64,000 nt of DNA from positions 16,620 to 80,619 of the IMG/VR virus record IMGVR_UViG_3300027710_001241; one strand, written 5' to 3'. The notes beneath the pieces are model-generated. The model ran no database searches. It was not told where the DNA came from and worked only from the letters and a program-made list of their open reading frames with translations. The position numbers were made by a program, and so were the translations under genes. This DNA comes from a virus (taxonomy: Duplodnaviria > Heunggongvirae > Uroviricota > Caudoviricetes). Positions 1 to 64,000 of the stretch are shown here, piece after piece; the stretch's first letter is position 1; each line of letters begins with the position of its first letter.

Positions 1-420
1 CGACTGCATACTTAATATTAACAGGACTAGAACTTTCAGAAATGCTATACTGCCATCCTACGAATGAATGCAACTTACTATGAATTACTGGGCTATGAAT
101 ATCTTTATCAGTTTCTGCATGGGGATGATGATAACCTCTATGCAATGCTACCCAAAATATACTTGCACCCTGAGCAGCGAATGCCGCAAAAAATAATATA
201 ATGTTTTCTTTCCATGTAGGAATAACGTGTGTTTTATGACTAAAAATTCTATGATATCCTACTGCAATCCCTAGGCCAGACACAAGTATCCACATCATAA
301 ATGTACCTATTAGATATACAGGAGAGATAACTCCTGTTAGTAGTAAACTTATAGTAAGCAGTCCTAGTATAACAGCTGGTACAAATTGAAACCAAAATGA
401 TTTAGATATGGTTTTAAACA
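1..420 (-). CDS. fatty-acid desaturase, N-terminal ~140 aa (gene runs past window start)
   Basis: minus ATG at 420 with GGAG upstream; His boxes HRIFSH and HRGYHH in translation. Confidence 0.55.
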
Positions 421-1011
421 TTATATATCTCCGCCTTTTGGAAGTTGTACTCTATATTCTTTTTTAAGAAAAGTACATCTAACCACCGTTTCAACCGAAA
501 GAAGCCTTCTTCTGTATAATATATCCCAATGATCTGAATAGAAAGTTTTATTTCTAGGATCAACAATGTATTCGTCAAAATAATCGTAACGTTCTGCGGC
601 TTCTTTACTAAATCCTAATTTTCGCATTAGCCTTGCTTGGCGAGAATTCATTACAGTAAAAAATTTTAATCTTCCCTTAGACTCATTGTATTCCATGATG
701 ACATCTAAGATATCTTTTAATAAAAAATTATTTCCAGAACTTCTTCCGGAGGTAAGATACCAACTAGCTTCATTTACACTTTCGTAAAATGATATAAATG
801 CATCTATTTTTTTTGTATCTTTGTTGTAAAAACCAAATGCATGATAATTTTTTAAATCAGTAAGATAGGTATCGCAAAATACATCATACAATTCTTTTTG
901 AAAATCTGGATCTTCAGTTGCAAAGTTAGTCGACCCCATATAGGTCTTCGTTAGAGTAAACAGATGTTTTATAGCATTTTTATGTTTTTTAGTTAGTTTA
1001 ATAATGCTCAT
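421..1011 (-). CDS. putative GNAT-type acetyltransferase
   Basis: ORF 196 aa; C-terminal RLMRKLGF-like acetyl-CoA binding motif; weak. Confidence 0.35.
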   Translation of the reverse strand: MSIIKLTKKHKNAIKHLFTLTKTYMGSTNFATEDPDFQKELYDVFCDTYLTDLKNYHAFGFYNKDTKKIDAFISFYESVNEASWYLTSGRSSGNNFLLKDILDVIMEYNESKGRLKFFTVMNSRQARLMRKLGFSKEAAERYDYFDEYIVDPRNKTFYSDHWDILYRRRLLSVETVVRCTFLKKEYRVQLPKGGDI

Positions 1012-1925
1012 AATTTTTTCCTTAGATGTTTGATTAATTCTTTGACAGGAATTCCATCTAAGGACGACGATTTCCTAGTAATTACATCTCTCTTTAAATT
1101 GTTATATGATTCTAAATTAAATCCTAATAGTCTTTCAAATCCATGTGTTTTAACTTTAACTCTTATAGAAGGGTAAAGTCGTTTTAATATTTCGTTCTTA
1201 CTGCTAACTGATGTAATCTTATAATTAAATCTGTTATTAACTAGGTCTTGAATAGCAGGATCTTCAAGGTAATACAGCATCATCTCAGGAGTATAACTAA
1301 ACCACTCATTAACTAACGGAATTTGAAATTTATTTGAGAATCTCATAGCACTAGCATCTTCATTCTCTCTAAAACAATGGTACCAATAACTGCCTTCTAG
1401 GCCAACATGTCTTCTTAAGAGTTGCTCTCCGCCCATTATAGAAGGCATTCCAAGTTTTTTAATATGATAATAGACAGTTAGATATGTTATTTGAGTACAA
1501 TCGATGTCTTGAGCAAACTCACTAGCCTCCCCTGACCAATAAAAATCTTTAACATCAAACTCGATTATTTCTAAATTCACCCCAAGTTCTTTTGCAATAG
1601 TCTGAGCTTCTAGCACATCGGGTAGATTATAATCGTCTTTGAATTTAATAGTAACACATCTTGGAGTGTGACCAATTTCAAGAAAATTTCTTAATACGAT
1701 TTCACTATCAGTGCCACCGCTGAGAAATATTACTAAATCTTTGCCAAACTCTGATAAAACACAATCGGCAGTTCTAAGTAGCTCGTTGTACCACGAGCTT
1801 TGTTTATATACTACAGGATCAGCCTGTCCGCAAGTTACATTATATTTTTCATGAGGTTCTTGCCTGTAACCAAATTCTCTTCCTCCTATTGTGTAGGATA
1901 GATGATTGTTGTAGGTAAAATTCAT
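1008..1925 (-). CDS. PP-loop ATP pyrophosphatase (asparagine-synthase-like amidotransferase family)
   Basis: LSGGTDSE PP-loop motif; 305 aa. Confidence 0.5.
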   Translation of the reverse strand: MNFTYNNHLSYTIGGREFGYRQEPHEKYNVTCGQADPVVYKQSSWYNELLRTADCVLSEFGKDLVIFLSGGTDSEIVLRNFLEIGHTPRCVTIKFKDDYNLPDVLEAQTIAKELGVNLEIIEFDVKDFYWSGEASEFAQDIDCTQITYLTVYYHIKKLGMPSIMGGEQLLRRHVGLEGSYWYHCFRENEDASAMRFSNKFQIPLVNEWFSYTPEMMLYYLEDPAIQDLVNNRFNYKITSVSSKNEILKRLYPSIRVKVKTHGFERLLGFNLESYNNLKRDVITRKSSSLDGIPVKELIKHLRKKL

Positions 1926-2161
1926 TATAGCATAATATCTAATAAGTCGCCTACTGTCTTTATAGGTTGTGTAGGATTAGAAGTAGTATTCCCAGTTTGT
2001 TCTTCGTATATCATTTGCAGTTCAACAATGTCAAGGCTATCTAATTTAAATGAAAATAGATTATCACTTTCTGATATAGTTAAGTTATTATTTTTGATAT
2101 GTTTTAATTCAGAAATTGCAGTTTTTAGAAATTCTAATTTTTCTGTTCTAGTTAGCATCAA
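1925..2161 (-). CDS. acyl/peptidyl carrier protein-like
   Basis: 78 aa with FKLDSLDIVEL phosphopantetheine-attachment-like motif; directly upstream of the PP-loop enzyme. Confidence 0.45.
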   Translation of the reverse strand: MMLTRTEKLEFLKTAISELKHIKNNNLTISESDNLFSFKLDSLDIVELQMIYEEQTGNTTSNPTQPIKTVGDLLDIML

Positions 2162-2230
2162 TGTTCCTTTTGTATTCGGTTACATATTATAGTGTACTAT
2201 TTATAACCTGGTCTTTAGGGGTTTAAAATT

Positions 2231-2743
2231 TTAAATCTGAGTAACTTCTATACCCGACTTTTCTAAGAATTTAATACCCGAATCGTCTCTATAAGCTGTG
2301 CCAAAATACACACGCTTAATCCCAGCCTGATAAACCAATTTGGCGCAATCCAAACAAGGAGCGTGAGTAATGAATATATCAGCACCGTTGCCACTGTTAA
2401 GGCTTCGGGCGAGTTTTGCAATAGCGTTTGATTCAGCATGTAATACCTCTGGTTTAGTTTTTAGGCGGTAGCGCCCCTGCATGATGTTCCCATCAGAGTC
2501 GAAATATGAACCCTCGTAAGGCCAACCTTTTTCTATCTCTTCCGGACTTAACCATCCACCTGCACTACACCATTCAACGTCTTCACAGTTATTATCCCAT
2601 CCTGCCGGCATACCGTTATAACCGTAACTAATAACTGAATCATCTTTTACAATAACAGCACCTACCTGTAGCCTTCGCGCATGGCTTAACTGAGCAGTAC
2701 GACTTGCCCAGTCCATGTATAATTTTATAAATTTATCTTTCAT
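2231..2743 (-). CDS. dCMP (deoxycytidylate) deaminase
   Basis: HAESNAI and PCLDCAKL zinc-binding motifs. Confidence 0.85.
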   Translation of the reverse strand: MKDKFIKLYMDWASRTAQLSHARRLQVGAVIVKDDSVISYGYNGMPAGWDNNCEDVEWCSAGGWLSPEEIEKGWPYEGSYFDSDGNIMQGRYRLKTKPEVLHAESNAIAKLARSLNSGNGADIFITHAPCLDCAKLVYQAGIKRVYFGTAYRDDSGIKFLEKSGIEVTQI

Positions 2744-3225
2744 TTAACTGCATTCCCATGTTCATCTAATTCCATCCAAGTATGGTCTCCCATATACTTT
2801 ACCTGTGCAACATATTTGTAACTATCTGGCACCCCGGTACTCCAATTAGTAGGACCATTAAAGACTAACAATGTTTTTTCTTTTCTTGTTTCCCAAACTA
2901 ACCAATAACAATGACCTAGTACAGGTTGAAAATTATATTCGGCAGCGTGTACAGCATCAGTGACTTCTAATCTACGTTTAATTTGTTGTGCTTGTTTTTC
3001 TAAAACTGCAACAAGTTCCATGATACGATCATACTCTTGCTGGGCATAAATCCTAGCATGATTAATCATTATATCTTTTTGTTTTGTAACAGGAACTAGA
3101 TCGAAATTAACCCCGCCCGCTTCTGTAGGATACTCACTAACATTTCTATTAAAGAAAGGAATCAACGAACCAGTAGATGTAGAATCATAACTAGTTCTAC
3201 CTTTGGCTGAATTTGATTTATCCAT
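2740..3225 (-). CDS. hypothetical protein
   Basis: ORF trimmed to internal ATG (AAGGA 7 nt upstream) because the listed N-terminus overlaps a tRNA. Confidence 0.4.
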   Translation of the reverse strand: MDKSNSAKGRTSYDSTSTGSLIPFFNRNVSEYPTEAGGVNFDLVPVTKQKDIMINHARIYAQQEYDRIMELVAVLEKQAQQIKRRLEVTDAVHAAEYNFQPVLGHCYWLVWETRKEKTLLVFNGPTNWSTGVPDSYKYVAQVKYMGDHTWMELDEHGNAVK

Positions 3226-3234
3226 TATTATCCT

Positions 3235-3309
3235 TGGCCGGTCCTGCAGGAATCGAACCCACACCGCTTGGTTCGAAGCCAAGCATTCTATCCATTGAAC
3301 TAAGGACCG
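3235..3309 (-). tRNA. tRNA-Arg(UCG)
   Basis: minus-strand cloverleaf: acceptor CGGTCCT/AGGACCG, anticodon loop CUUCGAA, T-arm GGGTTCGATTCC, CCA encoded. Confidence 0.8.
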
Positions 3310-3615
3310 TCATTTAGCAGTATTCATTTTAAGTAGGTACATGGTAACTTCCGGACCTTCTACAACTACTAAATCATTTGGATATTTATTTGTGCCAGTG
3401 TACCATTTACCGTGACTGCCTACTTCCCAAACTTTAACCATTTTAGGATTAAGTTTTTTAACGGTGCCTAATTCTAAACCATTATGATATGGGTAACAAA
3501 CTGCATCTCCCAACTTTAACACTCGCCCGAGTTTATCTTTATGTTCGACTACTTCCTTAGACATATCGTATTTCCTTAAATCCTTCTTCTTCAGAAGGCA
3601 TTTCAAAATTTTCAA
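3310..3615 (-). CDS. hypothetical protein
   Basis: ORF 101 aa; start uncertain (overlaps next gene). Confidence 0.4.
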   Translation of the reverse strand: MKILKCLLKKKDLRKYDMSKEVVEHKDKLGRVLKLGDAVCYPYHNGLELGTVKKLNPKMVKVWEVGSHGKWYTGTNKYPNDLVVVEGPEVTMYLLKMNTAK

Positions 3616-4018
3616 TCATTGCACTGACTACTGTCCATGGAATAGTTTTTCCCGGACGTCTCACTAATCTGTTTCTTAATTCAGCAAATGCCGGAGTCTC
3701 AAACACCACAGCAATATGCTCATAGTCTGGCAACATATTAAACTTTCGAGCACGACTTTTAACAGTGGTACTAGTTTGATCCCAGATAATATCTCGACCC
3801 ATTTCTCGCGCCGCAACTACTTCTTTGGCCATCAGGTCTACAGCAGTAGGCATGAAATCGTTGAACACTTCTGAATAGGTACGACCTACTTCTCTAGCAT
3901 AAAATTCAACCCACTTATCTGTGCTAACTTTTGCACAAGAAAAAGCCCAGGCCTGCTTATCTACCCAAGTAGATTTGCCGGACCCAGGCACTCCAATCAA
4001 TTGATAACACTTTGGCAT
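3557..4018 (-). CDS. P-loop kinase (AAA_33/polynucleotide-kinase-like)
   Basis: N-terminal Walker A GVPGSGKST; 153 aa. Confidence 0.55.
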   Translation of the reverse strand: MPKCYQLIGVPGSGKSTWVDKQAWAFSCAKVSTDKWVEFYAREVGRTYSEVFNDFMPTAVDLMAKEVVAAREMGRDIIWDQTSTTVKSRARKFNMLPDYEHIAVVFETPAFAELRNRLVRRPGKTIPWTVVSAMIENFEMPSEEEGFKEIRYV

Positions 4019-4137
4019 ATTATACCACCTCTACAATATGATATCCTGAATTAGGATAAGTTTCTATTAACCATTCCAACATGCCCGGTTCAACGGGCAG
4101 TCGGATGGAATCGTACTTGTTAGTAATATATATCATA

Positions 4138-4743
4138 TTACATTGTTGGACCGTTGCCATTACGAAAACCTATGCTACCACCTTCAGCTTCGATGTTCTT
4201 AATAACATCTTCGAATAAGATAGGAGCAAAGTCCGGAGTCTGCTCTACGCAAACACAATGGTAACGAACATCGTTCTCATCGCTGTATAAAACTTCTCCA
4301 GTCCTCGCATCTACACCACGAGCCTTCTTCACGCGATTTGCGTGTAAGTGTCCATGAATGTTAACACCAAACCGTCCCATTGAATCACTGTGTAACGGAA
4401 TGTGGCTTAAGATCATTCCGTTCATAACATGGTATGCTCGTAACTCTCTAAAGTACATTCTGTACTCGTCATCACGGAAGATGTCGTGGTTACCGCGGAT
4501 TAAGACCTTGTCGCCGTTTAAGCGACTTATGATGCTTAATGCCTTACGGTTAATAACAACATCGCCTAAGTGATAGACCTTGTCAGTAGGCTTAACTCTT
4601 TCGTTCCAAGCCTTGACCATAGCTTCGTCCATTTCTTCAGGACTATCCCACGGGCGTAACTTTGTAACACCATCGTTACGTGTGAAGCGGCAGACGCCGG
4701 TATGTCCGAAATGCGTGTCGCTTACTAAAAATACACTAGGCAT
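4138..4743 (-). CDS. calcineurin-like metallophosphoesterase
   Basis: DTHFGH ... GNHD motifs. Confidence 0.8.
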   Translation of the reverse strand: MPSVFLVSDTHFGHTGVCRFTRNDGVTKLRPWDSPEEMDEAMVKAWNERVKPTDKVYHLGDVVINRKALSIISRLNGDKVLIRGNHDIFRDDEYRMYFRELRAYHVMNGMILSHIPLHSDSMGRFGVNIHGHLHANRVKKARGVDARTGEVLYSDENDVRYHCVCVEQTPDFAPILFEDVIKNIEAEGGSIGFRNGNGPTM

Positions 4744-4757
4744 CTTGCCCTCCTTTC

Positions 4758-4985
4758 TTAAATTCTTTCTTTTTGTACACGGCCAATACGGCCTGCTTTG
4801 TCCCAGTCATAGGCAACACCATCTGGGCACTTACCATCCACTACAGCGTCAACTCCAAACATACCGCACACTTCGAAGTTTGGACCTTTAATGGTTACAA
4901 ACTCATTCATATGCTTGGCAAGATTCATTGCTTCAGCAAGTGTAAGAACCTTAAACGATTCTTCTTTTCCTATTACATTATACAT
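4758..4985 (-). CDS. hypothetical protein
   Basis: ORF 75 aa in operon context. Confidence 0.4.
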   Translation of the reverse strand: MYNVIGKEESFKVLTLAEAMNLAKHMNEFVTIKGPNFEVCGMFGVDAVVDGKCPDGVAYDWDKAGRIGRVQKERI

Positions 4986-4991
4986 TCTTTC

Positions 4992-5186
4992 CTAACATTC
5001 TAAATCTAAATTCTTACCTTTGTCTGCATCTAGACGACGATTTCTTTCTACTCGTTCTGCTACAACTTGATCAAAGTTTCTTTTCTCAACGACCTTGCGA
5101 TAATCTTCTTCTCGCTTTCTTTGAATATTGGTTTGTTCTAAATTGTAGTCACGAATACGACATTGGTCAGCTTTTGAAATATTCAT
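4992..5186 (-). CDS. hypothetical protein
   Basis: ORF 64 aa. Confidence 0.35.
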   Translation of the reverse strand: MNISKADQCRIRDYNLEQTNIQRKREEDYRKVVEKRNFDQVVAERVERNRRLDADKGKNLDLEC

Positions 5187-5743
5187 ATATCACCTTCGCG
5201 CTCTCTGCGAGCTTTTCTTTCTTTGGCCAGAGTAAAGACTTTCTCATTGTCATTGGCCCACTCAATTTCTTTAGGAAGGATGATCCCAAACTCAGTTGTT
5301 ACACCGTTGATAGTATGGGGCTCATCCGGATCGTAGGTCCAACCTAGTGCCTTCATCATGCGATGCTTGACAAGCAGGTTGGGACTACGAAACGCTTCAG
5401 TGTCATCAAAGCCCAGCATAACGCCGAGCTCACAGACTGCACCACTACGGCATACACCTGCATGACAATGAACAATCACGTTCATGCGATTTGCCAGTGC
5501 ATGTTGCAATAGTCGAACAAGCTCGTTGGCCTGCTCCTGACTGCATTTCATTGTTTCTTCTAGTACTTCATCTTTTTCTTCAACATCAAGAAATTTAAAT
5601 TGATGTACTTCTTTAAAGGTATATAAAGGTGTAGGGTACTGCATGTCTGGATCCACAATCTGAATCAGCATAGCGTTCTCACCGGGATTAATGTGCATCC
5701 CTCTTTTGATGTCGCTGAGCGCAACGTTTTGAATCCATGGCAT
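5183..5743 (-). CDS. protein tyrosine / dual-specificity phosphatase
   Basis: HCHAGVCRSG CX5R active-site loop; start placed at internal ATG with AAGGAA SD. Confidence 0.7.
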   Translation of the reverse strand: MPWIQNVALSDIKRGMHINPGENAMLIQIVDPDMQYPTPLYTFKEVHQFKFLDVEEKDEVLEETMKCSQEQANELVRLLQHALANRMNVIVHCHAGVCRSGAVCELGVMLGFDDTEAFRSPNLLVKHRMMKALGWTYDPDEPHTINGVTTEFGIILPKEIEWANDNEKVFTLAKERKARREREGDI

Positions 5744-5753
5744 ACTATTTCCT

Positions 5754-5978
5754 TTATCTAATTCCGAACAATACATTGCCGGCTTCCCTATCAAAAGGAA
5801 CTCCGTAATCAGCAATGAATTGTGCATCTACCTTTTCGTTTTGGCCTTTGCCCACTCCAATATAATATTTGTAGTTAGCTTCTCCAGTTTGACGATATTC
5901 TTCAATCTCGTGTTCTTGTACAATTTGTACAATGCCGATACATTCGTTACCAGCAAACCAAATGCTTCCTGTAATCAT
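5754..5978 (-). CDS. hypothetical protein
   Basis: internal ATG with AAGGAG SD chosen. Confidence 0.4.
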   Translation of the reverse strand: MITGSIWFAGNECIGIVQIVQEHEIEEYRQTGEANYKYYIGVGKGQNEKVDAQFIADYGVPFDREAGNVLFGIR

Positions 5979-5988
5979 TATTTGCTCC

Positions 5989-6279
5989 TTACCAACGATT
6001 TGCGTTATCAATTTCTTCTTGCGTAAACTGTCCACCACTACGATCTGGGTTGTCACGCCACGATTGTTCTACATCCTTTGCGACACAAGATTCCACATCC
6101 TGCAAGATACGCCGGAGTTCTTCAATGTTGACTTTCAAAAACTCAACAGTAGCAAGAATAGCCATATTCTCGCCGCCACTTGTTCCTGCACTTTGGAGAT
6201 ACTTGGTATGTGAAGCCAGCATTGCTTCCTTGCCGGCGATTGTGTTTTTCAGATTGTCACGGACGGTGTAGATGCTCAT
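5989..6279 (-). CDS. hypothetical protein
   Basis: ORF 96 aa. Confidence 0.4.
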   Translation of the reverse strand: MSIYTVRDNLKNTIAGKEAMLASHTKYLQSAGTSGGENMAILATVEFLKVNIEELRRILQDVESCVAKDVEQSWRDNPDRSGGQFTQEEIDNANRW

Positions 6280-6394
6280 TTCAGCAATCCTTTGTAATAT
6301 TGATACAGGCCCAAGATTTGGTTCCAGTCACGTGGATGACCACAGTTTAGGTTTCGTCTGTAGTATTCCACTTGGCTACGGATAAACTCTTGGC

Positions 6395-6634
6395 TCATTC
6401 TTCAACTCCGAAATGTTCCTTCAATTCTTCAGCAATCTGTGGTCGGGTAGCGTATTCTACACTTGAATCTAATACTGTGTCAATACATTCCTTGACAATC
6501 AACTCGGCGAACTTTTCAATCTTATCATCCCACAACTCTACAGATTCTATATGTTGAACAGGATTACTTGCTAAATTTCGCATAGAAATATGTCCGCCCG
6601 CCTGTTTAACAAGTTCTTTAGTTCGTTCGTTCAT
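6395..6634 (-). CDS. small protein of the MNERxKEL...FAELIVxEC...HFGVEE paralog family
   Basis: start at MNERTKE; paralogs at 47216 and 47915. Confidence 0.5.
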   Translation of the reverse strand: MNERTKELVKQAGGHISMRNLASNPVQHIESVELWDDKIEKFAELIVKECIDTVLDSSVEYATRPQIAEELKEHFGVEE

Positions 6635-6710
6635 AACAAATCCTCCGGGCAAGGCGTTCTTACCATATCAACGATAACATACACCCACAATAAAAAATAC
6701 AAATATTCAA

Positions 6711-7109
6711 TCATTCTACTGCCCTTCTAAAAATAAGTTCTTGTTTTGAAAACGCATCTTGTTCCCACGGCATGTCTAAGTACTTGGTTTTCTTGCTGTA
6801 CTTCTTACCACGCCAGTAATTAATACCATTCTCAACTTTAAGGATACCTTTGGCCATTTGTCGTACATGCACCATTTCGTGTGCAAGTGTTACACCCATG
6901 TCAGCAAACCAACCTGGCTTAACAACTACAACATAGGCATCTAAACCATCTAAGGGCATGGTCATACCATGACCATCACATTCATTAGCTACTCTAACTA
7001 GGAGAACTTTTTTACTGTTCTCCAGTTTGAGTTGTTTAATCATAGAGGGCAAAATCGCCTCTATGAATTTACGTTTTTTGGCACTACGGGTTTCTACAAG
7101 AAATTCCAT
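6711..7109 (-). CDS. putative zinc metallopeptidase (HExxH)
   Basis: HEMVH motif. Confidence 0.4.
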   Translation of the reverse strand: MEFLVETRSAKKRKFIEAILPSMIKQLKLENSKKVLLVRVANECDGHGMTMPLDGLDAYVVVVKPGWFADMGVTLAHEMVHVRQMAKGILKVENGINYWRGKKYSKKTKYLDMPWEQDAFSKQELIFRRAVE

Positions 7110-7297
7110 TATGCAACCTTTCTATAATCTGCACGATAAAAACAATCTGGATCACCGGAGAAGTAGTTTTCGCAGAACTTCTTGGCTTCTTCTTCATTAT
7201 CGAAGAACTTCTCTCCCATTGGGCGCTGTCCATAACCACGCTCATATTCCGTCATTGTAACTTTATACAGGGGACCATTTAGTTTGACTTCAGACAT
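7109..7297 (-). CDS. hypothetical protein
   Basis: ORF 62 aa downstream of consensus promoter. Confidence 0.4.
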   Translation of the reverse strand: MSEVKLNGPLYKVTMTEYERGYGQRPMGEKFFDNEEEAKKFCENYFSGDPDCFYRADYRKVA

Positions 7298-7328
7298 TTT
7301 GTACCACCTTTCTATTTACTATGCTTAC

Positions 7329-7357
7329 AGTATAGCACGGTTTTACCAGTTTGTCAA
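7329..7357 (-). promoter_or_regulatory. sigma70-type promoter (TTGACA-17-TATACT on minus strand)
   Basis: rc reads GGTTGACAAACTGGTAAAACCGTGCTATACT. Confidence 0.6.
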
Positions 7358-7561
7358 CCTATAAATACATATTATGAAGCCAAAAACCCATCAACAGCAG
7401 ATGATTGACAAAATTGATCTACTTTTGGACAGTTATCAGCTTGAAACAAAAGAAAAAACCCTCATTTATCAACGAGGGTTATTAACTGGATGGTTAGCCA
7501 AAATTGCTAGTACTGATTATATAGTTAGGCAAGAATTGGAAGGTCGCCTAGAACAACGTGG

Positions 7562-7632
7562 AGCGGGTACCGAGAATCGAACTCGGAATTAAACTTTGGC
7601 AAAGTTTTAGGTTACCTTTACATCATACCCGC
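7562..7632 (-). tRNA. tRNA-Gly(GCC)
   Basis: acceptor GCGGGTA/TACCCGC, anticodon loop UUGCCAA, T-arm CCGAGTTCGATTCTCGG. Confidence 0.7.
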
Positions 7633-7657
7633 ATTAAAAATATTTATAATTTGATAT

Positions 7658-7735
7658 TGGAGCAACGGGTCAGATTTGAACTGACGGTTTTACGGATTTG
7701 CAATCCGTTGCATTGGGCCTCTCTGCCACCGTTGC
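7658..7735 (-). tRNA. tRNA-Cys(GCA)
   Basis: acceptor GCAACGG/CCGTTGC, anticodon loop UUGCAAA, T-loop TTCAAAT, CCA encoded. Confidence 0.75.
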
Positions 7736-7740
7736 ATTAA

Positions 7741-7971
7741 TTAACGAATTCGTTTGAGATAATCTCGACCAACTCTACCTTCTTGAATATCGAGTAAGGC
7801 AGCTACAGGTGCATTTAACTGGCCTGTATTTTCAGCATGACGATGTTGACGTGCTAGTTCTCTAGCTCTAACAGCCGCGATCAATACTAGATCGAAGCGA
7901 TTACCTCCGGACATTTCTACACATTTCTCAGTGTCAATTGTTGTGCCGCGACTTAGTTTTTTAATAACCAT
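7741..7971 (-). CDS. rpoZ: DNA-directed RNA polymerase omega subunit-like
   Basis: NRFDLVLIAAVRARELARQ signature; AAAGG SD. Confidence 0.65.
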   Translation of the reverse strand: MVIKKLSRGTTIDTEKCVEMSGGNRFDLVLIAAVRARELARQHRHAENTGQLNAPVAALLDIQEGRVGRDYLKRIR

Positions 7972-8020
7972 ATATTACCTTTGAAGTTTAAAATTTAATT
8001 ATAACAGGTTCTCATTTTTT

Positions 8021-8075
8021 GTGCTACCACTACACCAACACAGTTGACCAAACTGTGCCCAGGATTCGAACCTGG
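8021..8075 (-). ncRNA. tRNA-like fragment: T-arm plus 3' acceptor immediately followed by a complementary 5' acceptor/D-arm half (permuted order)
   Basis: minus reads CCAGGTTCGAATCCTGG GCACAGT TTGGTCA ACTGTGT TG GTGTAGTGGTAGCAC; no anticodon arm. Confidence 0.3.
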
Positions 8076-8136
8076 CCCGTCTTTTTTACAGAAAGATTTA
8101 ATAAGATTGCTGAAAAGAACCTAAATAGTCAATTGG

Positions 8137-8212
8137 TTGCGGGGGAAGGATTCGCACCTCCGATCTCCAGCTTATGAGACTGGCGGGGACGACTAGACTC
8201 CCCTACCCCGCG
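8137..8212 (-). tRNA. initiator-type tRNA-fMet(CAU)
   Basis: starts CGCGGGG, ends CCCCGCAA with C1:A72 mismatch as in bacterial tRNAfMet; anticodon loop CUCAUAA. Confidence 0.75.
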
Positions 8213-8525
8213 ATAATTAACTTGGAATAATATGCGGAATGTACGGCACTGCTCTAGGACCACCATACAGTTGTTCGAAAAGTTTTTTAGCCTCTTGCGG
8301 TGTATCCGCATAGATCCTTTTCTTTTCTTCACCGTTAGATGTTCTTACAGTTGTTTCATACATTGGCATATTATATCCTTAAAATGGTGGGATTCGGTTT
8401 TGAGGCCCATCCCGGTGAGTAGATCACTACCGCCTGTTACATTGTTGTACGTACTATTGCTTGCCCAAGGATTTACCGCGGTACCTTGCGACTCATACTG
8501 AATGATGTAACCCATACGCTGCTCT

Positions 8526-8605
8526 TGGTCTCCAGTGTGGGATTCGAACTCACATTATTCCTCGTCCCAAACGAGGTGCCATAACCAGGTTAGGCGAACC
8601 GGAGA
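8526..8605 (-). tRNA. tRNA-Pro(UGG), copy 1 (one T-stem mismatch)
   Basis: anticodon arm CCUCG UUUGGGA CGAGG; T-loop TTCGAAT; CCA encoded. Confidence 0.6.
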
Positions 8606-8639
8606 AATCTCTTAACATACTCGTCTATTGTTTTCTAAT

Positions 8640-9284
8640 TTAATTTTTCCACAAATGGTGAATTTTTTCAGGCATTTTAAATTTATCTTTTTCCTGCAAA
8701 ATCTCTATATCATCACCGTAGTCATCTTTGCCACGCCACGGTGATCCTAATGCTAAAGTTACTTTGGGAGTATTTCCAGTATTAACCATACCATGTGGCC
8801 ATCCACCATTCATAATAAATGCGTGTTCTGTATCAGGTGCGTTAACTGGTCCTTTATCAGTAAGCCAGTACAGCGTATCTGTTTTTCCCTGAAGCACAAT
8901 TCTAAATTTATGTTGTAATGTATCTAATTCATTTGCATTACAATCAAAATGTTCATGATTAGCCTCTCCAGGTTGTGTAACCAGCGCCATGACTCTAGTT
9001 TTCATTCCTATCCAAGGAAATACAAAATTATTACACCATTCTACTATAGTAGGAGTTTGTTCTGTTATTTCAGTCCATTCAAACCCACCATTCTTTTCAT
9101 TAGATGTTCCATCAGCTCCGATATCTCCGCCCTTAGTCATAAGGGGAAACATTTGAGTATATCTGTAATCGTCCCAAAAAGAAAACGACTTATCTAATGA
9201 TAAAATTTCTTTAGTAGCCTTTTGTTTATCTAAAATCGGAATAGATAATACACTGGCAAATAATATATTTTTTACTTCAGACAT
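8640..9284 (-). CDS. hypothetical protein, possible cupin/2OG-oxygenase-like
   Basis: HEHFD ... WPHG spacing; weak. Confidence 0.3.
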   Translation of the reverse strand: MSEVKNILFASVLSIPILDKQKATKEILSLDKSFSFWDDYRYTQMFPLMTKGGDIGADGTSNEKNGGFEWTEITEQTPTIVEWCNNFVFPWIGMKTRVMALVTQPGEANHEHFDCNANELDTLQHKFRIVLQGKTDTLYWLTDKGPVNAPDTEHAFIMNGGWPHGMVNTGNTPKVTLALGSPWRGKDDYGDDIEILQEKDKFKMPEKIHHLWKN

Positions 9285-9303
9285 TTTAGATTTTTATAAA
9301 AAT

Positions 9304-9379
9304 TGGTACATCGTGACGGGCTCGAACCGCCGACAGCCACCGTGTAAGGATGGAGCTCTACCAACTGAGCTAACGATGC
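9304..9379 (-). tRNA. tRNA-Val(UAC)
   Basis: D-arm GCTCAGTTGGTAGAGC, anticodon loop CUUACAC, T-arm GGCGGTTCGAGCCCGTC. Confidence 0.8.
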
Positions 9380-9386
9380 AAAAATA

Positions 9387-9460
9387 TGGAGCGGGGTAAG
9401 AGAATCGAACTCTCCGCATCAGCTTGGAAGGCTGAGGTATTACCACTATACGAACCCCGC
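9387..9460 (-). tRNA. tRNA-Gly(UCC)
   Basis: acceptor GCGGGGT/ACCCCGC, anticodon loop CUUCCAA. Confidence 0.8.
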
Positions 9461-9767
9461 ATACTTTACTAAAACAAACTAAGGTATATTAAAAAGGTAT
9501 GACTATGTCAAAGAGCTTCCCGGGATACCAAACCTGATCTTTTTAGGGATTTAAATTTGTTTTAATAAAGTGTCTAGCTACTCTCACCACAAGAGCCCTA
9601 GACTGAGCAGTTACTCTGTCCACTAGCCTTTCCATTTAGACGGTGCTTAGGTCCGCCTTTGTGATTTCTCAAGTCGCCTTAAATGGGCCTTGCGGTAGAT
9701 CCAATGCACCGTGCTGTTAAGGTGTAGCAATTACCTAACTCTGTTACGCTGAGTTAACGCGGGTTAT

Positions 9768-9841
9768 TGGTGCCCCTACACAGAATCGAACTGCAAATTA
9801 CGGATTACAAAACCGTCGTTATACCATTTAACTATAAGGGC
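9768..9841 (-). tRNA. tRNA-Thr(UGU)
   Basis: acceptor GCCCTTA/TAGGGGC, anticodon loop UUUGUAA, T-loop TTCGATT. Confidence 0.7.
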
Positions 9842-9851
9842 TTTAATCTAT

Positions 9852-10100
9852 TTAACTGCTTTGAGCAGTGAAGGTAGTTCCGGGAGGAGGACTTACCTTA
9901 CCGTCAGCATGCCGAGTCCAACCTGACGGAGTATCCGGTGCTTTTGCTTGATTTGAATTAGCAATTCTTTCAAACTCTTCATCTTCATGTTCAGCATCGT
10001 CTTTTATCCGAGGATCGGGCTTACGAAAAATTGCATCGAAGTTATTGGCAAATTGTTCTTGACTGACGCTATATGGTCTAGGGCTACTACCTTTTGACAT
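9852..10100 (-). CDS. hypothetical protein
   Basis: start at internal ATG with AAAGGA SD. Confidence 0.4.
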   Translation of the reverse strand: MSKGSSPRPYSVSQEQFANNFDAIFRKPDPRIKDDAEHEDEEFERIANSNQAKAPDTPSGWTRHADGKVSPPPGTTFTAQSS

Positions 10101-10110
10101 TTTTATCCTT

Positions 10111-10692
10111 TCATTTAACGAAATGGTACCAACCATTTATAATATATTTCTCTTCGGTCTGCGATGGTATTCCACGATGTGTAAATGTCCAATCGGCAGG
10201 CCAAATCATTGTTAATCCTTTTTCAGGTTTAACTTTTATTCCTTGGTGAAAAAATTCAGTTTCACCTTGATCTTGAATATCGTTTAAGTATGTTAAAAAT
10301 ACTAGATGTCTTGCACCCCTGGGCATTTGACAAGTTACTCGTTCTGTATGCCAAGCATGAAACGCACTACCTTTATTATACTTCTTTATTGTAAAACCTT
10401 CTGCAATAGCCCAAGCACCGTACTCGTTGCACTTTGGATATTTCTTAACATATTCTTTGGTTATCTCAGTTAACCAATTAACATATTTTATGAAAATACC
10501 ACCGGGTGCAGGATCAACATAACAGTCTAAACTATCTTTAATAGATAAGTCAATAACTTTATTGCCATGGCCGCCTTGTACAATGTTATCACTGTCTTGA
10601 TGAAATTTAATTAACTCGTCGCAAAAATCAACATCATCGTGATACCAGCCACTAATAAAATTATTTAAACTATTAATCGAATGTTCACGCAT
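10111..10692 (-). CDS. 2OG-Fe(II) oxygenase (prolyl-4-hydroxylase-like)
   Basis: listed ORF N-terminus is actually tRNA-Asn; real start MREHS; HxD...H-type jelly-roll region. Confidence 0.5.
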   Translation of the reverse strand: MREHSINSLNNFISGWYHDDVDFCDELIKFHQDSDNIVQGGHGNKVIDLSIKDSLDCYVDPAPGGIFIKYVNWLTEITKEYVKKYPKCNEYGAWAIAEGFTIKKYNKGSAFHAWHTERVTCQMPRGARHLVFLTYLNDIQDQGETEFFHQGIKVKPEKGLTMIWPADWTFTHRGIPSQTEEKYIINGWYHFVK

Positions 10693-10716
10693 ACTATTTT
10701 TAAAACTGGCTCCCCA

Positions 10717-10792
10717 GCGTGGGATCGAACCACGGACACCTTGATTAACAGTCAAGTGCAACTACCGCTGTGCTACTGGGGAATAAATTGTT
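10717..10792 (-). tRNA. tRNA-Asn(GUU), copy 1
   Basis: UCCCCAG...CUGGGGA G CCA as in E. coli tRNA-Asn; anticodon loop CUGUUAA. Confidence 0.85.
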
Positions 10793-10845
10793 TGATTGTT
10801 ATCTTGTCCGTCTTGTTACTATTGTAACATCGTTCTAAAAGAATG

Positions 10846-11088
10846 TCAATCTGTTTTGGTAGATAACGTTTCTTCTTCAGAAACTCCGTTGATAGTGAAT
10901 CGACGTTTTGCTTCAATAACGCCACCGCCACCACCTACAACTCCACCACCTACAACTCCACCACCGCCAACTCCACCTACTGGTGAAACTCCTGACAATG
11001 TAAATGGGTTATTTTTTAAATTAGGTTCTTTACTTACGATTAAACCCTCAAGTGTTTTAATTTTTTCATTACAAAAAGTTGCAGTCAT
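10846..11088 (-). CDS. small glycine-rich protein (frame choice uncertain; opposite strand gives a Pro/Thr-rich ORF)
   Basis: sits on a GGTGG/CCACC low-complexity repeat; minus strand chosen to match neighbours. Confidence 0.3.
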   Translation of the reverse strand: MTATFCNEKIKTLEGLIVSKEPNLKNNPFTLSGVSPVGGVGGGGVVGGGVVGGGGGVIEAKRRFTINGVSEEETLSTKTD

Positions 11089-12518
11089 GTTAAATCCTTT
11101 GGAAATATAACGTATTTAGCGCCATCATATTTTAATTTAGTAAAAGCCCATCTTCTTTCATTGCAAGGAAAATTCCAGCAAGGTTCTTCTAGAGAGGAAT
11201 GACCTTCAGAACACGGACTAATAATGTTAAAAATTTCTTCTATTCCTAATTTAAATATAGCATCTACAATATGATATTTTTGCAAATTGAAAAGCGGTTG
11301 TAAAATTTGTTTGTGTTCAGATTTAATTCTTTTCCAATGCAAATTTGTCCATTCATGATTTTCGTTGGGTAATTCGTTGTCACCTAAAAACATGTATCTT
11401 AAATTATATAAATGTTTTATTGTAATTGTTTTACCTGAAGAAACTATATGATTTTCATTAAGTAATTTTTGATCAATCACGTTAACATACGAACTACTGA
11501 AGGATCCGTTTATTATCTTTTCTGAATCAAATACTTTTAAATTTTTTAATGTATAATTGGAACTAGAGTACTTTTTTATAAAGTCAATTAATAGTTCGGC
11601 TCTTCCAACATCTTCCGGTCTTGCCTCATTAAAAAACACGAAGGGTCGTATAATATAGGGTATTTTTTGATGAGAATTTAAAACACATAATAAAAATAAT
11701 AGTAAAGTGCTGTCATAACCACCGGTGAATCCTACAGCTATACAATTTTTAGGGTGATCATTTGCGGGTAAAATTACCTTAAGTTCTCTACGATCGTAAT
11801 CGGGGCCAACTTCTAAAGTAAATTCGGTGTCTTTAAAATTTTCATAGAAGAAGGATTCATTGGTATAATGTTTAAAGTCGAGAACTTTTTTATTAATTTC
11901 ACTTTCTCTAATCCAAATAGTAACAACATATTTGCTGCCTTTTTCTACTGGTAAACCTTCATGTTGAGTATGAAGATTACTCATATAATTTTCATTATCG
12001 TAATTATATTGAAAATAAAGTAACTTACCTTGTTCAGGCCGTATGACAAAATCTATCCAAGGAAAATATGTGTGACCACCTGCACCAACCTCAACTTCGT
12101 TGAGATACAAAAGTACGGTAGCAACTCTATTGCCTCCGTGACCGCATCTTTCTTCATGCAAAGATTGTGCCTTTTCATCTTTATAGTCAATATGGTAATC
12201 TTGATGAAACCCAAACTTTTCACCTTCGTTGTATCTAATGTACGTAGTCTCTTCAAAATGAGATTCGGGCCATCCTGTAAATTCACTGACTCTTTTCCTA
12301 ATTTCTGCATCTATATCGGGATTTTTTTTAAGCATGTCTACGTCAACTGATGCGGACCTGTATTCTGTATCTACAGATAACAGGCCGTCGTCATAGATAA
12401 TATGTCCCTTAGGTGCGTCTTCTGCGAACTCTTGAATAATTTTTTCACAAGTTTCTGCATCTAGAAAATTATTACACTTATATATAAGTGGTTCTTGTAA
12501 TAAAATAACCTTTTCCAT
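11085..12518 (-). CDS. fusion protein: N-terminal prolyl-4-hydroxylase-like 2OG-Fe(II) oxygenase domain plus C-terminal PP-loop ATPase (QueC/asparagine-synthase-like) with Cys cluster
   Basis: FHQDYHIDY HxD motif; later GFTGGYDST PP-loop and CSEGH..PCWNFPC; start at ATG with AAGGA SD. Confidence 0.5.
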   Translation of the reverse strand: MEKVILLQEPLIYKCNNFLDAETCEKIIQEFAEDAPKGHIIYDDGLLSVDTEYRSASVDVDMLKKNPDIDAEIRKRVSEFTGWPESHFEETTYIRYNEGEKFGFHQDYHIDYKDEKAQSLHEERCGHGGNRVATVLLYLNEVEVGAGGHTYFPWIDFVIRPEQGKLLYFQYNYDNENYMSNLHTQHEGLPVEKGSKYVVTIWIRESEINKKVLDFKHYTNESFFYENFKDTEFTLEVGPDYDRRELKVILPANDHPKNCIAVGFTGGYDSTLLLFLLCVLNSHQKIPYIIRPFVFFNEARPEDVGRAELLIDFIKKYSSSNYTLKNLKVFDSEKIINGSFSSSYVNVIDQKLLNENHIVSSGKTITIKHLYNLRYMFLGDNELPNENHEWTNLHWKRIKSEHKQILQPLFNLQKYHIVDAIFKLGIEEIFNIISPCSEGHSSLEEPCWNFPCNERRWAFTKLKYDGAKYVIFPKDLT

Positions 12519-12552
12519 GGAGTCCTTAATGTATGTAGAATTATTTAATCTA

Positions 12553-13224
12553 TTATTTTTTAATGACCATGCAACTCTGAAAACAACTAGGAATATCTGG
12601 AAAGGCATCTACTAGTAAAGGTTGATAATCTTTGAGAAGATTTTGTAGGTAATCTTTTTTATAAAAAGTCAACAAAAATTTTATATTTGATTCTATAGTC
12701 TTGCTACATCTATTATCCGAAAGATACGTGTAGTCTGATGTTTCTATTAAATCACAAGACCCATAATCACGAATTCTCTTTTTATAGAAAAAATTAGTTG
12801 ATGGTTTCGAATCTATGTCTAGCCAGGTAGCCAGTATAGTGCCACCCGGTTTTAAATAACTGTATAACCATTCTATCTTACTGCACATGTCTTCTTGCGA
12901 AGTATGCGTAAAAACACTATAACTAATTATAGTATCGTATTGCTTTTCAAAGTTATAAGTTTCTTCAGTACCATTAGGATTATAAACTGGATTATAGCCA
13001 TCATACCAAATGAATTTGGCCTTAGGAAAAAGTTTTAAACCTTCATCTAATGCTTCTTTGTCTACATCAATTCCAGTATAGTTTTCTTCTGCAAACTGAC
13101 CACGACTGCTGTCTAAAAAGGTTCCGTAGTTGGAACCGTAGTCTAAAACAGATCCTTGTGTAATACTAGGATTTAATCTTTTAAAATATTTGAATGTATC
13201 TTTATAATAATCGAGTTTTGCCAT
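12553..13224 (-). CDS. class I SAM-dependent methyltransferase
   Basis: VLDYGSNYGTF motif I-like. Confidence 0.5.
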   Translation of the reverse strand: MAKLDYYKDTFKYFKRLNPSITQGSVLDYGSNYGTFLDSSRGQFAEENYTGIDVDKEALDEGLKLFPKAKFIWYDGYNPVYNPNGTEETYNFEKQYDTIISYSVFTHTSQEDMCSKIEWLYSYLKPGGTILATWLDIDSKPSTNFFYKKRIRDYGSCDLIETSDYTYLSDNRCSKTIESNIKFLLTFYKKDYLQNLLKDYQPLLVDAFPDIPSCFQSCMVIKK

Positions 13225-13244
13225 CGATACTCTTTATAAATTTA

Positions 13245-13321
13245 TGGTGCCCAGGGCGAGACTCGAACTCGCAAAATTTGGCTTCTAAGACCAACACGTA
13301 TACCAATTCCATCACCTGGGC
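13245..13321 (-). tRNA. tRNA with anticodon UAG (Leu, CUN codons) but short class-I variable loop
   Basis: acceptor GCCCAGG/CCUGGGC; anticodon arm UUGGU CUUAGAA GCCAA; T-arm GCGAGTTCGAGTCTCGC; consensus promoter just upstream. Confidence 0.55.
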
Positions 13322-13329
13322 ATAAAACT

Positions 13330-13358
13330 ATTATAGCAGAATATTTATATTCTGTCAA
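13330..13358 (-). promoter_or_regulatory. sigma70 consensus promoter driving the tRNA array
   Basis: rc reads GGTTGACA GAATATAAATATTCTGC TATAAT. Confidence 0.65.
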
Positions 13359-13593
13359 CCTACATTATTAAATTTGTTAAAGTAGTGCTACCATCGTTAT
13401 AAGCACCATTCACCTGTGTAATAAACTCGAGCAGGACTCGGTACGTTACTTGGGATAGATCCAGATGATACCCACTGTATGCCGATCCCATTCAAGCGAT
13501 CAGCCGGGCAACGAACCCGCATCCTTTTACTATATCGGTAGTTCGAACATACCTTTATAGCGTGACTTCTCTTGCTAACACTCTAACAAAACT

Positions 13594-13683
13594 TGGTCCC
13601 GCAGTGAGGAATCGAACCCCATCCTGGACCTTATCTAGATTAATCGGATATAAGCCGACCTGCTCTCCTTGAGCTACTGCGGG
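13594..13683 (-). tRNA. atypical 90-nt tRNA-like gene (anticodon loop CUUAUAU, i.e. UAU by my fold; long variable region)
   Basis: acceptor CCCGCAG/CUGCGGG A CCA, T-arm UGGGGTTCGATTCCUCA, anticodon stem GUCGG/CCGAU. Confidence 0.4.
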
Positions 13684-13691
13684 AAAAACTT

Positions 13692-13767
13692 TGGCGTCCC
13701 TAGGGGGATTCGAACCCCCGTACTCACCGTGAAAGGGTGATGTCCTAGGCCTCTAGACGATAGGGAC
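13692..13767 (-). tRNA. tRNA-Glu(UUC), copy 1
   Basis: acceptor GUCCCUA/UAGGGAC; anticodon arm UCACC CUUUCAC GGUGA; T-arm GGGGGTTCGAATCCCCC. Confidence 0.85.
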
Positions 13768-13775
13768 ATTTAAAA

Positions 13776-13943
13776 CCATTAATTGATAGCACTCACAGTC
13801 TATGACGACGAGCGAATTTCTGAGTGAGGTGCTTCCTCTCATAAGCCATTGCTGTGGTTGTGTTAGGACTGATCGATGGCCCGACCAGCCCGCCTAGTAT
13901 ATGCGTCCATATACGATACCCACTGAATGCTATCAATTAATGG
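13776..13943 (-). ncRNA. structured ~168-nt RNA candidate closed by a perfect 16-bp terminal helix
   Basis: CCATTAATTGATAGCA at 13776-13791 is the exact reverse complement of 13928-13943; internal hairpins GUAUAUG/CAUAUAC, CUGGUCG/CGAUCAG, GAGG/CCUC; no ORF. Confidence 0.4.
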
Positions 13944-14025
13944 TGCTCGGACCCGGAATCGAACCGGGATGCCTTTCGGCGAGAGATTTTAAGTCTCTTG
14001 TGTCTACCTATTTCACCATCCGAGC
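13941..14025 (-). tRNA. tRNA-Leu(UAA), class II
   Basis: acceptor GCUCGGA/UCCGAGC, anticodon arm AGAGA CUUAAAA UCUCU, long variable arm, T-arm CCGGTTCGATTCCGG. Confidence 0.85.
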
Positions 14026-14107
14026 AAATATCAAATTATTTTTTAAAGAACAATGTTAATTGCTTAACGTATGCTATTATTATAGCGCCTTTTTCTTTGC
14101 TTGTCAA

Positions 14108-14182
14108 GTGGTGCTCAAGGAAAGAATCGAACTTTCTACTCAGTCTTACCAAGACTGTGTTATGCCATTTAACTACAAGAGC
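14108..14182 (-). tRNA. tRNA-Thr(GGU) (two U-U mismatches in acceptor stem)
   Basis: anticodon arm CAGUC UUGGUAA GACUG; T-loop TTCGATT. Confidence 0.6.
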
Positions 14183-14183
14183 A

Positions 14184-14258
14184 TGGCCTCGCCTGCAGGA
14201 ATCGAACCCACATTCGCGAGGTAGAAGCTCGCTGTATTATCCATTATACTAAGGCGAG
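14184..14258 (-). tRNA. tRNA-Arg(UCU), copy 1
   Basis: acceptor CUCGCCU/AGGCGAG, anticodon arm GCGAG CUUCUAC CUCGC. Confidence 0.8.
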
Positions 14259-14263
14259 ATGTC

Positions 14264-14337
14264 TGGCACCCGGAGTAGGAATCGAACCTACAATAGCAGA
14301 GTCAAAGTCTGTTGTGTTACCACTACACTATCCGGGA
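14264..14337 (-). tRNA. tRNA-Gln(UUG)
   Basis: anticodon loop CUUUGAC; U1-U72 mismatch at the acceptor top. Confidence 0.65.
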
Positions 14338-14413
14338 TCAAATAAACAGGATGCTTTTTTACGGTTTTGATTAAAAGTCAAATGTATAAAGTTTGCTGAA
14401 CGCATCCTAAAAC
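14338..14413 (-). repeat. inter-tRNA structured spacer element, copy 1
   Basis: AACAGG-arm-...GTTTGCTG...-arm'-CCTAAAACTGG with outer stem AGGATGC/GCATCCT and inner hairpin TTTGA/TCAAA. Confidence 0.5.
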
Positions 14414-14489
14414 TGGTACCAACTTGAGGGATCGAACCTCATTCCACGGTGCTTCAAACCGTTGCTATGACCACATCAGCTAAGTTGGT
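14414..14489 (-). tRNA. tRNA-Phe(GAA)
   Basis: anticodon arm ACGGU UUGAAGC ACCGU; acceptor ACCAACU/AGUUGGU. Confidence 0.8.
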
Positions 14490-14496
14490 ATTGAAT

Positions 14497-14571
14497 TGGT
14501 AGATGTTAGTGGGATTGAACCACTGACCTTCACGGTGTCGACGTGGTGCTCTACCTCTGAGCTAAACATCT
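14497..14571 (-). tRNA. tRNA-Val(GAC)
   Basis: D-arm GCTCAGAGGTAGAGC; anticodon loop UCGACAC (C33 unusual); T-arm AGTGGTTCAATCCCACT. Confidence 0.65.
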
Positions 14572-14575
14572 ATAT

Positions 14576-14651
14576 TGGTCTCGCATGAAGGACTCGAACC
14601 TTCGAACTCCTCGCCCCAAACGAGGTGGCATAGCCGCTAACCGAATGCGAG
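14576..14651 (-). tRNA. tRNA-Pro(UGG), copy 2
   Basis: anticodon arm CCUCG UUUGGGG CGAGG; T-arm GAAGGTTCGAGTCCTTC. Confidence 0.8.
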
Positions 14652-14657
14652 ATAAAT

Positions 14658-14732
14658 TGGTGGTAAAGGAGGGACTCGAACTCTCACTGGGCACCGTATG
14701 AAGGTGTTGCACTACCATTATGCTACATTACC
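14658..14732 (-). tRNA. elongator tRNA with CAU anticodon (Met or lysidine-Ile2)
   Basis: D-arm GCATAATGGTAGTGC; anticodon loop UUCAUAC; single mismatches in acceptor and T stems. Confidence 0.65.
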
Positions 14733-14740
14733 ATATCAAA

Positions 14741-14823
14741 GTACACTTACCAGAATCGAACTGGTGACCAGAGCACCGCTCCAGCTATACTCCACATAAC
14801 GGCCTAGCCTCAGCCGCAGTGTA
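14741..14823 (-). tRNA. tRNA-Ser(GGA), class II, acceptor helix extended to 16 bp by flanks
   Basis: anticodon arm GUUAU GUGGAGU AUAGC; variable hairpin GGAGC-GGT-GCTCT; T-arm ACCAGTTCGATTCTGGT; 16-bp perfect inverted repeat 14731-14746/14819-14834. Confidence 0.65.
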
Positions 14824-14831
14824 CTTTGATA

Positions 14832-14905
14832 TGGTAGGGGTGCTCGGGAACGATCCGAGTTTTACTGGTTAAAAGCCAGTTACTTCACCTTAAAGTTTCA
14901 CCCCC
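14832..14905 (-). tRNA. tRNA-Lys(UUU)
   Basis: anticodon arm ACUGG CUUUUAA CCAGU; unusual T-loop ATCGTTC. Confidence 0.7.
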
Positions 14906-14909
14906 ATAT

Positions 14910-14985
14910 TGGTCCACCCGGTCGGATTCGAACCGACACCTCATTGATTAAGAGTCAAGTGCGCTACCGTTAACGCTACAAGTGG
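14910..14985 (-). tRNA. tRNA-Lys(CUU)
   Basis: anticodon loop CUCUUAA; T-arm GTCGGTTCGAATCCGAC. Confidence 0.7.
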
Positions 14986-15093
14986 TTAGTCGTAATTAAA
15001 TTGATTTAATGTGCCAACCAGGACCAATACGGGGTCTAGATTGACACTAACGTTTACTACGTTTCATGTCGTTCTCCTTTTGAACATTATTAA

Positions 15094-15166
15094 AATAAAA
15101 CAGGATACTGTTTGCTTTTCACAGCCAAAAGTGAAATATTTTGGTTTGCTGTAAGTATCCTAAAAC
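15094..15166 (-). repeat. inter-tRNA structured spacer element, copy 2
   Basis: same framework; outer stem AGGATACT/AGTATCCT, inner hairpin TTTCAC/GTGAAA. Confidence 0.5.
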
Positions 15167-15241
15167 TGGTGCCCCTGGATGGAATCGAACCACCATTACC
15201 AAGTTCGTAGCCTGGAGTATTATCCATTATACTACAGGGGC
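15167..15241 (-). tRNA. tRNA-Arg(ACG)
   Basis: acceptor GCCCCUG/CAGGGGC; anticodon loop CUACGAA. Confidence 0.8.
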
Positions 15242-15310
15242 AAAATAAAACAGGTTCCGCTTTTTTCATTATGCTTGAAATAATTAAGTTTGCTGAAAGG
15301 AACCTAAAAC
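15242..15310 (-). repeat. inter-tRNA structured spacer element, copy 3
   Basis: outer stem AGGTTCC/GGAACCT, inner hairpin TTTCA/TGAAA. Confidence 0.5.
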
Positions 15311-15385
15311 TGGTAGCCACGGACAATTTCGAAATGTCGACTTCTCGCTTATCAAGCGAGTACTCTGCCTCTGAGTTACGCGGCT
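15311..15385 (-). tRNA. tRNA-Ile(GAU)
   Basis: D-arm ACTCAGAGGCAGAGT; anticodon arm CUCGC UUGAUAA GCGAG. Confidence 0.8.
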
Positions 15386-15390
15386 AAATT

Positions 15391-15467
15391 TGGGGTAACC
15401 AATGGGGAACGATCCCATTCTAGCACTTTCACAGAGTGCGGTGCTAAACCTTTACACTATGGTCACC
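15391..15467 (-). tRNA. tRNA-His(GUG) with G-1:C73
   Basis: anticodon arm GCACU CUGUGAA AGUGC; extra 5' G pairing with discriminator C. Confidence 0.85.
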
Positions 15468-15472
15468 ATTGT

Positions 15473-15546
15473 TGGCATACCCCCAAGGACTCGAACCTTG
15501 ACAAACGGTTTTGGAGACCGTTATGCTGCCATTACATCAGGGATAC
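15473..15546 (-). tRNA. tRNA-Trp(CCA)
   Basis: anticodon arm ACGGU CUCCAAA ACCGU; T-arm CAAGGTTCGAGTCCTTG. Confidence 0.8.
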
Positions 15547-15550
15547 ATAT

Positions 15551-15641
15551 TGGCCGAGAGTCAGGGAGTCGAACCCTGTGACCAGTTTTAAGCTGGTCTA
15601 CTGATTAGCAATCAGCTGCATTACCATCCTGCCCACTCTCG
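15551..15641 (-). tRNA. tRNA-Ser(GCU), class II
   Basis: anticodon loop UUGCUAA; variable arm GACCAG-CTTAAAA-CTGGTC; T-arm CAGGGTTCGACTCCCTG. Confidence 0.75.
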
Positions 15642-15646
15642 ATATG

Positions 15647-15761
15647 TGGTACGACCGGCAGGGCTTGAACCTGCAAAAACGCATTGACTAGGTCCTGCGT
15701 CCCTTCCCCACTTTATGCTATGAGCATAACGGGAGGTCTTCCATATTCCACTCACGGTCGC
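15647..15761 (-). ncRNA. 115-nt tRNA-like RNA: canonical acceptor, T-arm and encoded ACCA but ~40 extra nt in the body
   Basis: 5' GCGACCG pairs with 3' CGGTCGT-A-CCA; T-arm GCAGGTTCAAGCCCTGC; no standard D/anticodon arms by eye. Confidence 0.4.
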
Positions 15762-15802
15762 ATATATAATTATACACGAATTAAGTAGAATGTCAATTAA
15801 CT

Positions 15803-15897
15803 TGGAGGAAAGAGGAGGAGTCGAACCCCACCCGGCTCTTCACCAGGACCCAGTTTTCAAGGCTGGTCGGGGAACCATCTCCCCTGCATCACTTTCC
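15803..15897 (-). tRNA. tRNA-Ser(UGA), class II, unusual D region
   Basis: anticodon loop CUUGAAA; variable arm CCTGG-TGAAGAG-CCGGG; T-loop TTCGACT. Confidence 0.6.
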
Positions 15898-15903
15898 ATA
15901 ACT

Positions 15904-15978
15904 TGGCGACTCGACGGGGAATCGAACCCCGATAATCGGATAGACAATCCGAAGTAATGACCTTTATACGATCGAGCC
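15904..15978 (-). tRNA. tRNA-Asp(GUC), copy 1
   Basis: anticodon arm UCGGA UUGUCUA UCCGA; T-arm CGGGGTTCGATTCCCCG. Confidence 0.8.
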
Positions 15979-15984
15979 TAAAAT

Positions 15985-16059
15985 TGGTGGAGGCCGAGGG
16001 AATCGAACCCTTCTAGACATCTTCCTTGCAAGGGAAGACCGTAGCCCACTACTGCCCCC
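15985..16059 (-). tRNA. tRNA-Ala(UGC), short D-loop
   Basis: anticodon arm CUUCC CUUGCAA GGAAG; acceptor GGGGGCA/GGCCUCC. Confidence 0.6.
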
Positions 16060-16073
16060 AATAAAATCTTTGC

Positions 16074-16147
16074 TGTACATCTAGGGATCGAACCTAGCTC
16101 ATTCTTCGTTAACAGCGAAGCGCCTACACCATGCTTGCTCATGTACA
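16074..16147 (-). tRNA. tRNA-Asn-like (GUU), copy 2, poor D-stem, acceptor extended to 13 bp by flanks
   Basis: anticodon arm CUUCG CUGUUAA CGAAG; T-arm CTAGGTTCGATCCCTAG; inverted repeat CTTTGCTGTACAT/ATGTACAGCAAAG at 16068-16080/16141-16153. Confidence 0.45.
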
Positions 16148-16369
16148 GCAAAGATCTCAATGATAAAAGGAATACACGGCGCCCTAAGACGAACTACTGT
16201 CCCCACGAGCTTCTGTCCTTCAACAGCATCACCGCCAACAACACTTTTCTTACCCCTACTGGACCGACTTACTCTCGCATCGTCACCCACCTCATATGTA
16301 GTGAAGCCCACGCAGTCGCACATGGGTCGGTTTCCGTCTACTCATCTTACTAAGTGTTGTCTTAGTATT

Positions 16370-16445
16370 TGGCGCCGCTGACGGGAATCGAACCCGCCTA
16401 AATCTGATAGACAATCAGGTGCCCTACCCAGAGGACTACAACGGC
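16370..16445 (-). tRNA. tRNA-Asp(GUC)-like, copy 2 (anticodon loop UUGUCUA)
   Basis: acceptor GCCGUUG/CAGCGGC; T-arm GCGGGTTCGATTCCCGT; paralog of the next gene. Confidence 0.55.
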
Positions 16446-16449
16446 ATGT

Positions 16450-16525
16450 TGGTATCGCGTACGGGAATCGAACCCGCCTACGTAAGTTGAAAGCCTACTG
16501 ACCTAACCCAGAAGTCCAACGCGAT
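16450..16525 (-). tRNA. tRNA-Glu(UUC), copy 2
   Basis: anticodon arm GUAGG CUUUCAA CUUAC; acceptor AUCGCGU/ACGCGAU. Confidence 0.7.
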
Positions 16526-16531
16526 ATAATT

Positions 16532-16621
16532 TGGTGGTCCTTGAAGGAATTGAACCTAACTGCCAGCCACCCTACAATATTATGGCAACGGATTTACAGT
16601 CCGCCGTAGGGAACAAAGACC
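16532..16621 (-). tRNA. tRNA-Tyr(GUA), class II, weak T-stem
   Basis: anticodon arm GCGGA CUGUAAA UCCGU; long variable region; T-loop TTCAATT. Confidence 0.5.
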
Positions 16622-16858
16622 AAATTTGTAACACACTCTCCGCTATGCGTTTTTGAAACCGTCAAAAGGTAAAAGAGAATGTGTGTATCAAAGAGCACAG
16701 TCTGCGACATTGCAGTCCACATCAGCTCTATGCTCTTTAATACGCTGTAATTTTTCCCTCTACAAGAAGAGTTTCATCCTACAGGCCGCCCGTTTGCCGG
16801 ATGTTTATACTGCCCAGCGAGGTCCTCGTTACCTCATTTCACAGTTTGCGGTCTACAA

Positions 16859-17014
16859 TCACTCGTGAGCAATCTCGCGCTTTCTAACGGCTTTGCTGTA
16901 CACCTTAGCACGTTCCATCTTTTCTAAGATCATCTTACGAAAATCCTGTGGAGATAGTGTGTACTTTTGTGTAAACTCAGCTTCTCGTTGTTTCTTATTA
17001 TCTGTTTCTGTCAT
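16859..17014 (-). CDS. hypothetical small protein (52 aa)
   Basis: unlisted minus ORF MTETDNKKQREAEF...; weak SD. Confidence 0.25.
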   Translation of the reverse strand: MTETDNKKQREAEFTQKYTLSPQDFRKMILEKMERAKVYSKAVRKREIAHE

Positions 17015-17025
17015 TTTTCCGATCT

Positions 17026-17060
17026 AAAAACAAAAAACCCCAGGAGTGTTAGTCCTAGGG
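17026..17060 (-). terminator. rho-independent terminator (minus strand)
   Basis: minus reads CCCUAGGA-CUAACAC-UCCUGGGG then UUUUUUGUUUUU. Confidence 0.6.
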
Positions 17061-17296
17061 TCCTTGGAGTTTAAGTGTAAACTTGTGTTTACATTAAGTC
17101 CTCCCGGACCCTGGTAATCTCTGGTGTGCGATCATATGACAAACTACCACACTCAATCGATAACCAATTGGAGGCTATTACACCTGCCTGTTTGGGCATC
17201 GTATTAAATTGTTGATGTCTGTTAAACGATTGCATTTTGTTTCTCTTTAAAAACCTTTTGTTTTACAAGGACAGCACCATTGCTGTCTATGTGTTA

Positions 17297-17325
17297 ATTA
17301 TACAGTTATTTAGTTCTCTTGTCAA
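17297..17325 (-). promoter_or_regulatory. sigma70 consensus promoter P1
   Basis: rc reads GGTTGACA AGAGAACTAAATAACTG TATAAT. Confidence 0.6.
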
Positions 17326-17384
17326 CCTCTTTTTGTTCTTTTGAGCAAAAAGTTTTTAACAACTTTCCTATCTAACTAGTCTCT

Positions 17385-17413
17385 ATTGTACATTTATTTA
17401 GTCTCTTTGTCAA
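17385..17413 (-). promoter_or_regulatory. sigma70 consensus promoter P2 (tandem with P1)
   Basis: rc reads GGTTGACA AAGAGACTAAATAAATG TACAAT. Confidence 0.55.
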
Positions 17414-17450
17414 CCACTATTTTTATATGTTGTATTTTTACAACAAAAGT

Positions 17451-17524
17451 GGTCCGGCCTACAGGAATCGAACCTGTATTGATAGCTTAGAAGGCTACTG
17501 TTCTATCCATTGAACTAAGGCCAG
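17451..17524 (-). tRNA. tRNA-Arg(UCU), copy 2
   Basis: paralog of the 3235 and 14184 tRNAs; anticodon loop CUUCUAA; D-arm GTTCAATGGATAGAAC. Confidence 0.75.
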
Positions 17525-17531
17525 TTGTCTT

Positions 17532-17560
17532 ATTATACTAGAAAATTATCAGTCTGTCAA
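17532..17560 (-). promoter_or_regulatory. sigma70 consensus promoter immediately upstream of tRNA-Arg
   Basis: rc reads GTTGACA GACTGATAATTTTCTAG TATAAT; predicted start coincides with tRNA 5' end. Confidence 0.6.
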
Positions 17561-17758
17561 CTCTACGAATGTCCTGCCCTTGAGATCTAGGTCAATGGGC
17601 TTCTTGAAGCGTTGTACTATTTTAGAACCTGCTGGTATGTAGGCAATGGCCTTAGCACTACGCCCCGTGGGTTTCTCTTTGAATATGTAAGTATGGTTAC
17701 ACCCGCCATCCGACCACTCTGTGGTCTCCTGCATAATCTTAATCAATTTGGATGTCAT
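17549..17758 (-). CDS. hypothetical protein
   Basis: ORF 69 aa. Confidence 0.35.
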   Translation of the reverse strand: MTSKLIKIMQETTEWSDGGCNHTYIFKEKPTGRSAKAIAYIPAGSKIVQRFKKPIDLDLKGRTFVELTD

Positions 17759-17924
17759 GAATACGCCCTTCTTTGAAAATGTAGTATAAGTTCATAAAAC
17801 TATAGTAGACCCAGATACAGTTGTTGCCCTGTGTCATGGTATAGTGTGTTATCCCTTTTTCAGCCATATCTTGTTCAACAAGGATGACTTCTAAAGGATT
17901 AAGTGCTGGATGTATATTAATCAT
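17739..17924 (-). CDS. hypothetical protein
   Basis: ORF 61 aa downstream of consensus promoter at 17934-17962. Confidence 0.35.
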   Translation of the reverse strand: MINIHPALNPLEVILVEQDMAEKGITHYTMTQGNNCIWVYYSFMNLYYIFKEGRIHDIQID

Positions 17925-17933
17925 GTTACATAT

Positions 17934-17962
17934 ATTATAACATGGTTTTACCGCACTGTCAA
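17934..17962 (-). promoter_or_regulatory. sigma70 consensus promoter
   Basis: rc reads GGTTGACA GTGCGGTAAAACCATGT TATAAT. Confidence 0.6.
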
Positions 17963-17972
17963 CCTCTTTTGG

Positions 17973-18455
17973 TTAATTTTCAACTATACCGACAAGGTGC
18001 AATCTAGACTCTTCTGAACAATTTAAAAACGTATGTTTTAATTTGGTATTTACCCACCATACATTACCAATACTCAGGTGATATAAAAAACCCGGTTTAA
18101 AAAGAAAATAACATTCTGGATTAGTAATTAATGGTATATGCAATCTAGGAGTTTCGTCCTTGTGAAAACTATAACATGATTTTGGATAAACCCACATTAG
18201 TCGAGTTCTTTTTAACTTATATCGATTAATAATAGTTTCAAATATTGTATCTTTGAAAAACGGATTAAGTTCAGTATATTGTAATTCTTCGCCTTGACTT
18301 TTTCCAACTGCACTAGTCCATGGATTTTCACCTAATTTATATTGAAGACCAGTTTGTTTACCTTGGTTAGATTCGTACCAAACGATTTCCTTATTAATTT
18401 TTTCAAAATTAATTAGTATAGGACTAACATCAATAGGTTCTATTACATGATACAT
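17973..18455 (-). CDS. hypothetical, possible cupin/Asp-beta-hydroxylase-like oxygenase
   Basis: FHKDETPRLH ... KHTF spacing; weak. Confidence 0.3.
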   Translation of the reverse strand: MYHVIEPIDVSPILINFEKINKEIVWYESNQGKQTGLQYKLGENPWTSAVGKSQGEELQYTELNPFFKDTIFETIINRYKLKRTRLMWVYPKSCYSFHKDETPRLHIPLITNPECYFLFKPGFLYHLSIGNVWWVNTKLKHTFLNCSEESRLHLVGIVEN

Positions 18456-18467
18456 TACGATATAATA

Positions 18468-19169
18468 TTAAGCTATGACTTCGATAGTATTAAATGTCCA
18501 GCCATATCCTAGGTTAGCAAAGTAGTGACCGTCATCATCAGGATTAATACCCATAGCATGATACTGTGCCGGACCTGTAACATTTTTAGTATGCTTGACT
18601 GGATATAGATCAATAACAGCTACTCGACCGCCAAACTTAGTTGTACCTGATTTACTATCAAGAACACCTGCCCAGTAACCTTCGAGACCATACCCTACGC
18701 CTGCCGGCATCTTGCCAAAGTGTTCAGAGCATACCGGCCAAGCTGCCTTACTAAAGATAGGACACATAATTTCTACAGTATCAGTGATATGCATCTTGAC
18801 GCCCGGAATCAAAAAGGTACTAGGGTGCGTTCTAAAACTATCTGGAGTCAGTGCAGGTTGCGCCATATCTAAATTATGTTCTTTACAGAAGTTAAATGTA
18901 GCTTCAACACCTTCTGGAGTAGTTAGGCAGTCATCATCTAAAATCCAAATGTATTCATAACGGCTTAGGTCTTGCTTGCTGGCAAAATCCGCAACAATTT
19001 TCCATTTCTGCCCAGGAGTAGTTTCTACATAGGCAGCGTGTTCTAAATTACTTAATGGAGCAGAAGTCCAATTGAGAACTACTAGATCAAAATTGCAGTT
19101 AGAATAGTCACTCCACTGTTGAAACAGTGCATTAGGGCCTGCGGGGATAATTAAAAGATTCGTTTTCAT
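18468..19169 (-). CDS. putative glycosyltransferase-like protein (DUF707-like)
   Basis: DDD-containing GT-A-like core; first gene of the sugar island. Confidence 0.3.
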   Translation of the reverse strand: MKTNLLIIPAGPNALFQQWSDYSNCNFDLVVLNWTSAPLSNLEHAAYVETTPGQKWKIVADFASKQDLSRYEYIWILDDDCLTTPEGVEATFNFCKEHNLDMAQPALTPDSFRTHPSTFLIPGVKMHITDTVEIMCPIFSKAAWPVCSEHFGKMPAGVGYGLEGYWAGVLDSKSGTTKFGGRVAVIDLYPVKHTKNVTGPAQYHAMGINPDDDGHYFANLGYGWTFNTIEVIA

Positions 19170-19172
19170 ATT

Positions 19173-20111
19173 TTACCAAACAAAGTTATTTTTATAATAG
19201 TCTACAATTTTAGCCAGTTCTTCATCGAAGTTAGCTTCAGCTTTCCAACCTAGTGTCTGTAACTTACTGTCATCAATACTGTAACGAACATCCTGTCCTT
19301 TACGTCCCCAACTAAAGTCAATGTACTCATTGTAGTTTTCAGTACCAGTAACCTGCTTAATGATCTTCTTAGCAATGTTAATATTGCTGTCTTCACTGTT
19401 GCCGCTGATGTTAAAGATTTCTCCAGTTACTCCACTTTCTACAATATGTATAATAGCGTTGGCAGTATCGCTGACATGTAACCATGTGCGTCTGGGAGTG
19501 CCGTTTTCGTGCAAAGGGATTTTACGACCAATGCTCAAGTACTTAACAGCCTTGGGGATTAACTTCTCAACATACTGTCCAATGCCATAGTTGTTGGTAG
19601 GACGAACAATAACCCAAGGAATATTATGTGTACGAGCCCAAGCACTGATCAACATGTCAGCGGCAGCTTTGGTAGCACTATATGGATTACTTGGCTTTAG
19701 GATATCTGTTTCAGTGTGGCTACCTTCTACAATATCCCCGTAGACTTCATCAGTGGAAAAGTGTAGTAGTGTAGGAACCTTGAACTTATTCTTTTGTAAG
19801 TTTTGTAGTAAGTTATGAACACCATAGATGTTACTGTTTAAAAATACTTCACTGCCTACAATTGAATTGTCTACGTGACTTTCGGCAGCAGTATTAATAA
19901 CATAGTCACAGTCTAACAAGTAAGTGATATCACGAATGTCTTGTTTGATGTATTTAAATTTTGGATATGCCTGTAGTTCCGGTAAGAACTGTAAATTGGC
20001 AGCATAAGTTTCTTTGTCAACACCTATAACATACCAACCTTTGTCTAAACATTTTTTAGTTACGTGGTAACCAATAAAACCTAAACAACCGGTAACGTAA
20101 ACAACTTTCAT
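19173..20111 (-). CDS. rfbB: dTDP-glucose 4,6-dehydratase
   Basis: TGCLGFIGYH Rossmann motif, YSATKAAAD catalytic YxxxK. Confidence 0.8.
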   Translation of the reverse strand: MKVVYVTGCLGFIGYHVTKKCLDKGWYVIGVDKETYAANLQFLPELQAYPKFKYIKQDIRDITYLLDCDYVINTAAESHVDNSIVGSEVFLNSNIYGVHNLLQNLQKNKFKVPTLLHFSTDEVYGDIVEGSHTETDILKPSNPYSATKAAADMLISAWARTHNIPWVIVRPTNNYGIGQYVEKLIPKAVKYLSIGRKIPLHENGTPRRTWLHVSDTANAIIHIVESGVTGEIFNISGNSEDSNINIAKKIIKQVTGTENYNEYIDFSWGRKGQDVRYSIDDSKLQTLGWKAEANFDEELAKIVDYYKNNFVW

Positions 20112-20908
20112 TTATAATTCCTTAGTCCTTGTTCTAATCCAATTAGGTTAAAATTATAACTAGACAATGCCTCGCTGTCTCCTGTTAAATTATTACCTGT
20201 TGGGTTTTTAATTTTAATCTTTGATGTTGGCAGACCTAAATGATTACACAACATTTCTGCCATCTCACTTAGTCGATATTTATGGGGGTATACCATGTTA
20301 ACATCGGAATGCTGGCTACGGCCTTCTACCATGCGTTCAAGCATGGGCAAGATGTCTGGAAGGTAAATGTAATCTAAATAGATGTCGTTGTTAATTACAA
20401 CTTCATCTTGCTGTTTTACTCTTTGGAAGAATCTATTAGCACTTTCACTTTCATGGAACACTCCAAATAACTTTAAGTTATAAAAGCCTGGAGTATCTCT
20501 AATAATTCTAGCGGCAATATTTTTAGCATAGCCATAACTTGTTCTTGGTAAGTGATGTACAAATTGATGTTCTAAGACACGTTCGTTATTCTTGGTTAGA
20601 TCAAATTCATAGGCTGTACCTAAATGTACAAATCTTTCATACTTGTGTTTTTGCAACCAAAGATTGCGGAACATCAATAAGCCATCACTGAGATACTGTG
20701 GTTCTGTACTGGCTAGTACTTCACGGCCGCTTAAAGCACAATGTACAACTACATCAACTTCGTTGCTGTTAAACCAACTCTCAACCTGTTCTAAGTTTGT
20801 AAGATCTAACTCTTGTCTTGTAGGAGTTAGTAGTGTATGTTTTTCTGCTAGGTGTTTGGCAATAAAGCTACCAACAAATCCTCTTGCACCTGTTATCAGT
20901 ATTTTCAT
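20108..20908 (-). CDS. NAD(P)-dependent sugar epimerase/reductase (dTDP-4-dehydrorhamnose reductase-like)
   Basis: ITGARGFVGS Rossmann fold. Confidence 0.55.
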   Translation of the reverse strand: MKILITGARGFVGSFIAKHLAEKHTLLTPTRQELDLTNLEQVESWFNSNEVDVVVHCALSGREVLASTEPQYLSDGLLMFRNLWLQKHKYERFVHLGTAYEFDLTKNNERVLEHQFVHHLPRTSYGYAKNIAARIIRDTPGFYNLKLFGVFHESESANRFFQRVKQQDEVVINNDIYLDYIYLPDILPMLERMVEGRSQHSDVNMVYPHKYRLSEMAEMLCNHLGLPTSKIKIKNPTGNNLTGDSEALSSYNFNLIGLEQGLRNYK

Positions 20909-21777
20909 TTGTATATTTCATCTAAGTTTAAAGAAGGTACATAGTTCTTAATACTAACATTAGCATCTGAGATAATATAATCTTTCCAACGTTCCGGATT
21001 ATTAATTACAGTGTTTGGAAAGTAACTGTCTAATTCAATGTACTCGAAGCGTTCAGGAGAATTTGGATCAATGCCTCCCTTACGTGTCATAATTTCGTTA
21101 ACATCAATCTTACTGGCCCAATGCTGAGATTCAGTGTGTGCAAAGTTAAGTAGTTTAGTTGCGGCATGAGCAGTATCACCTAGATAGGTAAAATGCCAAC
21201 CGCTGTGTTGAATAGTACGTACTTCGTCAGTATTGTAATCGTCTGGTTGACGGTATGCCCAACCTACCATATGGTTGCGTAAATTTTGAAAGCTAGATAA
21301 ATTCTTTTTAAGTACAGCCATTGGATTAACATGATAAGACCTGGGCTGTATCATCAAGTAGTTTAACTTAAAGTAAAACATAGGGTGACGACAAATCCAC
21401 ATTGAATGTTCTGTATCATTGCGTAGGATATTTAAAGTTCTAGGGCGTAGCACTTCATCGCAGTCTGTTAAAGCTACTACATCATTATCACTAGCACTAC
21501 CTAGTCCACGAATTAATGCATTACGTTGATAATATTCTCTTGTCCAAGCATCAGGACCTTCAGGCATATCATCAACTTTGACGTAAATGATTTTATCGTG
21601 AAACGCTTTATAACGATCCCAGTTATCTTCTAAGATGAATCGTTTGTCGTTACCTGAGAATGTTTTGTTAGCTTCTGCAATTACAAAATAATCTGCACTA
21701 TCGTAACATTCACTTAGTCGAAGTTCTAAAAGATCTAGTTCATTAAAGAATGTAAAACAATCATAGACTTTTCTCAT
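20905..21777 (-). CDS. glycosyltransferase family 17-like (beta-1,4-GlcNAc-transferase fold)
   Basis: N-terminal CFTFFNELDLLELRL hallmark. Confidence 0.55.
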   Translation of the reverse strand: MRKVYDCFTFFNELDLLELRLSECYDSADYFVIAEANKTFSGNDKRFILEDNWDRYKAFHDKIIYVKVDDMPEGPDAWTREYYQRNALIRGLGSASDNDVVALTDCDEVLRPRTLNILRNDTEHSMWICRHPMFYFKLNYLMIQPRSYHVNPMAVLKKNLSSFQNLRNHMVGWAYRQPDDYNTDEVRTIQHSGWHFTYLGDTAHAATKLLNFAHTESQHWASKIDVNEIMTRKGGIDPNSPERFEYIELDSYFPNTVINNPERWKDYIISDANVSIKNYVPSLNLDEIYK

Positions 21778-22436
21778 TTAATCACCTTAGGCATATAGTA
21801 AGGGATCTGTCTTCCTAGTCTTGTTTGTAAACTCGAACCTGGCCAATGCACAACTGTGTCGCCCGGCTCCCACCAAGCACGTTCACCTAACTTGTCTACA
21901 CCAAATCCAGGTTGCCACTGATTAGGCCAACAGTCGTGTGCGTTGAACTTATACTGCGGTTCAACTTTAATTATAGGCTTCCACTCTGGCATACTTGTAC
22001 TGTCAATCATAGCCTGCTGTTCATAGAAGTGATGATTTTGATATTGAGGCCATACTGATAATAACCAATTAAGGTATGCATTACCTTCTGGACTATTACG
22101 CAAGAAGAAGCTGCCTGCGTTCAGACCATTACCATCTGTACCTATAACAAAGTGATAATTGTTGTCGATTAAATCTTCAATCTTGGTATTAAAGTTTGTA
22201 ATCAGTGTATCAGTCTCTAACCACCAAATCCATTCTACGCTAGGATTGGCATCGAAGTACTCACGGAATAGTCGCAACTTTTCTCCACCTACTTGATTCT
22301 TAGGTAATCTAAAATCATCAGTTTTGCAGTGCGCGGCATAGCCATGACGTTGTGTGTATTCTAATTTGTTCTTAGTCCAGGTGTAATCAGCAAGTGGCTG
22401 ATAGTCTGGTGTATGCATGGATATAACAGCGTACAT
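21774..22436 (-). CDS. GT34/Mnn10-type glycosyltransferase-like, paralog A
   Basis: paralog of 26394..27053 (WLETDTLITNF / WAGADTLITNF). Confidence 0.4.
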   Translation of the reverse strand: MYAVISMHTPDYQPLADYTWTKNKLEYTQRHGYAAHCKTDDFRLPKNQVGGEKLRLFREYFDANPSVEWIWWLETDTLITNFNTKIEDLIDNNYHFVIGTDGNGLNAGSFFLRNSPEGNAYLNWLLSVWPQYQNHHFYEQQAMIDSTSMPEWKPIIKVEPQYKFNAHDCWPNQWQPGFGVDKLGERAWWEPGDTVVHWPGSSLQTRLGRQIPYYMPKVIK

Positions 22437-22437
22437 A

Positions 22438-22920
22438 TTAAATCTTTCTTGTTAGGTTTAAGTAAGCAGGTTCTGCACCATTGATAAAGTCTGGCCAGAT
22501 ACGTTCTAGCTCTTCGATACTTTCTGGTTTATAAATCTTAATGTTTGGCAAGGCTGCTAATACTTGTTCATCATCGTGAGCCCAATGGCTTAGTCCATCG
22601 TGACTATAGTCTTTATCCCTGCCACTGCCAATTAGTTTAACAGGCACATTTTCTGCATTAACATAGTTACGCAGGAATTCAAATGGACGATACAGTAAGA
22701 ATGAACTCATACTATAGCATACAGGAATCTTACCTGCTTCTGCAAGTCCGACACCTGCGCCAATCATAAGTTGTTCAGCGGCACCTACATTATGAAAGCG
22801 TTCTGGAAAGGCGTTCTGTATTTGATCCAATAGTCCAAATCCTAGATCGGCAGTTAATACAACGATGTCAACATTGTCTACCATTTCTGCTAGGAGCAGA
22901 TTCATACATTCTTTTCTCAT
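22438..22920 (-). CDS. transketolase C-terminal (pyrimidine-binding) subunit
   Basis: split-transketolase organisation with the adjacent gene. Confidence 0.65.
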   Translation of the reverse strand: MRKECMNLLLAEMVDNVDIVVLTADLGFGLLDQIQNAFPERFHNVGAAEQLMIGAGVGLAEAGKIPVCYSMSSFLLYRPFEFLRNYVNAENVPVKLIGSGRDKDYSHDGLSHWAHDDEQVLAALPNIKIYKPESIEELERIWPDFINGAEPAYLNLTRKI

Positions 22921-23522
22921 GGTGTATAGTCCCCGCCCTTCATAACATAGTAGTGAGTTAACAACCCTTTGGCAAATGTAAATTCAGCAGGTTTAGATAC
23001 TCTTAAATTAATACTAGGTAAGAATGTTTTTAATCGTTCTACCAAATAAGGTACATCTAAGTATTCGTAAGCGCTCATTCCGTTAATGTTAGCATAGACA
23101 TGTAAGTTGTCTAACTTGGCAGTATGAATAAAACGTAGACTTTCCCAAATACTACCTTCCGCACATTCGCCATCACTGATCATACAGTAAACGTTCTTTG
23201 TTCTATCTGCTAGAGCATGTCCAACAGCAATAGGTAGACCACTACCCAAACTACCTGTACTACAGTATAGTTTATTTTCTAAATCTTTGCCAGGATGAAT
23301 ACCGTGTTTATGTAGTAGCATTACAGGATCAATTCCGTACTTACTTTCAAGTACAACATACAGGGCTAGGCCTGCGTGTCCGTTGCTAAGAATAAACACT
23401 TCATCTTCTTTTTTCTTTTCGTATATTTCTTCTACAATAGGCAGAGCAGAAAGGCAAGAGCTTAGATGGCTCAGCTTTTCTTGATAGCTTATGTCGAGAA
23501 TACGTTTAACTAAATTACTCAT
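22917..23522 (-). CDS. transketolase N-terminal (TPP-binding) subunit
   Basis: GSLGSGLPIAVG ... ISDGECAEG TPP motif. Confidence 0.65.
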   Translation of the reverse strand: MSNLVKRILDISYQEKLSHLSSCLSALPIVEEIYEKKKEDEVFILSNGHAGLALYVVLESKYGIDPVMLLHKHGIHPGKDLENKLYCSTGSLGSGLPIAVGHALADRTKNVYCMISDGECAEGSIWESLRFIHTAKLDNLHVYANINGMSAYEYLDVPYLVERLKTFLPSINLRVSKPAEFTFAKGLLTHYYVMKGGDYTP

Positions 23523-24234
23523 CTTTGTAAATGTACAGTGAATCTTCTCTTAAGATTTGAGTGGAGTAACCTTGTCTTTCAAAGATTTCAATTAGCTGTC
23601 CTCTGTTGTGACGTAGACTATCGATGCCTTTTAGTGTTTCGTTGTCTGTAGCGTGTACTTCAATAAACCAAGCATCAACAATATCTTTAACTGCACCTAC
23701 AGTCTCATCAGTTAGTGCTGCCATTTCACTGCCTTCGATATCGCACTTGACAAAGTCTACATGTTCTAAATCAAGTTCTTTGATCAATGTTGCCAGTGTA
23801 CGAGCCTGTACTTCTACCTTGGTACCATACTTGTTAACACTACTGTTCATTGTAGAGTTTTCTTCGCTGATATAAAAGTCAATGGTTGTATCTTCGTTGT
23901 GTAGGGCAATATTAATAGGATGAATGTTAGGATAATTTTTAGTTAGGTCTTTGAGAATATGGAAGTGACCTGGTGTTGGTTCAACTGGATAAATTGCCTT
24001 AGATTTATCATGTGCATATAAACTAAACAGTCCAATGTTGCCACCGACATCTAAAATTGTAAGATCATCTTCTCCATCGAGGATATCATCATAGAATCGA
24101 TCAGTGTTGATTTGATTTAATACAATGTCAGCAAAGTTTGCACGGTTATCAAAATGTGCCTGAGCATGTTCGTCTTCACTGACGATATCTATTGTATTGT
24201 GTTTACTAGTTAATAGTTGTCTTTGTAATGTCAT
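23515..24234 (-). CDS. FkbM-family methyltransferase
   Basis: LDVGGNIGLFS motif. Confidence 0.6.
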   Translation of the reverse strand: MTLQRQLLTSKHNTIDIVSEDEHAQAHFDNRANFADIVLNQINTDRFYDDILDGEDDLTILDVGGNIGLFSLYAHDKSKAIYPVEPTPGHFHILKDLTKNYPNIHPINIALHNEDTTIDFYISEENSTMNSSVNKYGTKVEVQARTLATLIKELDLEHVDFVKCDIEGSEMAALTDETVGAVKDIVDAWFIEVHATDNETLKGIDSLRHNRGQLIEIFERQGYSTQILREDSLYIYKDE

Positions 24235-24241
24235 ATTATTC

Positions 24242-25072
24242 CTATTTGTAATCTGCTGTCTTTAAAAATTCTTTGATACCTTGTTCTAAAGTATAAACTG
24301 TTTCAAAATCATATTGTTCTTTAGCATAGGTTGTATTGCACAACCAAACTTCACTTTCAAATTCTTTAGCCATTGATGGAACAACTTCAACAGCACCTTT
24401 TTTCTTAGTAATCTTTTCAAATAAATCTAATACTTCTTGATTACTATATTGTATTCCAGATCCTAGATTTACAATATCACCTAATGGTTTATCTTCTGCG
24501 TTAAGGATAGTATCTATACCTCTAACAAAGTCGTCGATGTAAATGAAGTCATGATACCCGTGAAACAATTTCATAGGTTGATCAAGCTGGAAAGCTCTCC
24601 ATAATCTTGGAAATAGTCTATGAGGTTTTTCATACTTACCATATACACTATAAGCTCTTGCAACTGTGATGTCAAGTTTATATTGTCTAGCATAACCCTG
24701 ACATAACAATGTACCTGCACCTTTGGTTGCCTGATACATGTCTATAGGATTAATTCTGTCCGTTTCTGAGGCTGCTCTCGGAACAGGCCCGTATTCAGAA
24801 CTTGATCCAATGTGTATTAGTTTGGTGCTAGGATTAGTTTTAACGTAGTCTAAAATATCATAGATCATAACCATATTAGATTTCCACATCTCGTCTGGCT
24901 TATATATTTCTGCGGCACAGTGTATAATTAGATCTGGTTTGAAATAATCTAACTTAGCACCAATGTCCATATATCTACGATGTTCAAATATTTCATGACC
25001 GTGATAAAACTCTAATAGGTTACGACCTATAAAGCCTTGTGTTCCGGTTAAAAATATTTTCATATTAGACAA
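24242..25072 (-). CDS. NAD-dependent epimerase/dehydratase
   Basis: LTGTQGFIGRNL Rossmann motif. Confidence 0.6.
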   Translation of the reverse strand: MSNMKIFLTGTQGFIGRNLLEFYHGHEIFEHRRYMDIGAKLDYFKPDLIIHCAAEIYKPDEMWKSNMVMIYDILDYVKTNPSTKLIHIGSSSEYGPVPRAASETDRINPIDMYQATKGAGTLLCQGYARQYKLDITVARAYSVYGKYEKPHRLFPRLWRAFQLDQPMKLFHGYHDFIYIDDFVRGIDTILNAEDKPLGDIVNLGSGIQYSNQEVLDLFEKITKKKGAVEVVPSMAKEFESEVWLCNTTYAKEQYDFETVYTLEQGIKEFLKTADYK

Positions 25073-26384
25073 ATAAACTCATAAAGCCGTCTACCTTCTC
25101 ACCGATGTAGGCAATCTGTTCTGGAGTAATAACAGGACTGCATCCGTGGAAGAATGTGTTCTTCATTGTATATGTTGATACTGGGAAGTTATCTCTTGCA
25201 TCTGCAGGATTCATCAAATGACTGTATGCAGGTTGCAACATGATGTTACCAGCAAAGTAAGGACGAGTTTGAATTAAATTTTCTTCCAAGTAGTCAACAA
25301 TGTCAGCACGAGTAAACGGAGCACCTTCTTTGATAGTCAAAGGAAATGCAAACCAACTTACATCTGCTTTATCGCAGGGTCTAGGAATATGGAAGAACTG
25401 CTCGTACTTCTCATAGATCTTAAACAGCAATTCATAGTTGCGTTGACGTAGTTCATGTATCTGCGGCAACTTCTTAATTTGCTCTAGACCCATAGCAGCC
25501 TGCAACTCGATGGGCTTTAGATTATAACCGATCTCATCATAGACATATTTGTGGTCAAAGATTTCTCCTGGCAGTTCTGGAATCCATTCTTTAAAGCGAC
25601 TACCACAAGTACCGCATTTAAGTTTGTTAGCCTCTGGACCTACACAGTAGCAACCACGTCCCCACTCACGGAAACTACGAACAATAACTTCTTGACTAGG
25701 ACTATTTGTAGCAACAAAGCCACCTTCACCCATGGTCATATGATGAGCAGGATAGAAACTGCATGATGCCATAAAGCCAAAACTACCTAACGGCTTGCCA
25801 TCATAAGTAGTTCCTAGTCCGTCACAGCAGTCTTCTAACAATACTAGATCATACTTCTTAACCATGGCCATGACACGATCCATGTTAGGTGGATTACCTA
25901 ATACGTGGGCAAATGTAATAACTTTGATCTCTGGATCAGCTTCTAGGATACGTTCTGCATGATCTAGGTCAATGTTTAATGTATCGATTTCAATGTCGCA
26001 GAATACAGGAGTAAAGCCAACCTGTAGCGTAGGATTAAGTGTTGTAGGAAAGCCTGCAATAGGCATTAATACTTTAGTACCCTTAGGAAAATTGTATCCA
26101 CGTTTACTAGTCAATGACGCCATCATTAACAAGTTAGCACTAGATCCGGAGTTAGTTAATACTCCTAGGTTCTTACCAAATTGTACAGGAAATTCTTTTT
26201 CAAATCGTGTACCGCAATCACCTAGGGCTAACCAACCTTTAAGCAAACTTTCTACACCTGCCATATATTCCGAAGAATCATATAAGGCACCTGCATAGTT
26301 AACAAAGTCTTTGCCTGCTACCCAGGTCTTCTTTGCGTCTCTTTCTTCGATATATTTTTTTACTAGATCTAAAATTTCTTTCAT
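25065..26384 (-). CDS. DegT/DnrJ/EryC1/StrS-family PLP-dependent sugar aminotransferase/dehydratase
   Basis: 439 aa, family-typical length and motifs. Confidence 0.75.
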   Translation of the reverse strand: MKEILDLVKKYIEERDAKKTWVAGKDFVNYAGALYDSSEYMAGVESLLKGWLALGDCGTRFEKEFPVQFGKNLGVLTNSGSSANLLMMASLTSKRGYNFPKGTKVLMPIAGFPTTLNPTLQVGFTPVFCDIEIDTLNIDLDHAERILEADPEIKVITFAHVLGNPPNMDRVMAMVKKYDLVLLEDCCDGLGTTYDGKPLGSFGFMASCSFYPAHHMTMGEGGFVATNSPSQEVIVRSFREWGRGCYCVGPEANKLKCGTCGSRFKEWIPELPGEIFDHKYVYDEIGYNLKPIELQAAMGLEQIKKLPQIHELRQRNYELLFKIYEKYEQFFHIPRPCDKADVSWFAFPLTIKEGAPFTRADIVDYLEENLIQTRPYFAGNIMLQPAYSHLMNPADARDNFPVSTYTMKNTFFHGCSPVITPEQIAYIGEKVDGFMSLFV

Positions 26385-26393
26385 GTTTCTCTC

Positions 26394-27053
26394 TTAGGGT
26401 GTAATGTGTCTAACTAATCCAAGGAACTGTTGGCATAATTCTTTCTTGGGCAAGCCGCTGCCTGCAAAGTGAATTAAGAAATCACCAGGAGTCCATTGTC
26501 CACTGTTGCCAGTTTTATCAATATCACTGCGATAGATGTTCCAATACAGTTGCTTGTATAAGAAACTGTTAAATGTTTTTTGTGGAACAAACTTAAACAA
26601 GTGACCATATGTTGGCATACTGTCAATCATAGCCTGTTGTTCCCACCACATGTGTGTTTGATACTTTTCAACCTGTGTCCACAAGTAGGCAAAGTAAGCT
26701 CTGCTTTCTGGACTGTTCTTTAACATAAAACTATCTGCATTGATATCGTTGATGTCCTTGGCCATGACAATATGATAATCTTCGTCAATAAAACTTTCTA
26801 GTTTAATGTAGAAGTTGGTAATCAATGTATCGGCACCTGCCCAATACAACCAATCGTATTCAGGATGTTCATTCATAATGTCTAGCATGAACTTGATCTT
26901 TTCATAGCTTGGGCAATAGGTAAAGCCTTCTGTCTTAACGTGGTATGGATAACCCCAGTGATCACAGTATAGTTTTTTATTCTGTGTCCAGCTTACATCG
27001 GCTAGAGCCTGATAGTTATGATCCCATAACTGGCATACTGCAATTTTTGTCAT
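26394..27053 (-). CDS. GT34/Mnn10-type glycosyltransferase-like, paralog B
   Basis: paralog of 21774..22436. Confidence 0.4.
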   Translation of the reverse strand: MTKIAVCQLWDHNYQALADVSWTQNKKLYCDHWGYPYHVKTEGFTYCPSYEKIKFMLDIMNEHPEYDWLYWAGADTLITNFYIKLESFIDEDYHIVMAKDINDINADSFMLKNSPESRAYFAYLWTQVEKYQTHMWWEQQAMIDSMPTYGHLFKFVPQKTFNSFLYKQLYWNIYRSDIDKTGNSGQWTPGDFLIHFAGSGLPKKELCQQFLGLVRHITP

Positions 27054-27610
27054 AGTGTTCCTTGAAATTTATAACAGTCATTCCAACTCGGATGACTTTG
27101 GTCTCTCTGACTAATAGTTAGTTCATCATTTAGAGGCCATTTAATTTTTAACTGTGGGTCATTCCACATAACGCCACATTCTTCTGAGCCGTTGTGATAT
27201 CCGTCTACTCTGTATCCAACATAGGTGTTAGGGTCTAGTGTAATAAATCCGTGATAGAATCCACGAGGTATGTAAACAAGACTAGGCTCGTCTTTGGATA
27301 TAGTAACTCCACAGCTCTGTCCGTAGGTAGGGCTGTCTAATCTAGCGTCAACTAAAACATCATAGATACTGCCGTTGAGTACACTAACTAGTTTAGCCTG
27401 CGGTGCATTAGCAGTCTGTCCATGCATACCTCTTACTGTACCAGCTTTCCAACTATAACTGTAAAAGTCAAATATAAAATTAGATGTAATACCTGCTTGG
27501 TCCAACCATTCTTGTCTAAATGTTTCAGTGAACCAACCACGGTTATCAGTATGTCGTTCTAATTTTATAACCTTTGCATCTTTCAAAGGTAGGTCTTGTA
27601 TTTCAATCAT
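27050..27610 (-). CDS. rfbC: dTDP-4-dehydrorhamnose 3,5-epimerase
   Basis: cupin with RGMHGQ motif. Confidence 0.75.
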   Translation of the reverse strand: MIEIQDLPLKDAKVIKLERHTDNRGWFTETFRQEWLDQAGITSNFIFDFYSYSWKAGTVRGMHGQTANAPQAKLVSVLNGSIYDVLVDARLDSPTYGQSCGVTISKDEPSLVYIPRGFYHGFITLDPNTYVGYRVDGYHNGSEECGVMWNDPQLKIKWPLNDELTISQRDQSHPSWNDCYKFQGTL

Positions 27611-28410
27611 TAGAAATAGAATCCGTTAACACGAGGAAACCATACATCGCCCCAGCCTCTAGGACTGCGATAGTTGTCATAGTCTTTTCTAGTTTCGCAC
27701 CAAAATGTCTTACCTAGGCCAATAGCCAAGGCCATAACAATACTTTGATTAGCCATTACTTGCTCTGCACCTTGAATGATACGTGCCATCTCTAGCATGT
27801 CTTCAACCTTGTGATAAGGTACGTTACAACCGAACTGACGATTAAAGGCAGCGTGTTCTTCTTCTGTACCTAAGAATACAGCAACATCATCTAAACCATC
27901 TTCAACCCACTTGCGCCAAGTAGGAGCATTAGGATCACCACCTTGTAGGTAGCGCGGTGTTCTGTTAATAACAATAGGACGATTGTCAATGCGAATAGGT
28001 TCAATTGCATCTAACCACGGATCAATTAATAATGCTTTGCGGTGTTCGTCGAGATCTAATCCGCATACCAAGGCAGCACATTCAGTTTGATTGCCCTGCC
28101 ACCCTTTAGGTCCTGTGGTAAATTTATAATGATCAGCTAGATCGTGATCTACTGTTTCATTGCGCCACAAGTCTAGTTTGTGAATGTAACTTTGTTTTTC
28201 TAAAAGTGGAAATAAAAAGTCTATGTCTTTTTGTGTGTATCTACCTGCATGTGGTCCTGCGTTCGGTGCTCCAAAGGCGTTCCACGATACTTCGTTCATT
28301 CCGTTGAGTTTGATATATACATCGCCACCTCCTAATATTTTAACTGGGCACATACTATAGATAGTATCGCCAAATGTTCCTGAATGGCTGAATGTTAATT
28401 GTTTGGTCAT
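27610..28410 (-). CDS. hypothetical protein (sugar-island member)
   Basis: start trimmed to ATG with GAGGA SD; served by minus promoter TTGACA-17-TATCAT at 28465-28493. Confidence 0.4.
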   Translation of the reverse strand: MTKQLTFSHSGTFGDTIYSMCPVKILGGGDVYIKLNGMNEVSWNAFGAPNAGPHAGRYTQKDIDFLFPLLEKQSYIHKLDLWRNETVDHDLADHYKFTTGPKGWQGNQTECAALVCGLDLDEHRKALLIDPWLDAIEPIRIDNRPIVINRTPRYLQGGDPNAPTWRKWVEDGLDDVAVFLGTEEEHAAFNRQFGCNVPYHKVEDMLEMARIIQGAEQVMANQSIVMALAIGLGKTFWCETRKDYDNYRSPRGWGDVWFPRVNGFYF

Positions 28411-28516
28411 TGGTTCCTCGTTTCGTGCAGTATTTAAATTATTTTTATCTGCGCTATAACAAATATGATACAGCCTTGATTTGCTCTTGTCAAGTCTTTT
28501 GTGTATAATTAATGTT

Positions 28517-29230
28517 ATGAAAACATTAGTATTTTGCACCTCTTACTCAAACGATCAAGCACGTTGGGATGGACTATTTGGGCGTTGGATCAATGCCTTA
28601 GAGAATAGTAAACTTGAATATGATCAACTATTATTAATTGATGATGGTAGCGCCATTATGCCCGGATGGGAAGGCGTAGAAGTTATTCAAGAAAATCAAC
28701 TACCGGACGAATGTCCTGAAAGCCGCGGAGTGATTTATCACTTTGAAAAGAACATGGGTTACAGTGGACATGCTGTATATCCAGGTTGGTATAGAAGTTA
28801 TATGTTTGCCGCCGCCTATGCAGAAAAATACGGATTTGAAAAGATCATCCATGTTGAATCTGATGCATTTATTATCTCTGAGCGTATGCAAGACTACGTG
28901 AATAGTTTAGAATCTGGATGGACCACATTCTGGTGCCCAAGACATAAGTTCCCTGAAAACAATATTCAAATTATTGCAGGTGACGCTGTTAAACGTTTCA
29001 TTGCTTGGAACAATGAAAAAGTTCCTTACTCTACATATCAAAACATCTGTGCAGAGTTTTGGACACCTTATACTCATGTAAACAAAGACTTCAAGGGCGA
29101 TCGTTGGGGCGAATTTGCTCCAGGTATGGCCGCCGTACCCGATCCAAGTTGCCCGCCAGGCGTACCACGTGACGCTGATTTTGTATGCCAAGTACGACAA
29201 GAAAGTCCAGCTTGGTGGCTTGAAGAATAA
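28517..29230 (+). CDS. putative GT-A-fold glycosyltransferase
   Basis: LLIDDGS DxD-like motif; plus-strand promoter TTGCTC-17-TATAAT at 28481-28509 puts the start at or next to the ATG (leaderless). Confidence 0.4.
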   Translation: MKTLVFCTSYSNDQARWDGLFGRWINALENSKLEYDQLLLIDDGSAIMPGWEGVEVIQENQLPDECPESRGVIYHFEKNMGYSGHAVYPGWYRSYMFAAAYAEKYGFEKIIHVESDAFIISERMQDYVNSLESGWTTFWCPRHKFPENNIQIIAGDAVKRFIAWNNEKVPYSTYQNICAEFWTPYTHVNKDFKGDRWGEFAPGMAAVPDPSCPPGVPRDADFVCQVRQESPAWWLEE

Positions 29231-29290
29231 TTAACTACCCATATTTTCCCCAAATCATTATATGTAAATATAATACACTGGGAGCAAAAT

Positions 29291-29569
29291 ATGGGAGATT
29301 TCTTTAAACTAGTAGCAGAGCTAGGCTTTCCTATTGCAGGAGCCATGGCTGCTGGTTACTTTGTTTTCCTAACACTAAAATTCATCCTAGCTGGTGTAAC
29401 ATCCAGCGTCAACGGAATGGGCGGTATCATTAAAGGACTTGATAGTCGTGTTGATACTATGACCAACCAACTTCAAAGAATCGATGTTAAAGTAAGTCAT
29501 GCACTGGGCTTACAACCTGACTACGACCGTATTAGCAGGGCAGAGCAAGCAGACCAAAGGAAAGACTAA
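29291..29569 (+). CDS. small membrane protein, paralog 1 (holin-like?)
   Basis: ELGFPIAGAMAAGYFVF hydrophobic N-term then coiled region; paralog at 30753. Confidence 0.35.
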   Translation: MGDFFKLVAELGFPIAGAMAAGYFVFLTLKFILAGVTSSVNGMGGIIKGLDSRVDTMTNQLQRIDVKVSHALGLQPDYDRISRAEQADQRKD

Positions 29570-29570
29570 C

Positions 29571-30563
29571 ATGGTCGTATCTGTATGGAATGGTAGAGAA
29601 TATACTAGTGACTTTACTTGGGTAAGAAATTCAGAAGGTCGATTAGTATCGACACCTATAAATGATTACCGTGATATTGTTGTTGAACCAGAGGAAGAAA
29701 TTGTGAATCAAGAAACCATATTAAACTATTATGACACGTTAAGTATCAGTGATCGAGCAACATTAACTGCTTCACTGCGTACAACTGAGTTGGCCATCTT
29801 AGCACGTGAAAAAGCAGAACTTATAGCACGTAACAAGGCATTAGGTGTACCTAACGGCAAGACCAGAGAAGAATACAGCACTAGTGCTTGGCAAATCAAA
29901 CAAGACTATCCAGATTCAGAGGATGGAGTATACTGGATTCGCAATGATGACATCAACAATGGTGATCCGTTCCAAGTCTACTGTGACATGACTACACTAG
30001 GTGGTGGTTGGACATTGATTGTACAAAATTCTATTAGTAGCTGGACAGAAGAACAAGTGTTTAGTCGCAACGCTACCACTTGCCCTACTCAACTGGCCGC
30101 ATACAACAATCGTTCAGTTGAACAAAACTACAGCATCCTATCATGGGCTGACAAGATTAAACGAGCAGACTCAGGATTTGATTTTATGATCACTGCTCGT
30201 GAACATGCTTCACTAGGTGGTGCTTGGACCGCCAACGAAGCATACTCATTTACTCAAACTAACGAAAGTGCTGACATGGGTGATGAACAGTTAGGCACCC
30301 CAGGCTGGCGCAAGAACATTACAGAACTAGCACGTTTCGGCAACAATGACACTGGTCAAACGTGGGATTATCATTACGATGCTATGGAAGCACGTATGCC
30401 TTGGGTAGGTATTGGTATTAATCATGGTTGGTTGACCACAGATGGATTCCGTGGCGGTTGGTGGGGAACATTGATCACTCAAGGCGGTTGGGAACCAGCA
30501 CCGTGGTTAGCTACGGTCCAAGATGGTGCTCATCCAGGTGTTATTTGGTATTGGGTAAGATAA
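29571..30563 (+). CDS. fibrinogen-related-domain protein (possible fibre/adhesin)
   Basis: VYCDMTTLGGGWTLIQN hallmark; start at ATG after AAGGAAAG. Confidence 0.5.
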   Translation: MVVSVWNGREYTSDFTWVRNSEGRLVSTPINDYRDIVVEPEEEIVNQETILNYYDTLSISDRATLTASLRTTELAILAREKAELIARNKALGVPNGKTREEYSTSAWQIKQDYPDSEDGVYWIRNDDINNGDPFQVYCDMTTLGGGWTLIVQNSISSWTEEQVFSRNATTCPTQLAAYNNRSVEQNYSILSWADKIKRADSGFDFMITAREHASLGGAWTANEAYSFTQTNESADMGDEQLGTPGWRKNITELARFGNNDTGQTWDYHYDAMEARMPWVGIGINHGWLTTDGFRGGWWGTLITQGGWEPAPWLATVQDGAHPGVIWYWVR

Positions 30564-30573
30564 GGAGAGACTA

Positions 30574-30753
30574 ATGAAATACATAGGCTATGACTTAGTT
30601 ATTTCCGAAGAGAAACTTGTTCTTGACAAGGAAATAACACTTAAAAAACTTGAATGGAACAAGGGCGATTACCTTCAAATTACGGAAAACGATGGCCAAA
30701 TTGAATTAGTTCGAATTGACCCGTTGATAAAATTTTTAAGAGGATACAAGTAA
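30574..30753 (+). CDS. hypothetical small protein (59 aa)
   Basis: strong SD TAAGGAGAG; unlisted ORF. Confidence 0.4.
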   Translation: MKYIGYDLVISEEKLVLDKEITLKKLEWNKGDYLQITENDGQIELVRIDPLIKFLRGYK

Positions 30754-31103
30754 TGGATCCGGTAGAACTAGTAAACAAATATGGTTTCCCTATTGTTGCT
30801 GCAGGCGGCATGGGTTACTTCATATATTATGTGTGGACCTGGGTAACCACAGAAATCAAACCCGTTATAGGACAAGCCAATGGAACTCTTATTGCTCTTA
30901 TTGATCGTATTCGTATGTTGGACAATGACCTTATAAGATTAAATCAAAAGGTTGAAACTGTTATGGAACTGCGTGGTAAGACCATCGAACGTGAACGTGT
31001 TAGGGCAGAAGCTGAAATTAATAAAACAGCAGATGATGATCTGCCAATAGGTAAACGGAAAGCGACTAAAGAAGAAATAAAAGGTGCTGCCGGAGATGAT
31101 TAA
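30753..31103 (+). CDS. small membrane protein, paralog 2
   Basis: KYGFPIVAAGGMGYFIY; paralog of 29291. Confidence 0.35.
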   Translation: MDPVELVNKYGFPIVAAGGMGYFIYYVWTWVTTEIKPVIGQANGTLIALIDRIRMLDNDLIRLNQKVETVMELRGKTIERERVRAEAEINKTADDDLPIGKRKATKEEIKGAAGDD

Positions 31104-31110
31104 ATAGTAG

Positions 31111-31815
31111 ATGCTATTAATACTTTATACTCTAATAGTGACGCATATTACCATAGTATGCGTCACTTTGTTTTTACACCGTGGACAAGCTCATCGAGGA
31201 ATTGAATTCCATCCCATATTAGGACACTTTATGCGTTTCTGGTTATGGATGACAACAGGTATGGTTACCAAGCAATGGGTAGCAATACACAGAAAACATC
31301 ATAGATTTACAGATGAATCTGAAGATCCCCATAGTCCTATACATTATGGTATATGGCGTGTATTATTCAAAGGCGCCGGATTGTATCACAGTGCTAGTAA
31401 AGACACAGCCATGGTCCAACAGTATGGTGTAGGTACACCCAGTGATTGGATTGAACAGAATTTGTACACTCCACATAGTCGTCTGGGCATAGCTTTAATG
31501 CTGGTCATAGACCTTGTTCTTTTTGGTCCATGGGGACTATTAGTTTGGGGTGTACAAATGCTATGGATCCCTTTTTGGGCCGCAGGAGTAATCAATGGAA
31601 TCGGACACTGGACAGGATACACTAATGGTAGTACAAAGGATAATAGTCGTAATATTAGTCCTTGGGGTATTATTATTGGTGGTGAAGAACTTCATAACAA
31701 CCACCACCTAGAACCTGCTAATCCTAAACTAAGTCGCAAGTGGTTTGAGTTTGATGCAGGATGGATGTGGCTAACGCTGTTTAGAACAGTAGGGTTGGCA
31801 AAGATTAGATCTTAA
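31111..31815 (+). CDS. fatty-acid desaturase (delta-9-type His boxes)
   Basis: HRKHHRF and HNNHH motifs. Confidence 0.65.
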   Translation: MLLILYTLIVTHITIVCVTLFLHRGQAHRGIEFHPILGHFMRFWLWMTTGMVTKQWVAIHRKHHRFTDESEDPHSPIHYGIWRVLFKGAGLYHSASKDTAMVQQYGVGTPSDWIEQNLYTPHSRLGIALMLVIDLVLFGPWGLLVWGVQMLWIPFWAAGVINGIGHWTGYTNGSTKDNSRNISPWGIIIGGEELHNNHHLEPANPKLSRKWFEFDAGWMWLTLFRTVGLAKIRS

Positions 31816-31907
31816 CTCTTTCCAGCTATCAGCATTACCGGCAACAAAGAACGGCCAGTAATAAAGCATTATCCAGCCTCTTGTCATTTCATCTAAGATA
31901 TCTGCTA

Positions 31908-33971
31908 TCACTTTGATGTAGCTCTGTAAGTACCATCCCAATCTGCAGGTAGATTTCTAGTTCTCATATCAGCAATGCGCTCAATCCACAATTCGTAGTA
32001 ATGATCCATCTTGCCGTCAAACTCGCCGGTAAGTTCCTGACATAGTGTAACGGCCTTGTCCCACTCTTGTTTGCGATAGTATTCTAACATTAGTTCATGA
32101 TGTTCTCTAGCTGAGAACCAATCTGCTGCCACAGTGACATCTGGATTGTAGAACACTGTAAAGATGTTAACACCAACATCCTTACCTTTAACTGCAATAC
32201 AATCTAACGGAATAGTAAAGTAGTTGTCACCTACACGGGCTTGTGTAAATTCACTGATAATGATCAATACGCCATAGTTCTTAGTCTGTCCTTCTAAGCG
32301 AGCTGTTAAACTAACCGAGTCACCTAGAACGTCATAACCAAAGCGGTCTTTACTACCAATGTTACCAATCAGTGTAGGACCAGTGTTGATACCAAGTCCG
32401 CAACCTACTAAGGGCTTGCCTTCTTTGGTAAGTTCAATGTTAAACAGTTCAACAGCGTGTAACATTTCTAGTCCAGTGCGAACAGCAGCTAACACATGAT
32501 CTGGATCTTGTTCTTCTTGAATAGGAGCACCGTGGACGTGCAATGACGCATCTCCGATGAACTTGATCAAACAACCATTGTTGCGTAAAATAGGTTCTGC
32601 AATAGCAGTCATGTAACGATTCATTATTGCTGTGAACGCTACAACGTCATCGCCGTAAGTTTCACCTAGACCTGTAAAGTTACGCATGTCACTCATAATA
32701 ACTGTAAGGTCTTTCTTCTCACCACCTAGTTTAATAAAGCTAGGATCTTTCTGTAAGCGTTCGACAATAACAGGATTAACATAGCTACCGAACTGTTTCT
32801 TAATCTGTGACTTTTGGAAAAACTCATCTAAGAATTTTACTGTGTAAGCATGAAGAGCAACGAGGATAATTCCAAGGGTGAAAACAGTAGTATCAAATAA
32901 CATATGAAACCCACTATAAGCGTACATACTAGCGAATACGCTACTAACAGCCAATACAACCATTGTCGCAATTCCGACATACATCCACCTTGTTAAAAAT
33001 AATAATAGTGCGCCTGCAATAACAAGAGCCAATATCTCAGCCTGATCAGCCCACTCAGGGCGCTGAATAGTTGTACCACTTAGCATTGTTCCCATAGCGG
33101 CAGCTTGTAGATCCTGCGGCCATATTTCTCCCTTGCTAGTAGCAATAGGCTGTACTAGACCTGCGGCACTAACGCCTACAATAACTATCTCGCCTTTAAA
33201 AGATTCTGGTAGTTCGACTAGACTATGTTGTTGCGGTGTTGCACTCCAATCGATCCAAACACGACTTATTCCGTCTGTAGGTATCTTACCAAACTTAGGA
33301 ATACGTAGAGCCTCTACGCCCATTTCTCCAATCTTAATTTGGAAGTTCTTATCCTTGGCAGCTACACGTAGAGTTTCTAATGCCAGACTGGGATACAAAT
33401 GCTCTTGACTGTAAATGACTAGAGGTGTTCGGCGAACAACACCATCAATCTCTGGAAAGGTATTAACAATACCTACACCTGCTGCTCGTTCTCCTAGCAT
33501 ATCTACGTTACTAATCAATCCAGGATATTCAACAACCATACCTTCGGGATCTAATCCAATGATAGCTGCAGGACTTCCGTGTGCTGTATTCTTAGAAGTC
33601 ATACTACCTAGACTAGGCAGGATTACTGGATATTGTTCTAAAGTACGTGCTAGTACAGGGTCTTGTTTAAACCTGTCTTTTTCAGGCATTAATATATTAA
33701 AAACGACTAATCCAGCTTCTCTTTTGTAGAGTTCTTTAATAATATCTGCATAAATGTCACGACTAAAAGGGTATTGGCCGTACTTGTCTAATGCCGCTTC
33801 ATCTATGTTAACTGTATGTACAGGGATATCTTTGGCAGGTTGGCCGGTAACCAATTGATCAAAATAACGTAGTCTCACAGACTCTACAAAACTTGGATCA
33901 GCGAATCGAACACCTACTATTAAGGCAAGTGTTACTATAGCCAGCCAGGGGCTTAATAATATTTTTTTCAT
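31908..33971 (-). CDS. CHASE2 sensor domain – class III adenylate/guanylate cyclase
   Basis: N-terminal signal/TM, periplasmic domain, TM cluster, C-terminal cyclase domain (KFIGDA...). Confidence 0.7.
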   Translation of the reverse strand: MKKILLSPWLAIVTLALIVGVRFADPSFVESVRLRYFDQLVTGQPAKDIPVHTVNIDEAALDKYGQYPFSRDIYADIIKELYKREAGLVVFNILMPEKDRFKQDPVLARTLEQYPVILPSLGSMTSKNTAHGSPAAIIGLDPEGMVVEYPGLISNVDMLGERAAGVGIVNTFPEIDGVVRRTPLVIYSQEHLYPSLALETLRVAAKDKNFQIKIGEMGVEALRIPKFGKIPTDGISRVWIDWSATPQQHSLVELPESFKGEIVIVGVSAAGLVQPIATSKGEIWPQDLQAAAMGTMLSGTTIQRPEWADQAEILALVIAGALLLFLTRWMYVGIATMVVLAVSSVFASMYAYSGFHMLFDTTVFTLGIILVALHAYTVKFLDEFFQKSQIKKQFGSYVNPVIVERLQKDPSFIKLGGEKKDLTVIMSDMRNFTGLGETYGDDVVAFTAIMNRYMTAIAEPILRNNGCLIKFIGDASLHVHGAPIQEEQDPDHVLAAVRTGLEMLHAVELFNIELTKEGKPLVGCGLGINTGPTLIGNIGSKDRFGYDVLGDSVSLTARLEGQTKNYGVLIIISEFTQARVGDNYFTIPLDCIAVKGKDVGVNIFTVFYNPDVTVAADWFSAREHHELMLEYYRKQEWDKAVTLCQELTGEFDGKMDHYYELWIERIADMRTRNLPADWDGTYRATSK

Positions 33972-33972
33972 A

Positions 33973-34392
33973 TCAGCAATTCCATTTTCTTAATGCTAGG
34001 GCTTTTCTAGTAGGTTTACCGTTGGGCTTCTTCATAGGACCTTTAACGCCGCCCATTCTAGCACAGAATGATTTACGGCGCTTGGCTGCTTTGCTGCCTT
34101 TTTTAAGTTTACTAGGTTTAGTTGTAACTGCTGTTTGTAGTTTACTACCTGGATTCTCTCTGCGATAGCTGGCAACACCTTTGGCGTTTAAGCCACCTGA
34201 CTTACTCTTACCTTCTTTCCTGCGCCAAGCTGCTGTTTCTAGCAATTCGTAATCATCAACTGATTCAAAATCTTCCCAGATAACTTCTGCATCAACTCCG
34301 TGCTCTTCGGCTAATTCTTCAACCATTTCTTCAATTAGATCAAATTGTTGATCTACATCTAATTCTTCTGTTATAAATTCATTTGCTCTCAT
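33973..34392 (-). CDS. hypothetical protein (acidic N-terminus, basic C-terminus)
   Basis: ORF 139 aa. Confidence 0.4.
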   Translation of the reverse strand: MRANEFITEELDVDQQFDLIEEMVEELAEEHGVDAEVIWEDFESVDDYELLETAAWRRKEGKSKSGGLNAKGVASYRRENPGSKLQTAVTTKPSKLKKGSKAAKRRKSFCARMGGVKGPMKKPNGKPTRKALALRKWNC

Positions 34393-34868
34393 TTTTTCTT
34401 AGCCCTTCCTGCTTTCATATTAGCTAACCAGTGTGCTAGTTGTCCTTTACGTCCACCTTGTTTAGCAGTTTTACGTAGACTACTTACTGATGCTTTAGTG
34501 TTAATGCCGTGACGCTTGCTGTCACCTTTATCTTGCGGATTGCGACCGTCGGCAAAGTTTTCATTTTCAATGCTTTCACCTGTCATATAAGGAAGACCAA
34601 ACCACAACTTAAACCATTCTGCATCGCCAGGTTTAATATCGTGTTTACGCATTATGTTAGTTTTTTCTTGACTTGCTTGCCCAAACGTTTCACCGTAGCT
34701 TTCTTCTAAACTGTGGCCACCTTCCATCATAGCATACTCTAAAGCAGTGAATTTAGGAGAAGGTTTAACAGCCATTTCTGCATCTAGTTTAGCCTGTAGA
34801 CTTTCCGTATAAGTTTTAGGCTTCTGAGGTTTGGCAGGTTGTTTAATAAGGTCGTCGAATCGCATCAA
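34389..34868 (-). CDS. hypothetical protein
   Basis: ORF 159 aa. Confidence 0.4.
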   Translation of the reverse strand: MMRFDDLIKQPAKPQKPKTYTESLQAKLDAEMAVKPSPKFTALEYAMMEGGHSLEESYGETFGQASQEKTNIMRKHDIKPGDAEWFKLWFGLPYMTGESIENENFADGRNPQDKGDSKRHGINTKASVSSLRKTAKQGGRKGQLAHWLANMKAGRAKKK

Positions 34869-34878
34869 CTATTTATAG

Positions 34879-36972
34879 TCAATTGCCCTGGGTAACGCTA
34901 ACTGAGCAACCTGATAATGTAGCACATTGCTGTGTAATGTTGATGTTTTGTGCTGTAGCACCTTGTTGAACTAGTGTAACATTACTGGCTCCGCCTGCGT
35001 TAGTTAGGTTAATAGTAGCTTTATGACTACCAGCATCCTTTTGGTTAGCAGTAACATTGTGTCCGTTACCTGTTAGACTAAGATCTAGGTAACTACCACT
35101 TCCGTGTTGTGTAATATCAAATATGTTAGTATTACCATTTAAGATACCAAAGAATGTTTTCTCACCATTACCTGTTTGCGTTAGCGTTCCATTATTGCCG
35201 TTACCGGTAATGTCAACATAGGCAAAATGTCCGCTGGTACCACCGCCATCATTGCTTTGTTTTAAACTTAATGTGTTTGTGCTTCCATTAATGTTTAGGC
35301 CCATATAGTGCCCGCCACTCTCGCTAGCATCCTGTAGTCCTGTTGTGTGATTACGTGCTTGCCATATAGATACATTGTTAGTGTTACCTGTGATGCTAAA
35401 CTCAATTAAGTTTTTGCCCAATGTATCACCTTGTTTAATATTAATTGTATTGTTGTCACCATCTATGATAGAATAGGTACCGCCTCCTATTCCCGCTACC
35501 TTGTTATAGTTGCCAGTTTGTTCAACAGTAACTGAGTTACCACTGCTACCAATCTTTTGATCAAGGTAAAAATAATTACCTAGAACAATATTGGCTACAC
35601 GAGTTTTAGCTGCGTTCTTCTGTGCAGTCTGACTTAAACTAATATCACTGGTGGCTGGCCAGCTAGGAGCACAGTCGGCACATACGCTGCCTGGTTGTCC
35701 AGGGTTACTAGGTGTACCACCTGTGCCTGTGTCGGTACTGGTAATGCCATCATCTAAGTCGTAGTAATATGTTACTTCGGAGACCTGTACGCTATTGCCA
35801 CTGTTGTTCTTAATACTTGGGAATTTTATAAAGTAATAGATATAAGCATTAGTGTTGGCCACTGTGATTTCACCGCTAACTGTAAATCTATTATCAGACA
35901 GACTTAATGGTCCTTCTGATAGTAACACCCAATTAACGCCATCGTTTGATCCGTATAGTTTATAACTGGCAGGATCGCGCTCAACTGCGTCATTGGCTGT
36001 GGTAATTGTAAATTTCTTAACCACACGTCCTTGGTTTAGTTTAACAGTAACACCTGCGTTCTGTTTATCAAAGTTTAGATATTTGGTGTTAGGATTACCG
36101 TCGAAGGCATTGACAGCAGTTTCGTTGCTAGGGCTGTTATTACTAGTAGGGTAGATGTTGTTGATTACTACAGGACTGCTAGTTGTTTTAATTGTCTGCC
36201 AGTTCGGTGCCGCAGGCGTAGGTGTAGTTGCTGAAGGAGCAGTTGATCCAGGGTTAGGAGCAATTGGAGCAAATGCTGTACCGTTTAATAATGTTGTACC
36301 CTGAATCTCATCAACAAATAGTATAGGACTCAGTGCTGTGTCACCTAAATTGAATGTAGCAAATCCCAATTCATAATTACCTGTTACCGGAACAGTGAAT
36401 ACAACCTTTTGCCATCCGGTACTTCCATAACTGTCAGTAGCATAGTTACCTGTACCTGGGTTGGTAAATCCTAGTAGACCGTAACGCTGTTGACTGTTAT
36501 TCAGCGTAGGTGTAATACTTGCATCAGTAGAATGAACTAGCGTGACCATAGATCCGTCATTGAACGGGGTATAGTCTGTGCTTACATAGTTCCAGGCAAA
36601 AGAATATGTAACTCCTGCTGTTAAGGTCATTGACCTTTTCATCCAACTTGCGTCAGTCGGTGTTGGATTTCCGCCCCCTGCATTTGCAGTCATAAACTGT
36701 CTAATGGCATTATTTTCTGCTGTGGTTAGGCCTAGACTTGTTGTGGCAGCGTTGAATTGAACAACACTTGTCGGATACAATTTACCCATCCATGAACCAT
36801 AGGGATTGATAGTCCAACATTTACTGTTACCTGTACAAAGGTTTACCACTGATTGACTGGCAGTAGCATCGCCGCCGGATGTTGTCCATCCATTTAAATT
36901 ACCTGTTTCAAATCCTGCCTGACCAAAGGCATTAGAGCATAACAACAATAAGGCTAAGAATATCTTTTTCAT
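34879..36972 (-). CDS. secreted multidomain protein: central F5/8 type C (discoidin) domain plus C-terminal curlin-like repeats
   Basis: signal peptide MKKIFLALLLLCSNAFG; FDGNPNTKY...YGSNDGVNW; C-terminal G-N-x-N-x5-Q-x-G repeats. Confidence 0.5.
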   Translation of the reverse strand: MKKIFLALLLLCSNAFGQAGFETGNLNGWTTSGGDATASQSVVNLCTGNSKCWTINPYGSWMGKLYPTSVVQFNAATTSLGLTTAENNAIRQFMTANAGGGNPTPTDASWMKRSMTLTAGVTYSFAWNYVSTDYTPFNDGSMVTLVHSTDASITPTLNNSQQRYGLLGFTNPGTGNYATDSYGSTGWQKVVFTVPVTGNYELGFATFNLGDTALSPILFVDEIQGTTLLNGTAFAPIAPNPGSTAPSATTPTPAAPNWQTIKTTSSPVVINNIYPTSNNSPSNETAVNAFDGNPNTKYLNFDKQNAGVTVKLNQGRVVKKFTITTANDAVERDPASYKLYGSNDGVNWVLLSEGPLSLSDNRFTVSGEITVANTNAYIYYFIKFPSIKNNSGNSVQVSEVTYYYDLDDGITSTDTGTGGTPSNPGQPGSVCADCAPSWPATSDISLSQTAQKNAAKTRVANIVLGNYFYLDQKIGSSGNSVTVEQTGNYNKVAGIGGGTYSIIDGDNNTINIKQGDTLGKNLIEFSITGNTNNVSIWQARNHTTGLQDASESGGHYMGLNINGSTNTLSLKQSNDGGGTSGHFAYVDITGNGNNGTLTQTGNGEKTFFGILNGNTNIFDITQHGSGSYLDLSLTGNGHNVTANQKDAGSHKATINLTNAGGASNVTLVQQGATAQNINITQQCATLSGCSVSVTQGN

Positions 36973-38150
36973 CTAAAGTTCTGATTGATAACAATCTGTC
37001 CTTGTGGCTTACCTGGAGCAAAATTCCACTGGTTGGTCTGCATGTCTTGTGTTACAGTAACTTGAACCTGCGTATTCATTGGCATGACAACATTGGCATA
37101 GTTACGACTATTGGGACTCAAACTTTCGTACAACCAGCCAACTTGTTGTGTTTCACTTTTATCTTTAAATAATTTTTTAACATAGGGATTGTCTGTATCG
37201 CCTACTGCGGCTACTTCATTAGATAGAGAATCTTTATTAGAGGCAGTATCAACTCCTACCTTTGTAGCAGTTTCTAAATTTTCATCACCTTCATTGGCGC
37301 TACGACCTTGCTTGTAAGATTTGCTGCCGGTGCCGCCTTCTTGTTTACCTGCCACATGTTGCTTCTCTTGATCTTTAGAGTCATCCTTGTCGTCTTTTTC
37401 GTCTTTCTTGTCTTTGTTGTCACCCTTTTTAGCATCGCCTGTTTTTTCAGCGGCAGCACGAGCAGCCTGGATGACATTCATACCTGTGGTTGTTTTAGGA
37501 GGATTAACCATTAAGTTGTTGCCAATGGCCATGCCATTCAGGGCCACAATAACCGCAGGACTAGGCATGCCATTTAGTGTTTCAACAAGGGTGGCTTGAT
37601 AAGGACGATTTAGTTTAACTATGCCTGCCGGAGTTTCCACATCAATAGCTCCGCTGCCACAGCTAAGACCTTTTAAGTTTACGTTCTGTTCTATTTCACA
37701 AGTTGGCATCAACATAATCATACTGGCACCTGTTTCGCTGACAGCCATAACAAAGTCTGTTCCGCGAACGGCAATGGCCGCTGTGGGTGTGTTGATTTTT
37801 ACGTTTTTAGGATCTTTAGCTATGCTACCTGATACATAACGCACAGTACCTGCGGCTGCTTTAAGTCCTAGCTTACCTGCACCGCTCTTAGGATCATATA
37901 CGAAGTCATCAATAACAAGGCTACTCGACTCAGTAACAGTAACGTTTGTATCGTCTTTAAAAACAATCTTAACCTTACCATTCTTAGTCTCTACCTTGTC
38001 ATTGGTTTTGATTTCTGTGCCTTTAACAATTTGAATTGTATCTTTACCACGCTTAATGATGGCGGTACCCGATGCCTCAGTGACAGAACCAATGTCCGCC
38101 CAGGCAGCGCCAGCCATCATTAAGCTAATGATAAAGAGGGCAATTTTCAT
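36969..38150 (-). CDS. secreted FecR-domain protein with KD-rich low-complexity linker
   Basis: signal peptide; FecR-like region ending RGTDF; DKKDEKDDKDDSKD tract. Confidence 0.45.
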   Translation of the reverse strand: MKIALFIISLMMAGAAWADIGSVTEASGTAIIKRGKDTIQIVKGTEIKTNDKVETKNGKVKIVFKDDTNVTVTESSSLVIDDFVYDPKSGAGKLGLKAAAGTVRYVSGSIAKDPKNVKINTPTAAIAVRGTDFVMAVSETGASMIMLMPTCEIEQNVNLKGLSCGSGAIDVETPAGIVKLNRPYQATLVETLNGMPSPAVIVALNGMAIGNNLMVNPPKTTTGMNVIQAARAAAEKTGDAKKGDNKDKKDEKDDKDDSKDQEKQHVAGKQEGGTGSKSYKQGRSANEGDENLETATKVGVDTASNKDSLSNEVAAVGDTDNPYVKKLFKDKSETQQVGWLYESLSPNSRNYANVVMPMNTQVQVTVTQDMQTNQWNFAPGKPQGQIVINQNFR

Positions 38151-38159
38151 TGCCAGTCC

Positions 38160-38948
38160 TTAGTTCTTCTGGGTAATGTTGAACATGCCGTTGTTAGACA
38201 CACTCTTAATATTGATAACACTATCAATAGTACCAGTTTGACTCAACGTAAATGTGTTACTGTTACCTGCTAGATCAACCCAAATACTAGATCCAGCTGC
38301 ACCAGTTGAACGTTGGTTAATATCAAAAGTGTTAGTGTCGCCGACTACTTTGATAGTTTGGCTGTGTTTGTCACCAATCGCATCAATTCGGAAAATGTTG
38401 CTGTTACCAGTTACATCAACAGCACTCTTTAGATCGGCGCCTGTACCACGGAATTGGAAGTCGTTGCTGTCGCCAGTGAACTTCCAGTTTAGGTCAGCGG
38501 CATTACAACCTGTTAATGCTGTACCACCTGTTGAAGCTGTGCCATAACCGCAGGCTGCGTCAACTCGGTTACTATCGCCAATTTGTTGTATTGTAATGTT
38601 AACACCTTTGCCTGAGCCAGTAGTATCGTTAACAGCTTCTAAACTGATATCGTTGTTAACGCCAACTTGTTTTGTAACAATAATTTGATCAATACCACGT
38701 AGATATATAGGTCTGCCACCGGATCCGGCTTTGTTACCTGTACCATCTTGTGTCATATTGACATTTGGATTGTCACCGCTTTGGTCGATAAAGATACGGT
38801 TAGTTGTAGCAATGGCCAATGCGGCTGTTGCGTTAGGGCTAACTGTAGCCATTGTAGGTATTGTTGGGGCTGTTGGAGCCGTTACAGCAGTCTGGGCCAT
38901 GGCCGGGAACGCTGTTAATATTGCTAATGCTAATAATATTTGTTTCAT
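38160..38948 (-). CDS. secreted curlin-repeat (CsgA-like) protein
   Basis: signal peptide MKQILLALAILTAFPAMA; at least 7 repeats matching G-(N/D)-(S/T)-N-x-F-x-(I/L)-x-Q-x-G. Confidence 0.5.
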   Translation of the reverse strand: MKQILLALAILTAFPAMAQTAVTAPTAPTIPTMATVSPNATAALAIATTNRIFIDQSGDNPNVNMTQDGTGNKAGSGGRPIYLRGIDQIIVTKQVGVNNDISLEAVNDTTGSGKGVNITIQQIGDSNRVDAACGYGTASTGGTALTGCNAADLNWKFTGDSNDFQFRGTGADLKSAVDVTGNSNIFRIDAIGDKHSQTIKVVGDTNTFDINQRSTGAAGSSIWVDLAGNSNTFTLSQTGTIDSVINIKSVSNNGMFNITQKN

Positions 38949-39084
38949 ATTGTTTCCTTTGGACTTAAATGGTGTCCTTCCCGTTAATATTTAAATGTAT
39001 TATCCTACAAGTTAAACACCGATGTTAATTTTTTTACACTGTAAATTTTTTTACTGTAAAAATTTTAACACCTATCCTTTTTTC

Positions 39085-40023
39085 TTATCTCCAGAATGGG
39101 AGTCCTGTTTGGACACCCTTTTCTTCGCTTCCTTCATCACGCTTTCTGATATTGGACTGCTGTGGTGCGGATGAAGTTTTGGCGGTTCCTTCACGTGGGG
39201 TTTCCTTTTGAACCAACTCATTGGGTTTCTCCTTGAATTGCCACAAGCCGTTACGCTCACCTTTCTTAATCAATTCAATGACCGCTGTTTCAATTGCTGA
39301 ACGTAGGGCGTAGTTACCTGGCTCGTTAAATGTTTGGCTTGAGTCGAACTCAAAAGCCTGTGTTGCCTGGTTGAAAAACTTCAACGCAGTAGCGCCATCG
39401 GCAGTACTGAGCAAGTTCTTTTCCACTGTTACAGTAGTTAAAACTTCGCCAGTTTGCACACTCACTAAACGTAAGCTGATAACAACTACGTCTTGAGTGT
39501 AAGCTGTTTGTGTGCCAATACCCAACCAACGTGCTCCTGTGCCGCCCGTTAGTGTATTGCTGTTATAGTCGATAATGCCACCTTCTAAGATAACACCTGC
39601 CATCTGTAGTGGAGGTAGCATCTTAGCATTTGCGCCTTCATAGATCTCACGTGTCTGCTTGATCATCTGACGCTCTTTCAATAAGTTGTCTAGGCCAACA
39701 CGTTCAACAACTGTGAACCATTGACGATTGCCAACTTCTTGTAGGCTCTTCATTAAGTATGCTTCGGCACCCTGTGTAACTGCTGTGCTGAATAAACTCA
39801 ATGTATTGCTAGGTTTACGTTGTCCTGTTAGGTCTTTAAAACCATATACTGCCACTGTTACTGCCGGACCTGCTGGCGCAGGAACAACTGCAAAACTCTT
39901 GTTGATTGTTTCGCTTACTCGAGCTTCTTCTTTGATCTGTGTACTGCCAAATGGACGAATAGTCGAACATCCAGTTAGGGCTACTACGGCTAGCGTGATT
40001 AAGGATAATTTAATTGCTTTCAT
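39085..40023 (-). CDS. csgG: curli production assembly/transport lipoprotein CsgG
   Basis: lipobox LTGC; FSTAV, GLDNLLKER, GGTGARWLGIG, SAIETAVIELI as in E. coli CsgG. Confidence 0.85.
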   Translation of the reverse strand: MKAIKLSLITLAVVALTGCSTIRPFGSTQIKEEARVSETINKSFAVVPAPAGPAVTVAVYGFKDLTGQRKPSNTLSLFSTAVTQGAEAYLMKSLQEVGNRQWFTVVERVGLDNLLKERQMIKQTREIYEGANAKMLPPLQMAGVILEGGIIDYNSNTLTGGTGARWLGIGTQTAYTQDVVVISLRLVSVQTGEVLTTVTVEKNLLSTADGATALKFFNQATQAFEFDSSQTFNEPGNYALRSAIETAVIELIKKGERNGLWQFKEKPNELVQKETPREGTAKTSSAPQQSNIRKRDEGSEEKGVQTGLPFWR

Positions 40024-40033
40024 TCTTTACTCC

Positions 40034-40540
40034 TTAAAAACTAAAACTAGCAATTGGAACTATAACAGTGGTTACATTACCCTTGGCATCTACTACTGTT
40101 AATGTAACTTTGTCATTGGCCTTGGACCATGTAACTGTATTGCCGTCTAGCAAGAAGTTACCTGTTGTTGGATTCACGCAACCTGGGATCGCTGTACCAT
40201 CTGCGGCAGCGCATTTGTTGGTGAATAAATTATTGCTTAACTGTGTAGCAAGTTGAGCGTAAACCTGACTTTGGAACAGACTCATAAATCTATTCAAAGG
40301 AGTGTTTAGTAATTCTGCTTCTGCTTTGGCAATTGCTGCTTTTTTGTCTGCTTCAATTGCATCACGTCTTGACTTTTCAATACTGTCAATTGTTAAAACG
40401 TGACTACTAAATCCAATGCCGCTGAAGGCTGGATTCTTAAACTGTTGTACTAATTCTGCGCTAACTGTAGAGACTGCTAGTGTTAGCACTACTCCTATAA
40501 TCGCACTGGTCTTTTTCATAGACTGCTCCCATGTTATCAA
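40034..40540 (-). CDS. csgF: curli assembly protein CsgF-like
   Basis: signal peptide then QQFKNPAFSGIG (cf. CsgF FQFRNPNFGG) and LFQSQVYAQLATQLSNN; GGGAG SD. Confidence 0.6.
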   Translation of the reverse strand: MITWEQSMKKTSAIIGVVLTLAVSTVSAELVQQFKNPAFSGIGFSSHVLTIDSIEKSRRDAIEADKKAAIAKAEAELLNTPLNRFMSLFQSQVYAQLATQLSNNLFTNKCAAADGTAIPGCVNPTTGNFLLDGNTVTWSKANDKVTLTVVDAKGNVTTVIVPIASFSF

Positions 40541-40592
40541 TATTTACTGGTAACATATAGCGAGTTATCTATGCTGATAACTTTAATCTAGA

Positions 40593-40964
40593 TTAAGGAA
40601 TGAGCAGATACCATACCATCCATATGTAGGTGGCTTGGTGAGCGAATTGGTCTAGGCCAAATTGTGTCCAGAAGATGGGTTTAGTTTGATCTTTGCTACC
40701 GTATTTTACTTTGGTATAGTCTACTAGATAATGTATAATACCTTCGATAACAGACACAGCTATTATACCAATGGCACTTATTGGAACGTAGAGGGAAAAA
40801 ATAAAGATCGCTATCAGCGAACAGTAGACATGATCTAATGTATGGCTGATGCCAATAGGATCCATCCACACGCCCTTTTTGACTGTTTGCATGTAGGTCT
40901 GCAAATAGAAGTCGGCGTAGCAGTGCTTGATCTGCAGGAGCAATAGTAATATTAGAATTTCCAT
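40593..40964 (-). CDS. hypothetical integral membrane protein
   Basis: 123 aa, 3-4 predicted TM segments. Confidence 0.35.
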   Translation of the reverse strand: MEILILLLLLQIKHCYADFYLQTYMQTVKKGVWMDPIGISHTLDHVYCSLIAIFIFSLYVPISAIGIIAVSVIEGIIHYLVDYTKVKYGSKDQTKPIFWTQFGLDQFAHQATYIWMVWYLLIP

Positions 40965-41029
40965 GTCTTCTCTATATAAGAGTATTTAACTCTGTAGACT
41001 TATTTAAGTCTACAAAAAGATCATGGAGA

Positions 41030-42619
41030 TTATTGTGGCGGAACTTCTGCAGGCTCTTTGCCAATCATTTGTTGGCTAGCACCCAGCGGTTTTTGCATAT
41101 TTTGGATGCTTTTTGGAGTTGTAGATATTGGAGTTTTTGGAGCAGTCATTCCAGGTGTTGTAACCTGTGGTTCTGTATCTGTAGTAGGCTTTTCCGGCAC
41201 AGCGGCTGCTGGCGGCGCGGCCTTAGCATCTCTGATTAAATCTAGCAAATAATCTAATTCAAACGTATGTGTCATTCTACCAGATTTAAGAATAGCCAAT
41301 CTAACGTGCATAATAGGTTTACCACTGTTTCTATCCATGATGTAAATGTAAGGAGTTGCTTTTGATGCTAGGTCTACTTCAACATCTAAATTGATATTCT
41401 TAGCAAGTGTGGTAATTAATTGTGGATTTAATTTATTGTATGTACCTTTGGTGTCAAAGTTTACATATACTAGTTTATCATTTCCTTGAATAGAACTTCT
41501 TAATTTACCTAAAAACTCGTGTACATACTCGGCTTCGCCCTGGTCATTTAATTGGCCAATTCGCTGTTTTAACTGCATTCCGGCTATTTCATAAATTTGT
41601 TTAGCTGCCTCTACACGGGCCTTGGCCTCTTGGGGAGTATCTTCTTTACGATCTACTTTACTTTTAAATCCTGTGTTGTACATTGCATCGGCGGCATCTA
41701 GCGGATTAAGTCCAAGAATTTCGTAGAATTTTTCCATGCCTTCTGTGTTCATACCACTGGCTTGGTCGTACATAGAACTACCTGCCTTGATACTCATGCT
41801 CAAGTGGCTTAAAGGACGTTCCGTCCCATCTGGTTGTGTATAAGTGGTTGCAATATCAGCCTTTGCTCCACTAATCCCCACAACCCCGATATTCACAGGA
41901 TCGCGCTTGTTATTAGAAGAAAAGAATCTATTGTACTTTGCAATATCACTCTCGGTATTAACGTAGTTAATGATACCTTGTAAGGTTCCCCATGCTTGTT
42001 TATCAGTTGGGCTAACGTCTACTGCACGTTGGAATGGTGGAGAGCTTAATCGAATATCTAGTGAGATAGTATCTTGTACCTGTTTCGATGTATCATAGAC
42101 ACGTCTGCTGTACAAACTAGATGTAGTAGCAACGTTCTTGCCTTTTTCTTTAACCATTTGAGCACGTTCTTTCATGATGGCAGCAACTTTTAGAACATCA
42201 TCTACTCCAATTGCAGATTTACCTCTTGTAATTAACTTGGCAAAAATAGCCATAGATTTGAGAGCTTCTACAGTAGGTCCAATATTTGCTTTACCTACTG
42301 TTTCTCCTGCTGCCCCAACACCTGCTTTGCCGCCAAAGTCTGAGGTTTTCATTAGCTGAGATAATGGAACCCCTCCGATTTTGTTAAGCATTCTAGAATT
42401 GCTAATAATAGTACCTTGAGCATCGTAGTTAGTTTTTAGCAAGTTGATAAGATATTTGATTTCGTCCGGTGATGCTTTAACTGGTATAGAATCTCCATCA
42501 ACTGTAAGAAACTTTTCACCCGGCTTTTTAAGACGGTTAATTAAATTCTGTAGGCGATCTCTGACATAAAATGTCTTAGGTGCCAGTGCGGCTTCTGGTA
42601 AAAATTCACGTGATCTCAT
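41030..42619 (-). CDS. hypothetical protein (529 aa)
   Basis: long ORF, Pro/Thr-rich C-terminus. Confidence 0.4.
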   Translation of the reverse strand: MRSREFLPEAALAPKTFYVRDRLQNLINRLKKPGEKFLTVDGDSIPVKASPDEIKYLINLLKTNYDAQGTIISNSRMLNKIGGVPLSQLMKTSDFGGKAGVGAAGETVGKANIGPTVEALKSMAIFAKLITRGKSAIGVDDVLKVAAIMKERAQMVKEKGKNVATTSSLYSRRVYDTSKQVQDTISLDIRLSSPPFQRAVDVSPTDKQAWGTLQGIINYVNTESDIAKYNRFFSSNNKRDPVNIGVVGISGAKADIATTYTQPDGTERPLSHLSMSIKAGSSMYDQASGMNTEGMEKFYEILGLNPLDAADAMYNTGFKSKVDRKEDTPQEAKARVEAAKQIYEIAGMQLKQRIGQLNDQGEAEYVHEFLGKLRSSIQGNDKLVYVNFDTKGTYNKLNPQLITTLAKNINLDVEVDLASKATPYIYIMDRNSGKPIMHVRLAILKSGRMTHTFELDYLLDLIRDAKAAPPAAAVPEKPTTDTEPQVTTPGMTAPKTPISTTPKSIQNMQKPLGASQQMIGKEPAEVPPQ

Positions 42620-42629
42620 AGTTCAGTAT

Positions 42630-43301
42630 TTAGTGAAATTCAGGAAATAGAATTTCTTGTACAAACTGCTTCATTTTAGGTTCAGGAACGCCCATGCTGA
42701 TCATACTCTTGATTACATGTGGATTCTGCTTTTGATAGTGGCAATAACGATTTTGAGCCATATGATAGTCGGCTCCGCTTTGCTGATCTATGCCTATATT
42801 GTTTAAATAGAAATCTAAGGTAGTTAATGCTGTAGAGCATAGCTGGTCAATTTCAGCTTCATCTTGTAGATTACCTGCGGCAACCATAGCAGGACTAAAG
42901 ATCTGCTGAGCCCACTCGGGTAATTGTCTAGGTTTATTCCACTCTAATCCGTTGACCTTGGCTTTAAACCACAAGTACATAAAACTACGAGGATCGCCTG
43001 CTTCACTGAAATCATGGAAGGCGCCGGTTATTTTGTTAGGACCGCATACAGCATCAAAACCATAGATAGGACTAGGGTCGTTGAAGTGTGGAAATACTGT
43101 AACGTGTAAAATATAGATATTATAAGTTTCTCTAAAATCTACTATTTCAACGTGAGCTCTACGATACCTATTGCTAGTCCAAAGGGTATTATGCCAGCCG
43201 TATTGATCTTCTGACGATCCGTTGATTACTTCGCCGGTGGCATTGAATTTTTCTGTGATGTCTGCGGCTAGCTTGCTGACTTTATCCCAAACTACTGTCA
43301 T
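42630..43301 (-). CDS. ferredoxin-dependent bilin reductase-like (PebS/PcyA family?)
   Basis: 223 aa; 3' overlaps heme oxygenase gene as in ho1-bilin reductase cassettes; homology by memory only. Confidence 0.4.
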   Translation of the reverse strand: MTVVWDKVSKLAADITEKFNATGEVINGSSEDQYGWHNTLWTSNRYRRAHVEIVDFRETYNIYILHVTVFPHFNDPSPIYGFDAVCGPNKITGAFHDFSEAGDPRSFMYLWFKAKVNGLEWNKPRQLPEWAQQIFSPAMVAAGNLQDEAEIDQLCSTALTTLDFYLNNIGIDQQSGADYHMAQNRYCHYQKQNPHVIKSMISMGVPEPKMKQFVQEILFPEFH

Positions 43302-43818
43302 AGTCCCTCATCATGCGTATGGCCCAGTCAAAGGCTACATTGGCTTCATCGCCCATACTGTCGTCTAACTTAGCACGAATGTTGGTCATTAGTGTGCGTG
43401 GGTCTGTAAACTCTAAGTTACGATGTGCGCCCGGGACAATCTTCTTAATCATCTGTCCGCCAAACATGTCGCCCATGTGCCAAGTGTAAAGGTGTGCCAT
43501 TACTTTGTTAGGATCATTGGCAATAGAAATTAGATAACGATAGTAGTCAATAACAACCGGACGGAAATCATGTTTTTTACGTTCAGTATTCATTTCATTA
43601 TAATCCATGAACAGATAAAATGCTCTACGTAAATCAGGTAAATCGCCTAGTAAACGATTAGCACCTGCGGCGCCTTCAATGGCTCCGTAGAACAACCACT
43701 TTTGATATGTCCAATCTACCCACAAATCAAAAGGCAGAGTTTTTGCAAACACTGCCTTCATGAACGGAGTAGATTCAGCCTCTGCATGTTTAGCACTGGT
43801 TAAATCTTTTAAACTCAT
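43282..43818 (-). CDS. ho1: heme oxygenase
   Basis: TSAKHAEAE proximal His region; HLYTWHMGDMFGGQMIKKI matches HO-1 HAYTRYLGDLSGGQVLKKI. Confidence 0.85.
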   Translation of the reverse strand: MSLKDLTSAKHAEAESTPFMKAVFAKTLPFDLWVDWTYQKWLFYGAIEGAAGANRLLGDLPDLRRAFYLFMDYNEMNTERKKHDFRPVVIDYYRYLISIANDPNKVMAHLYTWHMGDMFGGQMIKKIVPGAHRNLEFTDPRTLMTNIRAKLDDSMGDEANVAFDWAIRMMRDYDSSLG

Positions 43819-43826
43819 TTAGTTCC

Positions 43827-44132
43827 TCATTCTGGTTCTACTTTAATTATCAGAGGATAACCGTTAGCCCTAGCAAGATTGGTTGCGTCGAGTGCTTTTT
43901 GCTCTGCAACTTCGTAGCTAAAAACACCGGCAACAGCACTACCGCTATTGTGTATCTTTAGTGTTAGCTCTAGAGCGGATTTTTCATTGTGTCGGAATAC
44001 CATGACCAGCATGGATATTACAAATTCAACAGGAGTTACATCGTCATTGCAGACGACTACTTTAAATTTACCTGGCGCTTTAATAGTGTCGGTAACTTTG
44101 GATTTCTTTTCAACGATTGTATCTGTTGCCAT
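43827..44132 (-). CDS. clpS: ATP-dependent Clp protease adaptor ClpS
   Basis: VVVCNDDVTPVEFV ... ClpS core. Confidence 0.8.
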   Translation of the reverse strand: MATDTIVEKKSKVTDTIKAPGKFKVVVCNDDVTPVEFVISMLVMVFRHNEKSALELTLKIHNSGSAVAGVFSYEVAEQKALDATNLARANGYPLIIKVEPE

Positions 44133-44182
44133 GATTGTATTTAATAACGGGTTTAGTAAAGGGGGCCGAAGCCCCTGAAAGA

Positions 44183-44617
44183 TTACTCAGCCTTGATCTT
44201 TAAAACTCTTGGCTTAAGAGCTTCAGGAACAACACGAGTTAGAGCAATAGTAAGAACACCGTTTTTAATGCGGCCTTCTCCTACTTCCATGTGTTCAGCT
44301 AGAGTCCAACTGCGTGTAAAATCACGAGTCGCTAGTCCACGATGTAGATACTGTGTTTCAGCGTCTTCATTGCGACTACGTTTACCTGTGACTACAAGTT
44401 GGTTTTGATCAAGCTCAACTACAACTTCATCTGGAGTAAAACCAGTAACAGCAATTTCCAACTCATAAGAGTTGTCATCGTGTTTTAGAATGTTGTATGG
44501 TGGATATGAGTTATTGATTTGACTTGCAAGACGCTGTTCGAAGTTATCAAACATTGTGTCAAATCCTACTAGAGCTCTGTTTAGAGCATTGGTGTCGAAA
44601 CGTACTAATTGATTCAT
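44183..44617 (-). CDS. Hsp20/alpha-crystallin small heat-shock protein
   Basis: alpha-crystallin domain; AAAGGAG SD. Confidence 0.85.
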   Translation of the reverse strand: MNQLVRFDTNALNRALVGFDTMFDNFEQRLASQINNSYPPYNILKHDDNSYELEIAVTGFTPDEVVVELDQNQLVVTGKRSRNEDAETQYLHRGLATRDFTRSWTLAEHMEVGEGRIKNGVLTIALTRVVPEALKPRVLKIKAE

Positions 44618-44630
44618 AATTTTCTCCTTT

Positions 44631-44662
44631 AATAAGTAAGAATCATTTGGGCTCTATGCCCA
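44631..44662 (-). promoter_or_regulatory. conserved leader motif upstream of hsp20 (shared with dnaK)
   Basis: minus reads GGGCATAGAGCCC AAATGATTCTTACTTATT AAAGGAG; hairpin GGGC/GCCC. Confidence 0.4.
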
Positions 44663-44706
44663 ATTGTAGGACCCATTTAGGTGTCCTACAATTTTATTTA
44701 TAACAA

Positions 44707-54668: not shown

Positions 54669-55175
54669 TTAGCTGTTCAAAACTTTAGCAACACTATTCA
54701 TAACACTGGCAATTCGACCAATGTCACGAAGTTGTTCTACAGTATAGCCTTCTGTTTTTAAAGTATCATAATGTGCTTTTACACAGAAGTGACATTTACC
54801 AACAATGCTAGCGGCTAGACTGAACGCTTCAAAGTTTGCTTTAGTAGTTCCGCCATGATTTGCAATAGCGTTCATACGTAACTGTGCCGGCAATCCTTTT
54901 AGTGCTGGATCATCTGCCATTTCAACATATGGATACCATACATTGTTCTGTGCCATAATGCTGGCAGCAGTCATTGCGGCATCTGCGTGAACAGGTGCAT
55001 CTGCTAGCATAACACTCAATACCTTACCATTACCAGTTGCAGCCAACGCCGCAACAGCACAACCCATAGCAACATCTGCGTCTAATGTACTGCGAAGTAA
55101 CACAGCGTCCAGATTTAATTTTGTATCTTTGGCGTAGTCTGGTAACACGCCTTTTACTGATTCAATAAAACTCAT
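54669..55175 (-). CDS. AhpD-like carboxymuconolactone decarboxylase family protein
   Basis: CHFCVKAH CxxC/His motif. Confidence 0.65.
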   Translation of the reverse strand: MSFIESVKGVLPDYAKDTKLNLDAVLLRSTLDADVAMGCAVAALAATGNGKVLSVMLADAPVHADAAMTAASIMAQNNVWYPYVEMADDPALKGLPAQLRMNAIANHGGTTKANFEAFSLAASIVGKCHFCVKAHYDTLKTEGYTVEQLRDIGRIASVMNSVAKVLNS

Positions 55176-55804
55176 TTTCTTTCCTCTATATTATAAAACC
55201 AATCATCCCCTGCGGTCCACTTGCGTGTACCATCTACAGTGAATATAGTCTGTGCGGCTTTGAAGTCTGGGAATTTAACATTACCAGAAATCAAACTCTG
55301 ATCGTACCATAAGCATCGATTATTAGGTTGACAAGCAAACTGTCCGTTTTCCAATCGAATAAAGTTAAACGATTTGTGTTCTTCAGCAACCTCAGTAAAT
55401 CCTGTATCTACATCCATACCATCGGCACAGAAATCTACAGTAAACAAGTATGTTCCATGATGCCATTCCTTGTCTTTGCCCAGGAACTTGACACCTAGAT
55501 TACGTAGACCTATTTTTTCAATAATGGTAAAACGATATCCCATACAATCCCAAAGCTGTAAAATATCTATGGGTAGATTTCCTGTATGATTTTCTTGCCA
55601 AACATAAGCATGAATAGGTAGCTTATCGTAGAGGGCACCGTAGTTAGGCAACAAGGACTCGATACGAAACACCTGTCCTCTTAGTGCTTTAAGACTGACC
55701 CATATTGCAGGTTCAAGTTCTCCATGACCTTTTTCAAAGTTGTAAAGGAACTCTCGTTTCACCCAACATTTAATTGGAGGTAGCGACCCTACAATGTAAC
55801 TCAT
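55172..55804 (-). CDS. hypothetical protein
   Basis: ORF 210 aa. Confidence 0.4.
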   Translation of the reverse strand: MSYIVGSLPPIKCWVKREFLYNFEKGHGELEPAIWVSLKALRGQVFRIESLLPNYGALYDKLPIHAYVWQENHTGNLPIDILQLWDCMGYRFTIIEKIGLRNLGVKFLGKDKEWHHGTYLFTVDFCADGMDVDTGFTEVAEEHKSFNFIRLENGQFACQPNNRCLWYDQSLISGNVKFPDFKAAQTIFTVDGTRKWTAGDDWFYNIEERK

Positions 55805-55805
55805 C

Positions 55806-56426
55806 TTAATATTTCCCTGATGCTAATACGATTTGACAAATATGTTCTAATCGTTCAATGTGTTCAAAAGCACGCCACGGACTTGTGTCAATGGCAACTA
55901 CACCGTGACCTTTAATGCCTACAATGTCATAAGCAATATTACCATAATCATCTAACTGTAAATTTTCGTGACAACGGTCAGCAAGTTCTTGACTGATAGG
56001 TGCTACATCTCCTACGTTAGGCGCCACACTTGTATAACGACTGAGTTCTGGAAAGCTATCAGCAAGGCTGCTTAACTCAATACCACGATGCATAGCCGCT
56101 ACACAATATGTAGGATGAAAGTGAACTACAACTCTAACATCATTACTGTGCTGACCCATTGCTCTTTGTAATCCAAAGTGCAAGGGAATCTCCCCACTGG
56201 GCTTTAGTTTAGCACTGATGTCTGAATAGTGTTGTTCTTGCCATAACAAACCGTGAATGCCAATCTTCTTAAACTGGTCAGGTTGCATTGTTTGCTTACG
56301 GACGCCACTTGGTGTGATATAAAAGTGATCACGGTCGTGATGACGAATGCTAACATTGCCATCACGACTGGTAATCCAGTTGCGTCTATATGCTTCGACC
56401 AATGTATCGCAGATAGTTTCAAGCAT
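55806..56426 (-). CDS. class II aldolase/adducin-family protein
   Basis: HFHPTYCVAAMH metal-binding region. Confidence 0.55.
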   Translation of the reverse strand: MLETICDTLVEAYRRNWITSRDGNVSIRHHDRDHFYITPSGVRKQTMQPDQFKKIGIHGLLWQEQHYSDISAKLKPSGEIPLHFGLQRAMGQHSNDVRVVVHFHPTYCVAAMHRGIELSSLADSFPELSRYTSVAPNVGDVAPISQELADRCHENLQLDDYGNIAYDIVGIKGHGVVAIDTSPWRAFEHIERLEHICQIVLASGKY

Positions 56427-56997
56427 ATTTTAAAAACGCCTCTTTAACAAATGGTTCGTTTACCATCATCTGAATAGCAACAATAACTAACACACCTGCG
56501 CCAATCCAAATAGTCTTGGGCCAACGCAACATGATCTTAGATACTAGTGTACTACCAAACAAGATGATTGGCACACTAACTAGTAATCCGAAGATAATTA
56601 GCAACCAGTTACCGCCCGCGGCTCCGGCAATAGCAAGAGCATTGTCTAATCCCATTACAGCATCTGCCCAGACAATGGTACCCATAGCACCCCAGAATGT
56701 AGCAGAAGATTTTACATCTCCATGGCCGTCACCGTCGTCTGTGACTAGTTTATAGGCAATGTATAACAATGCAATGCCGCCTACAAGTCTAAGTCCGGGA
56801 ATCATTAGCAAGTAAGTCAATGCCGCTACACTTAGGAAACGAACTGCCACAGCACCAAATGTTCCCCAGAGCATGGCCTTGCGGCGCAACTCTGGTGGTA
56901 GCTTGTTAGCCGCCATAGCAATGACTAGGGCGTTTTCGCCGCCAAGCACCACATCAATTAAAATGATAGCTCCAAGAGCCCAGAGTAGTTCTAACAT
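56419..56997 (-). CDS. TerC-family integral membrane protein
   Basis: GGENALVIAMAA and GLDNALAIAGAA duplicated motifs. Confidence 0.7.
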   Translation of the reverse strand: MLELLWALGAIILIDVVLGGENALVIAMAANKLPPELRRKAMLWGTFGAVAVRFLSVAALTYLLMIPGLRLVGGIALLYIAYKLVTDDGDGHGDVKSSATFWGAMGTIVWADAVMGLDNALAIAGAAGGNWLLIIFGLLVSVPIILFGSTLVSKIMLRWPKTIWIGAGVLVIVAIQMMVNEPFVKEAFLKYA

Positions 56998-57536
56998 TAT
57001 AGAGTCTCGCCGCCGACTGTACGGTTACAAGCACATAGTTCGCCAGTTTGTAATGCGTCTAATACACGCAATGTTTCTTCTGGGCTACGGCCTACATTTA
57101 GATTGTTCACAGTAACGTGTTGGATTTCGTTGTTTGGATCAACAATGAATGTTGCACGAAGTGCGGCACCTGCTGGTGCATAGAATACCCCAAGTTGTTC
57201 AATTAGGCTCAACTCACCACGCTGTGTATCAGCGAACTGATGGTGTGTGATTTTCTTCAAATCAGCGTGAGCATTTTGCCATGCTACTTTGCAGAACTCA
57301 TTGTCTGTTGAACCTGTTAGCAATACTGCATCACGATCGGCAAAGTCTTGAGCCAACTTATCATATGCTACGATTTCTGTAGGGCATACGAATGTAAAGT
57401 CCTTTGGATAGTAAACAATTACTTTCCACTTTCCCTCGAAGCTCTCGTCTGTGATCGTATAGAAAGCATCTTCTGGTTGTCCTGGCTTAACGCCTGTGAC
57501 TGCGAATGGTGCTAATTTTTGTCCCACTGTTTTCAT
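56997..57536 (-). CDS. ahpC: 2-Cys peroxiredoxin (AhpC/Prx1 family)
   Basis: FTFVCPTEI peroxidatic Cys motif; resolving Cys near C-terminus. Confidence 0.85.
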   Translation of the reverse strand: MKTVGQKLAPFAVTGVKPGQPEDAFYTITDESFEGKWKVIVYYPKDFTFVCPTEIVAYDKLAQDFADRDAVLLTGSTDNEFCKVAWQNAHADLKKITHHQFADTQRGELSLIEQLGVFYAPAGAALRATFIVDPNNEIQHVTVNNLNVGRSPEETLRVLDALQTGELCACNRTVGGETL

Positions 57537-57617
57537 AATATCTCCTTTGTGTGTGAAATGAAAATTTTACAGAACTATTCTGTATATGTTTATTGTACAA
57601 TTATTTAATATAGAAAT

Positions 57618-57645
57618 CAATGGAAAACCATGAGTTTTCCATTGT
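57618..57645. promoter_or_regulatory. perfect 11-bp palindrome (operator or bidirectional hairpin) upstream of peroxiredoxin gene
   Basis: CAATGGAAAAC catgag GTTTTCCATTG. Confidence 0.35.
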
Positions 57646-57689
57646 ATTTTCCTATGACGTTAATAGGGTAACCATGAACATTATTATAG

Positions 57690-58256
57690 TTAGATTAGTA
57701 CTTCACCAAACAACTTTTTTTGTTGGGCTTCTTTTTTCTTTTTGATTTCTTCTTGTTTGGCTAGTTTTTCTTGTTTGGCTTTTAATCTTTGTTGTTTTGC
57801 TCTAGCTTTTTCTTCGGTGTTTCTTCGAGCCTTACCCATTGGAGCAAAGTTGTAACCAAATTTAAGACCGTCACGGCATTGTATATTTTTTTCTACAACA
57901 TGCCGTAAATGTTCTTGCCCACATAATATCCTTTCACGACATAAGTCTACGTTATCGATCATTAAGTCAACGCCGTATGTAGTAGATAAGGCTTGTTCAA
58001 AGGTTGAACCATTCTCCATCTTACGAATGATAACCTCACCTAGGAATTGCCCATCACCACAACTTGGATCTAGAAAAGTTTTAGTTGGGTCCGTAAACTG
58101 CCCCAATGGTAACTTCTCTAAAATTTCCTGCACTAATGGAGTTGGGGTAAAGACCTCACCCGTCACCTTTACTCTTAATTGGTCCCGCTCTACTCCACCC
58201 ATATAGGTGCGATTACGAATGTGGTCAACTACTTCACTTAACGTTGGCTTCAACAT
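57690..58256 (-). CDS. N6-adenine DNA methyltransferase-like protein (motifs X and I only)
   Basis: VFTPTPLV and LDPSCGDGQFL; no NPPY; start uncertain. Confidence 0.4.
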   Translation of the reverse strand: MLKPTLSEVVDHIRNRTYMGGVERDQLRVKVTGEVFTPTPLVQEILEKLPLGQFTDPTKTFLDPSCGDGQFLGEVIIRKMENGSTFEQALSTTYGVDLMIDNVDLCRERILCGQEHLRHVVEKNIQCRDGLKFGYNFAPMGKARRNTEEKARAKQQRLKAKQEKLAKQEEIKKKKEAQQKKLFGEVLI

Positions 58257-61200
58257 AATCAATTTCTTCTTGGGTAAGACCAAAATGTTGGTAAAGTTCT
58301 TGGTCTGTCCAAATTTTACTAGCAAGTTTAGGCAATGATGATAGAACTTTTCCATTAAGGAATCCGCTCCACTTACCAGTATTAACAATAAATTTATAAA
58401 GTTTACTATCGAGATAACTTAAAATATTTTGTGCCTCTGCAGAGTCTGCTAGTATGTATTGACACACTTCTGAGGTGCCAAGATTACCTGCACTAAAAAA
58501 AGGTTTAAAATATCCACTAGTAGTCCAAACAATTTTAGACTTTAAAAAATCCTTTGATTGTTTTTTGCAAAACTTTGTCTGTGCATTTGTGTGGAATGTT
58601 ACATATTTGTAAGTTGTATCTTGAGTGTCAGAGAAATTATTGTGCTTGTGGTCACTGTGGCAAGATGTATCGCAAAGTATATCCAACTTAGGATGAGTTG
58701 AATTAATAACTTTGTCGTGCATAGGAAATGTCTTTGCAAAATTTCTTGGCAAATACTGAAGTTTAGTAATGTCTACTGTAAGACCGTCAATCACAGCAGT
58801 TTGCGTGTTTTTATTTTTTTGTACACACCAGGCTGTAAAACTGCTACCAACGGTAAAATATTTTCCTACTTCGGTGTCGACCCAAATAAGAGAATTATCT
58901 TTAAACATCTTCAGAAGTTGACTGTTCGGACTCATCCAACTGTCAGGAGTTACAAACGCAATAAACCCATTTGGATTTAACAACTCAATACCCTTTTCTG
59001 CAAATTTGCTCCACAGGTTATGGCTTTTTGGTTGTTTTGTTCCTTTATCGTTATTACCTTGATAAGGGGGGTTACCTACTATCACATCAAATTTCATATC
59101 AAATTCCATTTCTGTAAAGTCCCCTTGCATCACTACAATGCCAGGGTATTTCCGTTTAATCTGATTACAGAGAAAACTATACTTGTCATTATACACAATC
59201 TTGTCTATAATATCAATTCCAAACATATCTACTAGTACATCTACTTCTGACCCGTGGCCGCCAGCTACTACAAGAATATGTTTACAATGCTTACTCTTAA
59301 TAAATCTTTTTAGTTCTCGATTGCCAAAAATTTCAAACCAAAGTTTTGCGTCATCCTTAAGAATAGCCAGTGCGTTATTTTCAATATGTTTCTGTGTTGT
59401 GTTATATTTACTCATACGCACAATCATGTCTAACGTAGAAATTTCTAACCGATGTGCAAGACGTTTAATTGTATCTGGACCAACACCGTATAATTCTACG
59501 AATTCCTTGTACATTTCTGTATTGTTTTCAATGAGATCTACACATTCTAAAAAACTTTCACCTTGATAATTACTCAATGCTAGAACCGTCGTAGCACTTC
59601 CGTTAATCATACGTACAGCTTTTTCAACCACTGCCTTAAGAGGATCTTTTTTTACTTTGCCTGTAGCAGATTTTCCAGAATCAAATGTTTTACCGGTAGC
59701 AACAATTTTGTCAATTTTAGACTTTTCTGCTTTACTACCAGAAGAGCGTTTAGCCAATTCACCAAAAGCTTCGATTTCTTCAGAAGTAAGATCTTCAATA
59801 GTAATACGAGTATGAGCATTGGCAATTTCTAATAGCTTGTTGTTATCCTCGAACTCTTTAATAATTGTGTCGGCATCCATCCATTGACCAGAAATCATGT
59901 CCTTAATGTTAACACTGTTCATTACCTCACGAACAGCTTCAGGATAAGTCTTGCCCTTCTGGCGGATTAACAATGCCGCTTCTACTGCCACACTCATTAC
60001 AGAATTGCGAGTCTTACTTTGGTCAAAGGCAAAGTCAAAGATGTGACCGAATTTCTTACCGTATCCAGGAGTAAGGCAACGGCTATACTTTTGCATGTAA
60101 GGATAAACATCGCCTCCTTCTTGCATAAACAGGCATGCCTGGATCTCAGGAATACTATAACTGCGAGTACCCATCATATTAGTGATCACTAACAGTTTAT
60201 CACGACCTGGATAGTAACCGTTTTGCAATCGGACCAATTCTTCTTTGGTAAGGCCTTCTGCTTCTTTATTATCAGTATAATCTCCGTTGAGAATTAGCAC
60301 TTTGTGTTCTTCGCAATATTTCTCAATAATTTCTGCCAATGATTCCATTGACTTCTTAGAGATATTAACAAACAACATAAGATGATTGATAATCTCACCT
60401 GCGGCTTGGCTCAAGTTCATTCCGTAGATAGGTTGATATCCTAACAAGTCTTGGAATACTGCGGCAATAAACTTTTCCTGCGAACGAGCCTTTTCAAGGA
60501 TCTTATTAATGTTAGGCAATACATCATTGTCAAAGTCTTCCAATAGTTTGTTCATTTTAGGATTAAACAACATATTGTAGAATCGACGCACTACTACATT
60601 AGGAATACTAGGGTCCTGTTCTACCATGCAGTATGGAACACTAATAATCTCGTCAATGGCGTTCTTGCCGAATGCTTTAGCCAGGCGACCAATATTAGTG
60701 CCGCTGGCATTGATACGAGTAATTGTTTTACCGTTAAGGATATATTCAACTTTGTCAACTTGACTATCAGTATGGGTACCAAAGTCGGTTTCTTCTAGCA
60801 AGGCAATGTGTGTGCCTGCTAGTTGATTAATCCACTCATACTTTTCTTCTGCTTCTGGATTAAGGCTAATAAACACAACGGGCATTTTGCCGTCTGACAG
60901 GGCCTTTTTGTATTGCTCTTCTGAGTCAGCATCTGCGGCATCAATAAACTGCATACTTGCAAAATCAATGTACTTGCCAATCTCATCCTTATAGGAAGTC
61001 TTAACACTTAGGCCAACACCATAGGCCATAATAAACATAGACTCATGGCCAAATTCTTCTCGCATGGTTTTTGCAAGAGATAGGAACAAGATAGTCTTGC
61101 CAATACGAGCCGCTAGTTCGCAGACAAAGTTTGTTACAATGCCATTCTGGCGAAGGGCTGACAGAACTTTCTTGATTACAAGAATCTGAACATCACGCAG

Positions 61201-61656
61201 ATTAACAGCCTGCTTCTCATGATTAGGATTGAGCTTTGCCGCACACTTGCGAATTTTCTCATTGAGCCAAAGTCTAATAGGTTCAAAATCTTTAGTCTTA
61301 ATAAACTGTTCAATAAGCATTTTTTCGACTGCAATTTTAAACAGTTCCGAATACCTATTAGAGTCAGGCCGAGGCAATTGTGCGGCAACAGATTGCCTTA
61401 CAATTTTATGCAGAGCATGATCTCGATAACCCGGCTCGGGGATAGTATCTAGCAAATACTTTTGCCAAGAAACGTTTTTAGAACTAGATAGACTTAACTG
61501 GCGATCGGCGATTGTTCCTTCGGGAGCATCACCTAGACCAAATTGGAGGAACCCAGTTGATGCCATTGCGTCAATCCAAGTTTCTTCGGTCATGATGTAG
61601 ATACCGGTAGTATCTGTTTTAAGGCCAAGTTCTTCAGGGGACTTTACATAAGTCAT
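58234..61656 (-). CDS. giant helicase/ATPase – N6-adenine DNA methyltransferase fusion protein (DarB-like?)
   Basis: 1140 aa; Walker A AARIGKT; C-terminal VVAGGHGSE motif I and VIVGNPPYQG motif IV. Confidence 0.5.
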   Translation of the reverse strand: MTYVKSPEELGLKTDTTGIYIMTEETWIDAMASTGFLQFGLGDAPEGTIADRQLSLSSSKNVSWQKYLLDTIPEPGYRDHALHKIVRQSVAAQLPRPDSNRYSELFKIAVEKMLIEQFIKTKDFEPIRLWLNEKIRKCAAKLNPNHEKQAVNLRDVQILVIKKVLSALRQNGIVTNFVCELAARIGKTILFLSLAKTMREEFGHESMFIMAYGVGLSVKTSYKDEIGKYIDFASMQFIDAADADSEEQYKKALSDGKMPVVFISLNPEAEEKYEWINQLAGTHIALLEETDFGTHTDSQVDKVEYILNGKTITRINASGTNIGRLAKAFGKNAIDEIISVPYCMVEQDPSIPNVVVRRFYNMLFNPKMNKLLEDFDNDVLPNINKILEKARSQEKFIAAVFQDLLGYQPIYGMNLSQAAGEIINHLMLFVNISKKSMESLAEIIEKYCEEHKVLILNGDYTDNKEAEGLTKEELVRLQNGYYPGRDKLLVITNMMGTRSYSIPEIQACLFMQEGGDVYPYMQKYSRCLTPGYGKKFGHIFDFAFDQSKTRNSVMSVAVEAALLIRQKGKTYPEAVREVMNSVNIKDMISGQWMDADTIIKEFEDNNKLLEIANAHTRITIEDLTSEEIEAFGELAKRSSGSKAEKSKIDKIVATGKTFDSGKSATGKVKKDPLKAVVEKAVRMINGSATTVLALSNYQGESFLECVDLIENNTEMYKEFVELYGVGPDTIKRLAHRLEISTLDMIVRMSKYNTTQKHIENNALAILKDDAKLWFEIFGNRELKRFIKSKHCKHILVVAGGHGSEVDVLVDMFGIDIIDKIVYNDKYSFLCNQIKRKYPGIVVMQGDFTEMEFDMKFDVIVGNPPYQGNNDKGTKQPKSHNLWSKFAEKGIELLNPNGFIAFVTPDSWMSPNSQLLKMFKDNSLIWVDTEVGKYFTVGSSFTAWCVQKNKNTQTAVIDGLTVDITKLQYLPRNFAKTFPMHDKVINSTHPKLDILCDTSCHSDHKHNNFSDTQDTTYKYVTFHTNAQTKFCKKQSKDFLKSKIVWTTSGYFKPFFSAGNLGTSEVCQYILADSAEAQNILSYLDSKLYKFIVNTGKWSGFLNGKVLSSLPKLASKIWTDQELYQHFGLTQEEIDYVEANVK

Positions 61657-61823
61657 TCTTCATCTCCAAAATCTGCGGAATCTTCTTGATCTTGCTTAAA
61701 CGCTTCTGCTTCGAAGAGTGTATCAAACGGATCACTTTGATAAGCGCAGGATCCAAAAGGACCGTTGAAGTACACATAGTACTTGTTCTCTTCTTCATCG
61801 AAACGGATCTTAAGTTCGTCCAT
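61653..61823 (-). CDS. small acidic protein (56 aa), first gene of the MTase operon
   Basis: unlisted ORF MDELKIRFDEEENKYY...; AAAGGAAC SD; ATGA overlap with giant gene. Confidence 0.4.
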   Translation of the reverse strand: MDELKIRFDEEENKYYVYFNGPFGSCAYQSDPFDTLFEAEAFKQDQEDSADFGDEE

Positions 61824-61848
61824 TTTGGTTCCTTTCTAATATGTATTA

Positions 61849-61877
61849 ATTATACAGGAAAAACCTAATATTGTCAA
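61849..61877 (-). promoter_or_regulatory. sigma70 consensus promoter of the MTase operon
   Basis: rc reads CTTGACA ATATTAGGTTTTTCCTG TATAAT. Confidence 0.6.
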
Positions 61878-61894
61878 GTGTAGGTTTTACCAAA

Positions 61895-62425
61895 TTATCT
61901 AGGACGGATTTTCATTTTAGCGTAGATGTTTTGGACACCTACGGCTTGCCGAATGGCATCCTGCAGAGCATCGTGTTTACTACCCTGCGGCATGTCTGGA
62001 TCGTAGCCCAAATCAAACAATGTACGGGTGTCGCGTAACTGCCAATAATTCCACGGCAAAGGTTTGCCAAGTTGGCGATAGATATTTTCAATGATAACCA
62101 AGTCAAAGGTAGCACCGTGACTCCAAAATGCCGAGCAACCCCAAGCGAATTTGTGGAACTGGTCCATGGCATCCGCAAGTGGAATACGACCTTCTTCACT
62201 GAATGCTTCTTCCATAATAGCAGGGTCTTGACGCCCCCACCACTCAAGTGTGGCGGGGTCAATTTCACGGCCTAACTTATCTTGGTCGTCGAGATCAATT
62301 TTAAAATAAATTTTCTCACCATAGCCCTGCGCATAGGGATTAAAGTGGACTGCGCCTAGACTGAGGACTACAGCGTTTGGGGAGACTGCCATAGTCTCCA
62401 TATCGATCATAAGATGTTTTGTCAT
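61895..62425 (-). CDS. DEDDh 3'-5' exonuclease (DnaQ/KapD-like)
   Basis: IDMETMA (exo I) and HDALQDA (exo III). Confidence 0.65.
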   Translation of the reverse strand: MTKHLMIDMETMAVSPNAVVLSLGAVHFNPYAQGYGEKIYFKIDLDDQDKLGREIDPATLEWWGRQDPAIMEEAFSEEGRIPLADAMDQFHKFAWGCSAFWSHGATFDLVIIENIYRQLGKPLPWNYWQLRDTRTLFDLGYDPDMPQGSKHDALQDAIRQAVGVQNIYAKMKIRPR

Positions 62426-62456
62426 ACATCAAGTATAACACATCTTATGGTATTTG

Positions 62457-62693
62457 TCAATACATTTTTTTAGGTAGGCTTTGGTCTCTGAGTTTCTTTT
62501 GCCAACGACTTTTGGCTGCTCCTGCTCTACGCTTTCGGACAGTAGTTGGCTTTTCGTAGAACATTTTGGCTCTCAGTGTTTCCAAAATTCCAGAATCATC
62601 TACTTTTTGTTTAAATTTTCTCAGTGCTACGTTCAACGGCAGGTCGCCTACGATAACCTTATTACCCATTAGTGCTTTGTTGTTTTTGCTCAT
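62457..62693 (-). CDS. rpsU: ribosomal protein S21
   Basis: VALRKFKQ ... [12 protein letters not shown] matches bS21; listed ORF uses TTG, ATG at 62693 preferred (start could be further in). Confidence 0.7.
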
Positions 62694-63909
62694 TTTTCTT
62701 TTTATCAAAAATCATAATGGCTGGTTTGCCATCAACGGTATCTTTACTTATGCGAATTGACTTCAAACCGCGTTCGACGAGATCTACAGCATCAAACTGA
62801 TAGGGCATTAAGATCTTTTCGATAATGTTTTTAAGTCCGCGAGCATTGGTTTTGAGATCTTTGGCTCGTTTTGCAATTTCATGTAAGGCATCTTGATCAA
62901 AACTTAGATTAATGCCATCTAACTCAAACATATATTGATACTGCTTGATCGTGCTGTTTTTAGTATCTACGAGAATTTTTACAAGTTGATCTTCACTGAG
63001 TTCATCTACGTTAGTAATCAATCCAAAGCGACCCACGAATTCAGGAATAAGTCCAAACTTGATAAGATCCTTGGTTGTCACTTCTTGTAGCAAAGCTGGA
63101 TTATCTTCTACGTTGTCTACATTAGCATGGAAGCCTACACTTCTAGCACCTGTACGTTGTTTGATAAGTTTGTCAATGCCTACAAAGGCGCCGCCGCAGA
63201 TAAACAAGATACTACGAGTATCAATCTCCTGCATATCACTGCCCGGGTGTTTGCGTTTACTAGTAGACGGCACTCTCATAATGCTGCCTTCGATCATCTT
63301 TAGCAGGGCTTGTTGCACACCTTCTCCGCTGACATCTCGGGTGATACTAGCACTTTCGCCCTTACGGCTGATCTTGTCGATTTCATCAATGTAGACAATA
63401 CCTCGAGCTGCTTTTTCCATATCTCCGTCTGCTTCATTGATCAAACGAGTAAGAATACTTTCTACATCATCACCGACGTAGCCTGCCTCTGTAATACCAG
63501 TAGCATCACATATAGCAAAGGGTAGATCTAGGTATTCGGCAATCTTACGTGCCATCATTGTTTTGCCACAGCCAGTAGGACCTAACAATAATACATTGGT
63601 TTTTTCTAGCTCAATGTCTTTACTGGGATTATTAATGCGTTTAAAATGCTGGCTAACTGCCACACTTAGTGCAATCTTAGCATCATCTTGACCTATAACA
63701 TAATCGTCTAGGTACTCTTTTATTTTAACGGGGTTTAGTAGTTTAAGTGTATTAGGAAAAGTTTTTACTTTTTCATCTTTGAGTATATCAATACAAAGCT
63801 CTACACAATCATTACAAATGGCAGCGTGATCGCCGACAATTAACTTTTCCACATCCTCTTTGCTTTTGTTGCAAAAATCACACTTGTGGTCTGTTTCCGA
63901 TTTTGTCAT
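62662..63909 (-). CDS. clpX: ATP-dependent Clp protease ATP-binding subunit ClpX
   Basis: N-terminal C4 zinc finger (CDFCNKSK ... CNDCVE), Walker A GPTGCGKT, full AAA+ domain. Confidence 0.95.
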
Positions 63910-64000
63910 TAAATGCTCTTTCTAAAAATGCTTCTACTTTAGTTATCCTATTCTGATTAATGAAGTGACAAACTGCGGATGTGTTTTCATTATCAGTTTT

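Follow-up and report, generated by a model that had tools for sequence, protein, structure and literature searches.

Gene content of the curli-like locus

The window (the whole stretch of 64,000 nucleotides analysed, from IMG/VR record IMGVR_UViG_3300027710_001241) carries on its minus strand a cluster of genes related to those of curli secretion (Table 1). The sequence-only reading had called five minus-strand ORFs from 34879 to 40540; all five lie at the coordinates it gave, and their products match named Pfam families above the curated cut-offs. It had also placed an adenylate cyclase after the 697-aa gene, and a CHASE2 cyclase is indeed found there, with two small ORFs intervening. The absence of csgE and csgD that it reported was confirmed, since a scan of the 10 ORFs between 31908 and 42619 gave no match to the Pfam families CsgE, CsgC or CsgD, and the two small ORFs at 29291-31103 gave no significant match to them either. 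These three proteins are also reported to be missing from the modules of alphaproteobacteria and phages (PMC9599517), and therefore do not define the wider type VIII secretion (T8SS) family. Signal peptides are readable in all the secreted parts of the module.

Table 1. Features of the module and its surroundings, with positions in the window
Feature	Position	Strand	Remarks
DUF3307 membrane protein, directly upstream of csgF	40593..40964	-	Pfam DUF3307 7.7e-9; PHROG 2470 2e-17
csgF, CsgF-like secreted cap or nucleator	40034..40519	-	161 aa from ATG; alternative start TTG at 40540, 168 aa
csgG, outer-membrane lipoprotein channel	39085..40023	-	Pfam CsgG 1.8e-50, 171.6 bits
Spacer between csgG and the subunit 1 gene	38949..39084	-	136 bp, three tandem AT-rich palindromes
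Curlin-repeat subunit 1, secreted, 262 aa	38160..38948	-	Curlin_rpt 1.8e-4
FecR-domain protein, secreted, 393 aa	36969..38150	-	Pfam FecR 5.2e-10, residues 51-141; PHROG 37870 6.6e-64
Curlin-repeat subunit 2 with adhesin-like head, secreted, 697 aa	34879..36972	-	Pfam F5_F8_type_C 1.9e-9 (discoidin domain)
Small basic protein, 159 aa	34389..34868	-	inserted in some relatives only
DUF6321 protein, 139 aa	33973..34392	-	Pfam DUF6321 3.9e-22; PHROG 4689 2.5e-31; inserted in some relatives only
CHASE2-sensor class III adenylate cyclase, membrane, 687 aa	31908..33971	-	CHASE2 7.2e-40; Guanylate_cyc 8.8e-14
Membrane-helix and coiled-coil small protein, paralogue B, 116 aa	30753..31103	+	PHROG 18771 2e-32
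Membrane-helix and coiled-coil small protein, paralogue A, 92 aa	29291..29569	+	PHROG 18771 7e-30

For csgF, the ATG at 40519 is the more likely start and is also the one called in metagenome records. From this ATG the protein begins with a canonical signal peptide (MKKTSAIIGVVLTLAVSTVSA/ELV, the slash marking cleavage), and its mature N-terminus, ELVQQFKNPAFSG, corresponds to GTMTFQFRNPNFGG in E. coli. The motif F-K-x-P-x-F-x-G, which aligns with E. coli FRNPNFGG in the predicted CsgG-inserting segment, showed no variation across eight diverse phage CsgF copies. The protein aligns with positions 8-132 of the 132 of the Pfam CsgF profile (6.8e-11, 42.9 bits) and matches PHROG 35372 (5e-35); when a phage CsgF profile was run against PDB sequences, E. 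coli CsgF provided the sole entries found, weakly (E 0.65).

CsgG has a lipobox (LTG/C, Cys19), aligns over its full length (residues 9-267) with E. coli CsgG (6lqh/3x2r, E 5.5e-44) and matches the NCBIfam CsgG model at 6.7e-49 (166.8 bits, under the equivalog cut-off). Its constriction loop reads GQRKPSNTLSLFSTAV as compared with GQFKPYPASNFSTAV in E. coli, Tyr51 being replaced by Ser and Asn55 by Leu, with one additional residue. This unlike loop and the absence of CsgE count against a role of the module in fibre formation. Across related contigs, CsgF identity correlated with subunit identity (r = 0.90), and at equal levels of CsgG divergence (about 70-72%) CsgF and the subunits fall into two discrete types, a co-divergence expected if CsgF touches the subunits.

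The 262-aa protein, for which at least seven curlin-type repeats had been claimed, is secreted and contains curlin repeats, but five are clear (22-23 residues each, at 151-262) and three to four, at 49-135, are degenerate; its Curlin_rpt match is borderline (21.8 bits against a cut-off of 20.7). The combination of discoidin domain and curlin-type repeats described for the secreted 697-aa protein was found as well, together with an additional N-terminal domain: a beta-sandwich (25-225) is followed by a Pro/Thr linker, the discoidin/CBM32 domain (256-405) and a curlin-type beta-solenoid (479-668). Both proteins resemble solved CsgA structures and, judged by their sequences, would be Sec-exported subunits made of curlin repeats, like CsgA and CsgB. 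Their database relatives number 602 and 2430 (90%-identity cluster representatives), and the lectin-type heads of subunit 2 are shuffled among relatives. The 697-aa subunit, which contains two globular domains and three pairs of Cys, would not pass easily through a channel of about 1 nm width, which also counts against fibre formation.

The FecR-domain protein proved to be secreted, as had been read, its cleavable signal peptide ending in ...GAAWA/D. It shares 41-46% identity over its first ~250 residues with the products of the same-position genes in two cultured T4-like phages, Methylophilales phage Melnitz and Pelagibacter phage HTVC008M, and no PDB relative was found by sequence. The stop of its gene overlaps the start of the subunit 2 gene by 4 nt. 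We considered whether it is a true FecR anti-sigma regulator and rejected this, as it has neither the N-terminal cytoplasmic anti-sigma domain nor the TM helix, and shares with such regulators the FecR domain alone. The cyclase is similar to solved class III cyclases (E 1e-26) and, over its full length, to that of Melnitz (41% identity), and PADLOC returned generic cyclase similarity only. The cyclase keeps the two metal-binding Asp as well as the Lys and the Arg, and the transition-state Asn is replaced by Ser, a substitution that counts against the fibre reading.

The small membrane-helix and coiled-coil genes lie near the module in 28 of the 28 loci where the pair was detected. Paralogue B is 63% and 55% identical to the product of the gene that immediately precedes csgF in Melnitz and HTVC008M, respectively, and paralogue A is 55% identical to Melnitz gp97 and 42% to HTVC008M gp011. 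No Pfam domain was found in them at E<=1, HisKA and HATPase included; they are probably the 'HK' genes of Wittmers et al. The 159-aa basic protein had no Pfam or PHROG match, and a minority of related loci have its gene. The DUF3307 gene, carried by 52 related loci and just upstream of csgF in most, was not detected in Melnitz or HTVC008M; its product is tied to the module in this lineage only, and its membership is uncertain.

Two of the three spacer palindromes (39023-39038 and 39055-39070) match TGTWA-N6-TWACA, a pattern that occurs five times in the window against 0.78 expected, and the spacer also holds a sigma-70-like promoter (TTAACA-18-GATAAT). The 136-bp insert belongs to one sub-lineage, the spacer of other relatives measuring 17-40 bp. 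In five related loci the proximal CRP/Clr-like box lies 88-89 nt before the ATG of the subunit gene, and in three of them it reads TGTT-N8-AACA. The restriction of these boxes to one sub-lineage counts against the fibre reading and its cAMP control. Scans of the module for sigma-70 promoters and terminators stayed at chance level, the T4 late-promoter motif TATAAATA occurred 7 times against 6.2 expected, a count that is uninformative, and the phage module showed no regulator gene.

Viral carrier and related contigs

The replicon is viral, its carrier being a large, tRNA-rich T4-like phage. The gene content of the window matches phage families (Pfam, PHROGs) and includes 33 tRNA genes (3235-17524) and a sugar-biosynthesis (sugar-nucleotide) gene cluster (17973-28539); the phage encodes DnaK and ClpX and, elsewhere on it, a porin and a PstS-like gene. 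The module block is common to 54 IMG/VR contigs of up to 383 kb, with CsgG identities of 65-93% and the gene order kept. These contigs presumably come mostly from freshwater metagenomes. A gp44-type clamp loader (T4), PhoH and DNA polymerase adjoin the module in relatives, the T4-type replication genes being found only in those relatives' flanks.

Capsid, portal and terminase genes were not found in the 64-kb window using Pfam, PHROGs and a comparison with the whole Melnitz genome. The 54 contigs and the T4-type genes of relatives indicate a virus. The initial picture of a curli-type module with its own cargo-like repeat proteins in a tRNA-rich phage, and not in a bacterial chromosome, held. 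A DNA-level search with the module in 50,697 phage records gave no match, homologues surfacing only at the protein level. The CsgG-alignment scan of 185,579 species genomes, which relies on short exact patterns and is compatible with a bacterial donor, returned four loci. Three have CsgG without FecR or cyclase, and the fourth, a contig filed under a Bacteroidetes MAG, has the whole module. This contig and the missing hallmark genes could suggest a stretch of ordinary bacterial chromosome that carries a canonical curli operon, but the flanks of the MAG contig are themselves phage-like (Tet/JBP and others), and the related IMG/VR contigs, the replication genes beside the module, the tRNAs, the phage-family gene content and a gene order equal to that of two cultured phages all speak against it. 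We regard this possibility as extremely improbable, together with the virion-fibre export route that the sequence-only reading had proposed, because the Sec signal peptides of the subunits would send them out of the cytoplasm, where virions assemble.

Possible roles of the module in the infected cell

The locus is probably, though by no means surely, a phage-encoded type VIII (curli-like) secretion module, gene for gene a homologue of the pelagiphage/Melnitz module, with which the infected cell builds surface fibres. Upon the established gene identities, predicted folds, export signals, synteny and viral context, we infer secretion, polymerisation, adhesion and cAMP control to proceed as follows. 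In an infected Gram-negative host, CsgG, a lipoprotein, would form an outer-membrane channel that CsgF plugs through its conserved N-terminal F-K-x-P-x-F-x-G segment, and the two Sec-exported beta-solenoid subunits would cross it unfolded and polymerise on CsgF into amyloid-like fibres. Because subunit 2 carries a beta-sandwich and a discoidin/CBM32 domain, these fibres would bind carbohydrate, and the infected cell may adhere to other cells, to particles or to glycans of its own. New hosts might be caught in this way, or other phages kept off the cell. Remodelling of the host surface or matrix is the leading idea, and lectin-type heads fused to a subunit would point to adhesion and away from a bare pore. 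Together with the two small membrane proteins, the cyclase and the exported FecR-domain protein may be a sensing arm that sets cAMP, which in the palindrome sub-lineage may feed back on the subunit promoter via a host CRP/Clr-type regulator; the arrangement of cyclase, FecR-domain protein and CRP box suggests a way in which the module may be regulated.

To our knowledge, phage curli fibres have never yet been observed, which counts against fibres. Melnitz-infected cells, moreover, showed no clumping (Buchholz et al., PMC9004378). The most specific version, in which large T4-like phages make infected cells grow lectin-tipped amyloid fibres switched by the CHASE2 and FecR sensor via cAMP and a host CRP/Clr-type regulator, is a tentative proposal that we find doubtful. 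If true, it would amount to an adhesion or matrix programme run by the virus and controlled by signals, in which interchangeable sugar-binding heads tune the choice of what the infected cell adheres to.

For Melnitz, Buchholz 2022 (PMC9004378) proposed that CsgG, with or without CsgF, has been repurposed as a gated pore in the outer membrane, timing or helping lysis in a pinholin- or secretin-like manner, the repeat proteins being accessory or vestigial. The constriction residues unlike E. coli, the missing CsgE and the holin- or spanin-like shape of the module-linked small pair are compatible with this, as is a SleB-type cell-wall hydrolase <=1.5 kb from csgF in one related locus (L053), with homologues in nine related loci. 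Pinholins, however, depolarise the inner membrane, which an outer-membrane pore cannot do. In marine as well as non-marine lineages the pore is inherited together with FecR, the cyclase and two Sec-exported proteins of curlin fold (30-45% identity), which speaks against vestigial cargo, and both the kept CsgF plug motif and the CsgF divergence that follows the subunits also argue against such a pore; we consider it unlikely. Quite unlikely, too, is an ungated channel for uptake or leak of small molecules (cofactors, siderophores, nutrients) with FecR and cyclase as its sensing arm, as suggested in PMC7029224 and PMC9599517. The porin and PstS-like gene on the same phage would suit it, as would the FecR domain, known chiefly from iron-citrate signalling, and the lack of a CsgE gate, but it gives no role to the two curlin-fold proteins or to CsgF, which with its N-terminal plug would make the channel narrower, and the FecR-domain protein, with its cleavable signal peptide, does not have the layout of a true FecR. 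Our preferred reading remains that of the fibre-building secretion module.

Comparison with known systems

The Caulobacter proteins HfaA/HfaB/HfaD likewise associate a CsgG-family outer-membrane protein with curlin-like or adhesin-like secreted partners. A holdfast-type anchor, tethering polysaccharide possibly made by the sugar-nucleotide cluster and not forming long fibres, would fit that cluster, the lectin-type domains of subunit 2 and a weak HfaB match of CsgG (3.9e-7). This match nevertheless reaches 29.5 bits against an equivalog cut-off of 300, far from the score on the CsgG model, the phage has the CsgF that Hfa systems do not have, and its subunits resemble CsgA structures, making such an anchor very unlikely.

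In Sinorhizobium meliloti, clr, cyaD1 (a CHASE2 cyclase) and smc02177 (an extracytoplasmic FecR-domain protein) adjoin in the clr-cyaD1-smc02177-smc02178 cAMP cascade, whose Clr box is TGTT-N8-AACA (PMC5498481). The phage module shares the cyclase next to an extracytoplasmic FecR-domain protein and, by prediction, the same box type before a subunit gene; the rhizobial locus has no T8SS genes, whereas the phage module has no detected regulator gene.

With the curli of E. coli and Salmonella (csgBAC-csgDEFG), the module has in common the CsgG lipoprotein channel, the N-terminal plug motif of CsgF and secreted Gln/Asn-rich strand-turn-strand subunits of CsgA fold. It differs in being viral, in its want of CsgE, CsgC and CsgD, in its single operon direction instead of two divergent operons, in Tyr51 and Asn55 not being kept, in longer subunits, one with globular heads, and in the FecR and cyclase genes within the cluster.

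The closest relatives are phage modules, and the view that no such system had been described from a virus did not survive. The same order of CsgF, CsgG, curlin-repeat, FecR, second curlin-repeat and CHASE2 cyclase genes is annotated in HTVC008M and Melnitz and was analysed by Zaragoza-Solas 2020 (PMC7029224), Buchholz 2022 (PMC9004378) and Wittmers 2022 (PMC9599517), who cover the FecR and cyclase genes, metatranscriptome expression and ocean-wide distribution. The published carriers are marine phages of SAR11 and OM43, among them uncultured pelagimyophages and HTVC023P-type podophages; their modules are expressed in metatranscriptomes, co-occur at near 1:1 ratios (PMC9599517) and, by a published figure, make up ~0.1% of assembled ocean viral proteins. 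Phage-borne curli modules are common, and the present finding opens no new category. Of the features by which Wittmers et al. 2022 recognise a phage T8SS, which also include a host without a T8SS of its own, two are present here, namely colinear order (with the short pair present, if relocated) and a phage genome as carrier, and the 'missing' CsgA/B, denied by one published analysis of Melnitz, are present by solved-structure matches.

The pelagiphage/Melnitz module is likewise without CsgE, CsgC and CsgD, sits in T4-like carriers and has the same small gene pair. Compared with it, protein identity here is only 29-47%, the small pair is relocated downstream on the opposite strand, two extra small ORFs are present, and between the pore and subunit genes stands a promoter insert bearing CRP/Clr-like boxes. 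The carrier is a different, much larger phage type, recognisable by its contig sizes (142-383 kb), tRNAs, DnaK and ClpX, and this lineage is abundant and widespread. Besides the lineage itself, what appears to be new is the gain by subunit 2 of the beta-sandwich and discoidin/CBM32 head, with lectin-type heads shuffled among relatives, the CsgF divergence that follows the subunits, and the boxes before the subunit gene in one sub-lineage.

The curli-like gene row and its viral setting

Closely packed minus-strand genes span positions 31908-40540 of the window (see table). Pfam matches for CsgF, CsgG, Curlin_rpt, FecR, F5_F8_type_C and CHASE2 bear out the curli-like row described in an earlier sequence-only reading, and because of these Pfam and NCBIfam family matches the row can be considered real, far beyond chance. 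The CsgB and CsgA matches of the 262-aa secreted protein (subunit 1) were sub-threshold in NCBIfam.

Genes of the module and other features of the window
Feature	Position	Strand	Evidence or remark
csgF	40034-40519/40540	minus	Pfam CsgF 6.8e-11
csgG	39085-40023	minus	Pfam CsgG 1.8e-50; NCBIfam CsgG 6.7e-49; 10-nt gap to csgF
csgG-subunit 1 spacer			136 nt
Subunit 1 gene (262 aa)	38160-38948	minus	Pfam Curlin_rpt 1.8e-4, barely over cut-off
393-aa gene	36969-38150	minus	Pfam FecR 5.2e-10; 9-nt gap after subunit 1 gene
Subunit 2 gene (697 aa)	34879-36972	minus	Pfam F5_F8_type_C 1.9e-9; 4-nt overlap with 393-aa gene
Subunit 2, part 1: beta-sandwich	residues 25-225		predicted model
Subunit 2, part 2: Pro/Thr linker	between parts 1 and 3		predicted model
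Subunit 2, part 3: discoidin/CBM32 domain	residues 256-405		predicted model
Subunit 2, part 4: beta-solenoid	residues 479-668		predicted model, pLDDT 75-92
Two small ORFs	34389-34868 and 33973-34392	minus	DUF6321 among Pfam families of the row
687-aa gene	31908-33971	minus	Pfam CHASE2 7.2e-40 and class III cyclase domain 8.8e-14
tRNA genes	3235-17524	minus	33 genes
Sugar-nucleotide/polysaccharide cluster	17973-28539	minus
330-aa protein gene	29571-30563	plus	Pfam COLFI 3e-6, Fibrinogen_C 6e-6
Fatty-acid desaturase gene	31111-31815
Bilin reductase gene	42630-43301		ferredoxin-dependent
Heme oxygenase gene	43282-43818
Other cargo genes	51632-53029, 58234-61656, 62460-63909

A 44-kb JGI metagenome contig is identical to the window across the module, and an IMG/VR scan yielded 54 viral contigs with a CsgG identity of 65-93%. 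Four of these exceed 200 kb (208, 250, 327 and 383 kb); the longest, IMGVR_UViG_3300042868_005134, carries a module at each end (loci L054 and L057), the two copies being non-identical and their CsgG 87% and 91% identical to that of the window, and it may be a two-strain concatemer rather than a single genome. A conserved block is colinear in nearly all 54 contigs, running from DnaK, Hsp20, ClpS, heme oxygenase, bilin reductase and DUF3307 into CsgF, CsgG, subunit 1, FecR, subunit 2 and the cyclase. In the window, the heme oxygenase and bilin reductase genes adjoin ClpS, Hsp20 and DnaK (42630-46620), this bilin/chaperone block is kept upstream of the module in the majority of the related viral contigs, and the bilin-synthesis pair is the sole cyanophage marker seen in the window.

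Pfam and PHROG searches found no capsid, portal or terminase gene within the 64-kb window. Yet the genes it contains are typical of phages: a dCMP deaminase, 2OG-Fe oxygenases, an exonuclease, ribosomal protein S21, a Ro-like RNA-binding protein and the sugar-nucleotide cluster. Relatives have phage genes beside the module: in L053 these are PhoH, a cell-wall hydrolase and a clamp loader of the T4 gp44 type (Gp44_lid), in L041 a virion-structural-like protein and a phage DNA polymerase. In a scan of species-representative genomes by short exact patterns, the whole module was found in one contig only, filed as a Bacteroidetes MAG (L070, RGCF01000015.1, 46.6 kb). This contig holds a complete module at 34-60% identity with phage-like flanks (Tet/JBP oxygenase, UDP-galactopyranose mutase, a DruA-like gene) and is probably a mis-binned phage contig. 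An origin of the region in an ordinary bacterial chromosome, together with the export of virion fibres that the sequence-only reading had offered as a route, is effectively excluded by the evidence presented here.

Elsewhere in the window, the tRNA genes cover most amino acids, and sigma-70-type promoters (TTGACA-17-TATAAT/TACAAT) stand ahead of two or more of the tRNA groups, around 17540 and 10830. Other cargo, unusual for a phage, comprises a DUF2828 and DUF7788 (TROVE/Ro-like) protein, a 1140-aa Eco57I-type methyltransferase fusion, S21 and ClpX; the first is probably the source of the PHROG 'RNA-binding protein' match (1.5e-151). Besides the desaturase gene of the window, three lie just past its left end (L066 flank), and these genes are accompanied by TauD, Asp/Arg hydroxylase and radical SAM genes. 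The motif of T4 late promoters, TATAAATA, closely precedes a 159-aa ORF (34870-34877), Hsp20 (44695-44702) and DnaK (46661-46668) on their coding strand, its count in the window, 7 against 6.2 expected, being not above chance.

The predicted secretion channel and the two repeat proteins

The reading that we favour, at slightly better than even chances, is that of a working type VIII secretion system (T8SS), by which the infected cell would assemble carbohydrate-binding, amyloid-like fibres on its own surface, the fibre system being coupled to a putative cAMP sensing arm. All structural parts required for this reading are present and conserved together. Such fibres have not been seen for any phage, and the reading is weakened by the lack of CsgE, a changed constriction loop in CsgG, the size of subunit 2 and an Asn-to-Ser change in the cyclase.

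CsgG, which bears a lipobox (LTG|C19), aligns over residues 9-267 to E. coli CsgG (E 5.5e-44). The constriction loop of the phage protein, GQRKPSNTLSLFSTAV versus GQFKPYPASNFSTAV in E. coli, is longer by one residue, retains Phe56, is substituted at Tyr51 and Asn55, and is almost invariant throughout the phage family. When read from its ATG, CsgF begins with a standard signal peptide, and its mature N-terminus, ELVQQFKNPAFSG, matches the E. coli CsgF segment FQFRNPNFGG, which inserts in the CsgG barrel (structures 6L7A and 6SI7). When the PDB was searched with a profile of eight phage CsgFs, E. coli CsgF was the sole match, weak (E 0.65) and aligned at this motif. Across the 54 contigs, CsgF identity follows subunit 1 identity (r = 0.90, a type of correlation that shared ancestry inflates), and two discrete CsgF/subunit types occur at equal CsgG divergence (~70-72%). 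Such co-divergence of sequences fits a possible physical contact between CsgF and the subunits. A channel for uptake would give no account of CsgF or of the subunits, and we consider it quite unlikely.

Subunit 1 consists of a signal peptide, a Pro/Thr/Ala-rich stretch and a repeat region, in which three to four degenerate copies precede five clear repeats of 22-23 residues (x-V-x-L-x-G-N-x-N-x-F-x-I-x-Q-x-G). AlphaFold predicts strand-turn-strand throughout (pLDDT 71.6 overall, ~88 across the clear repeats); Foldseek gave no significant match for this protein, and generic beta-solenoids, e.g. SufB, come close behind among its structural matches. Subunit 2 is modelled in four parts. Compared with the marine phage modules, it can be aligned in its C-terminal solenoid only (residues ~430-695), its beta-sandwich and discoidin heads being additions, and relatives have lengths of 518, 624, 697 and 982 aa with differing heads. 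A holdfast-anchor-like role would be compatible with the lectin heads and with the neighbouring sugar cluster, but the HfaB model score is far under the cut-off, and we rate this role as very unlikely. The cluster near the lectin-bearing subunit encodes a DegT-type aminotransferase, NAD-dependent epimerases/dehydratases and a dTDP-4-dehydrorhamnose epimerase, and may serve host-surface modification.

The cyclase, the small membrane proteins and the csgG-subunit 1 spacer

The cyclase retains the two metal-binding Asp, the Lys specifying adenine and the Arg. Its transition-state Asn is replaced by Ser (GDSVSLTARLE), as in the Methylophilales phage Melnitz, and is retained in a sister sub-family comprising other related contigs and the Pelagibacter phage HTVC008M. 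Cyclase identity is uncorrelated with the rest of the module in the 54 contigs. The csgG-subunit 1 spacer measures 136-149 bp in one sub-lineage only and 17-40 bp in other relatives. The long form contains three tandem palindromes (TGTwAA-N4-TTwACA), of which the proximal one lies at a constant 88-89 nt before the ATG and, in three relatives, has the form TGTT-N8-AACA; the window has five TGTWA-N6-TWACA sites, two of them in the spacer, against 0.78 expected. In S. meliloti, TGTT-N8-AACA is the box of Clr, a CRP-family protein, and clr, the CHASE2 cyclase gene cyaD1 and the FecR-domain gene smc02177 adjoin one another (PMC5498481). By analogy, cAMP control of subunit expression via CRP/Clr-like boxes is a possible lead.

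Two paralogous proteins of 92 and 116 aa (PHROG 18771), each with one membrane helix and a coiled coil, are encoded close to the module in each of the 28 loci in which the pair was detected. Here the pair is downstream on the opposite strand, whereas the Melnitz and HTVC008M homologues are the two genes immediately upstream of csgF. They are probably what Wittmers et al. termed 'HK' genes, and no kinase domain is detectable in either protein. A pore acting alone to time lysis would agree with the holin-like character of the small proteins and with a cell-wall hydrolase nearby; however, it leaves the conserved cargo unexplained, and depolarising the inner membrane is beyond a pore in the outer one, so that we regard it as unlikely. 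A fibrinogen/collagen C-terminal-like domain is present in the 330-aa protein, whose gene is flanked by those of the two small membrane-protein paralogues and was seen in just a few relatives.

Comparison with published phage modules

Four Melnitz strains and HTVC008M carry homologues of CsgG (44-47% identity), as a protein search of phage records showed. Their annotated order is that of the window, namely CsgF, CsgG, a curlin-repeat protein, a FecR-domain protein, a second curlin-repeat protein and an adenylate cyclase, and gene-by-gene homology was confirmed by tblastn. Zaragoza-Solas et al. (2020), who described the cluster from pelagimyophages, put forward the idea of 'sibling capture' (PMC7029224). 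Buchholz et al. (2022) called csgA/B missing and suggested that lysis is timed in the manner of a pinholin or secretin (PMC9004378). Wittmers et al. (2022), working on podo- and myophages, recognised genes for CsgA/B, FecR and the cyclase as well as short 'HK' genes, inferred an alphaproteobacterial origin, reported metatranscriptome expression and estimated the module at ~0.1% of assembled ocean viral proteins (PMC9599517). Since the module is annotated in Melnitz and HTVC008M and explicitly treated in these three papers, the suggestion of the sequence-only reading that it might be undescribed does not hold; its observation and broad reading of a virus-encoded curli-like system were correct, for a kind of system already published. 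The window's copy is a new variant from a separate, abundant lineage of large T4-like phages, and its value lies less in any new category, which it does not add, than in the sharper hypotheses that it offers on the published modules: subunits with lectin tips, divergence of CsgF in step with the subunits and a possible connection to CRP/Clr.
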